This document shows positions 1 to 64,000 of a stretch of 64,000 bases of DNA, one piece after another. The position numbers and the translations under genes were made by a program. How positions within the stretch are numbered: position 1 is the stretch's first letter; each line of letters opens with the position of its first letter. The stretch comes from Eukaryota sp. TZLM1-RC (taxonomy: Eukaryota > Protista > Metamonada: BaSk clade): contig JAUPSS010000002.1 in the NCBI GenBank assembly GCA_040285825.1, forward strand, positions 2,542,001-2,606,000, in the 5' to 3' direction. A model generated the notes under the pieces. The model did not search any database. It was not told the origin of the DNA and saw only the letters and a list, made by a program, of their open reading frames with translations.

Positions 1-573
1 TGATTTATGAAAATCAACATCACCAAAATTTGTACCACAAAAAATGTGGCTTCGTAACTGAGATGCATCAATTTCCAATAATTTTGCTAAAAAATTGGTT
101 CTTTGTTCATTCAAATTTCGACAAAATTCCAAAAAAAATGATGGTGATGTTGATTTCAAAATATGAGTAAACGTTCCAGACATTTCACATTTGATTCTTG
201 ATTTCAATTTTTAGCGACCACTTAATAATATAGAATCATTACTCTTGTTTAGCTTGATAAAATAACACAGTTTTCAAGGCACCTAGAATTGCTGAATAAA
301 AGTGCCTTGAAAGCTGGCCTATCTGTTTGAAAGTGAAACGTTGACTTTCAGTAATAACTCTTTTGTTTACAATGGTAGAAGTACACTTTCCAATTTTGAT
401 CCATGTTCTTACAATGGAATATTTTTTGAATAAATGATTTATAAGTGATGCTTGTTCCTTATCAGGTTTCGCAAGAAGTAAAAAAAATCTATTTTGTTTG
501 AATTTATTTTATTTTATTTATTTTTTGCACATTTTCAGACTCTTGAATTATAATCTTTATTTCTACGTCGGAT

Positions 574-864
574 GTGTACCGCGCACTCTATGACGTCTCG
601 TTCCGACCTCGCTGACCAATTCCTCCTATTGGCTTTCAGAAAGGAACCGACAACTGCTGTTATTCTGACATCAGAAGCTTTCGCGCATTGTAAATGGCGA
701 ACAGCTTTTGTCAAATACTCACTGATGGCCCTGTCTCCTGGAAGCTGAACTTCTTGCGAACAATGGCTACCTTCTTTGAGTGCCTTTCTCCAAAGAAATA
801 AGCTTCACTAGTGGTGAACACGACTGCAGCCACTATTCCTGACTCTGTGCGCGCATGGTATGAT
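574..864 (+). pseudogene. Fanzor N-terminal fragment (degenerate copy of ~60316-60606)
   Basis: Near-identical DNA to the 60.3-60.6 kb region (gtgtaccgcgcactctatga...gcgcgcatgg), with nonsense changes TGA 613-615, TAA 691-693 and TAA 799-801. Confidence 0.9.
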
Positions 865-1134
865 CAGGGCTTGGAAATACTGTATTGCAATATATTGGTA
901 TTGGTATTCAGCCCATTAAACAATATTGATAAGTACCAATATATTGACAATATTCTTTTCTACTTTCGAAGTCTGTTTTTAGGAAGAAACTATTAAATCT
1001 TTATAAACTACAACTAATGCTAATTATCAACATTTGTATCTTCCTCTGACCAGTTTTTATCACACAGTTTACGAATAGTTGCAACATCCCACAATTCTAG
1101 ATTGTATCACAACCATAGCTGAGCTTCAAGACGA

Positions 1135-1821
1135 TTGTTGGACAGCGAATTTCAAGTCAGTCCGATGGTTAATTTGACTCAAGAAAACAACCGTTCTACC
1201 TCAACAGACGTTGCGGAAATCCAAGTCAAATCCCTGTACTTTCTATTGAGAGCTCGTCGCTGTTGTGACAAGTCACGAGCTCTGCTTGAAATAAGAATAA
1301 ACGGTGACTATAACGACTATGAAGGTAATAACGTAAGACGATCATTGCTAAAGCAGCAATTATATCTGAGTGCTCGAAAAGCATTGAGGAGAAACACATT
1401 TGACTTCTTTATAAGAAAACAGAAAAGATTCAGCTCCATTATCAACAAAGTGAAAAAATTTGCAAACGGTCGAGAAGTAAAGGTGTGGTTTGGCAATGGA
1501 GGTGGTGGTACATCACGTCAAAAAGTGAAAACTCCACGTAAGGCATTTCTCAAGTTGTTACAATGTTCATTTGCTAATGTGAAGATCGGAGATGAATATA
1601 TGACATCTGCAAAGGTGAACTGCTGCAAGATGCTACACCAAAAGATCTATAGAGAAGTTGATGGTGAATTTAAAGTTCACAACGCCCATTTCAGTTGTCT
1701 GGAATGTAATCAAGTTTGGTCTAGAGACATTTCTGCATCACAAAATCAGCTAGAAATTGCAATTAGTGAGTACTACTATGGAACAAGACCAGAAGCGTTC
1801 AAGAGACCACAAAGAAAATAG
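1135..1821 (+). pseudogene. Fanzor/TnpB-family C-terminal fragment (RuvC-II, Cys cluster, RuvC-III; RuvC-I missing)
   Basis: Motifs VWFGNGG, GDEYMTSAKVNCC, CLEC and WSRDISASQNQLEIA align with the protein at 61198-61902. Homology starts near RRSLLKQ (~1335). No DP-containing RuvC-I upstream. Confidence 0.8.
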
Positions 1822-1980
1822 CTTCAAAGCTACGTATTGTTCTAGAGGAGAAATGGGCTCACTAAGATTGGTGGCCAATTATTCGAGGATTCTAGAACGT
1901 CTGTGGACGATCTCACCAAGGATGAAAGTTCTTGGAATAAGTTTGAATGATGCTTAACGAAAGTATCCATTTCAAATGAA
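1822..1980 (+). ncRNA. Candidate omegaRNA of the Fanzor relic
   Basis: Stems gttctaga 1839-46/tctagaac 1891-98, attgg/ccaat, cgtc/gacg, and ccaaggat-GAAA-gttcttgg 1916-35. Motifs CGTATTGT and GCTTAACG are shared with the 61.9-62.0 kb region. Confidence 0.45.
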
Positions 1981-2003
1981 AACCACAAATTGTTGAACAT
2001 AAC

Positions 2004-2915
2004 ATGCACAGATCTAGGGTTCCTCAACAGAACCACCACAGACCCCATTTGAGTGTACCTCGCTCTACGTCTGCTCGTGATGTTGCAAAGTCGCAAAGTA
2101 GTTATGTTCCAATGCAATCCCTTTCAGCTGAACCTTCTCCAGATGACCACAAGCACTCTAACTCAGGTTCGAATATTCGCTCATGGACCGCTCCTTCACA
2201 AAAAAAGACCAAACCTGTAAACATATCTTCTCTCTCTTTAGAACCGTCCACCACTTCATGGGCTGACATTAAAGAAAGTGAGTTTACCCTTGAACCCTCT
2301 CTTGATTCCATGATGACAACCGCTTCTACATCCACTCCAGTGTATCCCAAACCCCAACCTGTCAAACGTCACCCATCCGCTCCCGTTATACAACCACCTA
2401 CTGTGGTCCGCCGCCCCAAGCAACCTTCTCCCCCTAGTCCTCTTCCTAAGGTTGAGGTTGCTGCTCCCACACCTCCACCAACAGGTCCCACAGATGGACC
2501 ATCATTAGAAGAATTACAGAGGTACCATGATGATATGGTAGAGTTGGCAAGAAAGAAGCAAGAAGAAAAGGAACGAGAAGAAAAAAGAATTGAAGAAGAA
2601 AAAAGAAAACGACTCGAGGAAAAGATTAGATTATTAGATGAGAAGAAGTCAAGAGAAGTCAAGAGTAAAGCTGTTGGGGCCGAGAGAAGCGTTGAAGATA
2701 AGACTGAGGAGCATCATACTACATCAGTATTGTTTTCACCTGTTCAATCAAATTTAATTTCAATCAAAAAAGAGTCGAGAAGGGATCAAGTTGATGATGT
2801 TGTCAAGGCAAGAAGGGTATTATATGAAGATGATGTGCCTCAAAATAAGGAAACACCAAAGGTTAAAAAGGTGTTGAGAACTGTTTCTGGAAGAAAATTT
2901 AAAAGAAAAACCTAG
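2004..2915 (+). CDS. Proline-rich, charged coiled-coil protein (weakly PRRC2/BAT2-like)
   Basis: 303-aa ORF with a Pro-rich middle and an ELARKKQEEKEREEKRIEEEKRKRLEEKIRLLDEK coil resembling the PRRC2 helical motif. Confidence 0.6.
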   Translation: MHRSRVPQQNHHRPHLSVPRSTSARDVAKSQSSYVPMQSLSAEPSPDDHKHSNSGSNIRSWTAPSQKKTKPVNISSLSLEPSTTSWADIKESEFTLEPSLDSMMTTASTSTPVYPKPQPVKRHPSAPVIQPPTVVRRPKQPSPPSPLPKVEVAAPTPPPTGPTDGPSLEELQRYHDDMVELARKKQEEKEREEKRIEEEKRKRLEEKIRLLDEKKSREVKSKAVGAERSVEDKTEEHHTTSVLFSPVQSNLISIKKESRRDQVDDVVKARRVLYEDDVPQNKETPKVKKVLRTVSGRKFKRKT

Positions 2916-3288
2916 TAATATTGCGATTGATTGATTGGCGATTAATTTCTTATATATTTAATTAGAAACTTTATTTATTTTCTTTATTTGTACGCTATTT
3001 TCAATGATAATTTTGTGTTGTGAATAAATTCGTTTTTTGCTGAGTTATTTTAGCAATAAGTATATCTTTTTGGTAATCAGTTTGTTTTAATTGTTGATTA
3101 TCATTATTCTACTACTCTCGCTTTTGTGTAATAATTTCGTTCTTAATACCGTTTAACTCTTTCAAAACACAGCTTGGGGTTCTGGGGTTCAAAGAAATGC
3201 TGGGAATTCTTCGAATTATCTCAGGGAAATGCACAAAATTCCTTGATTTGCTCAAACATTGGAAATTTTATTTTGTTTCATCGAGTTA

Positions 3289-3677
3289 TGTATTTATTGA
3301 ATTTGTACACTTAATTAAATTAACTCATAACTAATGGGACGACTATCATTGAACCAAGATTTCCTCTACAAAATCTTGATCTGCTTGCTGTCTAGCTAAA
3401 GCTTCTCTAATTCGATTGAAAAACCGAGGTACTCTATTAATAATGGCAAATTGAATCCGTGAACGCCATAAAAAAATATCAAATCTTTTCATTGTTTTTT
3501 CTTGCACCATTTTTTGGAAGTCATCCAAAAAAGTTTCTGCTTCAACTGATAATCTTCCATTTATCGAAAATGGGCAAGCAATAAAAACCAGCTGTGTATT
3601 TCTATCGACATTAGCCTCTTCAATATCTTTATCATATTGTCTATGTTTCTCTTTTGCTTTAAAATCCAGAGCAGCCA
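3289..3677 (-). mobile_element. 5'-truncated 3' end of CRE-like non-LTR retrotransposon (family B)
   Basis: ORF ...KAKEKHRQYD...FACPFSINGRL...FVEEILVQ is near-identical to 29650-29980. Degenerate flanking direct repeat ttgtttcatc(t)ga(g/a)tta at 3273-3288 and 3678-3694. Confidence 0.8.
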
Positions 3678-3873
3678 TTGTTTCATCTGAATTACATATC
3701 ATTTAGACTTAATTGACGTAAACACGATTGAATTGGTCAATTGCCTTAGTAAATCACCTCAATGGGAACAATTACTTAAAAACGATAAAATTGCATATAC
3801 TCAAAATATCTCTATCAACCATTTCTACTCTAATTATTGATACTCAACGGTCTTCAACATCGGTATCACAACA

Positions 3874-4782
3874 ATGGGTGATGTAGCTGTCTCTTCTGCC
3901 AGTGGTCCATCTTGGTCTGTCCGTCAAAAGCAGAACTTTTTTCGTGCATTGTCACGCTTTGGTTCCTCGCCTATTGCTATTTCAAGTTACACAGGTAAAA
4001 CTCCAGCTCAATGTGCATCATATCTGGCTGCTGTTTCCACCCTCAAAACTTTTTTTGATGGTGAAATAACTCAGCAACAAGCATTTGAATCACACGGTCC
4101 TGTCTCTGAGAACTCTTTACTCAACTCTCTTAACGAACTTGATTCATCTTCTCAACTGCCAACACAGCCCTTAGTAGCACCTTCTAGTCACCATAAGTCC
4201 AATGAAAGTCCCGAAATTTCACTCAGCGATGAAGAAGAAGAGGCCGCAGAACTTTGTGAGGACCACTACATCAAAGCTGCTGAACTAATGAACATTCCAT
4301 TCAAAAGATCTTTATTTCTTATTAAACTAACCAGATTATTTGCTCTTTCTGAAATTAACAAACATCCTACTAGAGAGTCTGTGTACTTTTTTGAAGCAAA
4401 TTTAAGAAATTTTATTGCTAAACTAATGTCAATGATTTACCCTTTAGTTTTTGAACGGGGAAAAAGAATGAAAAAATGTGATTATGTTGTTCGGAAAAAG
4501 GATGTTATTGCTGCTTGTACTGTACTGAAACTTCCTTTTGGATTGGATGTGAGTGAACAAATTGAAGTTCCGGTAGATGAGGAAAGTACTCAGTTGGCAG
4601 AGCATACGCCATCACCACGTCATCATGACATGGCAACTGACAAGAAGGGATCAAGTTCTGCACCTCGTAGAAAAAGGAGAGTTGTTACAGATGGTGAGCT
4701 TCCACCTTTCAAAGTCAGTCGCATCATGGAAAGAAGAACTAAAAAATTGGCTAAAAATGGAAGTAAAGTTGCATGGAAATGA
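3874..4782 (+). CDS. SANT/Myb + histone-fold-like protein, Rrn5-like
   Basis: N-terminal WSVRQKQNFFRALSRFG...IS..TGKTPAQC..Y SANT motif; C-terminal LRNFIAKLM...VVRKKDVIAAC histone-fold-like segment. Confidence 0.6.
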   Translation: MGDVAVSSASGPSWSVRQKQNFFRALSRFGSSPIAISSYTGKTPAQCASYLAAVSTLKTFFDGEITQQQAFESHGPVSENSLLNSLNELDSSSQLPTQPLVAPSSHHKSNESPEISLSDEEEEAAELCEDHYIKAAELMNIPFKRSLFLIKLTRLFALSEINKHPTRESVYFFEANLRNFIAKLMSMIYPLVFERGKRMKKCDYVVRKKDVIAACTVLKLPFGLDVSEQIEVPVDEESTQLAEHTPSPRHHDMATDKKGSSSAPRRKRRVVTDGELPPFKVSRIMERRTKKLAKNGSKVAWK

Positions 4783-5654
4783 TTTAAGGTCAATGTTTCT
4801 TGCTATCTTCTTTTGGTGGATATTTTTGTACTTTTCTCAAAAATTCTCATTCTTCTATCACACTGTAAACGTCTTATTAGAACATTCTGGGCTCTTTTAA
4901 CACTAGGTATTGTGTTCAGTGCAATACAGTATGTGGTTCCAATACAATTTTGTGTATTTTTTCAATCTTTGTCCAAAATCGCCTCTTTTCAATATAAATC
5001 ATTTCCTATTTTACGTCCAAGAAGAACAACGTTTTGTAGCCCAAACTCAACCAAAAATTGATCAAATACTTTTAACTGTTTCATAGGGTTAATGTAGCCA
5101 GTGCTTGAACTCACACTCAGTACAAATGGAGTTCGAACCTGCTTGAGTGCAATAAACCGTGAAATTTCGCTATTGTTTGTTTAAACCAATTAATACCTGG
5201 TTTTATTAATATAAGTTATAAATAATTTATGTGCTATGATAGACACCATTCACTCAATCTATTCTAGTTCTAATCACACAATCGCCATAAATCATTTAGT
5301 AGAAACACTATAATTGAGGATAATAGATTTAAAGGACACACTCCATACACTGATCAAACATCATCTTTGTATAAATTTCACCTAAGTAATCAAACAATTA
5401 TACAGCTAAACTAAAAAGCTTACCACTTTTGATTGTGTGCTCAAGGAACAATCTTGTCCGTTGAAATAGAAAATGAGGAAAGCAATCCCACACACATTCT
5501 CGATAATGTTTGACATTTTTTCCAAAGTATTGTATGATCTTGAAATAATTTATATCACAAGGAGTCCACCTTTAACCATAATCTTGTAACCCACATCAAT
5601 TGTTGTAAACTAGAAAATCATTTTTATTAGTACAAAGCAAAAAAAAACAAAAAC

Positions 5655-6344
5655 CTAAACAGTAGTTGCATGCATAGCAGGAGCAGTGTTTTGGTACACA
5701 ACCTGTTGTCCAGGGACAGCCATAACAACTTGCTGAGGCTGCTTGACATTATCAGGGGAAATATTGAAGAATCCAACAATGAGGAAAATATAAGCAACCA
5801 ATTCCAAAATGAAACCTACAACAATGATACGGAGACAGAACCCAATGATGTAGAGAGTTCCACCCGTTTTGAGAGAACTGACATTAGTCATAGATCCCAA
5901 ACGGTTGAAGAAAATGGTAAGAAGGATGGCATCGACGATAGCGAGGATCACCCAAAGGACGATGGTTCCCATGATTCCCTTCATGCTATCTTGGATAGTG
6001 CCAATATCAAACGATTTCATAGCATCAAAAAGACTGGCGGCAAATACAACGATGAGCAAGACAATAATAATATCGGTTGCAACAACAATGGCCATTTTAA
6101 CTACCAATCCACTATCATTGAAGGCACCGGATGCAGATAATGCAGCAAAAAAGAACAAAACCAAAGCAATGAACTTGAAAACAGCTCCAACAACTGGAAC
6201 GATCATTAAGAGTAAACTGAGAAGAAGGAAGATCGCACCAAATCCACCAAGGAGCTTGGCACTACCGAGCTTGGAGAGGTCTGAGGTAAACTACAATAAC
6301 AATCGCATACCACCGGTGTTTGAGGAAGACTGAGGCTGATGCAT
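5655..6344 (-). CDS. DUF996-like multi-pass membrane protein, copy 1 (30-nt intron 6281-6310)
   Basis: ATG at 6344; splicing GTATG...CTCAG gives MHQPQSSSNTGDLSKLGSAKLLGGFGAIFLLLS, in frame with the 183-aa ORF. SAKLLGG.GAI and GGTLYIIG...GFF motifs resemble DUF996. Confidence 0.7.
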
Positions 6345-6639
6345 CGAGAGAGAGAATCAAAGAAATCACAATCAAAAAAAATTTCTTCTAGTGATTGATT
6401 CATGAAACTTTTACAGTCATTCTTGAATGTTGGACGCAATGTTGTTGTAAAAATGTGCAGAATATCCGAGATCGCTCTTTCCTCAACTTAACTTTATACC
6501 CAAAGAAGGTACAGTAGCATCTTGTTACATAAGTTGACTGCTTGATGTATGATGCACGAATTGTATTGCTCAAGCGGACAGTCCATGTTTCTCGCAGTGT
6601 TGCAAAAGATATTCGTAAAAGTCAATAATATCACAGACC

Positions 6640-6969
6640 AAATTTACTTTATCAGTAAATCCAATTGAATTGATTAAAGTTAACTCTTGTAACTCCAACA
6701 CTAATACTAATCGTTATACCAATGGCTCTGTCGGCTTGACTAAAGGCGATGTGGTTGTACCTGGATTAAATGGAAGTATTATCATTTTGGACATTATTCA
6801 CATTTATTCTTGTAAATTTTCAATGAAACATTCAATTACATATATTTCAAACTTAGTTGAGGTAGACATTTCACAGTGATTTTAAAAGTGAATCACAAGT
6901 TCAGATTCATCGCTAATTGGAACACGTCTGCTAATTAAGAAGAAATGAACAATTGACGAATATGCCAAT
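6640..6969 (+). mobile_element. Degenerate CRE-like non-LTR fragment (family A), continues at 20474-20830 after the Gypsy insertion
   Basis: KGDVVVPGLNGSIIILDI endonuclease motif, matching GDVILPGLDGSFILLDV at ~28040. Confidence 0.6.
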
Positions 6970-7050
6970 TGTTGGCGCCCTTAGGCTTTTATAATATGAA
7001 TAGAAAATAAATCAGCTTTATCTTAACCACTTTTCCAACCTACGGCATCA
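6970..7050 (+). repeat. 5' LTR of outer Gypsy element
   Basis: tgttggcgccc...ggcatca, preceded by caat. Confidence 0.9.
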
Positions 7051-10000
7051 ATAATTATTGGCCATTTAGGTTGATATCAGGTATACCACTTACACAACTT
7101 ACAGCTATCATACAGAGGATATCTTTAGCAGATATTATGTCAGTCTTTCCCAGCCAGGACACTGACCTCTTTAAAATTAAACATACAGCAACACGACAGG
7201 GATACTTACAATACACTTACATCAACAGGAGAAGTAGCAAAGAGTGATGAGGATTCGGGCTCGAGACCACCCTCCCCCCCCCTCTAGAAAAAACCATGGA
7301 TTCGTTCGGGGGAAAGATCAGGTTTTTAGCTATCGAACGAATCAGCAGAACCGATACCGATGACATCCTGGAAACTAAATTGCCGGCATGGATGGACTCG
7401 TACTTTGATACGATCATCCATAACTACTCAGAGGTAACGGATGGGGCTCCTACTTGTTTCAGGGAGTATATGGAACAAGCAGACAGCATAAATCCAAGCA
7501 AGTTGGAACCCGTCAGCGACTTCTTTGACGCAGATGCCCTAAATAATATACTTACGAAGCGCTCAAGCGTCTCCACATTTAGGAGCCGCCCAAACAACGG
7601 GAATCTACAACAAGGAAGAAGAAGTTCAGATTCATGGTTACGGGCGATCAATCAACAGAGCTCCACCAGAGACCTAAACTTCCAGTAATTGCCCCCATAA
7701 TATCAGAAAAAGAGCAACCGGTACAAGTCTGTTCTATCGATGTACTCCTGACCACACCCCAACAGTAGATGTGACAGAACGAGTAAACAGGCCTACCAGA
7801 GTGGTTCAGGAACCATCAACTTCCTCCCAACCTATGCTTACTAGTGCATCAGAAGACGAAGTCGAGTTGAGTGGACCTAGTTTAGATGAAACACCTTCTC
7901 CTCAACCCTTTCGTAGAAGAGTTTCTTCTGAGGAGCCTCTTCGTTTGGAGGACCTCCAAGCTTCAAGAAATATATTGGACATGAGTATAGCGAGTAGTCT
8001 TCAGAGACATGTGGACTCTCGGTCTAGGTCAGCTGAATACAAAGCTCCTCACCTATCCGAGAAAGACCCACTCAACAAGATGTCTCTCGTCTCCTTCCTT
8101 CTCAAGTTCCAAACATGGGATCAATACGGGTGCAAGATAGCTAATAGAAGCTTCCAAGCCCCTGGTCAATCTGATTTGTCTCGTGCTATGTTGATAGCAA
8201 CCCAGATATTTGGTGAAGGAAAGACCCAAATTACCCCTGAGCTCTTATCATCTCTCCCATCTCACATCAGAGAAGAAATTGATAGTGACATGAAGCAGCC
8301 ACTTTTAAAGATCGACCCAGAACTGACGAAACGTCTGGGACCTCCTTTTCATCATTACGACTTATTTAGAAGTATGATGATAAGTACTTGTCCGTCCGGC
8401 ATATCAAACATAATTGACCCCCATCTCATCTCTAGATGGCAAGGCCAAGGACTTCTGAGACCGGACTTCTACGATGCAGATCTAATGGTTTTTCTGCTAC
8501 GCAGGGCGCAATTTACCTCTTATCATGAGGCTTGCTCCGCTCTAGCAAAGCCTTGCATAAATTGGAGAAACATCCACAACAAAATGGATGCTGACAATGA
8601 ATTTGGTAGGTTCGTCGATGATTTTGGAGACGTCCTGAGAATGACCACTTACATGGTTGATTACTCTATATCTGCATCGATTAGGGGAAGCAGCAATTTA
8701 ATAACCCTCTCACTCACCCTCATTGCAGAATACTTTCTCTTGGGAATAGATATTGTTGCCATTACCAAGGAGCTGGCAAGCCATTGGACAAGAGAAGATC
8801 TCTGGAACCCTTCAACAGGTACAACTTTGTTAGACCTGATTTCGACCACCAGAAGACACTTCTTAGCTTGATGCCAAACAACGGGAAATAGGCACACCAT
8901 GGAACTTCTGAGGAAATAAGCTGAAAGAGAAGAAGATATTCCATTAGGCCTTTCGACCATGAGAATTTACTCTAGAAGAGTAACTCCATCTGGTTCAGGT
9001 GCTAAACGTCGCTCGGGAGGTGGATTTAAAGGAACTCCCCAAAACAAATATGTCCCAGAAAGTCACGAACGGGATGGTTCTAAGTTTTGTACATTTTGTA
9101 ACGTCACCGAAGGAAAAAACCCTATTGGTCACACGGTTTTTGAATGTAAAGACCCCCGTTGTACCAGGAGCAAGGTACCTAAAAAATTAAGGTTTAAGAT
9201 CGGCGAGGCTGATCAGCCTGCGAGAAGTGGCAGTGCAGTTAGGGGCCGAGATGGCCGTGGTAGACGTGTAGCTAGATTAAGAGGTAGGGCCGAGGTGGCC
9301 ATATTAGAGGACATAAAGGCAGAGGTCAATATAGACCTATTTATTACATTAATACACAAGAGGAAACATCATCAACATCACCCCCTTCTGAGAACGTGTC
9401 AGCTAGTTCGAGCATGACCTCTCACAGACGGATCGACCGTTTCAGCAACAGGGTCAGAAACACAGGTAACTTTCCCAATCGGAAACAAATCAATGCAATC
9501 AATCACAATCAATCAATTGCCGATTTCGGAAACCCAGTCAACAACTCCCCAACAGCTCAACAATTCTTACTTAATCCTCTACAATTCCACAAACCCAGCT
9601 CTGATATCAATAGTATTTTTGGTATAAATTCTACGGTTAGTGAAAACCACATCAGATCCCAGCATTCTCCATTTCTAAAATTGGAGATTTTAATAAATAC
9701 TATAAAAATGATTGCAACTATTGATTCGGCAGCGTTTTGTTCGGTTATAACAGAAGATTTGGCTAACAAATGCAATTTGTCAATTAATAGAGATGATACG
9801 ATTGAGTTCTTATCAGCCAATAACGTATCACGTAAATAGCTAGGAGGTGCAAATGGTCTTCTGTCGTTCAACGTAGGAAGCATTGCGCACCAGGTACATA
9901 ATAGACATACTCTTCCCATAATCCCGGGTTCGAACAAACTATTAATAGGGACAGACATGTTAAAAACACTTGGGCTTCAGACGGATGATGGTCTTTTCAT

Positions 10001-12294
10001 TAAATCAGACAAAGAACACCGCACTTTGCTAAATGCAGAATCTGAATTCGACTCAAGAATCGCTCAACATTCGATTAGGACCTTAGAAAACCAATCATCG
10101 TGTCCTTCCGATTTTGAGGAGCAATTAACTAGATCTGGTTGTGAGATAAAATTAGATGATGATAATAATAAATTAAAATTAACGAGTCTACTAGAAATTT
10201 TCAGCGATGTTTTTAGTGAAACTCCAAACTCAAAAGGAATTGATTGTAATCCTCTAACAATCCCCTTTAGAAACGAGAATGCTATAGTACATAGGCCTGC
10301 TAGACGGTGAAATCCCAGCAAAATGGAACTAACAAACAAAATATTTGATGAACTGATTGAAATGGGCTATGCAGTTGAATCTAATTATAAATTCAGCTCT
10401 CCTATTGTCTTAGTTATATATCCTGACGGCAAGAAACCCAGGTTAAATGGAGACTTTAGTGGTAAAGATGGAGTTAATGCCCACACGATTTCAGTAGAGC
10501 CTAATCTACCTAGGATTAGTGATATTTTAGAATTTTTGAGTAGAGTAAATTACATTGCCACGCTTGATTTACCAAAAGCTTTCCGGCAGATGAATGTAGC
10601 TGAGAAGGACATTGAGAAAACATCAATCTCAATCCCTGAAAGGTCAATTATGTTCAAAAGAGCTTGTTTCGGATTGAAAAACATCCCAGCAGTTTTTCAA
10701 AACGTAATGATGGAAATTTTCCAAATTGATGGCGTTTTTATATATATTGATGATATCATAATAGTTGGAACGACTTTCGAAGAATTCTATAAGAGATTAC
10801 AAAGAGTCCTCCAATGCGCCAGAAATAGACGTGTAAATATAGGCTTACGTAAATGTAAATTCGTAACATCCAAACACCCTATTGACATTTTAGGAAGCAC
10901 CTTCCAGGACAAAACTAGATTTATAAGCATGAAAAAGATCGAAGCTTTGATGAGAATCCTTAGACCAAAATCATTGAAAGAAGTTCGCTCATTGGTAGGA
11001 TCCATCAATTATATTAGAGATTGGCTTCCAGGTATTTCCGAATTAATAACTCCGATTAATGAGTTAATTAAAGGGAAACCTAGAATTAAATGGACCAACG
11101 AGCATGATGATTATTTTACACAAATTAAAGATTTGTTAATTAATTATATGCCCCTTGAATTACCAGCTCCGGGCAAGCGTGTATTAATAAGTACTGACGC
11201 ATCAGATGTAGCAGTAGGAGGTGTTATTTGGCAGGAAATTGAACCATACTCTCCTGCAGGATCCCCGCTGAAAAGGAAAGTGAAACCTTTGTCGTTCTAT
11301 AGTAGATTACTTACAGTAACACAAAGAAAATGGTCCACTTTACAGAAAGAATTATATGCAATACTTCTGATTTTAACTGAAAGTTGTTTAGAAAGCTACC
11401 TTTTGACTAGACATCTAACAATTTTCACTGATCACAAAAATATTGCATTCCTGGCCACAGCCCCAGAGAGATGTAGACTTGTAAAGAGATGGCTGCCGAA
11501 ACTATCTGAATTTGACTTTGATATAGTCCATGAACCAGGTGAAGATAACCACTGGGCAGATATGCTATCGAGGAATATTGATTTAGATCAAAACGAGGAA
11601 ACTCCTGCTATCTGTAGTATAAGTATACCAGATACTTTACTTTCGAATTACGAGATACCTCCTTTAGACAATGATTCTGATTCGGACTTCGAAAACATCC
11701 CATCAATCTCATCCTTAAGTAGACACCAGGACTTACCTATTTCTTCTTCTTGGTTCTCTAAAATAAGATCTGAACAACAGATAGCCAAAAAAACAATGAC
11801 TCCCTATTTGAGAATGCAATTCTGGATGAAAATACACAAATTTTTAAAAATAATAAAAATAAAATTTTAATTCCAAAAAGCTTCAGAAAACAGGCTTTAC
11901 TATTAATACATGGATTGGTTCAATCTGGCCACCCCAGCAAAAACGAAGGTCTACATAAACTGTCTAAAAGCGACTTTTTCTGACCTAATATGAGAAAGGG
12001 CCTCATAAACCATATCAAAAGATGCCCAACTTGTCACCAGTCAAAAGAACAAAAACAGCTTCCACTGGTTCCCTTTGGGCAGATCTCCTTTTGCTAGATT
12101 AAATGTCGATACAATTGGACCTCTGAATACTGATAGCGATGGTAATAAATACTTGTTAGTATTTGTAGATTCTTTTACTGGTTATTGAATTTTAGTCCCT
12201 CTAAAGGAACTCAATGCCTTAGAGACAGCAGACGCATTAATTTGGAACGTTTGCGCAATTTTTGGCATACCTATGTTAATTCATAGTGATAATG

Positions 12295-15200
12295 TGTTGG
12301 CGCCCTAAGGCTTTTATAATATGAATAGAAAATAAATTATCTTTATCTCAACCACTTTTGCAACCTAAGGCAACAATAATTATTGGCCGTATTAGGTTAT
12401 AGGTATACCGTTCACACAACTCACAGCTATCAAACAGAGGATATCTTCAGCGGATATCATGTCAGTCTCTCCTCGCCAGGACACTGACTCCAGCCAAATT
12501 TTTTACATTAGACAGATGCAACAGTACGACAGAGATGCTTTGAGCATAGATACAACAACAGCAGGGACTGAAGAGTCAAATAAAGAAGAGGACTCGGGCT
12601 CGAGACCACCCTCCGCCCCTCCTCATGAGAAAGATATGGAACCAGGCACGGAACCACCTCCCGCCTCTTCCAAATCAAAAACAATGGAACCAGGCACGGA
12701 ACCACCTCCCGCCTCTTCCATGTCCAACAAACCAGATAAGGTTTCAGGAACGGGACCACCCCCCTCCTCACCTAAAGAAAATGTTGGGTTAAGCTCGGAT
12801 ACTTCGTCTGCCCTAAAGGACTACGAAGAACTCCAGTCCGTTTTAGAAGAAATGGACGACGATGAAAAAGAGCTTCGCCAACAGATAATGAAGGACGCGG
12901 AAGCTCACCTTGAACCAACAGATTATTGTTTGTTCGAGCAGCTCCCTCCCCTTTGGAAGCAAATATCAAAATCTGGTAGAAATGTGGGATTCCAGACTCT
13001 GGGCCATAAAGGGGACCCTAATAGAGTCTACGAATTCCCTCAAAATGAGAGAAGAGAACTCATTAACGCGTTGGACACTTTGAGTTGAGAGACCTATGGA
13101 CGCGGGGCAGAACGCCGTCCTAGGATAACCGGTATGGATAGAGAGATCCATGTGATTCTGGCAAAGCCTATCAAGGATAGGCCTGATTGGGAAGCCATTC
13201 ACTTAGATCAGTTCGGGAGAAGGATCAGGTTCTTAGCCATCGAACGAAGGAGCAGAACCGATACCGATGACATCCTGCAAACTAAATTACCGGCATGGGT
13301 GGACTCGCACTTTGATACGATCATCCATAACTACTCAGAGGTAGAGGATGGGGCTCCTACTTGTTTCAGAGAATACATGGAACAAGCAGACAGCACAAAT
13401 CCAAGCAAGTTGGATCCCGTCAGTGACTTCTTTGACGCGGACGCCCTAAATAATATACTTACGGAACGCTCGAGCGTATCCACATTTAGGAGCCGCCCAA
13501 ATAACTTCATTCAGCAATTCGGGGAATCAACGACAAGGAAGAAGAAGTTCAGGTTCTTGGTCACGGGTGATCAATCAACAGAGCTCCACCAGAGACCTAA
13601 ACTTCCTATAATTGCCCCAATTATATCTGAAAAAGAGCAACCGGTACAAGTCTGTTCCATTGACGTACTCCCTGATCACATCCCAACAGTAGATGTGACA
13701 GAACGAGCAAACAGACCTACCAGAGTGGTTCAGGGACCATCAAGTCCCTCCCAACCCATGCTCACTAGCGCATCAGAAGATGAAGTCGAGTTGAGAGGAC
13801 CTAGTTTAGATGAAACACCTCCTCCTCAACCCCCTCGTAGAAGAGTTACTTCTGAGGAGCCTCTCCGTTTGGAAGACCTCCAAGCTTCTAGAAATATTTT
13901 GGATATGAGTATAGCAAGTAGTCTTCAGAGACATGTGGACTCTCAGCCTAGGTCAGCTGAATATAAAGCCCCTCACCTATCTGAGAAGGACCCTCTCAAC
14001 AAGATGTCTCTCGTCTCCTTCCTCCTCAAATTCCAAACATGGGACAAATACGGGCGCAAGATAGCCAATCGAAGCTTTCAAGCCCCTGGTCAATCTGATT
14101 GGTCTCGTGCTATGTTGATAGCAACCCAAATATTTGGCGAAGGAAAGACCCAGATTACCCCTGAGTTGTTATCATCACTCCCATCTCACATCAGAGAAGA
14201 AATAGACAGGGACATGAAACAGCCACTTTTAAGGATCGACCCAGAACTAACGAAACGTTTGGGACCTCCTATCCATCATTATGACTTATTTAGAAGTATG
14301 ATGATTAGTACTTGTCCATCCGGCTTATCAAGCATGGTCGACCCCCATCTCATCTCTAGATGGCAAGGCCAAGGACTTCTAAGACCGGACTTCTCAGACG
14401 CCGACCTAATGGTTTTTCTGCTACGCAGGACACAATTTACCTCATATCATGAGGCTTGCTCTGCCCTAGCAAAACCATGTATAAACTGGAGAAACATCCA
14501 CAACAAAGTGGATGCGGACAACGAATTTGGTAGGTTCGTCGAAGATTTTGGAGACGTCCTGAGGATGACCACTTACATGGTTGACCACTCCATATCTGCA
14601 TCAATTAGGGGAAGCAGTGGTTTAATAACCCTCTCACCCGCCCTTATTGCAGAATACTTTCTCTTGGGCATAGATAATTTTGCCATTACCAAGGAGCTGG
14701 CAAGCCATTGGACAAGAGAAGATCTATGGGACCCTTCAACAGGTACAACTTTGTTAGACCTGATTTCGACCACCAGGAGACACTTTCTAGCTTGGTGCCA
14801 AACAACAGGAAATAGGCACACCATGGAACTTTTGAGAAAACAAGCTGAAAGAGAAGAAGACATCCCATTAGGCCTTTCGACCATGAGAACGTTCTCTAGA
14901 GGAGCAACCGCATCTGGTCCAGGTACTAAACGTCGCTCGGGAGGCGGATTCAAAGGAACTCCCCAAAACAAATATGTCCCAGAAAGACATGAACGAGAGG
15001 GATCTAAGTTCTGTACATTCTGTAACGTCACCGAAGGAAATAACCCTATCGGTCACACGGTTTTCGAATGCAAAGACCCTCGTTGTACCAGGAGCAAGGT
15101 ACCAAAAGAATTGAGGTTTAAGATCGGCGAGGCTGATCAGCCTGCGAGAAGTGGCAGTGTAGTTAGAGGCCGAGGTGGCCGTGGTAGACGTGTTTCTAGG

Positions 15201-18200
15201 TTTAGAGGTAGGGGCCGAGGTGGCCATTTTAGAGGACATAAAGGTAGAGGTCAATATAGACCTATTTATTACATAAATACACAAGAGGATACATCATCAA
15301 TATCATCCCCTTCTGAGAACGTGTCAGCTAGTTCGAGCATGACCTCTCACAGACGGATTGACAGTTTCAGCAACAGGGTCAGAAATACAGGAAACTTTCC
15401 CAATCGGAAACAAATCAACGCAATCAATCATAATCAATCAATTGCCGATTTCGGAAACCCAGTTAACAACTCCCCAACAGCTCAACAATTCTTACTAAAT
15501 CCTCTACAATTCCACAAACCCAGCTCTGATATCAATAGTATTTTTGGTATAAATTCTACGGTTAGTGAGAACCACATCAGATCCCAGCGTTCTCCATTTC
15601 TAAGATTGGAGATTTTAATAAATAATATAAAAATGATTGCAACTATTGATTCGGCAGCGTTTTGTTCGGTTATAACAGAAGATTTGGCTAACAAATGCAA
15701 TATGTCAATTAATAGAGATGATACAATTGAGTTCTTACCAGCCAATAACGTATCAAGTAAATCGCTAGGGAGTGCAAATGGTATTCTGTCGTTCAACGTA
15801 GGAAGCATTGCGCACCAAGTACATTATAGACATACTCTTCCCATAATCCCGGGTTCGAACAAATTATTAATAGGGATAGACATGTTAAAAACACTTGGGC
15901 TTCAGACGGATGATGGTCTTTTCATTAGATTAGACAAAGAACACCGCACTTTGTTAAATGCAGAATCTGAATTCGACTCAAGAATCGCTCAACATTCGAT
16001 TGGGACCTTAGATAACCAATCATCGAGTCCTTCCGATTTTGAGGAGCAGTTAACTAGATCTGGTTGTGAGATAAAATTAGATGATGATAATAATAAATTA
16101 AAATTAACGAGTCTACTAAGAATTTTCAGCGATGTTTTTAGTGAAACTCCAAACAGAAAAGGAATCGATTGTAAACCTCTAACAATCCCCTTTAGAGACG
16201 AGAATGCTATAGTACATAAACCTGCTAGGCGATTAAATCCCAGCAAAATGGAAATAGCAAACAAGATATTTGATGAACTGATTGAAATGGGCTATGCAGT
16301 TGAATCTAATTATAAATTCAGCTCTCCTATTGTCTTAGTTATATATCCTGATGGCAAGAAACCCAGGCTAACTGGAGACTTTAGCGGTAAAGATGGTGTT
16401 AATGCCCACACGATTTCAGTAGAGCCTAATCTACCTAGGATTAGTGATATTTTAGAGTTTTTAAGTAGAGCAGATTACATAGCCACGCTTGATTTACCAA
16501 AAGCTTTCTGGCAAATGAATGTAGCTGAGAAGGACATTGAGAAAACATCAATCTCAATCCCTGGAAGGTCAATTATGTTTAAAAGAGCTTGCTTCGGATT
16601 AAAGAACATCCCAGCAGTATTTCAAAATGTAATGATGGAAATATTCCAAATTGATGGCGTTTTCATATATATTGATGATATTATAATAGTTGGAACGACT
16701 TTCGATGAATTCTATAAGAGATTACAAAGAGTCCTCCAATGCGCCAGAAATAGACGTGTAAATATAGGTTTACGTAAATGTAAATTCGTAACATCCAAAC
16801 ACCCTATTGATATTTTAGGAAGCACCTTCCAGGATAAAACCAGATTTATTAGTAAGAAAAAAATCGAAGCCTTGATGAGAATACCTAGACCAAAATCAGT
16901 GAAAGAAGTTCGCTCATTGGTAGGATCCATCAATTATATAAGAGATTGGCTTCCAGGTATTTCCGAATTAATAGCTCCAATTAATGAGTTAATTAAAGGA
17001 AAACCTAGAGTAATAAAATGGACCAACGAGCATGACGATTATCTTAAACAAATAAAAGATTTAATAATTAATCACATGCCCCTTGAATTACCAGCTCCGG
17101 GCAAGCGCGTACTAATAAGTACCGACGCATCAGATGTAGCAGTTGGAGGCGTTATTTGGCAAGAAATTGAACCATACTCCCCTGCAGGAACCCCGCTGAA
17201 TAAAAGAAAAGTGAAACCATTGTCGTTCTATAGTAGATTACTTACAGAAACACAAAGAAAATGGTCCACTTTACAGAAAGAATTATATGCAATTCTTCTG
17301 ATTTTAACTGAAAGTTGTTTAGAAAGCTACCTTTTGACTAGACATCTAACAATTTTCACCGATCACAAAAATATTGCATTCCTGGCCACAGCCCCAGAGA
17401 AAAATAGAATTGTAAAGAGATGGCTGCCGATACTATCTGAATTTGACTTTGATATAGTCCATGAACCAGGTGAAGATAACCACTGGGCAGATATGCTATC
17501 GAGGAATATTGATTTAGATCAAAATGAGGAAACTCCTTCTATATGTAGTATAAATATACCAGATACTTTACTTTCGAATTACGAGATACCTCCTATAGAC
17601 GATGATTCTGATTCGGACTTCGAAGACATCCCATCAATTTCATCCCTAAGTAGACACCAGGACTTACCTATTTTTTCTTCTTGGTTCTCTAAAATAAGAT
17701 CTGAACAACAAATAGCCAAAAATAATAATGACCCTCTATTTGAGAATGTAATTCTAGATGAAAATACTCAAATTTGGAAAAACAATAAAAATAAAATTTT
17801 AATTCCAAAAAGCCTCAGAAAACAGGCACTATTATTAATTCATGGACTGGTTCAATCAGGCCACCCCAGCAAAAACGACAGTCTACATAAACTGTCCAAA
17901 AGCGACTTTTCCTGGCCTAATATGAGAAAGGACCTCATAAACCACATCAAAAGATGCCCAACTTGTCAAAAAACGGCACCAGTTAAAAGAACAAAAACAC
18001 CTTCCACAGGTTCCCTTTGGGCAGATCGTCCTTTTGCCAGACTAAATGTTGACACAATTGGACCTCTGAATACTGATAGTGATGGTAATAAATACTTATT
18101 AGTATTTGTAGATTCTTTTACTGGATATTCAATTTTAGTCCCTCTGAAGGAACTCAATGCCTTAGAGACCGCAGACGCTTTGATTTGGAACGTTTGTGCA

Positions 18201-19355
18201 ATTTTTGGCATACCTATGTTAATTCATAGTGATAATGGTCCCGAGTTCGCCAATGAGACTTTTAAGATAGTGTGTAATAGATTAGCTATTGAGATGAGTA
18301 ACTCAATACCCCACTACTCTGAAAGTAATGGACTCGTAGAGCCAAAACTTAGAGACGTTCTACAATGCTTGAGGAAATTATTAATAGATTTTAATGATTA
18401 TGGAAATTGGTCTACTTATGTACCCATATCCCAACTATTAATAAATTCCACTAAAAGCAGAAAGACAGGTTTTACACCTTACGAACTAATGTTCGGATCT
18501 TCGATTAGTCCAAGATCGGACCCTGCAAACATATTAGGAAACTTATCAAAATTTGATTCCAATATACCTTTATTAGACGATATTAAATTGAAAAATACTC
18601 GTCTGCAAGAAAAAAGGGAAGAAGCAGAGCGTCATCAATTATCAAATACTCCGATTTCAGTTGACAATACTAATTCGCGCTCTATAGTATTTAATATTGG
18701 TGACTATGTCCTACGTAAAACCAAACAGAATAATAAATTACATGGATCTTGGAACGGACCCTTTTTAGTAATAGACCGTCCTTCCAACTCTACTTTATTA
18801 TTAAAGAATCTTATCACTGGCAGTGAATTAAAAGCTGCTAAGAAAGATTTCAAAATCTATAACGCAGATAATCCTCAGGATATCGAATTTCTAAAAGCAG
18901 TCGCAGCAGGCGATGCTGAGAAACATGTTATAGAGAAAATCCTCTCAGAATATAATTCTGACTCAGGTAGTTTCTGTACTGTTCAATGGTTTGGCGGTGA
19001 GACAACCTCTCCATTCAGTTAAACATTCAGAAGCTTACAAGTTGTTCAGTAGGAATAACAAGAAAATTGGAAAACGTACCTCTAGTCAACGTAAGAGTAC
19101 CTCCAATAGCTCTACGCCTTGCAAGAGGCCTAGACGTAGTACTAGAATTAGGAAGTGATGCTAATTCTCAGTTTAGATTAGGTTATTTTTAGTTATTTAG
19201 TTATTTAGTTATTTGTTTATAGTTTAGATTCATATTTATATAAGCCTATTAGCTCTGAAAAAGGGAAGAAGCAGTGTTGGCGCCCTAAGGCTTTTATAAT
19301 ATGAATAGAAAATAAATTATCTTTATCTCAACCACTTTTGCAACCTAAGGCAACA
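12295..19355 (+). mobile_element. Inner, young Ty3/Gypsy (chromovirus-like) LTR retrotransposon
   Basis: Identical 81-bp LTRs at 12295-12375 and 19275-19355, TSD AATG (12291-94 and 19356-59), PPT gaaaaagggaagaagcag. Confidence 0.96.
12459..19022 (+). CDS. Gag-Pol polyprotein (Gag, Zn knuckle, protease IDSAA, RT LDL/YIDD, RNase H TDAS, integrase HHCC + DDE + GPF, chromodomain); one in-frame TGA at 13086-13088 and a 3' frameshift
   Basis: ORFs 12459-13088 and 13134-19022 are in the same frame. Domain order PR-RT-RH-IN is diagnostic of Ty3/Gypsy. Confidence 0.92.
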
Positions 19356-20392
19356 AATGGTCCTGAGTTCGCCAATGAGACTTTTAAGATAGTGTGTAGC
19401 AGATTAGCTATTGAGACGAGTAACTCAATACCCCACTACTCTGAAAGTAATGGACTTATAGAACGTAAACATAGAGACGTTTTACATTGCTTGAGGAAAT
19501 TATTAATAGATTTTAATGATTATGGAAATTGGTCTACTTATGTACCCATATCCCAACTATTGATAAATTCTACTAAAAGCAGAAAAACAGGTTTTACCCC
19601 ATACGAACTTATGTTTGGATCTTCGATTAGTCCAAGATCGGACCCTGCAATATTAGGAAACTTATCAAAATTTGATTCCAATATTCCTTTATTAGATGAT
19701 ATTAAATTGAAAAGTATTCGTCTACAAGAAAAAAGGGAAGAAGCAGAGCGTCATCAATCATTAAAAACTCCGACTTCAGTAGACAATACTAATTCGCGTT
19801 TTATAGTATTTAATATTGGTGACTATGTCCTTCGTAAAACCAAACAAAATAATAATTTGCATGGATCTTGGAACGGACCCTTTTTAGTAATGGATCATCC
19901 TTCCAACTCTACTTTATTATTGAAGAATATTACCACTGGCCCCGAATTAAAGGCTGCTAAGAAAGATTGTAAAATCTATAACGCCGAGAATCCTCAGGAT
20001 ATCGAATTCCTTAAGGCAGTCGCAGCAGGCGATGCTGAGAAACATGTTATAGAGAAAATCCTCTCCGAATATAGTTCTGACTCAGGTAATTTCTGTACTG
20101 TTCAATGATTTGACGGTGAAACAACAGAAGAGCCTCTCCATTCAGTTAAACATTCAGAAGCTTACAAGTTGTTCAATAAGAATAACAAGAAAATTGAAAA
20201 ACGTACTACTGGTCAACGTAAAAGTACCTCCAATAACTCTACGCCTGACAAGAGGCCTAGACGCAGTACTAGAATTAGGAAGTAATGCTAATTCTTAGTT
20301 TATATAGATTATTTATAGTTAATTAGTTATCTGTTTATAGTTTAGTTCATATTCATATAAGCCGATTGATTTTGAAAAAGGGGGAGAAGCAG

Positions 20393-20473
20393 TGTTGGTG
20401 CCTGTAGGCTTTTATAATATGAATAGAAAATAAATTAGCTTTATCTTAACCACTTTTCCAACCTACGGCATCA
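20393..20473 (+). repeat. 3' LTR of outer Gypsy element
   Basis: Follows the PPT gaaaaagggggagaagcag; followed by TSD caat. Confidence 0.9.
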
Positions 20474-20939
20474 CAATCACAATTTCTATTTTAATACAAT
20501 TTGCCATGTCAATATAATCTATATTCCGTTGTTGTTCCATTTGTTGGTTCTACAGTTAGAGATCTTTTGGCTATTGTTTTAAAGTAACGGTGCTGTTGTC
20601 CAAAAGCGAACTGGAACTACTTTTGGTCTTGTTGATTGACAAAACAGAATTGTGTTTTCGCTTTTTAAAGCAACAAAGAAATTGTTTTCTAATTCGTTTT
20701 CATTATTTCGTCAGTCTTGAGAATCCGTAGTAACAATCTAATGTAATGACAGAGATGCAGTGTTTGAGGATATGAACCATAAATTAGTAAATATGGTCTG
20801 ATCGTTGTGTGATTAAATAAGAATTTTCAATGGAAGAATTTTGCTGCAATTCAAGATTAATCTCAACGTTTCTCTCTCGGATTAACTGCAATCGATATGT
20901 GTGTTGTGCAGCTTTTATGTTATATTACAACTATGCTAC

Positions 20940-21022
20940 TGTAAGTATTTCACTAGTGAGGACCAAAGTATATATATCGAATAACATTAAATAAAATTAT
21001 CTTTATCCTAACCCGCCTTACA
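20940..21022 (+). repeat. Possible solo/partial LTR of a related family
   Basis: 83 bp, tgtaag...cttaca inverted ends, contains aaattatctttatcctaacc like the Gypsy LTRs; no TSD seen. Confidence 0.35.
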
Positions 21023-21069
21023 CATACATCTATACTAACACCCAACTAGCAGTTGTCTACTATTTTATT

Positions 21070-21910
21070 GCTCACAGTGTTTCAGAAGATAGCAATGCAC
21101 TCTTCGAACTTTACAAAAACGAATGATCATTGTATGAAGACGATTTTCCTGAAATTATGTGCAGCTGGCTGCATTAGATCCTGATCCTCACTCATTGTTA
21201 ATTGATAAAGATCCATGTGAGAATATGTCATCAGATTCACCATATCTAACACTGTTGTACCGTGATGGCTTGGGCTATATGCTAATATTGAAGCATTTGA
21301 AGAAAAATGAGATTATATTAAAATATTCACATTGTCCAACTTATATTAAAAAATATGAATTCTATGATTTATATTAAAAAAATACAAAAATTTCGTGTAT
21401 CAAAGAACCTCTGTTCAAAAAGCACGCTGCCATTGAATAACTTTGGTATTGATAATAGAGAAGAAATTTACTTCAGTTAAGTCGAAAAATCAGAATTGGT
21501 AGTGCTGCAAATGGCGCTTTACTGATGATGCTCTTGAAATCCAAGAAAAAGAAAAACATGAAAAACATGATAAAGTTATTGAAGCCAATGCTGATAGAAA
21601 TACATAACTCGGTTCTATTGCAGTTCTGTTCTTTATAAATTGAAGACTAAGGTGAAGTATAAAATTTTTTCATGAACAAAAATTGATTTCAAAAAAATAT
21701 GAAGTGAATTGATGAAATTGTATGGTGTTCTCGAATAGAATTCACCTGAACTAATGGATATTAGTTTGTTTTTCCATCGAGCAAAAGAACCAATTTCGAG
21801 AAATCATGTAGCTCAGGAGTTTTACAGGGATAACTTTGGTTCAATAAATTTCGTCCATTTAGTTTTAAGCTTATGTCATTAAGTCACGTCGTTAAGTAAG
21901 TATTTCCATG
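21070..21910 (+). mobile_element. Old degenerate CRE-like 3' region (family B-related); inverted copy at 28550-29400
   Basis: Eroded similarity to the 29650-30600 endonuclease region; reverse-complement match to 28550-29400. Confidence 0.7.
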
Positions 21911-21969
21911 ATGAAATAAGGCATCTCAAGAAAAAGAAAAAGTGTTTCCAAAGTGGAGTCAAAGATTTG

Positions 21970-22042
21970 CTCTTCCGGTGGGGGTCGAACCCACGACCTT
22001 CGGGTTAGAAATCCGACGCGATTCCAACTTCGCCACGGAAGA
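21970..22042 (-). tRNA. tRNA-Arg(TCT)
   Basis: Cloverleaf TCTTCCG-TG-GCGA AGTTGGAA TCGC-G-TCGGA TT TCT AA CCCGA-AGGTC-GTGGG TTCGACC CCCAC-CGGAAGA-G; Arg determinants A20 and C35. Confidence 0.93.
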
Positions 22043-22080
22043 CAGTTAGGTCTACAGTATATTGGTTAGAATTGGTATGC

Positions 22081-22300
22081 TCAAACAATAGACCCAACAA
22101 GTATGATGAAACGACAAAAATCTAATGCAATGGAAGGAGCACAAGGTCTCAAAATGTGGGTTATCCTCCCAGTTAAGCAAATTTTAAGCATGAAAAATTT
22201 AATATGTTTTTCAAAATCTAAAGAAGAAATTGAATCAAGTTCCTGTAATTCATTTTGAAGTTGAGGTACATTTCCTAACCAACAACCAAGGAACTTAAAA
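22081..22300 (-). mobile_element. CRE-like RT-thumb fragment (family A)
   Basis: FKFLGCWLGNVPQ...HIKFFMLKIC matches the 26858-27739 ORF. Confidence 0.75.
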
Positions 22301-23005
22301 AAGAGAAAATGTTTATTGTGTAACTTTTTTGTTAACAACAAATTATGGGTACTCATTATTTACTGTTACTTTTTTTAGAAATAGTTTGTTTCTCAGTGTT
22401 TGCATGTACTGCCAAACAGTCTTGAAGTATGAGCTTTTTACAAATTATTACAAGGGAAATTACCTAATAAATAGCGAGATATCATTTCTTGTTTCAATAA
22501 ATATTACAAATCTGTTGTTTTGTCCCGAACAAAATTCATTGGTGCATTCGATTTTATGCAATTGAATTTTGAAGAGCAGTTGGTTGCTCGAAACATTGCC
22601 AAATCATATGAAAAATATTGGAATTCACGTAATTGCAAATATATGCTTTCTAACTGGCTATTCCTCCCAGAACCTCGTGATTAATGAATTTGCTGTTCTG
22701 TTAACAAAGCACAGTGGTGATGCTCTCAAATTTCTTGATTACTGGTTAGGAAACGTGCCTCAAATTTCGAATGAATTGCAGTGTACTGAAAAAAATGAAA
22801 ATGAAAATTGATTCAATTTCTTCCTTAGATTAAGAAAAACATATTGAATTGTTTATGCTGAAAAATTGTTGTACTGAGAACATTGTCCACATTTTGAAAG
22901 CTTGTGCTCTTTCCATAGCATCAGATTTTTGTCGATCATTTGATTTACTGAGGACAAAATTATTGTGCTGATCTAAAGGATGTAGATACAGAAATGTTGA
23001 GAAAT

Positions 23006-24430
23006 TGTGAGATTTTAAATAAGATCAAATCACGTGTGACGACGTGACGATAGTTTAAGTTTAGTATTTGTAATTTAATAAAGCTTTTCCTTTGGTCACT
23101 GCAGTGGAAACCAACAATAACGTTATTGTCCCTGTTTCTGTTCCAGATCGGTCACTGTTTCTGTACCTGCCTTTGGTACAGCCGTGCAATGCGTCCTGTC
23201 GACCGTCCTTATCTGACCTCGCTGTCCGAGGAAGATGTATGTATGTTTCTGAGCGAATTTGAAGTGTATCAGTCTGTCACTGACAGCACTAAAGTTGTTT
23301 CTTTAAGGCTCTTCGTAGATCCCTTTATTTTAAAGTCTCTAGAGTTGTATAAACTTAAGGTGAAGACTTCTGATAGTGTGTTGCTCAACTTTTTGAAATC
23401 GCCAAACAATTTTCCCTCCTGTGAAGCTTTCAACAAGACGGTCTCTCAGGTGAAAATGAATGTGAAGAAATCTAGTGTCAAAGAAAGAATGAATGATTAC
23501 CTCACAAACCTTCTGAAGATGAAGGAAAAGCTGACTGTCTTGCCATTCCAATTAATGTTTTTATGAAAAAAATTTGCCGCTGGTATTGCTCCTAAAGGTC
23601 TTGCTGAATCCCTTGTGTTTCGTATTAATGACCAATTGTTACCTGATTTCAAAACACTTGTGAAAGTTGCTACCGACAAAATTGTTGACTATGATAGATC
23701 TAAAGTCTGGTTAGGATCCATATCTAGTACAAATACTCGTTCTGTCGTCAGAGATACAGATATTCCTGCCAAAACTTGTTACAAATGCCATAAGCCTGCT
23801 CATATTGCTGTTAATTGTCCTCGTCGCAATGGTACTGCCCAAACTTTTGATGTCAAAAGATTCGCTCATGTTCATAGTATTAGAGAACTAGAACAGGTGA
23901 ACACGATGCCATAAGCTTCGTCATATTGCTGTTAATTGTCCTCTTCGCAATGGTACTGCCCAAACTTTTGATGTCAGAAGATCCGCTCATGTTCATTATA
24001 TTAGAGAACTAGAACAGGTAAACACGATGCCATAAGCTTCGTCATATTGCTGTTAATTGTCCTCTTCGCAATGGTACTGCCCAAACTTTTGATGTCAAAA
24101 GATCCGCTCATGTTCATAGTATTAGAGAACTAGAACAGGTGAACACTGAATTTTGTGTTGTTAGTGAAGCAGATATCAATAACTGTTCTGACTCATGCCT
24201 TAGCGACGCGCTGAATGTTTATGATAGTGATTCTTCAGAAGAAGAGCCGTATGAACTTGTACTCAATCCATTGGCAAGAATTTCCCCATCACTGAAGAAG
24301 GAAAATGAAGAAGGGGTAGTGTTAGATGTTGGAAAACATCCAATCACGTGCGATGACGTGGCGATAGTTTAAGTTTAGCATTTTTAAGTTAATAAAGCTT
24401 TTCCTTTGGTCACTGCAGTGGAAACCAACA
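23006..24430 (+). mobile_element. Non-autonomous gag-only LTR retroelement
   Basis: 111-bp LTRs at 23006-23116 and 24320-24430, TSD AAAT, PPT gaagaaggggtag, broken gag with CYKCHKPAHIAVNC CCHC knuckle, no pol. Confidence 0.88.
23785..24146 (+). repeat. Tandem repeat, ~120 bp x3, inside the gag-only element
   Basis: Unit atgccataagc...tcatattgctgttaattgtcctc...agaactagaacaggt(g/a)aacac repeated three times. Confidence 0.9.
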
Positions 24431-24912
24431 AAATCATTTTTTTGCAGCGAATTTTGGGGGTGTTGTATTTGCAAAGTCTGTTATTTTGTACCAATCAGCT
24501 TTTTCGCAAAAGAAAAAATGAATTTTTTCGTATTAGTTTTGTTTACAAAAACACCGCGTCTTGGACCTCTTGCTTTGTCTTTTCTGAATGATTTTGTTAA
24601 AATTGTGAAACAACGTACTGGAAGTGTTTTTGACAAGAGTTTTTGGCAAAAGAGAATTGTATTTTCAATTTTCAAAGGTGTTGTTCCCTTATTGACTGAA
24701 GCTTTGTTATCTCTTGGACGCGTTTATGAAAGAAAATCCTCCAGTCAATTTTTCTTGGCTGATTTGGGTTATGAAGACATAGAATTTTAACCTGGTCGTA
24801 TAGTTTGTTTTTTATTGCAATAAATAAAAATATATTTTAAAAACAAAAGACACTGCGTTCTTAAATCTTGGTAATTTCTGGAATGAAAGCCGAAAAATGT
24901 GAAAAAATGATA

Positions 24913-24985
24913 CTCTTCCGGTGGGGGTCGAACCCACGACCTTCGGGTTAGAAATCCGACGCGATTCCAACTTCGCCACGGAAGA
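24913..24985 (-). tRNA. tRNA-Arg(TCT)
   Basis: Identical to the copy at 21970-22042. Confidence 0.93.
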
Positions 24986-25184
24986 CATGGCATTGTTCCA
25001 TGAAATGTTGGGCACCAAAAATGTTGGGCGATTTGGGAGAAATCAATCAGAGTATGAATGACTGTAGTTTGTAAAAAAGGTGTTTGTAATTAAAAGGTGA
25101 TCATGTGTGCGTAATTTTTGGTAAGACGTGTGCAAAATTTAACAAGTATTTATAAGGAAAGTTTGAAACAAACTACTCTGACTG

Positions 25185-25555
25185 AAAGTGCTCTTGAATT
25201 TAAAGCAAAAGAAAAACATAGAAAATATGACAAAAATATCGAACAAGCTAATGCTGATAGAAATAGACACCTTGTTTTTGTTGCTTTCCCATTTTCTATA
25301 AACGAAAGAAACTCAGTAGAAGCAAGAATTTGTTTGAATGATTTGCAAAAAATGGTTCAAGAAAAAACAATAAAAACATTTGATATTTTTTTATGGCGCT
25401 CTCGAATTCAATTTGCCATTATTAAAAGATTACCTCGGATTTTCAATCGAATAAGAGAAGCTTTAGCTACACAGCAAGCAAATCAAGATTTTGTAGAGGA
25501 AATCTTGGCTCAATGATTTTCGTCCCATTAGTAATGAATTAATTTTATTAGGTGG
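25185..25555 (+). mobile_element. CRE-like 3' fragment (family B)
   Basis: ALEFKAKEKHRKYD...FVEEILAQ. Confidence 0.8.
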
Positions 25556-25646
25556 GCTTGTCCACTAAATATTATTTTTTAATTGCTCTGACTTTTTTTC
25601 AGACAAATCTGATCTATATTTGTTTTGAAAAATTCCCACTATTTTT

Positions 25647-25751
25647 TTGTTAATTTTATTTATTGAATTTGCACACTTGATTAAATTAAATCATAACTAA
25701 TGGGACGACTATCATTAAACCAAGATTTCCTCTACAAAATCTTGATTTACT
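25647..25751 (-). mobile_element. Very short 5'-truncated CRE-like (family B) insertion with TSD
   Basis: Family B 3' terminus flanked by the direct repeat aaattcccactattttt (25630-25646 and 25752-25768). Confidence 0.8.
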
Positions 25752-25789
25752 AAATTCCCACTATTTTTCAATTTTGACATTTTTCAGCG

Positions 25790-25862
25790 TCTTCCGTGGC
25801 GAAGTTGGAATCGCGTCGGATTTCTAACCCGAAGGTCGTGGGTTCGACCCCCACCGGAAGAG
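25790..25862 (+). tRNA. tRNA-Arg(TCT)
   Basis: Identical 73-nt cloverleaf on the plus strand. Confidence 0.93.
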
Positions 25863-25928
25863 AGCATTTTCCCTCAACATTAGAATATTCTTTGAGTACA
25901 ATACAATTTTTGGTAATTTCTTGAGATA

Positions 25929-28536
25929 TTTGAGATAATGAGAAAAGTTCATCCTTCTGGAAATTTTTCGCTTGAAAACCCAAAAAATGTTTTCAAAAAA
26001 TTTTGGAATAAGAAGAATTGGAAAATCAAATGATATCCGAAAGTTGTGCTTTTGTGGTCGTTATGGAACTGCAAAACAGTCCTTGATTTCCTCTTCTTTG
26101 CTGATGCAAATTCTGAAACTCTTGAAAACTTCAACAGTTGCATCCTCAAGACAATTTCAAGTGAAACAAGCCTGGTGTTTGTCCTTTTTGGATTGAAAAT
26201 CCACTTTCTGCAATTGAAGTTTCCAAAACTATTCAAAAACGACCACAAGGAAAAGCTACATGCCCATCTGGAATTTCTTTTGATCTGTTGAAAATAGCGT
26301 GCTCCAGTGCTCCTGTAATTGCTGAAGATCTTGCGAATTATTTTCAACAATTCATTGTTTTGAAAATTGATCCTTCTTTTGAAATATTAGCTGCACGTGA
26401 TGCCGTAGGTTAAAAAAAGTGGGTTAGGATAAAGCGAATGAGGAAAAGTTGATTTATTTTCTAATCATAACATATAGGCCTTAGGGCGCCAACACACGTT
26501 TGATTGCTTTAGTAAAGCCAGGTAATGGAATTAAACCTGATGGAATACGCCCCATTGCCTTTGGTGAATCATTATATCGTTTGTTGGCATCGATTGTCTT
26601 TGATCTTGTCAAAGACAAAGCTTCACAATATTTAAATTCTCATCAATTGGGAATAAAAACAATTGATGGTGCTTCTGTTGCTGCTCTTGCCTCTGAAACT
26701 TTTTCCAAATCAGAGGATAAAAATTTTATTTTTAATCTCGACTTCAAAATGCTTTTCATTCTGTAAAACGAAACGCAATTTTTGAAATAATTAAATTTGA
26801 TTTTCCTGAGCTGTCAAGTTTTTTCTACCAATTTTATTTTTAAAAATATTTGCTTAGATGGGTGATAAATCCCTGATTTTTTCATCTGATTCACTAAAAT
26901 TAGTTGCTCAAGAAATTGCCGATTCATATGAAAATATTTGGCTTAATCTTAATCCGAGCAAATGCCTTCTTATTGGTTCTTCTGCTCAGGATCTTGTGAT
27001 AAACGATTCTGTTTTCCCTTTTACTAACTATAGCAGTGATGCTTTTAAGTTCCTTGGTTGTTGGTTAGGAACTGTGCCTCAAATTCAGAATGAATTAAAA
27101 GTAATTTTAAAAAAAATGAAAATTCAACTTGATTCAATTTCTTCTTTAGATTTAGAAAAACATATTAAATTTTTCATGCTTAAAATTTGCTTTACTGGGA
27201 GAATAACCGACATTTTGAGATCTTGTGCTCCTTCCATAGCATTAGATTTTTGTCGTTCCTTTAAGTCATTGAGAACAGAATGTTTTGCTGATTTATTGGA
27301 TGTAGAACCAGGAATGTTGAAAAATCACTTATTTTCTTCAGCAAATTTGGGTGGTATTGGATTTACTAAATCTTCTAATTTGTGTCAATCAGCTTTCTTG
27401 GGTGGTGGCAAGAATTTTATTTGTGAATTTTCTCGTAGATTTTCCGAAAATTCTCATTTGTTAGTTCTCCGTTGCAGTCCCTATTTGAATGAGTTGTCTT
27501 GTCAACTCGACAGATTGCCACCACAAATTTCGACCATTGTTTTCCCCAACCAATTCAGGAAATTCCAAACCGATCTCTTATTAATTTGCAGTTTTGCTGT
27601 AAAAAGCTTCAACAAAAATTGTCAAAGATTTTTGAAAGCTTGGTTTTTGACGTTAGACTTGGCTTGGCCAAGAAAAGGAATCCCGCTTTTGCAAATCTTT
27701 TACAAGATATGTGTGATAGTACATCTTCTGCCTTACTAACAACAATTCCTCAAGTTTATGGCACTCTCTTAACTGATTCTGCTTGGACTTTGAATATGAG
27801 ATTTCGTTCCTTTATCTGGCCTGATAATTTACCTCATAATTTAATTTGTAAATGTTCTCGAAAAATTACAATTACTCATTTGTTAAATTGTAAACATTTT
27901 ATTACTTTTAGAAGCAAGGTTCACGATGCTGTAAGAGACGAATTATATTGTATGTGTAAGTCTCATAGAATTGAATCCTTTTTGGAACCTCTGATGTCAA
28001 ATCTGTTTGATACTGAAGATGATTTTCATCAGAATAATTGAGGTGATGTAATATTACCTGGATTAGATGGAAGCTTCATTTTATTGGATGTAATGTCTGT
28101 TGATCCTTGTAATGCCTCAAATGAAAGGCTTGTTAATGCTGAAATTCATAATCCTGTTTCAAATGTTGAAAATTTCTGAATGAAAAAATACAATGAACCT
28201 TTGTCCAAATTGCCCAGTCAACAGCATGCAAGACACATTTTGTATTCATTTGTATTTTCTCTTTTTGGTTCACTTGCTCCCACGGCTATACGTTTTGTGG
28301 AAGATTTTGAAATGATTGTAAAAAGAAAAACTAACAGAAATTTCAACAGATTGTTTTGGCAATATAGAATTGCGTTCTCTATTTTTGAGAAGATGTTGAA
28401 GATGGTTTCTGATACTCTGCTTTCTCTTGGATCCACTATGAGGGAGTTGCATCTAATGTTTTTGTTTTGGGAGAGATGGATTATTTAGACGTTTGATTTA
28501 TTGGTTTTTAATAAAATTGATGCTACAAAAAAAACT
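25929..28536 (+). mobile_element. CRE-like non-LTR retrotransposon (family A), degenerate RT + restriction-like endonuclease
   Basis: RT motifs GIRPIAFGESLYRL, QLGI, NLDFK(NAF); CKC...HLLNC...HDAVRD Zn/RHD-like region; GDV...LLDV...KKY endonuclease; aataaa + A8 tail; 13-bp TSD atttcttgagata (25916-28 and 28537-49). Confidence 0.88.
26398..26494 (-). repeat. Solo LTR of the Gypsy family, inserted in the CRE-like RT
   Basis: Reverse complement tgttggcgccctaaggc...acctacggcatca (97 bp); TSD CACG at 26394-97 and 26495-98; removing it restores AARLIALVKP. Confidence 0.9.
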
Positions 28537-28549
28537 ATTTCTTGAGATA

Positions 28550-29589
28550 CAATATGTAACATGGAAGTACTTACTTCACAACGTGACTTAATGACATAAG
28601 CTCAAAACTAAATGGACGAAATCTATTGAACCAAAGTTTTCCTTGTAAAACTCCTGATCTAAATGTTTTCTCGCCATTGGTTCTCGTACTCGATGGAAAA
28701 ACAAACTATTATCCATTAGTTCAGGTGAATTCTATTCGAGAACACCATACAATTTCATCAATTCACTTCATATTTTTTTGTTAAATCAATTTTTGTTCAT
28801 GAAAAAATTTTATAATTCACCTTAGTCTTCAATTTATAATAAACTGAACTGCAATAAAACCGAGTTGTATGTATTTCTATCAGCATTGGCTTCAATAACT
28901 TTATCATGTTTTTCATGTCTTTCTTTTTCTTGGATTTCAAGAGCATCATCAGTAAAGTGTCATTTGCAGCACTACAGGAGTCAAAAATTAACCAATTCTG
29001 ATTTTTCGACTTAATTGAAGTAAATTTCTCCTCTATTATCAATATCAAAGTTATTCAATGACAGCGTCCTTTTTGAACAGAGGCTGTTCGATACACGAAA
29101 TTTATGCATTTTTTTCTTTTAATAAAAGTTGGACAATGGGAATATTTTAATATAATCTCATTTTCTTCAATTGCTTCAATATTAGCATATAGCCCAAGCC
29201 ATCACGGTACAACAGTGTTAGATATGGTGAATCTGATGACATATTCTCACATGGATCTTTATCAATTAACAATGAGTGAGGATCAGGATCTAATGCAGCC
29301 AAATTGTACATATTTTTAGGAAAATCGTTTTCATACAATGATCATTCGTTTTTTTACAGTTCGAAGAGTGTAGTGCTATCTTTTGAAACACTGCGAGAAA
29401 CATGGACTGTCCGCTTGAGCAATACAATTCGTGCATCATACATCAAGCAGTCAACTTATGTGACAAGATGCTACTGTACCTTCTTTGGGTATAAAGTTAA
29501 GTTGAGGAAAGAGCGATCGCGGATATTCTGCACATTTTTACGACAACATTGCGTCCAACATTGAAGAATGACTGTAAAAGTCTCATGAA
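28550..29589 (-). mobile_element. Old CRE-like relics (inverted copy of 21070-21910 plus 6400-6610)
   Basis: Reverse-complement similarity to both regions. Confidence 0.7.
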
Positions 29590-30619
29590 TGTTCTATTTA
29601 TTGAATTTGCACACTTAATTAAATTAACTCATAACTAATGGGACGACTATCATTGAACCAAGATTTCCTCTACAAAATCTTGATCTGCTTGCTGTCTAGC
29701 TAAAGCTTCTCTAATTCGATTGAAAAACCGCGGTAATCTATTAATAATGGCAAATTGAATCCGTGAACGCCATAAAAAAATATCAAATTTTTTCATTGTT
29801 TTTTCTTGCACCATTTTTTGGAAGTCATCCAAAAAAGTTTCTGCTTCATCTGATAATCTTCCATTTATCGAAAATGGGAAAGCAATAAAAACCAGCTGTG
29901 TATTTCTATCGACATTTGCCTCTTCAATATCTTTATCATATTTTCTATGTTTCTCTTTTGCTTTAAAATCCAGAGCAGCCACAGGATTAAGTTTTCTTCT
30001 GTGAACCAAAGTATCATTTGCAACATTACATGAGACAAAGTCAACAATAGTTTCAGAATTATCAATCCAATCACAGTATACATCACCTCTATCATCAGAA
30101 CCAAAATTATTCAGAGAAAGTGTTTCCTTCAGCAGGGGCTCTTTGATACACGATATCCTTGCAGTTTGTGCCGTATTGAAAACAGTGTCTCTAACAGCAT
30201 CATGTAATGAAGAACGATAAGTTATCAATTTAGAGGAATTCAGAGCATGGCGCAAAGTGAGTTGAGGTGAATTCGAACAAATACATTTTTCTTTTGATAA
30301 TAATTGGTTAATGGGGATGTTCAAATATAATCTCATTTTTGTTACAAATGCTTCATTAGTGGCACACAATCCAAATCTTCGTGGTACAATGGTTACAAAA
30401 AGTGAAGAATCTGATGACTTGTTTTCACAAACACCCTTTTCCAATAACAATGAGTGAAGATCTTGATTTAAAACAGCCGAGCTGCATATATTATTATAAA
30501 GATCTTTTTCATACATTCCAGTCAATCGTTTCTGTAATGTTCGAAGAGTGTACTTCAAATTTAAAACATTTGTTTCTGGAATATTACCATTGAATGATTG
30601 GGGAAAACATCGACCCCTC
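29590..30619 (-). mobile_element. 5'-truncated CRE-like element (family B) with open endonuclease frame
   Basis: CICSNSPQLTLRHALN...LHDAVRD...KEP...RGDVYCDW...VDFV...KHRKY; flanked by agtctcatgaa at 29579-89 and 30620-30. Confidence 0.85.
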
Positions 30620-30680
30620 AGTCTCATGAAACAATTCCCAGAAATTTTTTTGATTGTGATTTCTTTGATTCTCTCTCTCG

Positions 30681-31370
30681 ATGCATCAGCCTCAGTCTTC
30701 CTCAAACACCGGTGGTATGCGATTGTAATTGTAGTTTACCTCAGACCTTTCCAAGCTCGGTAGTGCCAAGCTCCTTGGTGGATTTGGTGCGATCTTCCTT
30801 CTTCTCAGTTTACTCTTAATGATCGTTCCAGTTGTTGGAGCCGTTTTCAAGTTCATTGCTTTGGTTTTGTTCTTTTTTGCTGCATTGTCTGCATCCGGTG
30901 CCTTCAATGATAGTGGATTGGTAGTTAAAATGGCCATTGTTGTTGCAACCGATATTATTATTGTCTTGCTCATCGTTGTATTTGCCGCCAGTCTTTTTGA
31001 TGCTATGAAATCGTTTGATATTGGCACTATCCAAGATAGCATGAAGGGAATCATGGGAACCATTGTCCTTTGGGTGATCCTCGCTATCGTCGATGCCATC
31101 CTTCTTACCATTTTCTTCAACCGTTTGGGATCTATGACTAATGTCAGTTCTCTCAAAACTGGTGGAACTCTCTACATCATTGGGTTCTGTCTCCGTATCA
31201 TCGTTGTTGGTTTCATTTTGGAATTGGTTGCTTATATTTTCCTCATTGTTGGATTCTTCAATATTTCCCCTGATAATGTCAAGCAGCCTCAGCAAGTTGT
31301 TATGGCTGTCCCTGGACAACAGGTTGTGTACCAAAACACTGCTCCTGCTATGCATGCAACTACTGTTTAG
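30681..31370 (+). CDS. DUF996-like multi-pass membrane protein, copy 2 (30-nt intron 30715-30744)
   Basis: Same protein as the 5655-6344 copy; splicing GTATG...TCAG restores the N-terminus in frame. Confidence 0.7.
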
Positions 31371-31548
31371 GTTTTTGGTTTTTGGTTTGTACTAATAAAA
31401 ATGATTTTCTGACTATTTTGACCAATTTCAATCAACAATTTTGAGTTTGGAAAAGCCGTTGTTTTAATAAGTCATTAAGTCTATTTTATTTGAATGTTAA
31501 AGAGGGTATCGGTATACTACAGTTTGTCTCCACTTCCACACAGAGTAC

Positions 31549-32361
31549 ATGTTCCCAAAACTAACACGTCCCAGGTCGAACAGTGATATTATTCTGAACA
31601 GGTTATATAAGGACAAACTGGATGTTTCTGTATCTCCTGAATCTGATGAACACTTTCTCGAACAGATATTTAGTGAGTTTCGTACACATAGTTTTCGAAA
31701 ACTTTTAGACTTGTATGCCAACAATCAATACTTTGTGACTTTCGAGCTTCTGGTTCAAAATAGTTCAAATCTAGAACAAATATTTGTAGAGTTTTTGAGA
31801 ATGGTCACACAGACGGCCAACTTTGAGAAATATTTGATCTTGCTTCCAGTGTTTATCAGGTTCTCAAAAAGGTTGCATCCACTGTTGAATTGTTCATTTA
31901 GTCATTTGGCAGACTGTTTATATTCAAACACAGATGAGTTATCGCTTCAAGATGTTAATGGTCTTGTTGATAGTCTTCCTTTTAGCTGCATTGACAACTT
32001 ACGCCTCTTTATGAGACTATTCTCTCTCAAAGTTGAATTCAATGATTCACCAGATGGAAATTTACGTTTCTGTCAATTAAGCTACAAAATTAGAAATGGT
32101 CAGTTGACGGTGAGGGATTACTCCAGTGGAACTTCCCGTGATAAGTTCTATCAACGTAGAGCTTTAGTGTTACTGGCTCGTTTCATCAAACTACATGGTA
32201 TTGTGATTGATTATGTAGAATTGCACTCAATTCACCCAATTTCTTCTATTCAAAAAATTGGTTTCAAAACTTTACTTACTACTATGGTTCGCTGTAGGGA
32301 TTCTATAGTTAAGTTTATATTATTAGATTCAACAGTGTTGGAAAAGGTCTGGACTGTTTGA
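31549..32361 (+). CDS. Hypothetical protein
   Basis: 270-aa ATG-initiated ORF; no motif recognised. Confidence 0.5.
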   Translation: MFPKLTRPRSNSDIILNRLYKDKLDVSVSPESDEHFLEQIFSEFRTHSFRKLLDLYANNQYFVTFELLVQNSSNLEQIFVEFLRMVTQTANFEKYLILLPVFIRFSKRLHPLLNCSFSHLADCLYSNTDELSLQDVNGLVDSLPFSCIDNLRLFMRLFSLKVEFNDSPDGNLRFCQLSYKIRNGQLTVRDYSSGTSRDKFYQRRALVLLARFIKLHGIVIDYVELHSIHPISSIQKIGFKTLLTTMVRCRDSIVKFILLDSTVLEKVWTV

Positions 32362-32723
32362 TTACAGAGTTGTAAATAGTTGCTTTAAAATTGAATTAAT
32401 GTCCTTTTATATATTATCTAATTATTGGATTTTTTATTTATTTTTAATCTTATCTTTAGCATTGCGATACTAATTCTACTCTAAATATTCTTGAGTTGGC
32501 TGAATACATTCTGGCTGGAAGAGAGAGTTCAGATGTGTTTAAGAGACAATAGTCTCGAACCAACGTTATGGAACTCACTGGTGAAAGCCGGAAAGATGTT
32601 GAAGGTGATGCTGTACCAATGAGTCCAATTCAACATCCTTTTGACAAACAAAAGCGAAGTTTTGAAGTCACTTCTATCAACTTCCCATACTTACCTTAAT
32701 TTACATCAGTGTGCTATAAGTCG

Positions 32724-34713
32724 ATGCCTCCTCCAAGTCGTATCGAAGTCAAATCAGCAGCTGCTTTCTTCTCGTATCTTTTACTTCTTCGTCTCTCAAC
32801 ATAGGGAGAACAAAAACATTGCCGGTTTTGATAATGCTGGAAAGTCCTTGTACACTACTATCAGGGAGTTTGTGGAAAACTCTCTCGATGCTGCCGAAGC
32901 TGTACCTGCCCTTCCTGAAATCGACCTCACCATTGAAGAAATTCCCCTTACTGAGTTTAATGATCTCATTGGTGTCAGTAACACTCGCAGACGTAAGAAC
33001 GAAGACATTTACGTTGAACAAAGCGAAGACCCAGTGGAAGATTCCAAACCAAAACGAGGTAGGAAGAAAACACAATCCGCCTACTTCCGCATCACTTGTT
33101 CTGACAATGGTACTGGTCTTGATCATGATGACGTTCCCAATGCCTTTGGTAGAGTTCTTGCCGGCACCAAGTATGGTGTTCGCCAGACAAGAGGTAAGTT
33201 TGGTCTAGGAGCCAAAATGGCCCTCATCTGGTCTAAAATGAGCACAGGTCTACCCATCACTATTGAAACTGCTAAACAAGGTCGAGATATTACCCGCTGT
33301 GTTTTAGATATTGATATTAAGAAGAACCAGCCGAATGTCCAAGAGCACGTCCGTAAAAGCAATCTTACTGGGTGGAGAGGTACCAAGATTTCTGTAGTTA
33401 TTGAAGGTGCATGGGTTCAATATCGAGCAAGGGTAGTTAATTATATGAGACAACTTGCCATTATTACTCCTCATGCACAATTTTCGCTTCAGTACGTCCC
33501 TGGTTCTGCGGGTTCTTCTGCCTTTTCTGCCAAATTTAAACGCAGATCTGATGTTATTCCGCCTCCCCCTGGTATTGTTCAACATCACCCCCGTAGTGTC
33601 AATTTGGTTCTAGTGAAGCAGTTAATTCAAGATTCCAAAAATAAAACGCTTGGGAAGTTTTTGCAAAACGATTTCCAATGTGTCAATACCGTCCTTTCAG
33701 GTCAAATATGTGCAGAATTGGGACATCCAAAGACTACCAAACTTGGAGATCTTTCAGATGCGGATATTGCTTCACTAGTGAAGTTGTTTGGGGAAATCAA
33801 ATTTCCAGATCCTTTGGGTAATTGTCTTTCTCCCGCGGGAGAATATAATCTACGACTTGGTATTATGAAAGAACTTAATCCACAGTTTGTTGCTACCTAT
33901 CAACATGCAGTTTCTGTGTTTGAAGGTCATCCGTTCATCGTGGAGGCTGGAGTCTCCATTGGAGGACAAAATACTCCACAAGGAATCAATATTTACAGAT
34001 TTGCCAATAGAATTCCTTTACTGTTTGAACAAGGAAACGATGTTGTGACTTTAACTGCGAAAAGGGATATTAAGTGGGGTAATTATAAAATCAAACACAC
34101 GCAAGATAAAGTTGGAGTCTTTGTTTCTATCGTGTCTACTAGAATTCCTTTCAAAGGAACAGGAAAAGAATATATTGGTGATGATTGTTCAGAAATTAAG
34201 GAAGCGGTCAAACATGCAATAACCCAATGCTGTTCTCAATTGAAAGTTAAACTAGTCGCTCAACAGACGCTAAAGGCGAGGGGTGAACGAAAGAAGAACC
34301 TTGTCAAGTTTGTACCCGATGTGTCTAGGGCTATTCATGATGTTTTGTCTGATATTCAGGATTCATCAATGCTTAAAGAAAAAGATCTATTGTTATTGGA
34401 TAAGGTCAAAAAAGGGAGTGTGTCTGAACGTACACTTGCCAAACAGTTAGAACTTTACGTGGAAAAGACAGACGCTGAACAAGCTTTAGATTATGCTGCT
34501 GAACAAGGTCGTGTTGGAGCCAAATTAGTGGATTTTTTCTTGGTTTCAGTAGGTAAAAAAATGGAAGATTTCTCTCTTCTGGGGAATCCAAAGCTTGTAT
34601 TTGGTGTTTCTAATAACGTTATAACAGTTGGTGATAGAAAGCAGCGAAGTTCTGGAGGTAGTGAAACAAAGAAGACTCATGTGGATGATTCTGAATGGGA
34701 GTTTTCTGAATGA
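32724..34713 (+). CDS. TOP6B: DNA topoisomerase VI subunit B (31-nt intron 32774-32804)
   Basis: Spliced start MPPPSRIEVKSAAAFFS|ENKNIAGFDN...LYTTIREFVENSLDA; GHKL motifs DNGTG and RGKFGLG; transducer RFANRIPLL and STRIPFKGTGKE. Confidence 0.93.
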
Positions 34714-34993
34714 TTGTAATAAAATAAGTTTAATTTGATCTTTGTTATTATGGTGATTTATTTCTCTTGAACATAGTTTATAGTATATAAACGAAACTAA
34801 ATATCAGATTTCAAAGTTTATAACCTAATGTCTAAATTAGACAAAATGATTTATCTGGAATAAAATAAATATATGATTTCTATAGAAATATCAAATTTAA
34901 GTAAAATATGGTTTCATAAGGAAATACAAGAGAAGAAAATTACCATCAAATAATGAAAGGAGAAATACATCATTCAAAGTTACAATAACCAAA

Positions 34994-37039
34994 TCATTTT
35001 TTAATAAAATATTTTGAATTATTTTCCATAACATTGCCGTTTTCCGTCAATTTAGTTATAGCAAGTTCTACATCAGATTCATTTATATTCTTTCCTGGTA
35101 GATAAAGCTTCAACATTCCAATAATTCCACTCAAATCAAGTCCTTTTTTAGAAGTCTTCAACATTGTATTAATAAACTTTTTAAACAACTTGACCTCTGC
35201 AGACTCTACTACTACTTGCTGTTGTAATTTAATAGGGATAGCATTAGAAGCAGAATGATTAAACACAAACTCAGTATCAACACACACTCCACTAGTGAGA
35301 TCTACGGTCCTGATAATGTTCAAATTGATTAATTCAATGAAACCATTCAAAACAAATTCTTGAGGAACTTGATATAGTTTGGAAAAATCCAAAGGTTTGA
35401 GTTTTTGGGATCTCTTGAGTTCTTCTAATATGTACAAAGAAATCGGCGAAGTCTCAATAATTAGTGTTTTCTCTGAACAATTATCCTTTATTTTCAGTTT
35501 AACTCTCCCTTCCAGTGGGAAATACTTTATAACACGTTCATGGTGCTGTTGTTTATATAATGATTCAATACGGGAAATATTGATCTTTGTGAAGGGTTCA
35601 ATTTTGGAATCACTGCTTGAAATTACATTTGAAGGCCAACAGTGACGAGAAAGGATCAGTATTTTTGCTGTCTTATGATTTATCCAAAATTTGACAGAAT
35701 CTTCGACATCAACAATCATTTGGTCAACTAAATGTAGAATATCTAGTTCATTTCCAAAATACTTTTTTAGAATTTCCACTTTTTCAATTAAATCTGAAGT
35801 ATCCAAAGCACCACTAGATCTTGACCTCTTGAGTAACTCTTGTGAAACATAATGCTGAAATTTCAAAGCAACTGAGTGAACACCTCCAATAATGGAAACA
35901 AATGAATCAATTATATTTGATTTGATTGACGATGATGACGCAAAGGGGTCAAATATAGGAATTTCCACGACTTCAGCATCAATATTGACCTCTACGCCAG
36001 TTAATTCTTCCCCAAACAATTTTTCAAACACACTGTTAATAAAAGAGAAATCTGTTTCAGAAAAGGAACAAAACTCGTCATGTAGCTCAGAATAAGGGTC
36101 AAAAATAAGTTCTAGAACACAATCAAAAACGTCATCACGTGTGGTCAAAAACTTTTTCATTCCATCAAATACCAAATCAATATTGATTGATTCAGAGTTG
36201 CCAGTTACTAACCCTACTAAAATAGACAAAACCCTCAAAACATCTGCTGTGGGTGCTGCAAAGTGTAAAAGCCTTCTGTTCATGGTGACGTCTAGAATGT
36301 CTGTAAGTAAATGTTGAAAAAAAGAAATCATCACGTCAACGGGATCAAAATTAATGTTTTCAATCATTTTAATTACATTTTTGATCAAGATAAAAGGAAC
36401 AGAAGTTTCTAAAAAATTCTCTTTTAATGATGAAATAAATTTTTTGAATTGAGATAAATATCGAGATTTACTTATTGTTAAGGTAAACAGAAAGGCAACC
36501 AGTTTAAAATCATTAATGATTGATAAAGAATCTGGAAGACTAGTAATTAGTTCAAAAATTTTACTGGAAATAAACTCTAAAAATCGAAATAAAAACAAAG
36601 GAAACAAAATTGTTATAGTGTTACTGTTTTGGACAAAAGTAAGGGAATTTAAGAAATCATGGTCAAATTGAATATCAAAAACATCTAAACCTCCAAGGAA
36701 CTCATGAAATCGGATAAACCAAGCAGTACAGAAACATTTGAAAAACTCATCATTTTCAAGCCACTGACACTGTGTCGATGAAAGATCCTGGTTGTGATGG
36801 AAGAATGTGATTAAACACTTGTGTATAAAATGAAAGTCAGATCTGCCAGTTTCTAGATAAGATATAAGAAGGTTAGATCGATGGATAGAAGGAGGTAGTT
36901 GTAGTAGCAGATGAGTTACACTGAATGTAGGGTTATACGAAAAAATGGATCCGATAAAGTTGTTGGCTTCATCAAGTGATATGATGGGAGAATCGAGGTG
37001 TTGGGTATTGTTGAAGGAGAAGTCAAACCAGTGTGACAT
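34994..37039 (-). CDS. APC2: Anaphase-promoting complex subunit 2-like (cullin homology)
   Basis: RRLLHFAAPTADVL, VEILKKYFG...MIVDVEDS, ILSRHCWP and a C-terminal winged-helix-like FINTML...IIGMLKLY. Confidence 0.75.
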   Translation of the reverse strand: MSHWFDFSFNNTQHLDSPIISLDEANNFIGSIFSYNPTFSVTHLLLQLPPSIHRSNLLISYLETGRSDFHFIHKCLITFFHHNQDLSSTQCQWLENDEFFKCFCTAWFIRFHEFLGGLDVFDIQFDHDFLNSLTFVQNSNTITILFPLFLFRFLEFISSKIFELITSLPDSLSIINDFKLVAFLFTLTISKSRYLSQFKKFISSLKENFLETSVPFILIKNVIKMIENINFDPVDVMISFFQHLLTDILDVTMNRRLLHFAAPTADVLRVLSILVGLVTGNSESINIDLVFDGMKKFLTTRDDVFDCVLELIFDPYSELHDEFCSFSETDFSFINSVFEKLFGEELTGVEVNIDAEVVEIPIFDPFASSSSIKSNIIDSFVSIIGGVHSVALKFQHYVSQELLKRSRSSGALDTSDLIEKVEILKKYFGNELDILHLVDQMIVDVEDSVKFWINHKTAKILILSRHCWPSNVISSSDSKIEPFTKINISRIESLYKQQHHERVIKYFPLEGRVKLKIKDNCSEKTLIIETSPISLYILEELKRSQKLKPLDFSKLYQVPQEFVLNGFIELINLNIIRTVDLTSGVCVDTEFVFNHSASNAIPIKLQQQVVVESAEVKLFKKFINTMLKTSKKGLDLSGIIGMLKLYLPGKNINESDVELAITKLTENGNVMENNSKYFIKK

Positions 37040-37519
37040 TGTTTCTTTTAGAAAAAGCAGAAAAAAAACTTGAGAATTTCGGTTACATTCAACATCGCAA
37101 TGCGTTGACTCTGTTCATTGCTTCTTTAAGTGATTAGAGCGGGGATTGATTTGTCTTTGCCTTGTCTGGAAACCGTAGAACAGACAATCGTTGGGTGAGT
37201 CGTCTGAAGAAACCTCTGTTCTCATGTTTTTTGATGACGTTCTCAATAACGTTTGAAACAACCTCCATCACAACAAATGTGAAATCCTTCTTGATGATTG
37301 TACAATCACGATTGGCTTTGAACAAATGAATGTAAGTATTCTGAACGCCAATTGTCTACCATTGGTCTGCCTGAAGATTGCTGTGAAGCTTCATGGTAGT
37401 TGTCATTTTACCTACTGACTTTGAATTTACTTACTTTTGTTTTCAATAAAATCGTTGCTGTGGCTAACTTTTAACGTTCATATAATCAACAACAAACCAG
37501 AGCTTCATTGGTTATGTCT

Positions 37520-37932
37520 GGCCACAGATCCAATTGTATTACAAATTCGAACAATTATCCCCTGTCTAAAGGTGGTTGCTTTTGTGGACAATGTAGTTCT
37601 AATAAGAAAGCTCAATTATGTCGATGTTCTCGAATTCAAAGCCAAAGAAAGACTTAGAAAATATAATGTTGATAGAAATACACAACCTGTGTTTACTGAT
37701 TTCTCATTATCTCTAAGCAGTAGACTACTAGTAGAAGCTGAAAGTTTTTTTTGAACATTTTCCAAAAAACGACTCAATCAAAAATATAAAGTGATTTGAT
37801 ATAATTGAATTGAGCTCTCGAATTCAATTCACCGGAATTGTTAGATTACCTCGGTTGTTTTGTCGAATAAGAAAAGCAATGGCGAGAAAACCAGCAGCTA
37901 AGGATCTTGCAGAGGATATTTAGGTTCGATAA
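37520..37932 (+). mobile_element. Highly degenerate CRE-like fragment
   Basis: VAFVDNVVLI (RT YxDD relic) fused to LEFKAKERLRKY (family B 3' end). Confidence 0.6.
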
Positions 37933-38291
37933 ATTTCATTAAATCTGATTTTATTAAATGTTGCAGTTCAGTAAAACTATATAGTTACATCAAACACAAT
38001 GTTTCTGAAGTTTTACTCATGGAAGGCTTTGTTAACATTATTGCTTTAATGTTAAATTTGATGTTATAGCATTGTGAACATGTCAACTAACACATTCCAC
38101 AATAATAGCTTGGTGAAAAAGAGAATTTCACCAACAAAATAGAAGAAGTAGTAACCAAAATAAGCTCTGAAAATTAAAAATTAATTATAAAGAGTAAAAA
38201 TTGAATTGAACACAAAATTGAACAAAATTGAAGAAAAGGATTCTGTCTGCCCTTATCACTACTATTGATGACTTAACCTTACTCAAATCTT

Positions 38292-41200
38292 ATGGATCAT
38301 TCACTAGCATCTTTACGTCAAACCAACGCAGATCTTCGGCGTGAAATCGACGAAATCGTTGATGAATCATCCCGTCAGGCAGCAGTTTATGAATCTACCA
38401 TCAACGAGCTACGCAAAGAACTCAATTCATCCAAAGGTGTTAAAAATCTAAAGACTTCTGATACTACTTCTTCACCTGCAGTGGAGTCATTGGAGCTGGC
38501 TCTATCTGAAATGAATACTGAGCTTTTACAGGCTTATTCCATAATTAGGCAAATGGAGTCGGAGTTGCAAACAAAGAGTGAAATTTCTAGCCAAATTGAC
38601 TCTCTTCAAGCTGCATTGCAAAATAAAACCCAAGTTGAAATTGAATTGAATCAACAAATTGCTGCTTTACAAGAAGAATTGACTGCCAAGAGTGAAATTT
38701 CTAGTCAAATTGACTCTATTCAAGCTGAATTGCAAAATAAAAGCCAAGTTGAAATTGAATTAAATCAACAAATTGCTGCTTTACAAGAAGAATTGACTGC
38801 CATGAGTGAAATTTCTAGTCAAATTGACTCTCTTCAAGCTGAATTGCAAAATAAAAGCCAAGTTGAAATTGAATTAAATCAACAAATTGCTGCTTTACAA
38901 GGAGAATTGACTGCCAAGAGTGAAATTTCTAGTCAAAATGACTCTCTTCAAGCTGAATTGCAAAATAAAAGCCAAGCTGAAATTGAATTAAATCAACAAA
39001 TTGTTGTTTTACAAGAAGAATTGACTGTCAAGAGTGAAATTTCTAGTCAAATTGACTCTCTTCAAGCTGAATTGCAAAATAAAAGCCAAGCTGAAATTGA
39101 ATTGAATCAACAAATTGCTGCTTTACAAGAAGAATTGACTGCCAAGAGTGAAATTTCTAGCCAAATTGACTCTCTTCAAGCTGAATTGCAAAATAAAACC
39201 CAAGCTGAAATTGAATTAAATCAACAAATTGCTGCTTTACAAGAAGAATTGACTGCCATGAGTGAAATTTCTAGTCAAATTGACTCTCTTCAAGCTGAAT
39301 TGCAAAATAAAAGCCAAGTTGAAATTGAATTAAATCAACAAATTGCTGCTTTACAAGGAGAATTGACTGCCAAGAGTGAAATTTCTAGTCAAAATGACTC
39401 TCTTCAAGCTGAATTGCAAAATAAAAGCCAAGCTGAAATTGAATTAAATCAACAAATTGCTGCTTTACAAGAAGAATTGACTGCCAAGAGTGAAATTTCT
39501 AGTCAAATTGACTCTCTTCAAGCTGAATTGCAAAATAAAAGCCAAGCTGAAATTGAATTGAATCAACAAATTGCTGCTTTACAAGAAGAATTGACTGCCA
39601 AGAGTGAAATTTCTAGTCAAATTGACTCTCTTCAAGCTGAATTGCAAAATAAAAGCCAAGCTGAAATTGAATTGAATCAACAGATTGCTACTTTACAAGA
39701 AGAATTGACTGCCAAGAGTGAAATTTCTAGTCAAATTGGATCTCTTCAAGCTGAATTGCAAAATAAAACCCAAGTTGAAATTGAATTAAACCAACAAATT
39801 GCTGCTTTACAAGAAGAATTGACTGCCAAGAGTGAAATTTCTAGTCAAATTGACTCTCTTCAAGCTCAATTGCAAAATAAAAGCCAAGCTGAAATTGAAT
39901 TAAATCAACAAATTGTTGCTTTACAAGAAGAATTGACTGCCAAGAGTGAAATTTCTAGTCAAATTGACTCTCTTCAAGCTCAATTGCAAAATAAAAGCCA
40001 AGCTGAAATTGAATTAAATCAACAAATTGCTGCTTTACAAGAAGAATTGACTGCCAAGAGTGCAATTTCTAGTCAAATTGACTCTCTTCAAGCTGAATTG
40101 CAAAATAAAAGCCAAGCTGAAATTGAATTGAATCAACAAATTGCTACTTTACAAGAAGAATTGACTGCCAAGAGTGAAATTTCTAGTCAAATTGACTCTC
40201 TTCAAGCTGAATTGCAAAATAAAAGCCACGCTGAAATTGAATTAAACCAACAAATTGCTGCTTTACAAGAAGAATTGACTGCCAAGAGTGAAATTTCTAG
40301 TCAAATTGACTCTCTTCAAGCTGAATTGCAAAATAAAACCCAAGTTGAAATTGAATTGAATCAACAAATTGTTACTTTACAAGAAGAATTGACTGCCAAG
40401 AGTGAAATTTCTAGTCAAATTGACTCTCTTCAAGCTGAATTGCAAAATAAAACCCACGTTGAAATTGAATTGAATCAACAAATTGCTACTTTACAAGATG
40501 AATTGACTGCCAAGAGTGAAATTTCTAGTCAAATTGACTCTCTTCAAGCTGAATTGCAAAATAAAACCCACGTTGAAATTGAATTGAATCAACAAATTGC
40601 TGCTTTACAAGAAGAAGTGACTGCCAAGAGTGAAATTTCTAGTCAAATTGACTCTCTTCAAGCTGAATTGCAAAATAAAACCCAAGCTGAAATTGAATTA
40701 AATCAACAAATTGTTGCTTTACAAGAAGAATTGACTGCCAAGAGTGAAATTTCTAGTCAAATTGACTCTCTTCAAGCTGAATTGCAAAATAAGAGCCAAG
40801 CTGAAATTGAATTGAATCAACAAATTGCTGCTTTACAAGAAGAATTGACTGCCAAGAGTGAAATTTCTAGTCAAATTGACTCTCTTCAAGCTGAATTGCA
40901 AAATAAAACCCAAGCTGAAATTGAATTGAATCAACAAATTGCTGCTTTACAAGAAGAATTGACTGCTAAGAGTGAAATGTCTAGTCAAATTGACTCTCTT
41001 CAAGCTGAATTGCAAAATAAGAGCCAAGCTGAAATTGAATTGAATCAACAAATTGCTGCTTTACAAGAAGAATTGACTGCCAAGAGTGAAATTTCTAGTC
41101 AAATTGACTCTCTTCAAGCTGAATTGCAAAATAAAACCCAAGCTGAAATTGAATTGAATCAACAAATTGCTGCTTTACAAGAAGAATTGACTGCTAAGAG

Positions 41201-42986
41201 TGAAATGTCTAGTCAAATTGACTCTCTTCAAGCTGAATTGCAAAATAAAACCCAAGCTGAAATTGAATTAAATCAACAAATTGTTGCTTTACAAGAAGAA
41301 TTGACTGCCAAGAGTGAAATTTCTAGTCAAATTGACTCTCTTCAAGCTGAATTGCAAAATAAGAGCCAAGCTGAAATTGAATTGAATCAACAAAATGCTG
41401 CTTTACAAGAAGAATTGACTGCCAAGAGTGAAATTTCTAGTCAAATTGACTCTCTTCAAGCTGAATTGCAAAATAAAAGCCAAGCTGAAATTGAATTGAA
41501 TCAACAAATTGCTACTTTACAAGAAGAATTGACTGCCAAGAGTGAAATTTCTAGTCAAAATGACTCTCTTCAAGCTGAATTGCAAAATAAAACCCAAGTT
41601 GAAATTGAATTGAATCAACAAATTGCTGCTTTACAAGAAGAATTGACTGCCAAGAGTGAAATGTCTAGTCAAAATGACTCTCTTCAAGCTGAATTGCAAA
41701 ATAAAAGCCAAGCTGAAATTGAATTGAATCAACAAATTGCTGCTTTACAAGAAGAATTGACTGCCAAGAGTGAAATTTCTAGTCAAATTGACTCTCTTCA
41801 AGCTGAATTGCAAAATAAAACCCAAGTTGAAATTGAATTGAATCAACAAATTGCTGCTTTACAAGAAGAATTGACTGCCAAGAGTGAAATGTCTAGTCAA
41901 AATGACTCTCTTCAAGCTGAATTGCAAAATAAAAGCCAAGCTGAAATTGAATTGAATCAACAAATTGCTGCTTTACAAGAAGAATTGACTGCCAAGAGTG
42001 AAATTTCTAGTCAAATTGACTCTCTTCAAGCTGAATTGCAAAATAAAAGCCAAGCTGAAATTGAATTAAATCAACAAATTGTTGCTTTACAAGAAGAATT
42101 GACTGCCAAGAGTGAAATTTCTAGTCAAATTGACTCTCTTCAAGCTGAATTGCAAAATAAAACCCAAGTTGAAATTGAATTGAATCAACAAATTGCTGCT
42201 TTACAAGAAGAATTGACTGCCAAGAGTGAAATGTCTAGTCAAAATGACTCACTTCAAGCTGAATTGCAAAATAAAAGCCAAGCTGAAATTGAATTGAATC
42301 AACAAATTGCTGCTTTACAAGAAGAATTGACTGCCAAGAGTGAAATTTCTAGTCAAATTGACTCTCTTCAAGCTGAATTGCAAAATAAAAGCCAAGCTGA
42401 AATTGAATTAAATCAACAAATTGTTGCTTTACAAGAAGAATTGACTGCCAAGAGTGAAATTTCTATTCAAATTGACTCTCTTCAAGCTGAATTGCAAAAT
42501 AAAACCCAAGTTGAAATTGAATTGAATCAACAAATTGCTGCTTTACAAGAAGAATTGACTGCCAAGAGTGAAATGTCTAGTCAAATTGACTCTCTTCAAG
42601 CTGAATTGCAAAATAAAAGCCAAGCTGAAATTGAATTGAATCAACAAATTGCTGCTTTACAAGAAGAATTGACTGCCAAGAGTGAAATGTCTAGTCAAAT
42701 TGACTCTCTTCAAGCTGAATTGCAAAATAAAAGCCAAGCTGAAATTGAATTGAATCAACAAATTATACAGCTTTTGTGTGATAATCTTGTTTTGAAGACC
42801 GAAAATCAGCTTATTCAGGCTGAAAATGATGATGTTTATTCAAAATATTCTAATATTCTTATCCAACATTCTGTATTGAAAACAGATGCAAAATCCCAGA
42901 GAGATAGAAACCTTTTGCTCAGACGACGACTCTCTTCAAATTCATTACCACCTAGAAAAAGTGCCAGGTTGGAAAAGGAAAGTTGA
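38292..42986 (+). CDS. Large coiled-coil protein with ~37 tandem 38-aa repeats
   Basis: 1564-aa ORF; unit KSEISSQIDSLQAELQNKSQAEIELNQQIAALQEELTA. Confidence 0.85.
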   Translation: MDHSLASLRQTNADLRREIDEIVDESSRQAAVYESTINELRKELNSSKGVKNLKTSDTTSSPAVESLELALSEMNTELLQAYSIIRQMESELQTKSEISSQIDSLQAALQNKTQVEIELNQQIAALQEELTAKSEISSQIDSIQAELQNKSQVEIELNQQIAALQEELTAMSEISSQIDSLQAELQNKSQVEIELNQQIAALQGELTAKSEISSQNDSLQAELQNKSQAEIELNQQIVVLQEELTVKSEISSQIDSLQAELQNKSQAEIELNQQIAALQEELTAKSEISSQIDSLQAELQNKTQAEIELNQQIAALQEELTAMSEISSQIDSLQAELQNKSQVEIELNQQIAALQGELTAKSEISSQNDSLQAELQNKSQAEIELNQQIAALQEELTAKSEISSQIDSLQAELQNKSQAEIELNQQIAALQEELTAKSEISSQIDSLQAELQNKSQAEIELNQQIATLQEELTAKSEISSQIGSLQAELQNKTQVEIELNQQIAALQEELTAKSEISSQIDSLQAQLQNKSQAEIELNQQIVALQEELTAKSEISSQIDSLQAQLQNKSQAEIELNQQIAALQEELTAKSAISSQIDSLQAELQNKSQAEIELNQQIATLQEELTAKSEISSQIDSLQAELQNKSHAEIELNQQIAALQEELTAKSEISSQIDSLQAELQNKTQVEIELNQQIVTLQEELTAKSEISSQIDSLQAELQNKTHVEIELNQQIATLQDELTAKSEISSQIDSLQAELQNKTHVEIELNQQIAALQEEVTAKSEISSQIDSLQAELQNKTQAEIELNQQIVALQEELTAKSEISSQIDSLQAELQNKSQAEIELNQQIAALQEELTAKSEISSQIDSLQAELQNKTQAEIELNQQIAALQEELTAKSEMSSQIDSLQAELQNKSQAEIELNQQIAALQEELTAKSEISSQIDSLQAELQNKTQAEIELNQQIAALQEELTAKSEMSSQIDSLQAELQNKTQAEIELNQQIVALQEELTAKSEISSQIDSLQAELQNKSQAEIELNQQNAALQEELTAKSEISSQIDSLQAELQNKSQAEIELNQQIATLQEELTAKSEISSQNDSLQAELQNKTQVEIELNQQIAALQEELTAKSEMSSQNDSLQAELQNKSQAEIELNQQIAALQEELTAKSEISSQIDSLQAELQNKTQVEIELNQQIAALQEELTAKSEMSSQNDSLQAELQNKSQAEIELNQQIAALQEELTAKSEISSQIDSLQAELQNKSQAEIELNQQIVALQEELTAKSEISSQIDSLQAELQNKTQVEIELNQQIAALQEELTAKSEMSSQNDSLQAELQNKSQAEIELNQQIAALQEELTAKSEISSQIDSLQAELQNKSQAEIELNQQIVALQEELTAKSEISIQIDSLQAELQNKTQVEIELNQQIAALQEELTAKSEMSSQIDSLQAELQNKSQAEIELNQQIAALQEELTAKSEMSSQIDSLQAELQNKSQAEIELNQQIIQLLCDNLVLKTENQLIQAENDDVYSKYSNILIQHSVLKTDAKSQRDRNLLLRRRLSSNSLPPRKSARLEKES
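38574..42765 (+). repeat. 114-bp coding tandem array (~37 units)
   Basis: aagagtgaaatttctag recurs with a 114-nt period (38574, 38688, ...). Confidence 0.95.
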
Positions 42987-43123
42987 ATTTTAGTATATTG
43001 AACTCTATTTGTGACTGTGCACAATACATTTATTTCAATTTATTTCTTTCTTGCAACCCCATTCCCTTACATTTTCTGAAACCATCATTGCAAATAGCTC
43101 ATATTTTCATATATATTTTTCAA

Positions 43124-43161
43124 ATATATTATATATATATATATATTATATATATATATAT
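43124..43161. repeat. (TA)n microsatellite, interrupted
   Basis: atatattatatatatatatatattatatatatatatat. Confidence 0.85.
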
Positions 43162-45240
43162 TTTGAGGGGAATCTATTCAAAATTGTTTTTCTGATATTG
43201 TACTGAGTTTGGGGAATGAACCCAGACTTCTTCCACCCGACATGGGTCGGAATTTGTAAAATCACTATGACAATTGAATGTTTAAAAATATGCAATCAAA
43301 TAGCCCACAATCAAGAAAGCCATTCTTGGCCCAGATCGTTCAGCATTAGCAACAAATCAATTAGGAAGAATACACCTTTATTCAAGAATGTTTATTCAAC
43401 TTGTGCTTACAGTTTGTCAACAAAGGCTCTGGAGGATTGGCACTTAATTTCTAATCTTGCTCGGTTTATTTTGATCTTCTTGATGAAAATGTTTATACTG
43501 TTGTTTTTGGTGTTATTGAAAAATGAGAATTAATTCAATTCACAGTTTACTTACATGAATTTGAATCAAATACGATTGAAAAGAATATTGAGAATGGATG
43601 AAGCTGCCACTTAGTGAGTGCCATATCTCATTAAACAAGATAACCAAGTACAAGAAACTTTTCTTCAAAACAATGATAACAATAATCAACCAATGATCAT
43701 TGAGGAATTGAATTTCAGCAGTGTAAGTACCCAACTATAATATCAAAAGGAAGAAATTTTGAGGATGTAAAGATAAAATGGATGCTTATTGCTGAACAAT
43801 AAACTATTCAACCTCTGCAACAATCACTATTCAAGTTAAACACTTTTCTTCACTTTTCTTTTAATCAAAAAGTTGAAAACCAAGGCTGAACTTGATTCTA
43901 TTTTAATACAATGAGAAATTTTCTGTTCCTTGTATTATTTTTTATTCTACAGTGGATTTTTGTTGAAGGGTTCCATTTGTATATTGTGCTTACAACTGAA
44001 TGACAAAACTTTAATTAAATGTCAAGTCAAGTCAAGTCAATTAAATATTCTTGGTTCACTCCATTTATTTCCATTAGTTCTGATTTTATATAAATAAGTG
44101 TTGTAGTTCAATAAACCTTGTTAATGAATCCTTATTTTAAGAAATATTCATAAGGAAAATTCATAAAAATAGTTCATTAGAAAAAGACAAGAGCGCGCCC
44201 CAGTATCACCAATCGCAATTCAGAATCAAACATCCATAGATGTTTTCCAGTGTAAAAAAATGTAATTGTTTTGAGATTCGGCCCTTGACAGAAAGTTTCA
44301 GAAAAGCAGCAATTGTTTTAATTGATGGTCCAATTTGTGATGCAGTAATTATTATCGACAATAGTAGAGATTGCACTCAAAGTCATCTTCTATATGGAAC
44401 CAGTAAGAGGGGTATTAGTTCGGGAACAAATATTTTTTTTACAAAAGTACTATACATACGAGTTTTGTTTGAGTTGGGGTTGAAATATCATGGATCTGCA
44501 AACCATACCTATTTATGTTGATCTTAAACAGTTGAAATTTGACATCTGAAATTGTGACATAACAGATTCTACTAGGCGTAAAGAAAGATTTTCGGAACTT
44601 CGAATAAAAACAGCTAAAATCCGACTCCATTGGGCTTATTTCGATTGGCTGTGTTACCCAGGACAGTGTGACTAATGGATCTGTTGCCTTTTTTGCTAAC
44701 TATGGTAACGCTTTGAGATTTTGTGATTGCTGGTTTGGAAATGTACCTTAAATTTTCAAGAAATTGCAACGTATTTTGAACAAACGAAAATTGAACTTTG
44801 TTCGATTTCTTTTTTAGATTAACAAAAACATGTCAATAATTTTATGCTTCAAATTTGTATTATTTGGAAAATATCACTTTTGGAGGTCTTGTGCTTCTTT
44901 TATAGCATTAGACGTTTATCAGTTCCTTTAAACAGACTGATTTCTGTCAATTTTGCAGTTTTTGATGCCGTTAGGCAGAAATACCAAAGAAGTAAAGAGA
45001 GAAAAAAGAGGTTTATTAATATAAATACTTGTCTTTGAACAAGTGCCACGTCATCATGTAAATTCCTCATCTGTCTAGCAAGTTAGTTAATCGGTAACAA
45101 CAACATTTTGTTGTTATAAACTTCAGCAAAAGTTGTTGAAGATTGTTGAAGCTTGGCTTTTGTTGTTGCACATGACATGCCCAAGATACAAATATAGCCT
45201 TTGCAAAGCTTTTAGAAGATTTGTGTGGCATCACGATTTC

Positions 45241-46644
45241 TGTTGGCGCCTCTAGGCTTAAATAGAATAAGGGCAAAATAAATCAATTTTACCTCATTCA
45301 CATTATCTCAAACTTTATCTTAAGTTTATGACTTAAGGCAACAATTTATTGGCCTCAGTTAAGTCAAAAGCTATTCCATACATAACTACAGCAAAAACTA
45401 GCAGGGCTTATTAGTAAATATTATTATTAGCTATCAGTAAAGTAATAGCATGTCAGACATCTTAAGAAAAGACCTCTCTAACCTATCACATCCTTTTTAT
45501 AACATGCAGCAACAGCAGCATCCACAGGACAAACAAAAAACGACGAGGCAACAGATTCGGCCCCCACTTCCCCTTCAATAAAGAAGCATTGGAAAGAGTG
45601 GACGAACTTGCTTCTTCTGCAAAAGTTGATATTAAAGGAACAAGCGCGGAGCTGGATCCCACGTTTCCTTCAAGAATGGCTGAAGAGGTAACGAGAACAG
45701 ACCCGGCTCTTCCTCTCTCACAAAAAATAGTAAAACCACCAATGTCGTTCGAAGTCACGAGAGAACCCAGCTACATCTCCTTTTTTTGTAGAATCTAGTA
45801 AGGAAAAAGATGGAAATCCCATTTTACATACATCAACTCTTCTAGGCCAGTATGATGAATTTCAGGCTCAACTAATTAAAATAAAGAATGACACCGATGA
45901 TGGATACTACTAACTTTTAACAAACAGGCGGAGACCTACCTCAAGTTAATGGACTTTTGTCTATTGGAGCAGTTCCTTTTTTTAGGGAGCCAAACATAAA
46001 AAAAGTCGACTACATACGAGGTTACAAATAGATACTACACCTCCACTATTAATGTACTACAAGGGAAGGATACGGATGTTGCTCCTCCAACATATTTAGT
46101 CGAAAGGGCAGTAGTTTAACAACAAAAGACACCACCTTCCAAATTCTGAACTTTGTTACTTTGCCTACTGTTGTTTTTAGTCCAACGTAAATCCCTGTCT
46201 GATTAACAGCGAATCCACTATTCAATTCTATAATACCTATGCACAACGACAGTATTACGTTACTCGTTTACGAAAAAAGGAAGAAGCATAGCGTCTTTAT
46301 GTAGCGATCAACGTACTTAACAAAAAAATCGAACAAACAGCTCTTGGAATGAGGCCCTTTTAGTTAATATTAACTACCCTATCCTACATTATTATAAAAG
46401 AGTCATAGTACATCAATTATCGAACTGAAAAGTGTAAAACCAGTGTTTGTGTGAATAACAATTAGCGCAGAAATATAAGTAGACTATAGAAAACATCAGT
46501 ATTTAGTTATCCAGTATTTTGTAAATGAATAGTTTTTATAGTTAATGGTTTATAAGTTTTGGAAATGGGTAGAAGCAGTCTTGGCGCCTTTAGGCTTAAA
46601 TAGAATAAGGGCATAATAAATCAACTTTACTTCATTCACATTAT
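45241..46644 (+). mobile_element. Internally deleted LTR element related to the Gypsy family
   Basis: 5' LTR tgttggcgcc...aaggcaaca 45241-45343; PPT-like ggaaatgggtagaagcag, then a truncated 3' LTR copy 46579-46644; no intact ORF. Confidence 0.75.
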
Positions 46645-47060
46645 TAACCCTTGTGATCTGTCAAACGAAAGTCTAGTTAATTCTGAAATTCATAAGCCCA
46701 TTTCAAATGATGAAAATTTAAAAAGCAAAAAATACAGTGAACATTTAATCTCCCCAACAGCATGGAAAATACAATTTGTGTCCATTTTCATTTTTCTATT
46801 TGATTCACTTGCTGCCACTGCATTACGTTTTTGGCAGATTTTGAAATGAAGGCAAAGACAAGGTGGACCAATAGAAATTTCAACAGATTGTTTTGGCACA
46901 ATAGAATTGATTTTTCTATTTTTAAGGGGATGTTGAAGATGGTTTCTGGTGCTCTGCTTTCCCTTGGGTCTGTCGATGAGAGATTTCCATCTAGTCGTTT
47001 TCTTTTGGGAGAGATGAATTATTTAGATGTTGAGTCAAAAGTAGTTCAATAAATAATTTT
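46645..47060 (+). mobile_element. CRE-like 3' fragment (family A)
   Basis: NRNFNRLFWHNRIDFSIFKGMLKMVS matches 28180-28488. Confidence 0.75.
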
Positions 47061-47172
47061 ATAGCAAAAATTGTGCCTATTACGAAACTCATAATTTACA
47101 ATTTGGGGATAAAATGGATGTTTGGATTCTTGATTTCAAATAGTTAAATTTTTGAATCTAATACATTCGATC

Positions 47173-47655
47173 ATGCAAAACATTCAACTCATGCGCGCTT
47201 TGCAAGAGGCCCAAAGATCGAACGATCATGGTAGAGTCTTTACTGTGTCCATTGATAACAATGTCAATAAATGGAAAGTGAAGCTGCTTTTCAACGATAA
47301 AGATGAAAGGCACTTTCTTCAAGCCCTACAACAGAAAGGTTACAATGACATTGAGCTAGAACTAACCTTTGGTCCTGAATATCCCTCCAAAGCTCCTTTT
47401 GTTCGATGTATTTACCCAATATTTCAACAATGGACGGCTCACATTACTCTAGGAGGTGCCGTTTGTCACCCCTTACTCTTCTCTCCGGGATGGCAGTCCA
47501 CAATTCCCATATCAACCCTAATCCAGGTTATTAGACTTAACATTCTGGAAGGAAACCCACAGCTTCACCCGAACCAAAACTTGGGACAATACAATATGAG
47601 CACAGCCCAGCAAGCAAGGACCAGGGCTGCAAGACAACATGGATGGCATACATAG
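47173..47655 (+). CDS. Ubiquitin-conjugating enzyme E2, UBE2Q-like
   Basis: IELELTFGPEYPSKAPFVRCIYP...HITLGGAVCHPLL...GW with catalytic Cys; first ATG at 47173. Confidence 0.85.
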   Translation: MQNIQLMRALQEAQRSNDHGRVFTVSIDNNVNKWKVKLLFNDKDERHFLQALQQKGYNDIELELTFGPEYPSKAPFVRCIYPIFQQWTAHITLGGAVCHPLLFSPGWQSTIPISTLIQVIRLNILEGNPQLHPNQNLGQYNMSTAQQARTRAARQHGWHT

Positions 47656-48050
47656 GTATTTTTGTTTCATAGTCGAATTCAAATAAATCATTTATTTTCA
47701 TTTATGAAGAAATTTTTTCAGTGATAGATTAAACAGTCAAGTTGATACTTCCTTGAACCAATTTTGTGGAACTAGGCCGTAAGCGACTGTCTTTGATAAT
47801 ACAAACCATCTCATTAATTAACTTATGACTCAACATCCAGACCCAATTTGTTTACTAAATTGTGTTACCAGCTGTTACAAATTCGAATTCCTTGTTCAAA
47901 TCCTTTAGTCTGACTTTTTCAAGTTTGTTTTATTCCAAGAATACTTCAATTTCATAGTAGAAACTGATAAAATAGCTAAAAAAACCGTAAGTAGAAGAAG
48001 CTCAATGCAAAAATAGTCACAATGTCGTTGAAAAACAACAATTATGACCA

Positions 48051-49520
48051 TCAATTATGACCTCTTCTAACATTTATTTTTCTCAAAATTTCCTCATGTC
48101 TTGCTCTCGAATCTTTTGACTTATCTCGACCACTCTCCATTTTGGGCTTAGCTGAATAATAAACTGAATTCTTTTCATAAAAACCCAAAACATCTCCTAT
48201 TTCCCAAGGCGCGGGTTTTGGTAAAAATTCCGCCATTTTCTTCCTGTACAACTCTACAGATTTCTGCTCCCTGAAACCAGGATCGTTCAAGCACATCGAG
48301 TACGTGGTCTTTTTTTCAGCTCTTTTGAATAGCTTTTGCACCTCAGCAAACTTCCCCAAATGTCCAAAGACATATTCATCGTGGTAACACTGGTGGTACT
48401 CTGCATTATAGAGCTCGTCTTCCTTGGTCAAGAGACTTTTCTGGACCCAGTAATGGTTACAAAGATGCATAAAATGGGGAAAACCATTAGGTGGTCTGAA
48501 TGGAGTGGAAATGATACGGTTATAAACTGTGGAAAACTCTTCAGAAACTTCCCTCATTATATTCTTATTCAAAAGGTACCAAGTGTGTGCCATCGCGTGA
48601 TAGCTTTTGATTGATTGTGGTGGACTAAATACCTTCTCCAACAGTTTAATACCCTGGTACAATCCTCTATTATAAGAGTTTCCCGTGGGTGACGTCACCT
48701 TCCACCAATGTTCAATATGAACCAATGGGGAGTTTGTGGAGGGGTTGAATACCAAGTCAAGTGGTAGTGGTCTAACCATAACCATATCATCATTAAAATA
48801 GTAAAAGTAATCAGAAATGCCAGGAATCCTCCACAAATTAGCCTCAATAGCCTAGAGTTAGGGTTAGTGTTAGCATACATATGAAGAAAAGGTTGGCAAC
48901 ATTGATGAATCCGGGAATATATCTTGATGGTAAACAACAGTAATGAATGCATTGCTCTGATTAAGCCAGCAAGGTACCTGAGAAGGCCCAGAAACAACAA
49001 GAAAAACGTGACGGAGGTTGGGAAGATTGCACCAGATTCCACGGAGAGAGTAAACGACTTCGCCAATGTCGGACCATTCTTTTGAGTGTGAGTCCAGCTT
49101 CTTCCCTGCACGCTGATCTCTCTCCGCTATCCAAGTGGGGTCTGAGCCATTAACCCAGAGAACAACTGCATCCATTCCATCTGGTTTGAGAACACGTTTA
49201 CCTGGAAGGAGGGAGTCATCTTCCATGCCCTGGTCCTCCTCAGGAAGTTCCGGTAGATTAATGTCGTTATTATGTGGTATAGATGAGAGTCCATGATCAG
49301 GCGGTGAGGGTTCAGAGGGTGAAGAAGTTTCTGTGTGATGTTCTGAGTCATGAACATAAGACGTTGTTGAATGTGAAGGTAATGACTCAGTGGAATTAGG
49401 ACTAAGTATCATGAGGAATGTACATAGTAAAAGAAATGACAAAACACCCAACACTATAAACACAGTAGGAAAGGAACGTCGTCGTCGTGATACTTGTCTA
49501 AGATGGGATTGCAAAAGCAT
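48051..49520 (-). CDS. Stealth-family hexose-1-phosphotransferase, type II membrane (27-nt intron 48852-48878)
   Basis: DAVVLWVNGSDP, YSLRGI, LPTFSSY|AIEANLWRIPG, YFNDD and CLND motifs; the intron GTATG...CTAG joins the two ORFs. Confidence 0.88.
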
Positions 49521-49598
49521 TTACAATGGAAATAACAAAAAGATTTTATATAAATGAACAAAAGTTGATGATGATATCAAGTTTGAAGCCTTTACAAT

Positions 49599-49757
49599 AC
49601 CACTGTTGGTAGCATAATGGGAATGACTTTGACATCAACTGTCACAAGTCGAGGGTTCGACTCCCTCCAGTGGTTGCGCCCTGAGTACTGGCAATATACT
49701 GATCTGTTCAGTTTTCGTACAGATTGCTGGGTCAGTGCTCGTGAAGGGGCGTTTTTT
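49599..49757 (+). ncRNA. Atypical tRNA-like module followed by a long hairpin and T6 (putative Pol III transcript)
   Basis: Acceptor ACCACTG/CAGTGGT, A-box TAGCATAATGG, T-arm GAGGG-TTCGACT-CCCTC; hairpin gcgccc..gagtactggc/gtcagtgctc..gggcgt; then tttttt. Confidence 0.55.
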
Positions 49758-50687
49758 GCTCACAACACCATTTTCTAAAGCATGATTGTTCTGAGTTCGT
49801 ACATTTTTGCATAGGCTGTTTTGTAATCCCGTTCGCAATACTTCACTGATTTGTGTAATGAATCAATTGAAGCACTCTTTCTCATTTCGAAATACATTGC
49901 TTTTATTATTTTACCGCAAGTGCTTTCTAAAAAGGAGCATTTTGTGGACTAAAGCACCACTTTTTGCTTCTTGTGCTGTTATTGGTGGATATAGAAACGC
50001 TAAATTTGAGTTTCCTGAAAGTTTTGCATACTGAATAGATTTATTAATGACTAGCGAGAGCTCAATTTCAATTACATCAAAAAATTTCACAACAATGACA
50101 TACAACAATGGAATAAATACTTTCCTTAAGCACTTAATGTCACCATTCTAGAACCGAATTTCATTAATTAAAACAAAACTCTTACACTATTGAAGGAAAT
50201 TTGTAGTTGATGAGCTTCTACTCAATTTTTTTCAAAGGAAGAACAACTTAATATGTCCAATTGCTAGATCCAGGTAATCGAAAATTTGAGACACTAGAAT
50301 TGTTGAACACCTCACACGGTACCACGAATGATAAATAATAGAAACAATAGACAGAAAAACTTGCCCTATTAGTATATATGAGTATTATGTAATGTTGCAA
50401 AGCATTCAAATTGAAAAATTGAAGATCAGGTTTCAGCAAAAACCACAGCACTTCTTTTAAAATTCTCACTTATTGACAAAATGAGTTAAATATTAAAGTC
50501 AACCAATATTAATTGAATATTTCTTAATAAGTGATAAGATCGACAAATTAATAAGAAGAAAATGAATCCAAATATTTCTTATAATCAAAAATACTCGATC
50601 GCTAAAATGTACAAAATTTCATTATTAAAAACAATCTCTATAAACCTTTTTAATTTGTACAAAACATTAAGCAAAATACAATAATTG

Positions 50688-52940
50688 CTAATTTAAAGTC
50701 ATGGAAAGCCATCTTCTCAACAAAAAGCATCTGTTATTAGGTGCAACTGATCTTCCTTCAGAGTGGAACACAATTGGCAACCTATAACAAATAATAGAGT
50801 TACTGGGAAGCAGTAGGCCAGACAGCAAAGAATATCTGGCATCATCAGCAAAACAACCTGCTTTAATTATTGGTTTCAATTGGCAATTTATATTGGAATT
50901 AGGCGTATAAACATGGAGTCTACTTAGATAGGCTGAAATACTACCGCATTTGGAACATGGTAAAATAAAGGGTAAATCATTATTCAGTAAAAAAGAAACT
51001 AAATCTGAACTAGAACTAGGAGGTGTTATGCCAACAGAAGCCAAAACAGAACTGTTTAGGAGAAAACGGCAACCTGTACACGTGGAGTGGGTCAAGAATG
51101 GTGAAATACATTCATATTCGACTGCCAATCCAATCAATCCCCCATTGATTCCACGTAAGTTAACATCAGCAAAAGTAAATGATAGATGAGGTTCAGGAAA
51201 GCAACCATGGCCGGTAATGAATCCCTTATTTACCCTTGATCCATCAGAATCATCAAGACCATCAATCAAATTGGACTGGTCAAGAATTGTCAAGCAGGAA
51301 ATCGTAAATGGCGAACTAGTTAATTCAATGTTAAGTGATTGTGAAACAAATTGATACTGAATCCACAGTCGACTTGAAGATGTACAATAACTACAAGATA
51401 AAGGCTTCTTTTTGGTTCGAGGTTTTTTAATCAAATCAAAATAAAACAAGAAATCCCAAGAAAATGGTGGATCTGAAAAATCTGCAAATCTACCACAATG
51501 GCAACCAATCAAAGATTTTGAACCTTGATGACGGGATTGGTTAGCAATGATTGAATTTATGAGAACTGCTTGTGGGATGGAAGAGTCGATGCAAGAGCCA
51601 AAAATTCGTGAATTTCTGTTGATTTTGCTTGAAAATGACCTCAAGTCAATGGTTTTCTGATCCTTTTTGACCTTCATCACGTCATCATGCCACAAAAAAG
51701 GTTCAAAAATGAACACACCTGAATTATCAATTAAATTGGGCTTAATAACTTTGCGATTTTTGACCTCCAAGTCAAAGCATATCTCCCCATTGGTGCCTTT
51801 ATTGTCCATTTTTGAGTTTGTTGAATTGTCACCAGGGAATCTGGGAACAGAGACATAAGGAAACCAGAAATGAAGACTTGACTGGCAAGTGTTACCAAAA
51901 AGAGAAACTTGACTGCATTGTGATCGTTTAACCATCAAATCCTTGAATATTGAGCTCACCAAAACGTCATCAAGACCTTTTTGTGACCCAATGGACAATG
52001 CCTTTGAATAAGCCTGTCCGATATTCATGGCACCCAAATATTTAATTATCAACTCCCTCAAAACGTCAATAGATGCTGATTCTCTATAAGAAATAAAATC
52101 ATTAATTGGATGAATAATATGGCTTAAAATTAAATCAAATTCGGAAACTTTATAGTTTTTAAATAAACCATAGTAATTATCAGCTTTTTGAATAAAAAAG
52201 ATCAAATAATCCTTGAACCTTCTTGACCAAGTATTCCAGTCAATTTTGGAAAAATTCCTCTTTATGAAATCAAAAATTTGGCCACTAACATCAAAAATTT
52301 CATTATCGAAAGAAAGAAAAGTTCCAAGACTGTGAAACTTTTTAAAAGAATCAGCTAGCTTTAAATTGGAAAAATCAAAAAGAAATTGACTTCTGAGTGC
52401 TGTTAAAATCTCTCCCCTAATCTTCTCCTCTTGTTCTGTCGTCTCCATTCCTTCCCTGTCTGTGACGAAAGCCATCATGGGAGGACTAATGCGGGGTAAG
52501 AATTTGGAAGCGACTACTGACGCTGAGATTAAGTTAGTGATAAAAGGAGAGGGTCGGACGGATGGCGAGATCATGAACACAGCATTGGAGTTGGAGCAGG
52601 AGAGAAGAAGAAGGGCAACGAGAGAGAGGTGATGGGTGGAGGAAGTGGTAGTGAGGAGATCGAAGTGGATATAGTACTGAGAGGTTGTTTTGGAATATAA
52701 AAGGTAAACCTGGATGGAAGGTTTAGGTGGGGGAAGGATATAATGATAAGGATGGAGAGGATTGAGAAGAAGAGAAAGATGGTCGTGTCGATTAGGGTAA
52801 AATGGTCCGAAAGTGGTTAACACATCGAGATTAGGCTGAGTGAGAGTGTTCTTTGTAATGAAGGACGATATGTGACTGATAAACTGTTGAGGAGTCTGCT
52901 TCTCAAACTGGTCAGCTGATAGAGTACAAATGAAAGACAT
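50688..52940 (-). CDS. SMG8-like nonsense-mediated decay factor
   Basis: CHCGR...DPPF, VEYEC...GCRF, DLPFILPC, LSRLHVYTP and LLLP...YRLP motifs typical of the SMG8 C-terminal half. Confidence 0.65.
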   Translation of the reverse strand: MSFICTLSADQFEKQTPQQFISHISSFITKNTLTQPNLDVLTTFGPFYPNRHDHLSLLLNPLHPYHYILPPPKPSIQVYLLYSKTTSQYYIHFDLLTTTSSTHHLSLVALLLLSCSNSNAVFMISPSVRPSPFITNLISASVVASKFLPRISPPMMAFVTDREGMETTEQEEKIRGEILTALRSQFLFDFSNLKLADSFKKFHSLGTFLSFDNEIFDVSGQIFDFIKRNFSKIDWNTWSRRFKDYLIFFIQKADNYYGLFKNYKVSEFDLILSHIIHPINDFISYRESASIDVLRELIIKYLGAMNIGQAYSKALSIGSQKGLDDVLVSSIFKDLMVKRSQCSQVSLFGNTCQSSLHFWFPYVSVPRFPGDNSTNSKMDNKGTNGEICFDLEVKNRKVIKPNLIDNSGVFIFEPFLWHDDVMKVKKDQKTIDLRSFSSKINRNSRIFGSCIDSSIPQAVLINSIIANQSRHQGSKSLIGCHCGRFADFSDPPFSWDFLFYFDLIKKPRTKKKPLSCSYCTSSSRLWIQYQFVSQSLNIELTSSPFTISCLTILDQSNLIDGLDDSDGSRVNKGFITGHGCFPEPHLSFTFADVNLRGINGGLIGLAVEYECISPFLTHSTCTGCRFLLNSSVLASVGITPPSSSSDLVSFLLNNDLPFILPCSKCGSISAYLSRLHVYTPNSNINCQLKPIIKAGCFADDARYSLLSGLLLPSNSIICYRLPIVFHSEGRSVAPNNRCFLLRRWLSMTLN

Positions 52941-53419
52941 CGGCTAATAGCACAGAAACAAATCGGAAAAAAATGCAAGTTGTTAATTGAAAGAAAAGAA
53001 TGACCATTCAACTGACCATTCAGAACAGTTTCGTTTCAAAACTTATTTCATATTTAAAGACTGGGTTTTAAAAACAACTAGACAAGGTAAAATCAATTGA
53101 CTTAAATCAATACTTTCCCTGAAAAATTTGAAGTAATTTTTGAAGCCCTAAATGTCAGGTCAATGGAGAATTATAATGATACCTTTGAATTCCTCTGTCT
53201 GGAATTACAAATTGAAAAACTTGGAATTTAAAGGTATGATTCTGATCGACTCCATCATACAAAACTATCAAATCTCTGTTTGCTTAATTTTGAACCATTG
53301 TTGGGACGCAACTTTAAAATTTTCCTGCTTTTACTGATAATTTTCAGTTTATAAGAATTAGTCACGAAATAAAGGCAAGTTTCTCATTTCTCTCCAAAAT
53401 TTGCTTCTATTGATACAAC

Positions 53420-54130
53420 TATCATAATTTCTTTGATTTCCATTTGCTTTGAATTCAAGAAGAGCGGCAAGTTGTCAATTTAGGACAACTAAGAACATGA
53501 GAAAAGATGTGCTGTGGTCAATTCGAACAAATACAGTTTTCTCTCAATAAAGGTTGATAAATTGGAATATTTAACTATAATCTCATTTTAATTACACAAT
53601 CTTCATCATAGGGACATAGCCTATGTCACATAGCCCAAATCTTTACGGTACAATGTGCAATGGTGGCAAATAGTGACGAATTTGATGACTGTTTCTCACA
53701 AACATTTTTTTCCATTAACAATGACTGACAATCTTTATCCAAAACAGCCGAGCTACATACAATACCAAGAATGTTGTATCTGTACACGTTGGTCAATCGT
53801 TTTTGTTAAGTTTCAAGCGTGCATTTTTAATTTATATAATTTCTCCCAGCAATAATGCTATTGATTGATCGGGAAATCATTGATTCCACTTCCCTACATC
53901 AATTTGTGAAGTTTCTTTATTTCATGCAAAATCAAATCAGCTTTGGCATTTTGCTATCAAAACTACCCAATCTGTAATACCTTTCTGAAAACTGAAACAT
54001 GGCATTTCTACATCCACTAATAAAAGTACAAGAATTAAGAATGGAGGCTTTAGTCCAGCTTAAACCACCATAGTGTAGACTGAGAAAAGCATGATTAGCA
54101 ATCTCGGGCATACTCACCCTACTAATCTTT
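53420..54130 (-). mobile_element. Degenerate CRE-like relic
   Basis: Eroded similarity to 30260-30600 plus a LHYGGLSW thumb-like motif. Confidence 0.55.
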
Positions 54131-54654
54131 TTATTATTCTTTTTGTTATTCCAAAACTATAGCATAAAATTCATTCAACTCCTGAGTCAAAGGCCAAGAA
54201 ATAAGAGGTTTTTTATATCGAACCAATAGCTTAGTATGATAAATTGTAGTAAATTATACCATATCACTCAATTCAAGTGACTTGACTTGGAAATTACCAA
54301 GTTGAATTGTGAAAACCGACTTGTAGTATGTTCTCAAAAAATGCATCTTCCACATTTGCTTATACTAGTGTTAGCCTTAGACTTGAGTCAAATGAGAAAA
54401 GTTGGTTGACTAGAGATTGACTTGACAACATTAGTAAAATTGATGTTATCCAATTTCATCATTTGGTCGAGTTTTTCACAAATAATATTTATCAAACAAT
54501 TGTTGGTGATTTAATCAGTATTTCCCAAACACGAACCCAAATAATGAATAAAAGCAGATGAACGCAACTTGACTGGAATTTCAATTCTATTAAATGGTGA
54601 CACAATTGGAGAATATGCAGGCAAAACACATTTAACACGAAGATTTAGACTTTG

Positions 54655-55410
54655 TGCTAATAATGAAGCGTTTGAAACAAAAATGATATCATATTTGAAT
54701 ATTCCCATTAATCAATTATGATTAAAAAAATGTATTTGTTCGAATTCACCACAGCTCACTTTGCGTCATGCTTTGAATTGTACCAAATTGACAATTTCTC
54801 GTTCTTCATTACATGATGCTGCTAGAGACGCTGTTTTTAATATGGCACGAAGTGCAAGAATCTCGTGTATCAAAGAGCCTCTGCTGAAAGAAATACTGTC
54901 ATTGAATAATTTTGGCTCTGATAATGGAGCTGATATATACTGTGATTGGATTGAGAACTCTAAAGCTGTTGTTGATTTTGTCTCATGTAATGTTGCAAAT
55001 GACAGTTTGGTTCAAAGAAGAAGACTTAATTTTGTAGATGCTCTTGAATTTAAGGCCAACCAAAAACATAGAAAATATGACAAAAATATCGAACAAGCTA
55101 ATGCTGATAGAAATAGACACCTTGTTTTTGTTGCTTTCCCATTTTCTATAAACGGAAGAAACTCAGTAGAAGCAAGAATTTTTTTTGAATGATTTGCAAA
55201 AAATGGTTCAAGAAAAAACAATAAAAACATTTGATATTTTTTTATGGCGCTTTCGAATTCAATTTGCCATTATTTATAGATTACCTCGGTTTTTCAATCG
55301 AATTAGAGAACCTTTAGCTAGACAGCAAGCAGATCAAAATTTTGTAGAGGAAATCTTGGTTCAATGAATTTCGTCCCTTTATTTATGAGTTTATTTTGTT
55401 AAGTGTGGAA
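54655..55410 (+). mobile_element. CRE-like 3' fragment (family B), frameshifted
   Basis: RHALNC...LHDAARD...ADIYCDW...FVEEILVQ. Confidence 0.8.
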
Positions 55411-55790
55411 GTTTTATTATTATAACACATTTAACTAACTTTTCTGGAAGACCAATTTTGTTGAATAATTCTGTAAAGACAACAAGGAAACATTTTTTGA
55501 ATTTGTTATAAAAATCATGTTGTATCATCAGTTGGCACTAGGCTACATTGTCGTATTTGGAGAATGTTTAATTTTTCTATTTGTATGAATCTGCTACCAT
55601 TGTTTGTGCATGATTATACAGCTTCTTGGTGAGTGATTTGCTCACACATCCTCATCTCAAACTCTCTATGTCACTGCTGTTAATTATTAATTCCCAAGTA
55701 TTAAATGAAATATAATTAAATGAAATCAATAAGCAAAAGTACTAAAGTATTCAAGCAAAAAAAACTATTTATTAAACAATCCACAATTAC

Positions 55791-56660
55791 TTACCAAGCC
55801 TTATCCCTAACCCCAGCATAATGGTGATGCAAAGAAATCAGAGAAACTGCCAACCCCACATGCCATATCCCATGTAACTGAAACCAAGAATGTGGATCAC
55901 ATGCTACTCCATGACGGTCAAGCTCCCAAACAACATAACTAAACCCAAGAAAAGCCAAAGCCAGGACGAAATGGACAGACGGCCATTCTTGTTGAGCAAT
56001 ACTGAACAAAATTTCAGAGGCAATGGAAATAAATAGACATATAATTAAAATTGTCCAAGTTAAACGACCCCATCTGATTATTTCAAGATTATACACAATT
56101 ACCAAAGCAGCAATTAAACTATACCAAGTCATAAACTTTGTATGAAACTGTTTAAGTCCAGTAGGACTAAATAAGACGCATAGCAATTTCATAACAGAAA
56201 ATGTTGCAATGTAGGTCGAGATGAAATGCATTGAGATGCCATCAATACGTTCAGCAGTAAGGGTCAACATACAATGATAGGCAGATGAACCTAGACCAAT
56301 AAGAAAAACAATGGATGCAAACACAAATATGGCCCCAAGTTTGCTTTTCTTCATGCTGCCATTGACGTTCATAGAAACAATATACACAGCAGTGAGACCA
56401 AAGGTGAGACTACTGAACCCATTGGCTGGTTGTCTGCAAAAGGCTTCATCATTAATTGCCTCGCAGTAACAATCAGGGACACATCCAGCTTGTTCAAACT
56501 CTGTCCAAGTTTGATCAGCGTAATAGTGACCCAAAATGAAGTAGACCGATGTAGAGACAACCAGGGAGACAAGAATTGATCTCCAGAGAACAAAGAAAAA
56601 TGGCAATGGGGTGTACTTTGCTTCCAGATAGTCATCAATAATGGGTGCGTCTGTACTCAT
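55791..56660 (-). CDS. CREST-superfamily (alkaline ceramidase-like) membrane hydrolase
   Basis: YCE...RQPANGFSSL, GLGSSAYH and QLHGIWH metal-binding motifs; multiple TM segments. Confidence 0.8.
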   Translation of the reverse strand: MSTDAPIIDDYLEAKYTPLPFFFVLWRSILVSLVVSTSVYFILGHYYADQTWTEFEQAGCVPDCYCEAINDEAFCRQPANGFSSLTFGLTAVYIVSMNVNGSMKKSKLGAIFVFASIVFLIGLGSSAYHCMLTLTAERIDGISMHFISTYIATFSVMKLLCVLFSPTGLKQFHTKFMTWYSLIAALVIVYNLEIIRWGRLTWTILIICLFISIASEILFSIAQQEWPSVHFVLALAFLGFSYVVWELDRHGVACDPHSWFQLHGIWHVGLAVSLISLHHHYAGVRDKAW

Positions 56661-57460
56661 TTGTACTGTTCAGGATAATAACATAGTAACAAGGTGGTTT
56701 GGGTTAAAAGTGGTTGGTAGACATCTTGATAGGGGGCATCTATTGATACCTTGAGTTAGTTCGGCATCTCGGTTCGTTATGGTAATATCACACCATTGTT
56801 TTTCTCCTCCCTCCTTATACTATTAGACTATCTATCAACCAACAAAGGAAATTTTATTCAGATTGATCTACAACATCTATATTTTGGTCATCAACCTGAC
56901 CAAATATAGCATTGAAGAAAGTTGGTGTAAAAAAAGAGATTTATGTGTAAAAACAGATTGCTAGATTTACTGTAGCAGTTGAAATAATGGTTTGGGAAAA
57001 CTTTTTTGAGCAGAACCTCTGATGCCACATGTAAATTAACAAAAACTAGTAGTCAACATTCAGCATTCTAACATTGGATTTACCCTGTTCAAAAGAATGT
57101 TCACTAGAAAATTAGATAGATTGTGATTCCATTCACCATGATTAAACAGTTTCATATGTATTGTAGTTAATACTAGTTATTTGCTATGTAGTGTTAATCC
57201 ATTAGTTGGAAATGGAGATTAATAGAAACGATCAATTCTAAATTTAAAAAGCTAATCCATATGTACAAATATGATCTGTTATTATGGAAAAGAAGTGACA
57301 CTGGCTCAATTTCGCACACAACACCTGGATTTTGATAATGGCATATTGAAATTGTCAATGCGATATTTATGATATAAAAGGTTTTTTACTCATTTAAGCC
57401 TTAACAACAGTCATTAATTTAATACAAACATTATTAATACACATGTCTGTAAATGTGTGA

Positions 57461-58914
<1,454 letters not shown>

Positions 58915-59327
58915 ATGTATTAATTTTGTTACTAAATTAATAAATTTTGTATTTTCAATTGTGAAAATTCGGCATTACAGTGGACTAAACTACACTATTA
59001 TTTTCAACATGTCTTGGAAGTTACCGATCAGTTTTAAAATGTGTCTGTTCCAGTAATAAAACTTTAATTTGATGTGAGATTCCTAACATTGAGTCATTTT
59101 ATTCATTTATTTAGACGTTTCGACACAAACCACAATTTTTGAGTTGAACATGCAGGTTTTCTAGCGGTTTGCTAGCTATTGACCCTGGAATATGGCTAAA
59201 AAACCTAACTGTTCTGAAAAAATGAAGCGGAACCGAGTACAGATGAGATCTGGATGTTGGCCAAAAATCAAGACCAAAAAATTGAAATACTTTCCCACAA
59301 GGAAAACCCATGATAAGAAAGTCTACC

Positions 59328-59405
59328 TGCCGCAACACCAGCCTTATCGTCAGCACCTAGGAGAGAGTTTCCAGAGGCAGTAATGATGTCTCGCCCTATG
59401 TAACG
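59328..59405 (-). pseudogene. Peptidase T (M20B)-like fragment
   Basis: Translates as RYIGRDIITASGNSLLGADDKAGVAA, the PepT LLGADDKAG signature; flanks have stops and frameshifts. Confidence 0.7.
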
Positions 59406-60006
59406 GTAAAGCAAGGTAAGTCAACATCATCAAGTTCAACAGACACATTGTCCCTGACTCTGTATGATAAAAGCAATTTAGGGCGACTGAGTGTACCAGT
59501 GTGGTGGAAGCGAGATGGCGTTTAGTTAGTGTACTATTGTTAGTTAGGAACGAGACAATTGTAGGTGTAAGGGAGTCAGAAATGTTGTTTTCGGTGATGT
59601 TGTCAAGTCTTTACATCGGAGAAGATAGAGTTCGTGTAAGAGAGAAGTTGTGAATGTTGTCCTGTCAAGAGTCATTGTTAGGTTAAGTGGTTTCTATTTA
59701 AAGATTAAAGACGTGTCAAGTTGATCAGATTATGAAAAAAAACTTTATTCGAACTCATTGAAACAACACGTTTTCTTGATTGAAAAATGCTAATGTTATC
59801 ACCTAAAAAACTCCTTCAACTGAATCCTTTTCACGAAAGAAAATAGTTGCGGCAGCTTAAATATCACGTATTATAGTGTTTAATTATCATTTTTCTCAGG
59901 CTTTGTATTTGTATAGATGTAAGAAGTTGTGAATAAATCAAATTTTTATTGTTGACTGTCTGATCTTTTCTCGACTGACATATTCACCCCAACGGCAAAT
60001 CCAGAG

Positions 60007-61902
60007 TTGCCACGTCGAGGGCGTGTACTCCCCTGGGAGGTTAACCGTCGTGAGCAACCAATAAATGACAGCAAGACGACAGTTCCAGCAAGTGCTGCTC
60101 AGTTCTTCTCTACTGCAGCTCTTGTTTCAATGGAAAGACAGTTTCGCTATATTCGAACTGTCACTGTGCTTACTGCCCGGTTAGCACAGCTGTTCGTCCT
60201 GCAATATCCGGAAATGGCTTTCTGGTTATATCAACAACAGTTTTGGTATCAATGTCAAGACTTTGTAATGGTACCTCATCCGACTGTGAGACGCACATTC
60301 GAGAATCATATGGAAGTGTACCGCGCACTCTATGATGTCTCTTTCCGACCTGGCTGGCCGTTTCCTCCTATTGGCTTTCAGAAGGGAACCGACAACTGGT
60401 GCCACTCTGACATTAGAAGCTTTCGCGCACTGCAAATGGCGAACAGCTTTTGTCAAATACTTACTGATGGCCCTGTCTCCTGGAAGCTGAACTTCTTCCG
60501 GACAATGGCTACCTTCTTTGAGTGCCCTTGCCCAAAGAAATATGCTTCATTAGTGGTGAACACGACTGCAGCCAATTTTCCTGACTCTTTGCGCGCATGG
60601 TTTGACGAAGGTCACCATGAGTACATAATGGACCTATTTACTCAGCAGGTTGCCGACCCTCATCGTTTTGACGCTATGTTAATGCTGGACAATGTTGATC
60701 TCAGTCCAGACAACATCACCTTCTTATTCACTGCTGGGCTAAATATTTTATCCTTTCTGGAAAATATTGCATCTGACACCATGCGAAGAAATGCCGTGTC
60801 CCCATCCCCCAGTTATTCTCCTGGCTTTATCTCTTTTAGTCAAAAACTGGAAAAGCATTTTCTCTCTTTTAATGCCAACCACTGTCTGCTGAAAGATCCG
60901 TTTGCCTTTTTCAGAAAAAAGAAGTATCTGACTTACACAATCAGTTCAGATGCTGTTTCAATCCGCTTCACTTTATTTTGCCCCCAAAAAAATAGGAATC
61001 GCCGGACAGCCAGAGAATTGACAACCACCATAGCCAGTAGGGAACACGATATACCTGCAAAGAGTCGGAAGCGAAATCCTAGACTTCAACAACAGGTCCG
61101 TCCAAGGCAATGTTGAAGAACTGACGACGCCTATGAGCCTCCGCCAGTTGATCCAATTGAATATTCATTTTGTGTAATTGATCCTAATCACAAAAATTTG
61201 TGTGGTTATTCAATTGGATCAAGAATTGATAATAACAATGTTGATCATCAACTTTCGGGCCTTGTTCTGAATCCAAAGGCAAGAAAGATCATTCACCCAC
61301 CGGTCCTGACCCATGCATCAACAAATTGCTATTTTGCTAAGAATTTACACAAATATCTTAATGAAGTAGCAATGCCTTTGATGTGGGTACCGACACAGGA
61401 AGAAATCAGCAATCCCGACTTCCGTCCGAGAACTATACTAGACCAACTGCTGATAAATGTAGATCGCCGAGCCCTGCGCCGCAACAAGTTTGATTTCTTT
61501 ATAAGAAGGCAAAAAAGAATAATGGGATTAATTGAAAAAATTAAACTAATGGCTAATGGAAGAGAAACCATAATTTGGTTTGGTAGTGGAGGTGATGGGC
61601 AATCAAGACAAGCTGTGAAAACCCCAAGGAAGCGCTTTTTGAAGGAGATTCAGAAACATTTTACATATGTGAAGCCTAATGGAGATGAATTCTACACATC
61701 TGCCAAAACGAATTGCTGTAAGGTACTCAATCAAAAGTTGTATCACGATGATGGGATGGTGCACAATGATAAGTTTGTATGTCCTCAATGTCAGACACTC
61801 TGGTCGCGGGACATCTCAGCTTCCAGAAACCAACTGGAGATTGCCATAAGTGAGCACTACTACAATGAAAGACCTGAGGCGTTCCGGAGACCACGTAGAT
61901 AA
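60007..61902 (+). CDS. Fanzor (eukaryotic TnpB-like RNA-guided endonuclease), ~630 codons with one in-frame TGA at 61114-61116
   Basis: Both ORFs are in one frame; the linker reads C*RTDDAYEPPPVDPIEYSFCVIDPNHKNLCG. RuvC-I D at 61180, WFG, RuvC-II E at 61687 (GDEFYTS), CC...CPQC, RuvC-III D at 61810 (WSRDISASRN). First in-frame ATG at 60130. Confidence 0.82.
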
Positions 61903-62030
61903 GTGTCATTCCATGTATTGCGTACCTGTACGCGTATTGTGATGTTGCTGCTTTAACTATCATTTGATCGTGATATCATATAGTGATAGAACTAAAGTAA
62001 GCTTAACGTCTATCAAGATTGCATAAATTG
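61903..62030 (+). ncRNA. Candidate Fanzor omegaRNA (scaffold + flanking guide)
   Basis: Hairpin gcgtac/gtacgc 61920-33; long stem gcttta-a-ctatca...tgatag-aac-taaagt 61950-98; ends at GCTTAACG, shared with the other Fanzor copy. Confidence 0.5.
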
Positions 62031-62115
62031 GTCAAAAGCCAGAAGTGCGTTTTGATAGAAATTCACAGTAAGAAAAACATTTTCTTTATAAATTTGACCA
62101 CTTCAAAAACACATA

Positions 62116-63036
62116 ATGTATCTTCATGACCCACATGCTCAATGTCATATTGTTGACACAATAGAAACAGATCCTGGACATTTTGCTGCTTTTATTTTAC
62201 GTTCAAACAATGGTCGATGTGCTGTTATCGAAACTTCTACTCACCTTGCTGGTCATACAATACTAAGAGCCCTTGATGATATTGGGATTGCACGTGCTGA
62301 CGTGGATTTAGTTTGCACTACGCATGTTCATCTTGATCATGCAGGTGCTTGTGGCATACTTATTCAGTCTCTACCCAATGCCAAACTCGCGGTTCACTCA
62401 TCAGGAGCTAAACATATGATTGATCCATCAATTCTCAACAATGCTGCTCGATCTGTTTACTCTGACCACATCATGGATACTGTTGTCGGGGAGAGTCTAC
62501 CAGTACCTGTAGAACGAGTCATCCCCATTACAGATGAAATGGAACTCAGTTTTGGGGATCGTTCGCTCCATTTTATTTACACGCCAGGCCACGCTTATCA
62601 CCACCTCTGTATCCTGGACAAGTTAACTGGGACTCTTTTTGCTGGGGATTGTCTTGGTTCAATCTACAACGTTTCCGGAAAAGAGTTTCTGGTTTTGGGT
62701 AGCGCTCCAACCCAATTTGATCCTATTCAATGGAAGCTTTCCTTGGAGAAAGTAGTGAGGTATGATATTCAATTGGTTGCCTTGACTCATTTTGGAATAT
62801 TTACAGAGGTAAGAGGTTTGTTTGATAGAGTGACTGAACTTGTAGAGGAACATGAATCTATTGCTCGTAATGTCCCATTAAAGGATATTCCAAACTTAAT
62901 TCAACAATTGTACAAGAAGAGAGCCATGGAGGAGCAAGTGGATTGGGATTTGTTTGTGGAGAAGTATCAGTTTGACTTGGATATATCTATTCAAGGTTTG
63001 GTTTACTTTAGAAATAAGCTGGATAGGAATAAATAA
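62116..63036 (+). CDS. Metallo-beta-lactamase-fold hydrolase
   Basis: THVHLDHAG, TPGHAYHH, LFAGD and LTHFG motifs. Confidence 0.9.
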   Translation: MYLHDPHAQCHIVDTIETDPGHFAAFILRSNNGRCAVIETSTHLAGHTILRALDDIGIARADVDLVCTTHVHLDHAGACGILIQSLPNAKLAVHSSGAKHMIDPSILNNAARSVYSDHIMDTVVGESLPVPVERVIPITDEMELSFGDRSLHFIYTPGHAYHHLCILDKLTGTLFAGDCLGSIYNVSGKEFLVLGSAPTQFDPIQWKLSLEKVVRYDIQLVALTHFGIFTEVRGLFDRVTELVEEHESIARNVPLKDIPNLIQQLYKKRAMEEQVDWDLFVEKYQFDLDISIQGLVYFRNKLDRNK

Positions 63037-63286
63037 GTGAATAAATCCAAATTAATTAAATGCATTAGAACAAAAAGCAAAAACATGATGTAACATTCTG
63101 TGACTGCTCTTTGGCATAAACTTTGCGAAGGAGCAGTGTTAACTTAGTCATAAAGAATTACAAGCAAATGGGCTCTTATTATTTTTACAAAACTGTTTAT
63201 TAATACTCTCTCATCTGCTTTCAAGTACCAAAGGCTATTAACACTGAATTTCTGCCTGTTTGCTCTACACGTTATTGATTTCAATA

Positions 63287-64000
63287 ATGATGCTTTCATC
63301 GACTGTTTCTTATGAACAATGGATCATCTCTGGAGTCCTTGTCTTTATTAGTGCTGTTCTATCTTCTTCTGTTGGTATTGGTGGTGGCGCCTTATACACT
63401 CCAATTCTTATTCTCGTCTTTCATACTGCATTCAACTCTGCCTTTGGTGCGGCAAAGGCACTCATTTTTGCAACAATGAGTGCGGCGTTTATATTAGATA
63501 GAAAAAACAGTGACCAATCCACAACAATTCCACTTGCCTTCTTTTTAGAAGCTCCTATGCTTGCTGGTACCGTGGTAGGAGTATTAATAAACGCATTCTT
63601 TCCACCTGTAATAACCAGTTTTTGTTTGGTAATTTTGCTCTGTTATAATGGTATTAGATCTATAAAAAAGGGTCTTAAAGCTAAGAAAGACTACAAAATT
63701 TCACTCTCAAATGATGTTGATGAAGCAAGTGGTCTACTTAATGAATCAAAAGTATCTATTCTTCATTTTCAACCTCATCATAGCAAGATATTGAAGAGCA
63801 ACGACCACTGAAAACTCCTTATTTGATCATTGTCTACTTTGTTCTTGAATGGTGCTTCGTGTTGACTCTCACAATCCTTCGAGGTTCTATTCAGTATCCT
63901 TCTCCCATCGGTATTGATGTCTGCTCTTACATGTGGTGGGGCTTAACGCTGGCCCAGGTACCTCTCGCTGTGTTTTTCTCCTTCATGTCACTGAAAGTTA
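63287..64000 (+). CDS. TauE/SafE-family membrane protein (32-nt intron 63752-63783; runs off window)
   Basis: GIGGGALYTPIL motif; splicing GTATC...TAG gives an open frame QDIEEQ...LRGS...IGIDVCSYMWWGL to the window end. Confidence 0.82.

Follow-up and report, generated by a model that had tools for sequence, protein, structure and literature searches.

Two open reading frames near the right end of a 64-kb stretch of DNA (the window, 64,000 nucleotides) from Skoliomonas litria TZLM1-RC raise the questions of whether they are the remains of a single RNA-guided nuclease gene, to which kind of nuclease that gene belongs, and how it came to lie just before the start codon of a host gene. The two frames (60007-61116 and 61198-61902) were found in one reading frame with a single TGA between them at 61114-61116, as had been noticed from the letters of the window alone (the sequence-only reading). 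The gene, given there as 631 amino acids long, has 636 codons, with the true start at 59992, five codons upstream of the TTG; in the sibling alignment this codon is ACG in the window copy and ATG in six siblings. The gene and its parts are the following.

59992-61902, plus strand: Fanzor1 pseudogene of 636 codons, with start ACG in place of the ATG of siblings and a nonsense codon at codon 375
59992-61113, plus strand: WED/REC lobe, from structure alignment of a sibling model to SpuFz1, GtFz1, and PpFz1
61114-61116, plus strand: TGA break, Arg in siblings, the preceding codon also altered by C-to-T at CpG; non-intronic
61148-61222, no strand: perfect inverted repeat of 16 nt, its arms 43 nt apart, in coding sequence around RuvC-I
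61180-61812, plus strand: RuvC triad and TNB module (D 61180, E 61687, D 61810; G 61582 at the canonical Glu position; CC...CxxC)

Database searches were performed with the two pieces of the broken gene separately, or with an intact sibling. The C-terminal piece matched Pfam Cas12f1-like_TNB above cut-off (E, 3e-6), and no Pfam match was obtained for the N-terminal piece; the TNB match, together with dozens of paralogues, indicates that the Fanzor ORFs are not chance frames. When the C-terminal piece was searched as a single sequence against the PDB, only ROCK kinases matched, and these were dismissed as spurious. In a profile search, SpuFz1 (8GKH), GtFz1 (9CER), and PpFz1 (9CF0-1) were found with E-values of 4.6e-32, 1.7e-25, and 2.2e-19, respectively, as against 1.5e-7 for the Fanzor2 ApmFz2 (9B0L), and the family profile also matched Fanzor1s far better than TnpB; this profile consists of the Skoliomonas family and distant matches, including other probable Fanzor1s, so that structure comparison tests the assignment more cleanly. 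The intact sibling P0046 was therefore modelled with AlphaFold2 (pLDDT, 82) for structure searches, in which both Foldseek and VIA put only Fanzor1s first. The model has the same whole-length fold as the three solved Fanzor1s (459-520 residues aligned, within model residues 25-635; VIA Z-score, 17-21), whereas Cas12 proteins reached at most 14 and Fanzor2 11; the match to ApmFz2 (Z-score, 11.1), a smaller protein with the same rearranged RuvC-II, was far weaker. The earlier suggestion of a Fanzor1-like lineage is thus borne out by the profile search, Foldseek, and VIA, and the Skoliomonas protein is a new Fanzor1. The N-terminal ~370 residues, described in the sequence-only reading as unrecognisable, are a normal WED/REC lobe, since the sibling model aligns there with the corresponding lobe of the three solved Fanzor1s.

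The active-site positions proposed earlier were confirmed, including the three catalytic residues, the glycine of WFG at 61582, CC at 61714, and CxxC at 61780; G 61582 and E 61687, aligned with DEYKTS of SpuFz1, form the rearranged RuvC site of a Fanzor. The catalytic triad is retained across the Skoliomonas family, which has in common with the solved Fanzor1s the size of ~630 residues, the rearranged triad, the TDG-type WED motif, and a structured 3' RNA region. The TDG motif of Fanzor1, defined previously (PMC10711439), varies in the family as SDA, TDG, and TNG; the window copy has SDA, with the Asp at 60949, followed by a basic linker at 61060. RuvC-I reads DPN in 59 family proteins. In 2023, Yoon reportedly gave D-P-G at RuvC-I as a general Fanzor motif, and the DPN of the window copy had been taken as a sign of divergence; SpuFz1, the founding Fanzor1, also reads VIDPN, and DPN therefore neither indicates divergence nor excludes Fanzor membership. 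Among the basic patches read as NLS-like, the terminal one is present, yet it belongs to the conserved C-terminal RPExF motif of Fanzor1s and is for this reason weak evidence of nuclear targeting. The first zinc pair is a vicinal CC family-wide, in an invariant TS-x4-CC, in contrast to the TS-x2-CxxC of the solved Fanzor1s, to which the identity is ~13%; all four predicted zinc cysteines are present. In a quick tree, with curated reference Fanzors left out, 18 Skoliomonas-type rows formed one long-stemmed clade (SH-aLRT, 100), in which the window copy nests among intact TZLM1 copies. Judged from sequence, the Skoliomonas Fanzor1 lineage is distinct in its low identity, its long-stemmed clade, and its TS-x4-CC. 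The inverted repeat around RuvC-I is split among siblings between perfect and 14-15/16 versions.

All close homologues come from Skoliomonas (TZLM1-RC, GEM-RC1, and TZLM3-RCL). The intact copies that the sequence-only reading had proposed to look for do exist: besides dozens of Fanzor1 fragments, TZLM1-RC has at least three full-length copies of 632-637 aa with 95-96% DNA identity, among them P0043 and P0046, both of 637 aa, and TZLM3-RCL has at least seven copies of 592 aa and at least three of 605 aa. Many sibling copies are broken, each at different places. With a dN/dS of 0.18-0.33 among intact copies (small counts), the family protein is under purifying selection. The window copy carries two lesions, the lost start codon and the TGA nonsense codon, at which Arg-Arg of the siblings has become Cys-stop by two adjacent C-to-T changes; 39 private substitutions surround these lesions, one codon is absent near 60979, and the dN/dS against the majority is 0.74 (small counts). 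CpG decay is just mildly raised (14 transitions in 136 CpG bases vs 60 in 765 other C/G), so that silencing by methylation is not claimed. A micro-intron removing the TGA was considered and rejected because the siblings code straight through that stretch with Arg-Arg. The window locus is almost certainly a dead Fanzor1, and its codon changes are those of a copy that is recently inactivated and decaying. It was described as a near-complete Fanzor, which holds for its extent; it is nevertheless a pseudogene, and its repair for study is unnecessary because intact natural siblings exist.

A further copy was identified at the other end of the window.

570-1988, plus strand: second Fanzor1 copy, a decayed mosaic (pieces 570-863 and 1135-1821)

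Its piece 570-863 is 91% identical to 60312-60605 of the main family, whereas the C-terminal part (62% protein identity) and the 3' end are from an older subfamily; 15 nt separate its right end from the ATG that follows at 2004. Elsewhere, the window contains nested Ty3/Gypsy-like LTR retroelements (7304-20473), one of which retains an intact gag-pol frame of 1962 aa (13134-19022), a coiled-coil protein of 1564 aa that consists of tandem repeats of 114 nt (38 aa) each (38292-42986), a small membrane-protein gene duplicated in inverted orientation (97%) together with flanking repeat DNA (5612-6611 and 29377-31410), and a 29-nt GT-AG intron in the beta-tubulin gene (57663-57691).

Comparison with the siblings delimits the element around the pseudogene and its junction with host DNA.

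59525-62068, plus strand: Fanzor1 element, the extent common to siblings L001-L003, L006, and L010 at 95-96% nucleotide identity
59525-59991, plus strand: left arm, presumed promoter/leader and decayed captured DNA; shared length varies by sibling
61903-62068, plus strand: predicted omegaRNA scaffold and fixed right end, with a terminal stem-loop and then a 9-nt tail ending CACAG
62069-62115, plus strand: host flank of 47 nt, predicted guide source and leader of the downstream gene; differs in every sibling
62116-63036, plus strand: host gene of metallo-beta-lactamase fold (Pfam Lactamase_B; E, 1.5e-19), its ATG abutted by the element

The right end is fixed at 166 nt past the stop codon, whereas the left boundaries vary. 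The terminal CACAG also closes copies in GEM-RC1 and in both RCL families, the remaining 3' region being unalignable. Folding of the 3' region against shuffles gave a z-score of -3.9 (-4.8 for the last 75 nt), and a terminal hairpin is found in each of five subfamilies (z, -2.0 to -4.8); between subfamilies, base pairs covary weakly, the cross-family alignment is weak too, and an Rfam search with the right end of sibling L003 returned nothing significant. In known Fanzor1 biology the omegaRNA scaffold lies at the element right end and the guide is taken from the following flank (PMC10711439); by analogy, 61903-62068 is predicted to be the scaffold, and the flank after it the guide.

Among the TZLM1 copies, the left boundary precedes the ATG by 220 to at least 800 nt, and the left arms are strewn with other repeats. 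Homology of L004 to the window element begins at 59770, and the true left end of the window copy may lie further left than 59525. Within each RCL family the left boundaries are common, so that not every left end is ragged. Decayed coding DNA on the minus strand (59328-59675) spans the left homology boundary of the window copy. At 32466-32675 is a stretch that matches the left arm of L003 and L006 at 75% from the same starting boundary and stops ~50 nt before the ATG at 32724 of a topoisomerase VI-B-like gene; it may be the donor site of captured left-arm DNA, or a deleted relic. By motif inspection, the left arm of the 592-aa RCL family contains a frame for a CAAX-protease/Abi-like membrane protein (L007, ~8990-10000, minus strand). 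The two RCL families, very different in their proteins, have ~360 nt of upstream DNA in common at 88-96% identity, and the sequences suggest an exchange of promoter segments.

L009 and L012, 9507-9864; L007, L008, and L011, about 9586-9940: shared RCL upstream DNA

Terminal inverted repeats were not found in the fetched loci, the left ends being without an inverted match. As the sequence-only reading had stated for the window, no adjacent transposase was recognised, nor a Rep/helicase, in or beside any of the 14 copies, and the genes called in 12 fetched loci include no serine recombinase, a trait of Fanzor2/IS607. A fixed 3' end with a subterminal hairpin and variable 5' ends is a Helitron2-like trait, although the hairpin is equally explained as omegaRNA. 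We did not file the element as Helitron2, because neither asymmetric terminal repeats nor a RepHel partner was seen in the fetched loci. In the genome paper, Helitrons go unmentioned and transposons receive a single passing mention (10.1101/2023.05.03.539051).

The right end of the window copy lies 47 nt before the same-strand ATG of the metallo-beta-lactamase-fold gene, and the same directional placement was found in 11 of the 14 copies from three species, with right-end-to-ATG gaps of 11, 15, 18, 30, 45, 47, 48, 48, 49, 63, and 82 nt. The start codons are those of automated annotation, the sample is small with loci picked via annotated Fanzor proteins, and the sibling copies in this count are not fully independent. 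Random points in the neighbouring spacers gave a null of 0.04-0.12, and the p-value is 0.004-0.03 even with a null of 0.4-0.5. A cluster of five among the 11 gaps, at 45-49 nt, spans two species (post hoc p, about 0.009). The downstream genes are unrelated and include those for CRM1, a PKD-type channel, a kinase, and a VPS51/Exo84-domain protein. From a left end to the closest gene the distance is usually 380-1290 nt; in five docked copies, right gaps of 30-82 nt stand against left gaps of 380-1290 nt, with L011 (~25 nt) as the exception. L003, L005, and L012 are not docked by the right end. The host genome is compact, many spacers being <300 nt. We found no report of directional placement before start codons in the open literature.

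Direct repeats of the right flank were found upstream of the element in L003 (13/13), L006 (12/13), and L012 (11/11, then a 13-nt filler), that is, in 3 of 13 loci vs 3 of 156 cross-locus controls (p, 0.006). In these three loci, the left duplication copy is preceded by C and starts with TA, as do most right flanks. The other 10 of the 13 loci, the window copy included, have no credible target duplication. An 11-nt right-flank match at window position 56300 falls inside a ceramidase-like host gene, and a 13/15 match in L008 inside a Ctf8 host gene; both were attributed to chance. The duplications, being variable or absent, are unlike the fixed-length ones of TIR-type elements (Mariner/MuDR/hAT). 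A synteny comparison for an empty site gave nothing, the neighbouring ceramidase-like gene having no Skoliomonas orthologue in the database. L012 also contains a hybrid histidine kinase of Skoliomonas RCL (PAS, HisKA, HATPase, and receiver; 272-3545).

The anatomy of the element ends has precedent. Chlamydomonas CRe-1 to 3, in which Fanzor1 is combined with Helitron2, are fixed at the 3' end, truncated on the 5' side, and accompanied by captured flank and duplications of 7-19 bp (PMC3627910). The Skoliomonas element resembles CRe-1, -2, and -3, which are non-autonomous Helitron2 elements, in the hairpin-bearing fixed 3' end, in variable 5' ends with captured DNA, and in target duplications of variable length in some copies only (PMC3627910); it differs from them in that neither a Helitron partner nor asymmetric terminal repeats came to light, in a C|TA-like target instead of one after TTTT, in the absence of introns, and in the promoter docking, which has not been described for CRe. 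Mucor circinelloides MCi-2, an unclassified Fanzor1 element of unknown mobiliser, likewise has no terminal inverted repeats, 11-12-bp duplications, and a variable 5' and constant 3' Fanzor region (PMC3627910), and is a second precedent, one without terminal repeats; its target pattern is different, it is much longer, and no start-codon association has been reported for it. SPu-1, in contrast, has 33-bp terminal inverted repeats (PMC3627910), of which none were found in the Skoliomonas element, whose right end abuts start codons, and Fanzor2/IS607 has a linked serine recombinase, which is beside none of the Skoliomonas copies.

Based on these features, we lean slightly towards reading the window locus as a recently dead Skoliomonas Fanzor1 on a non-autonomous element without terminal inverted repeats that was copied one-endedly into promoters. 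Beyond the observed fold, triad, selection, right end, left arms, placement, and some of the duplications, the steps that follow are a reconstruction. From known Fanzor1 biology, an active copy would produce the nuclease and an omegaRNA from the right end, with the next 15-20 nt of host DNA as the guide, which at the window locus would be the leader of the downstream gene. The complex would then cut the element-free site next to the TAM, by which the filled allele would be favoured. Less surely, an enzyme acting in trans would copy the element one-endedly in the manner of Helitron2/IS91, beginning from the fixed right end, stopping at variable points leftward, and sometimes carrying donor flank along, and would insert the copy in open promoter DNA at a site resembling C|TA, where a staggered break would give the 11-13-nt duplications. 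We give a Helitron2-like mechanism of one-ended copying an even chance. Speaking against it are the failure to recognise a transposase or Rep/helicase with any of the 14 copies and to find Helitron2 asymmetric terminal repeats, the 10 loci that show no credible duplication, and the common left boundaries of the RCL families. The right end would replace the upstream region of the host gene and probably supplies part of it. The window copy would make no nuclease, and could still produce omegaRNA.

The docking could also be the outcome of selection and decay, in which an ordinary cut-and-paste element inserts broadly into spacers, copies with promoter-competent right ends are tolerated, and left ends and duplications are eroded. 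The compact genome with its many short spacers, the repeat-filled left arms, and the three undocked copies are consistent with this, as are L011, which lies between divergent genes, and L012, whose duplication is 33-43 nt upstream of an opposite-strand ATG. On the other hand, the asymmetry of right and left gaps in the five docked copies, the clustering of gaps at 45-49 nt across two species, the docking of young intact copies as well, and the lack of terminal inverted repeats argue against it, and we regard this explanation as possible, if rather unlikely. A different source of one-endedness would be spread by the Fanzor itself, which would cut or nick guide-like promoter sites, host break repair then copying the element from its right end. 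Such repair would leave ragged left arms, filler DNA, and variable duplications, and the duplications are indeed variable, with a 13-nt filler in L012; moreover, no transposase was recognised in the 14 copies, the nuclease is under purifying selection, and a Fanzor part in producing such duplications has been proposed, as speculation, for Chlamydomonas (PMC10288648). The right flanks of the copies, however, share little beyond TA, so that new targets would be unlike the old guides. In known Fanzors the cut lies at a good distance from the TAM, whereas the duplications here begin exactly at the element end, and self-spread appears improbable to us.

Two further explanations concern the state of the window copy. 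If the family were domesticated, the protein with promoter-derived guides would regulate or bind host genes, and the window copy would be expressed by read-through or splicing; the guides would be host leader sequences, and host introns can be tiny, as the 29 nt in beta-tubulin illustrate. This is very hard to reconcile with siblings that code with Arg-Arg through the supposed intron, with the additional loss of the start codon and the relaxed dN/dS of 0.74, with the many siblings broken at different places, and with the catalytic triad kept across the family. That the gene is intact and its TGA and ACG arose in assembly is scarcely credible, because both lesions are substitutions, including the two adjacent C-to-T changes at CpG, and lie among the 39 private substitutions with relaxed dN/dS. 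Beside our preferred reading of one-ended copying by an enzyme in trans, a bolder version may be put forward as a distinctly speculative idea, in which a transposase-free Fanzor1 element, via host repair or a captured HUH enzyme, would insert directionally ~45-50 nt in front of host start codons, with the right end serving as both omegaRNA scaffold and host promoter and the host leader as guide; if true, a copy would be hard to lose.

The window copy itself is an ordinary pseudogene, and the interest of the locus rests on its family. We found no paper in the open literature reporting Fanzor1 in metamonads, where this family places it as a young, still-intact radiation in three species. It offers natural, intact nucleases of 592-637 aa whose hosts live in soda lakes; their right ends are known to the exact base, C|TA is the candidate target context, and the intact siblings, KAL0214674 and KAL0205730 among them, can go into a TAM screen as they are. 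The directional start-codon placement, together with variable duplications and the lack of a transposase, makes the Skoliomonas family a tractable case for the role of Fanzor in transposons.
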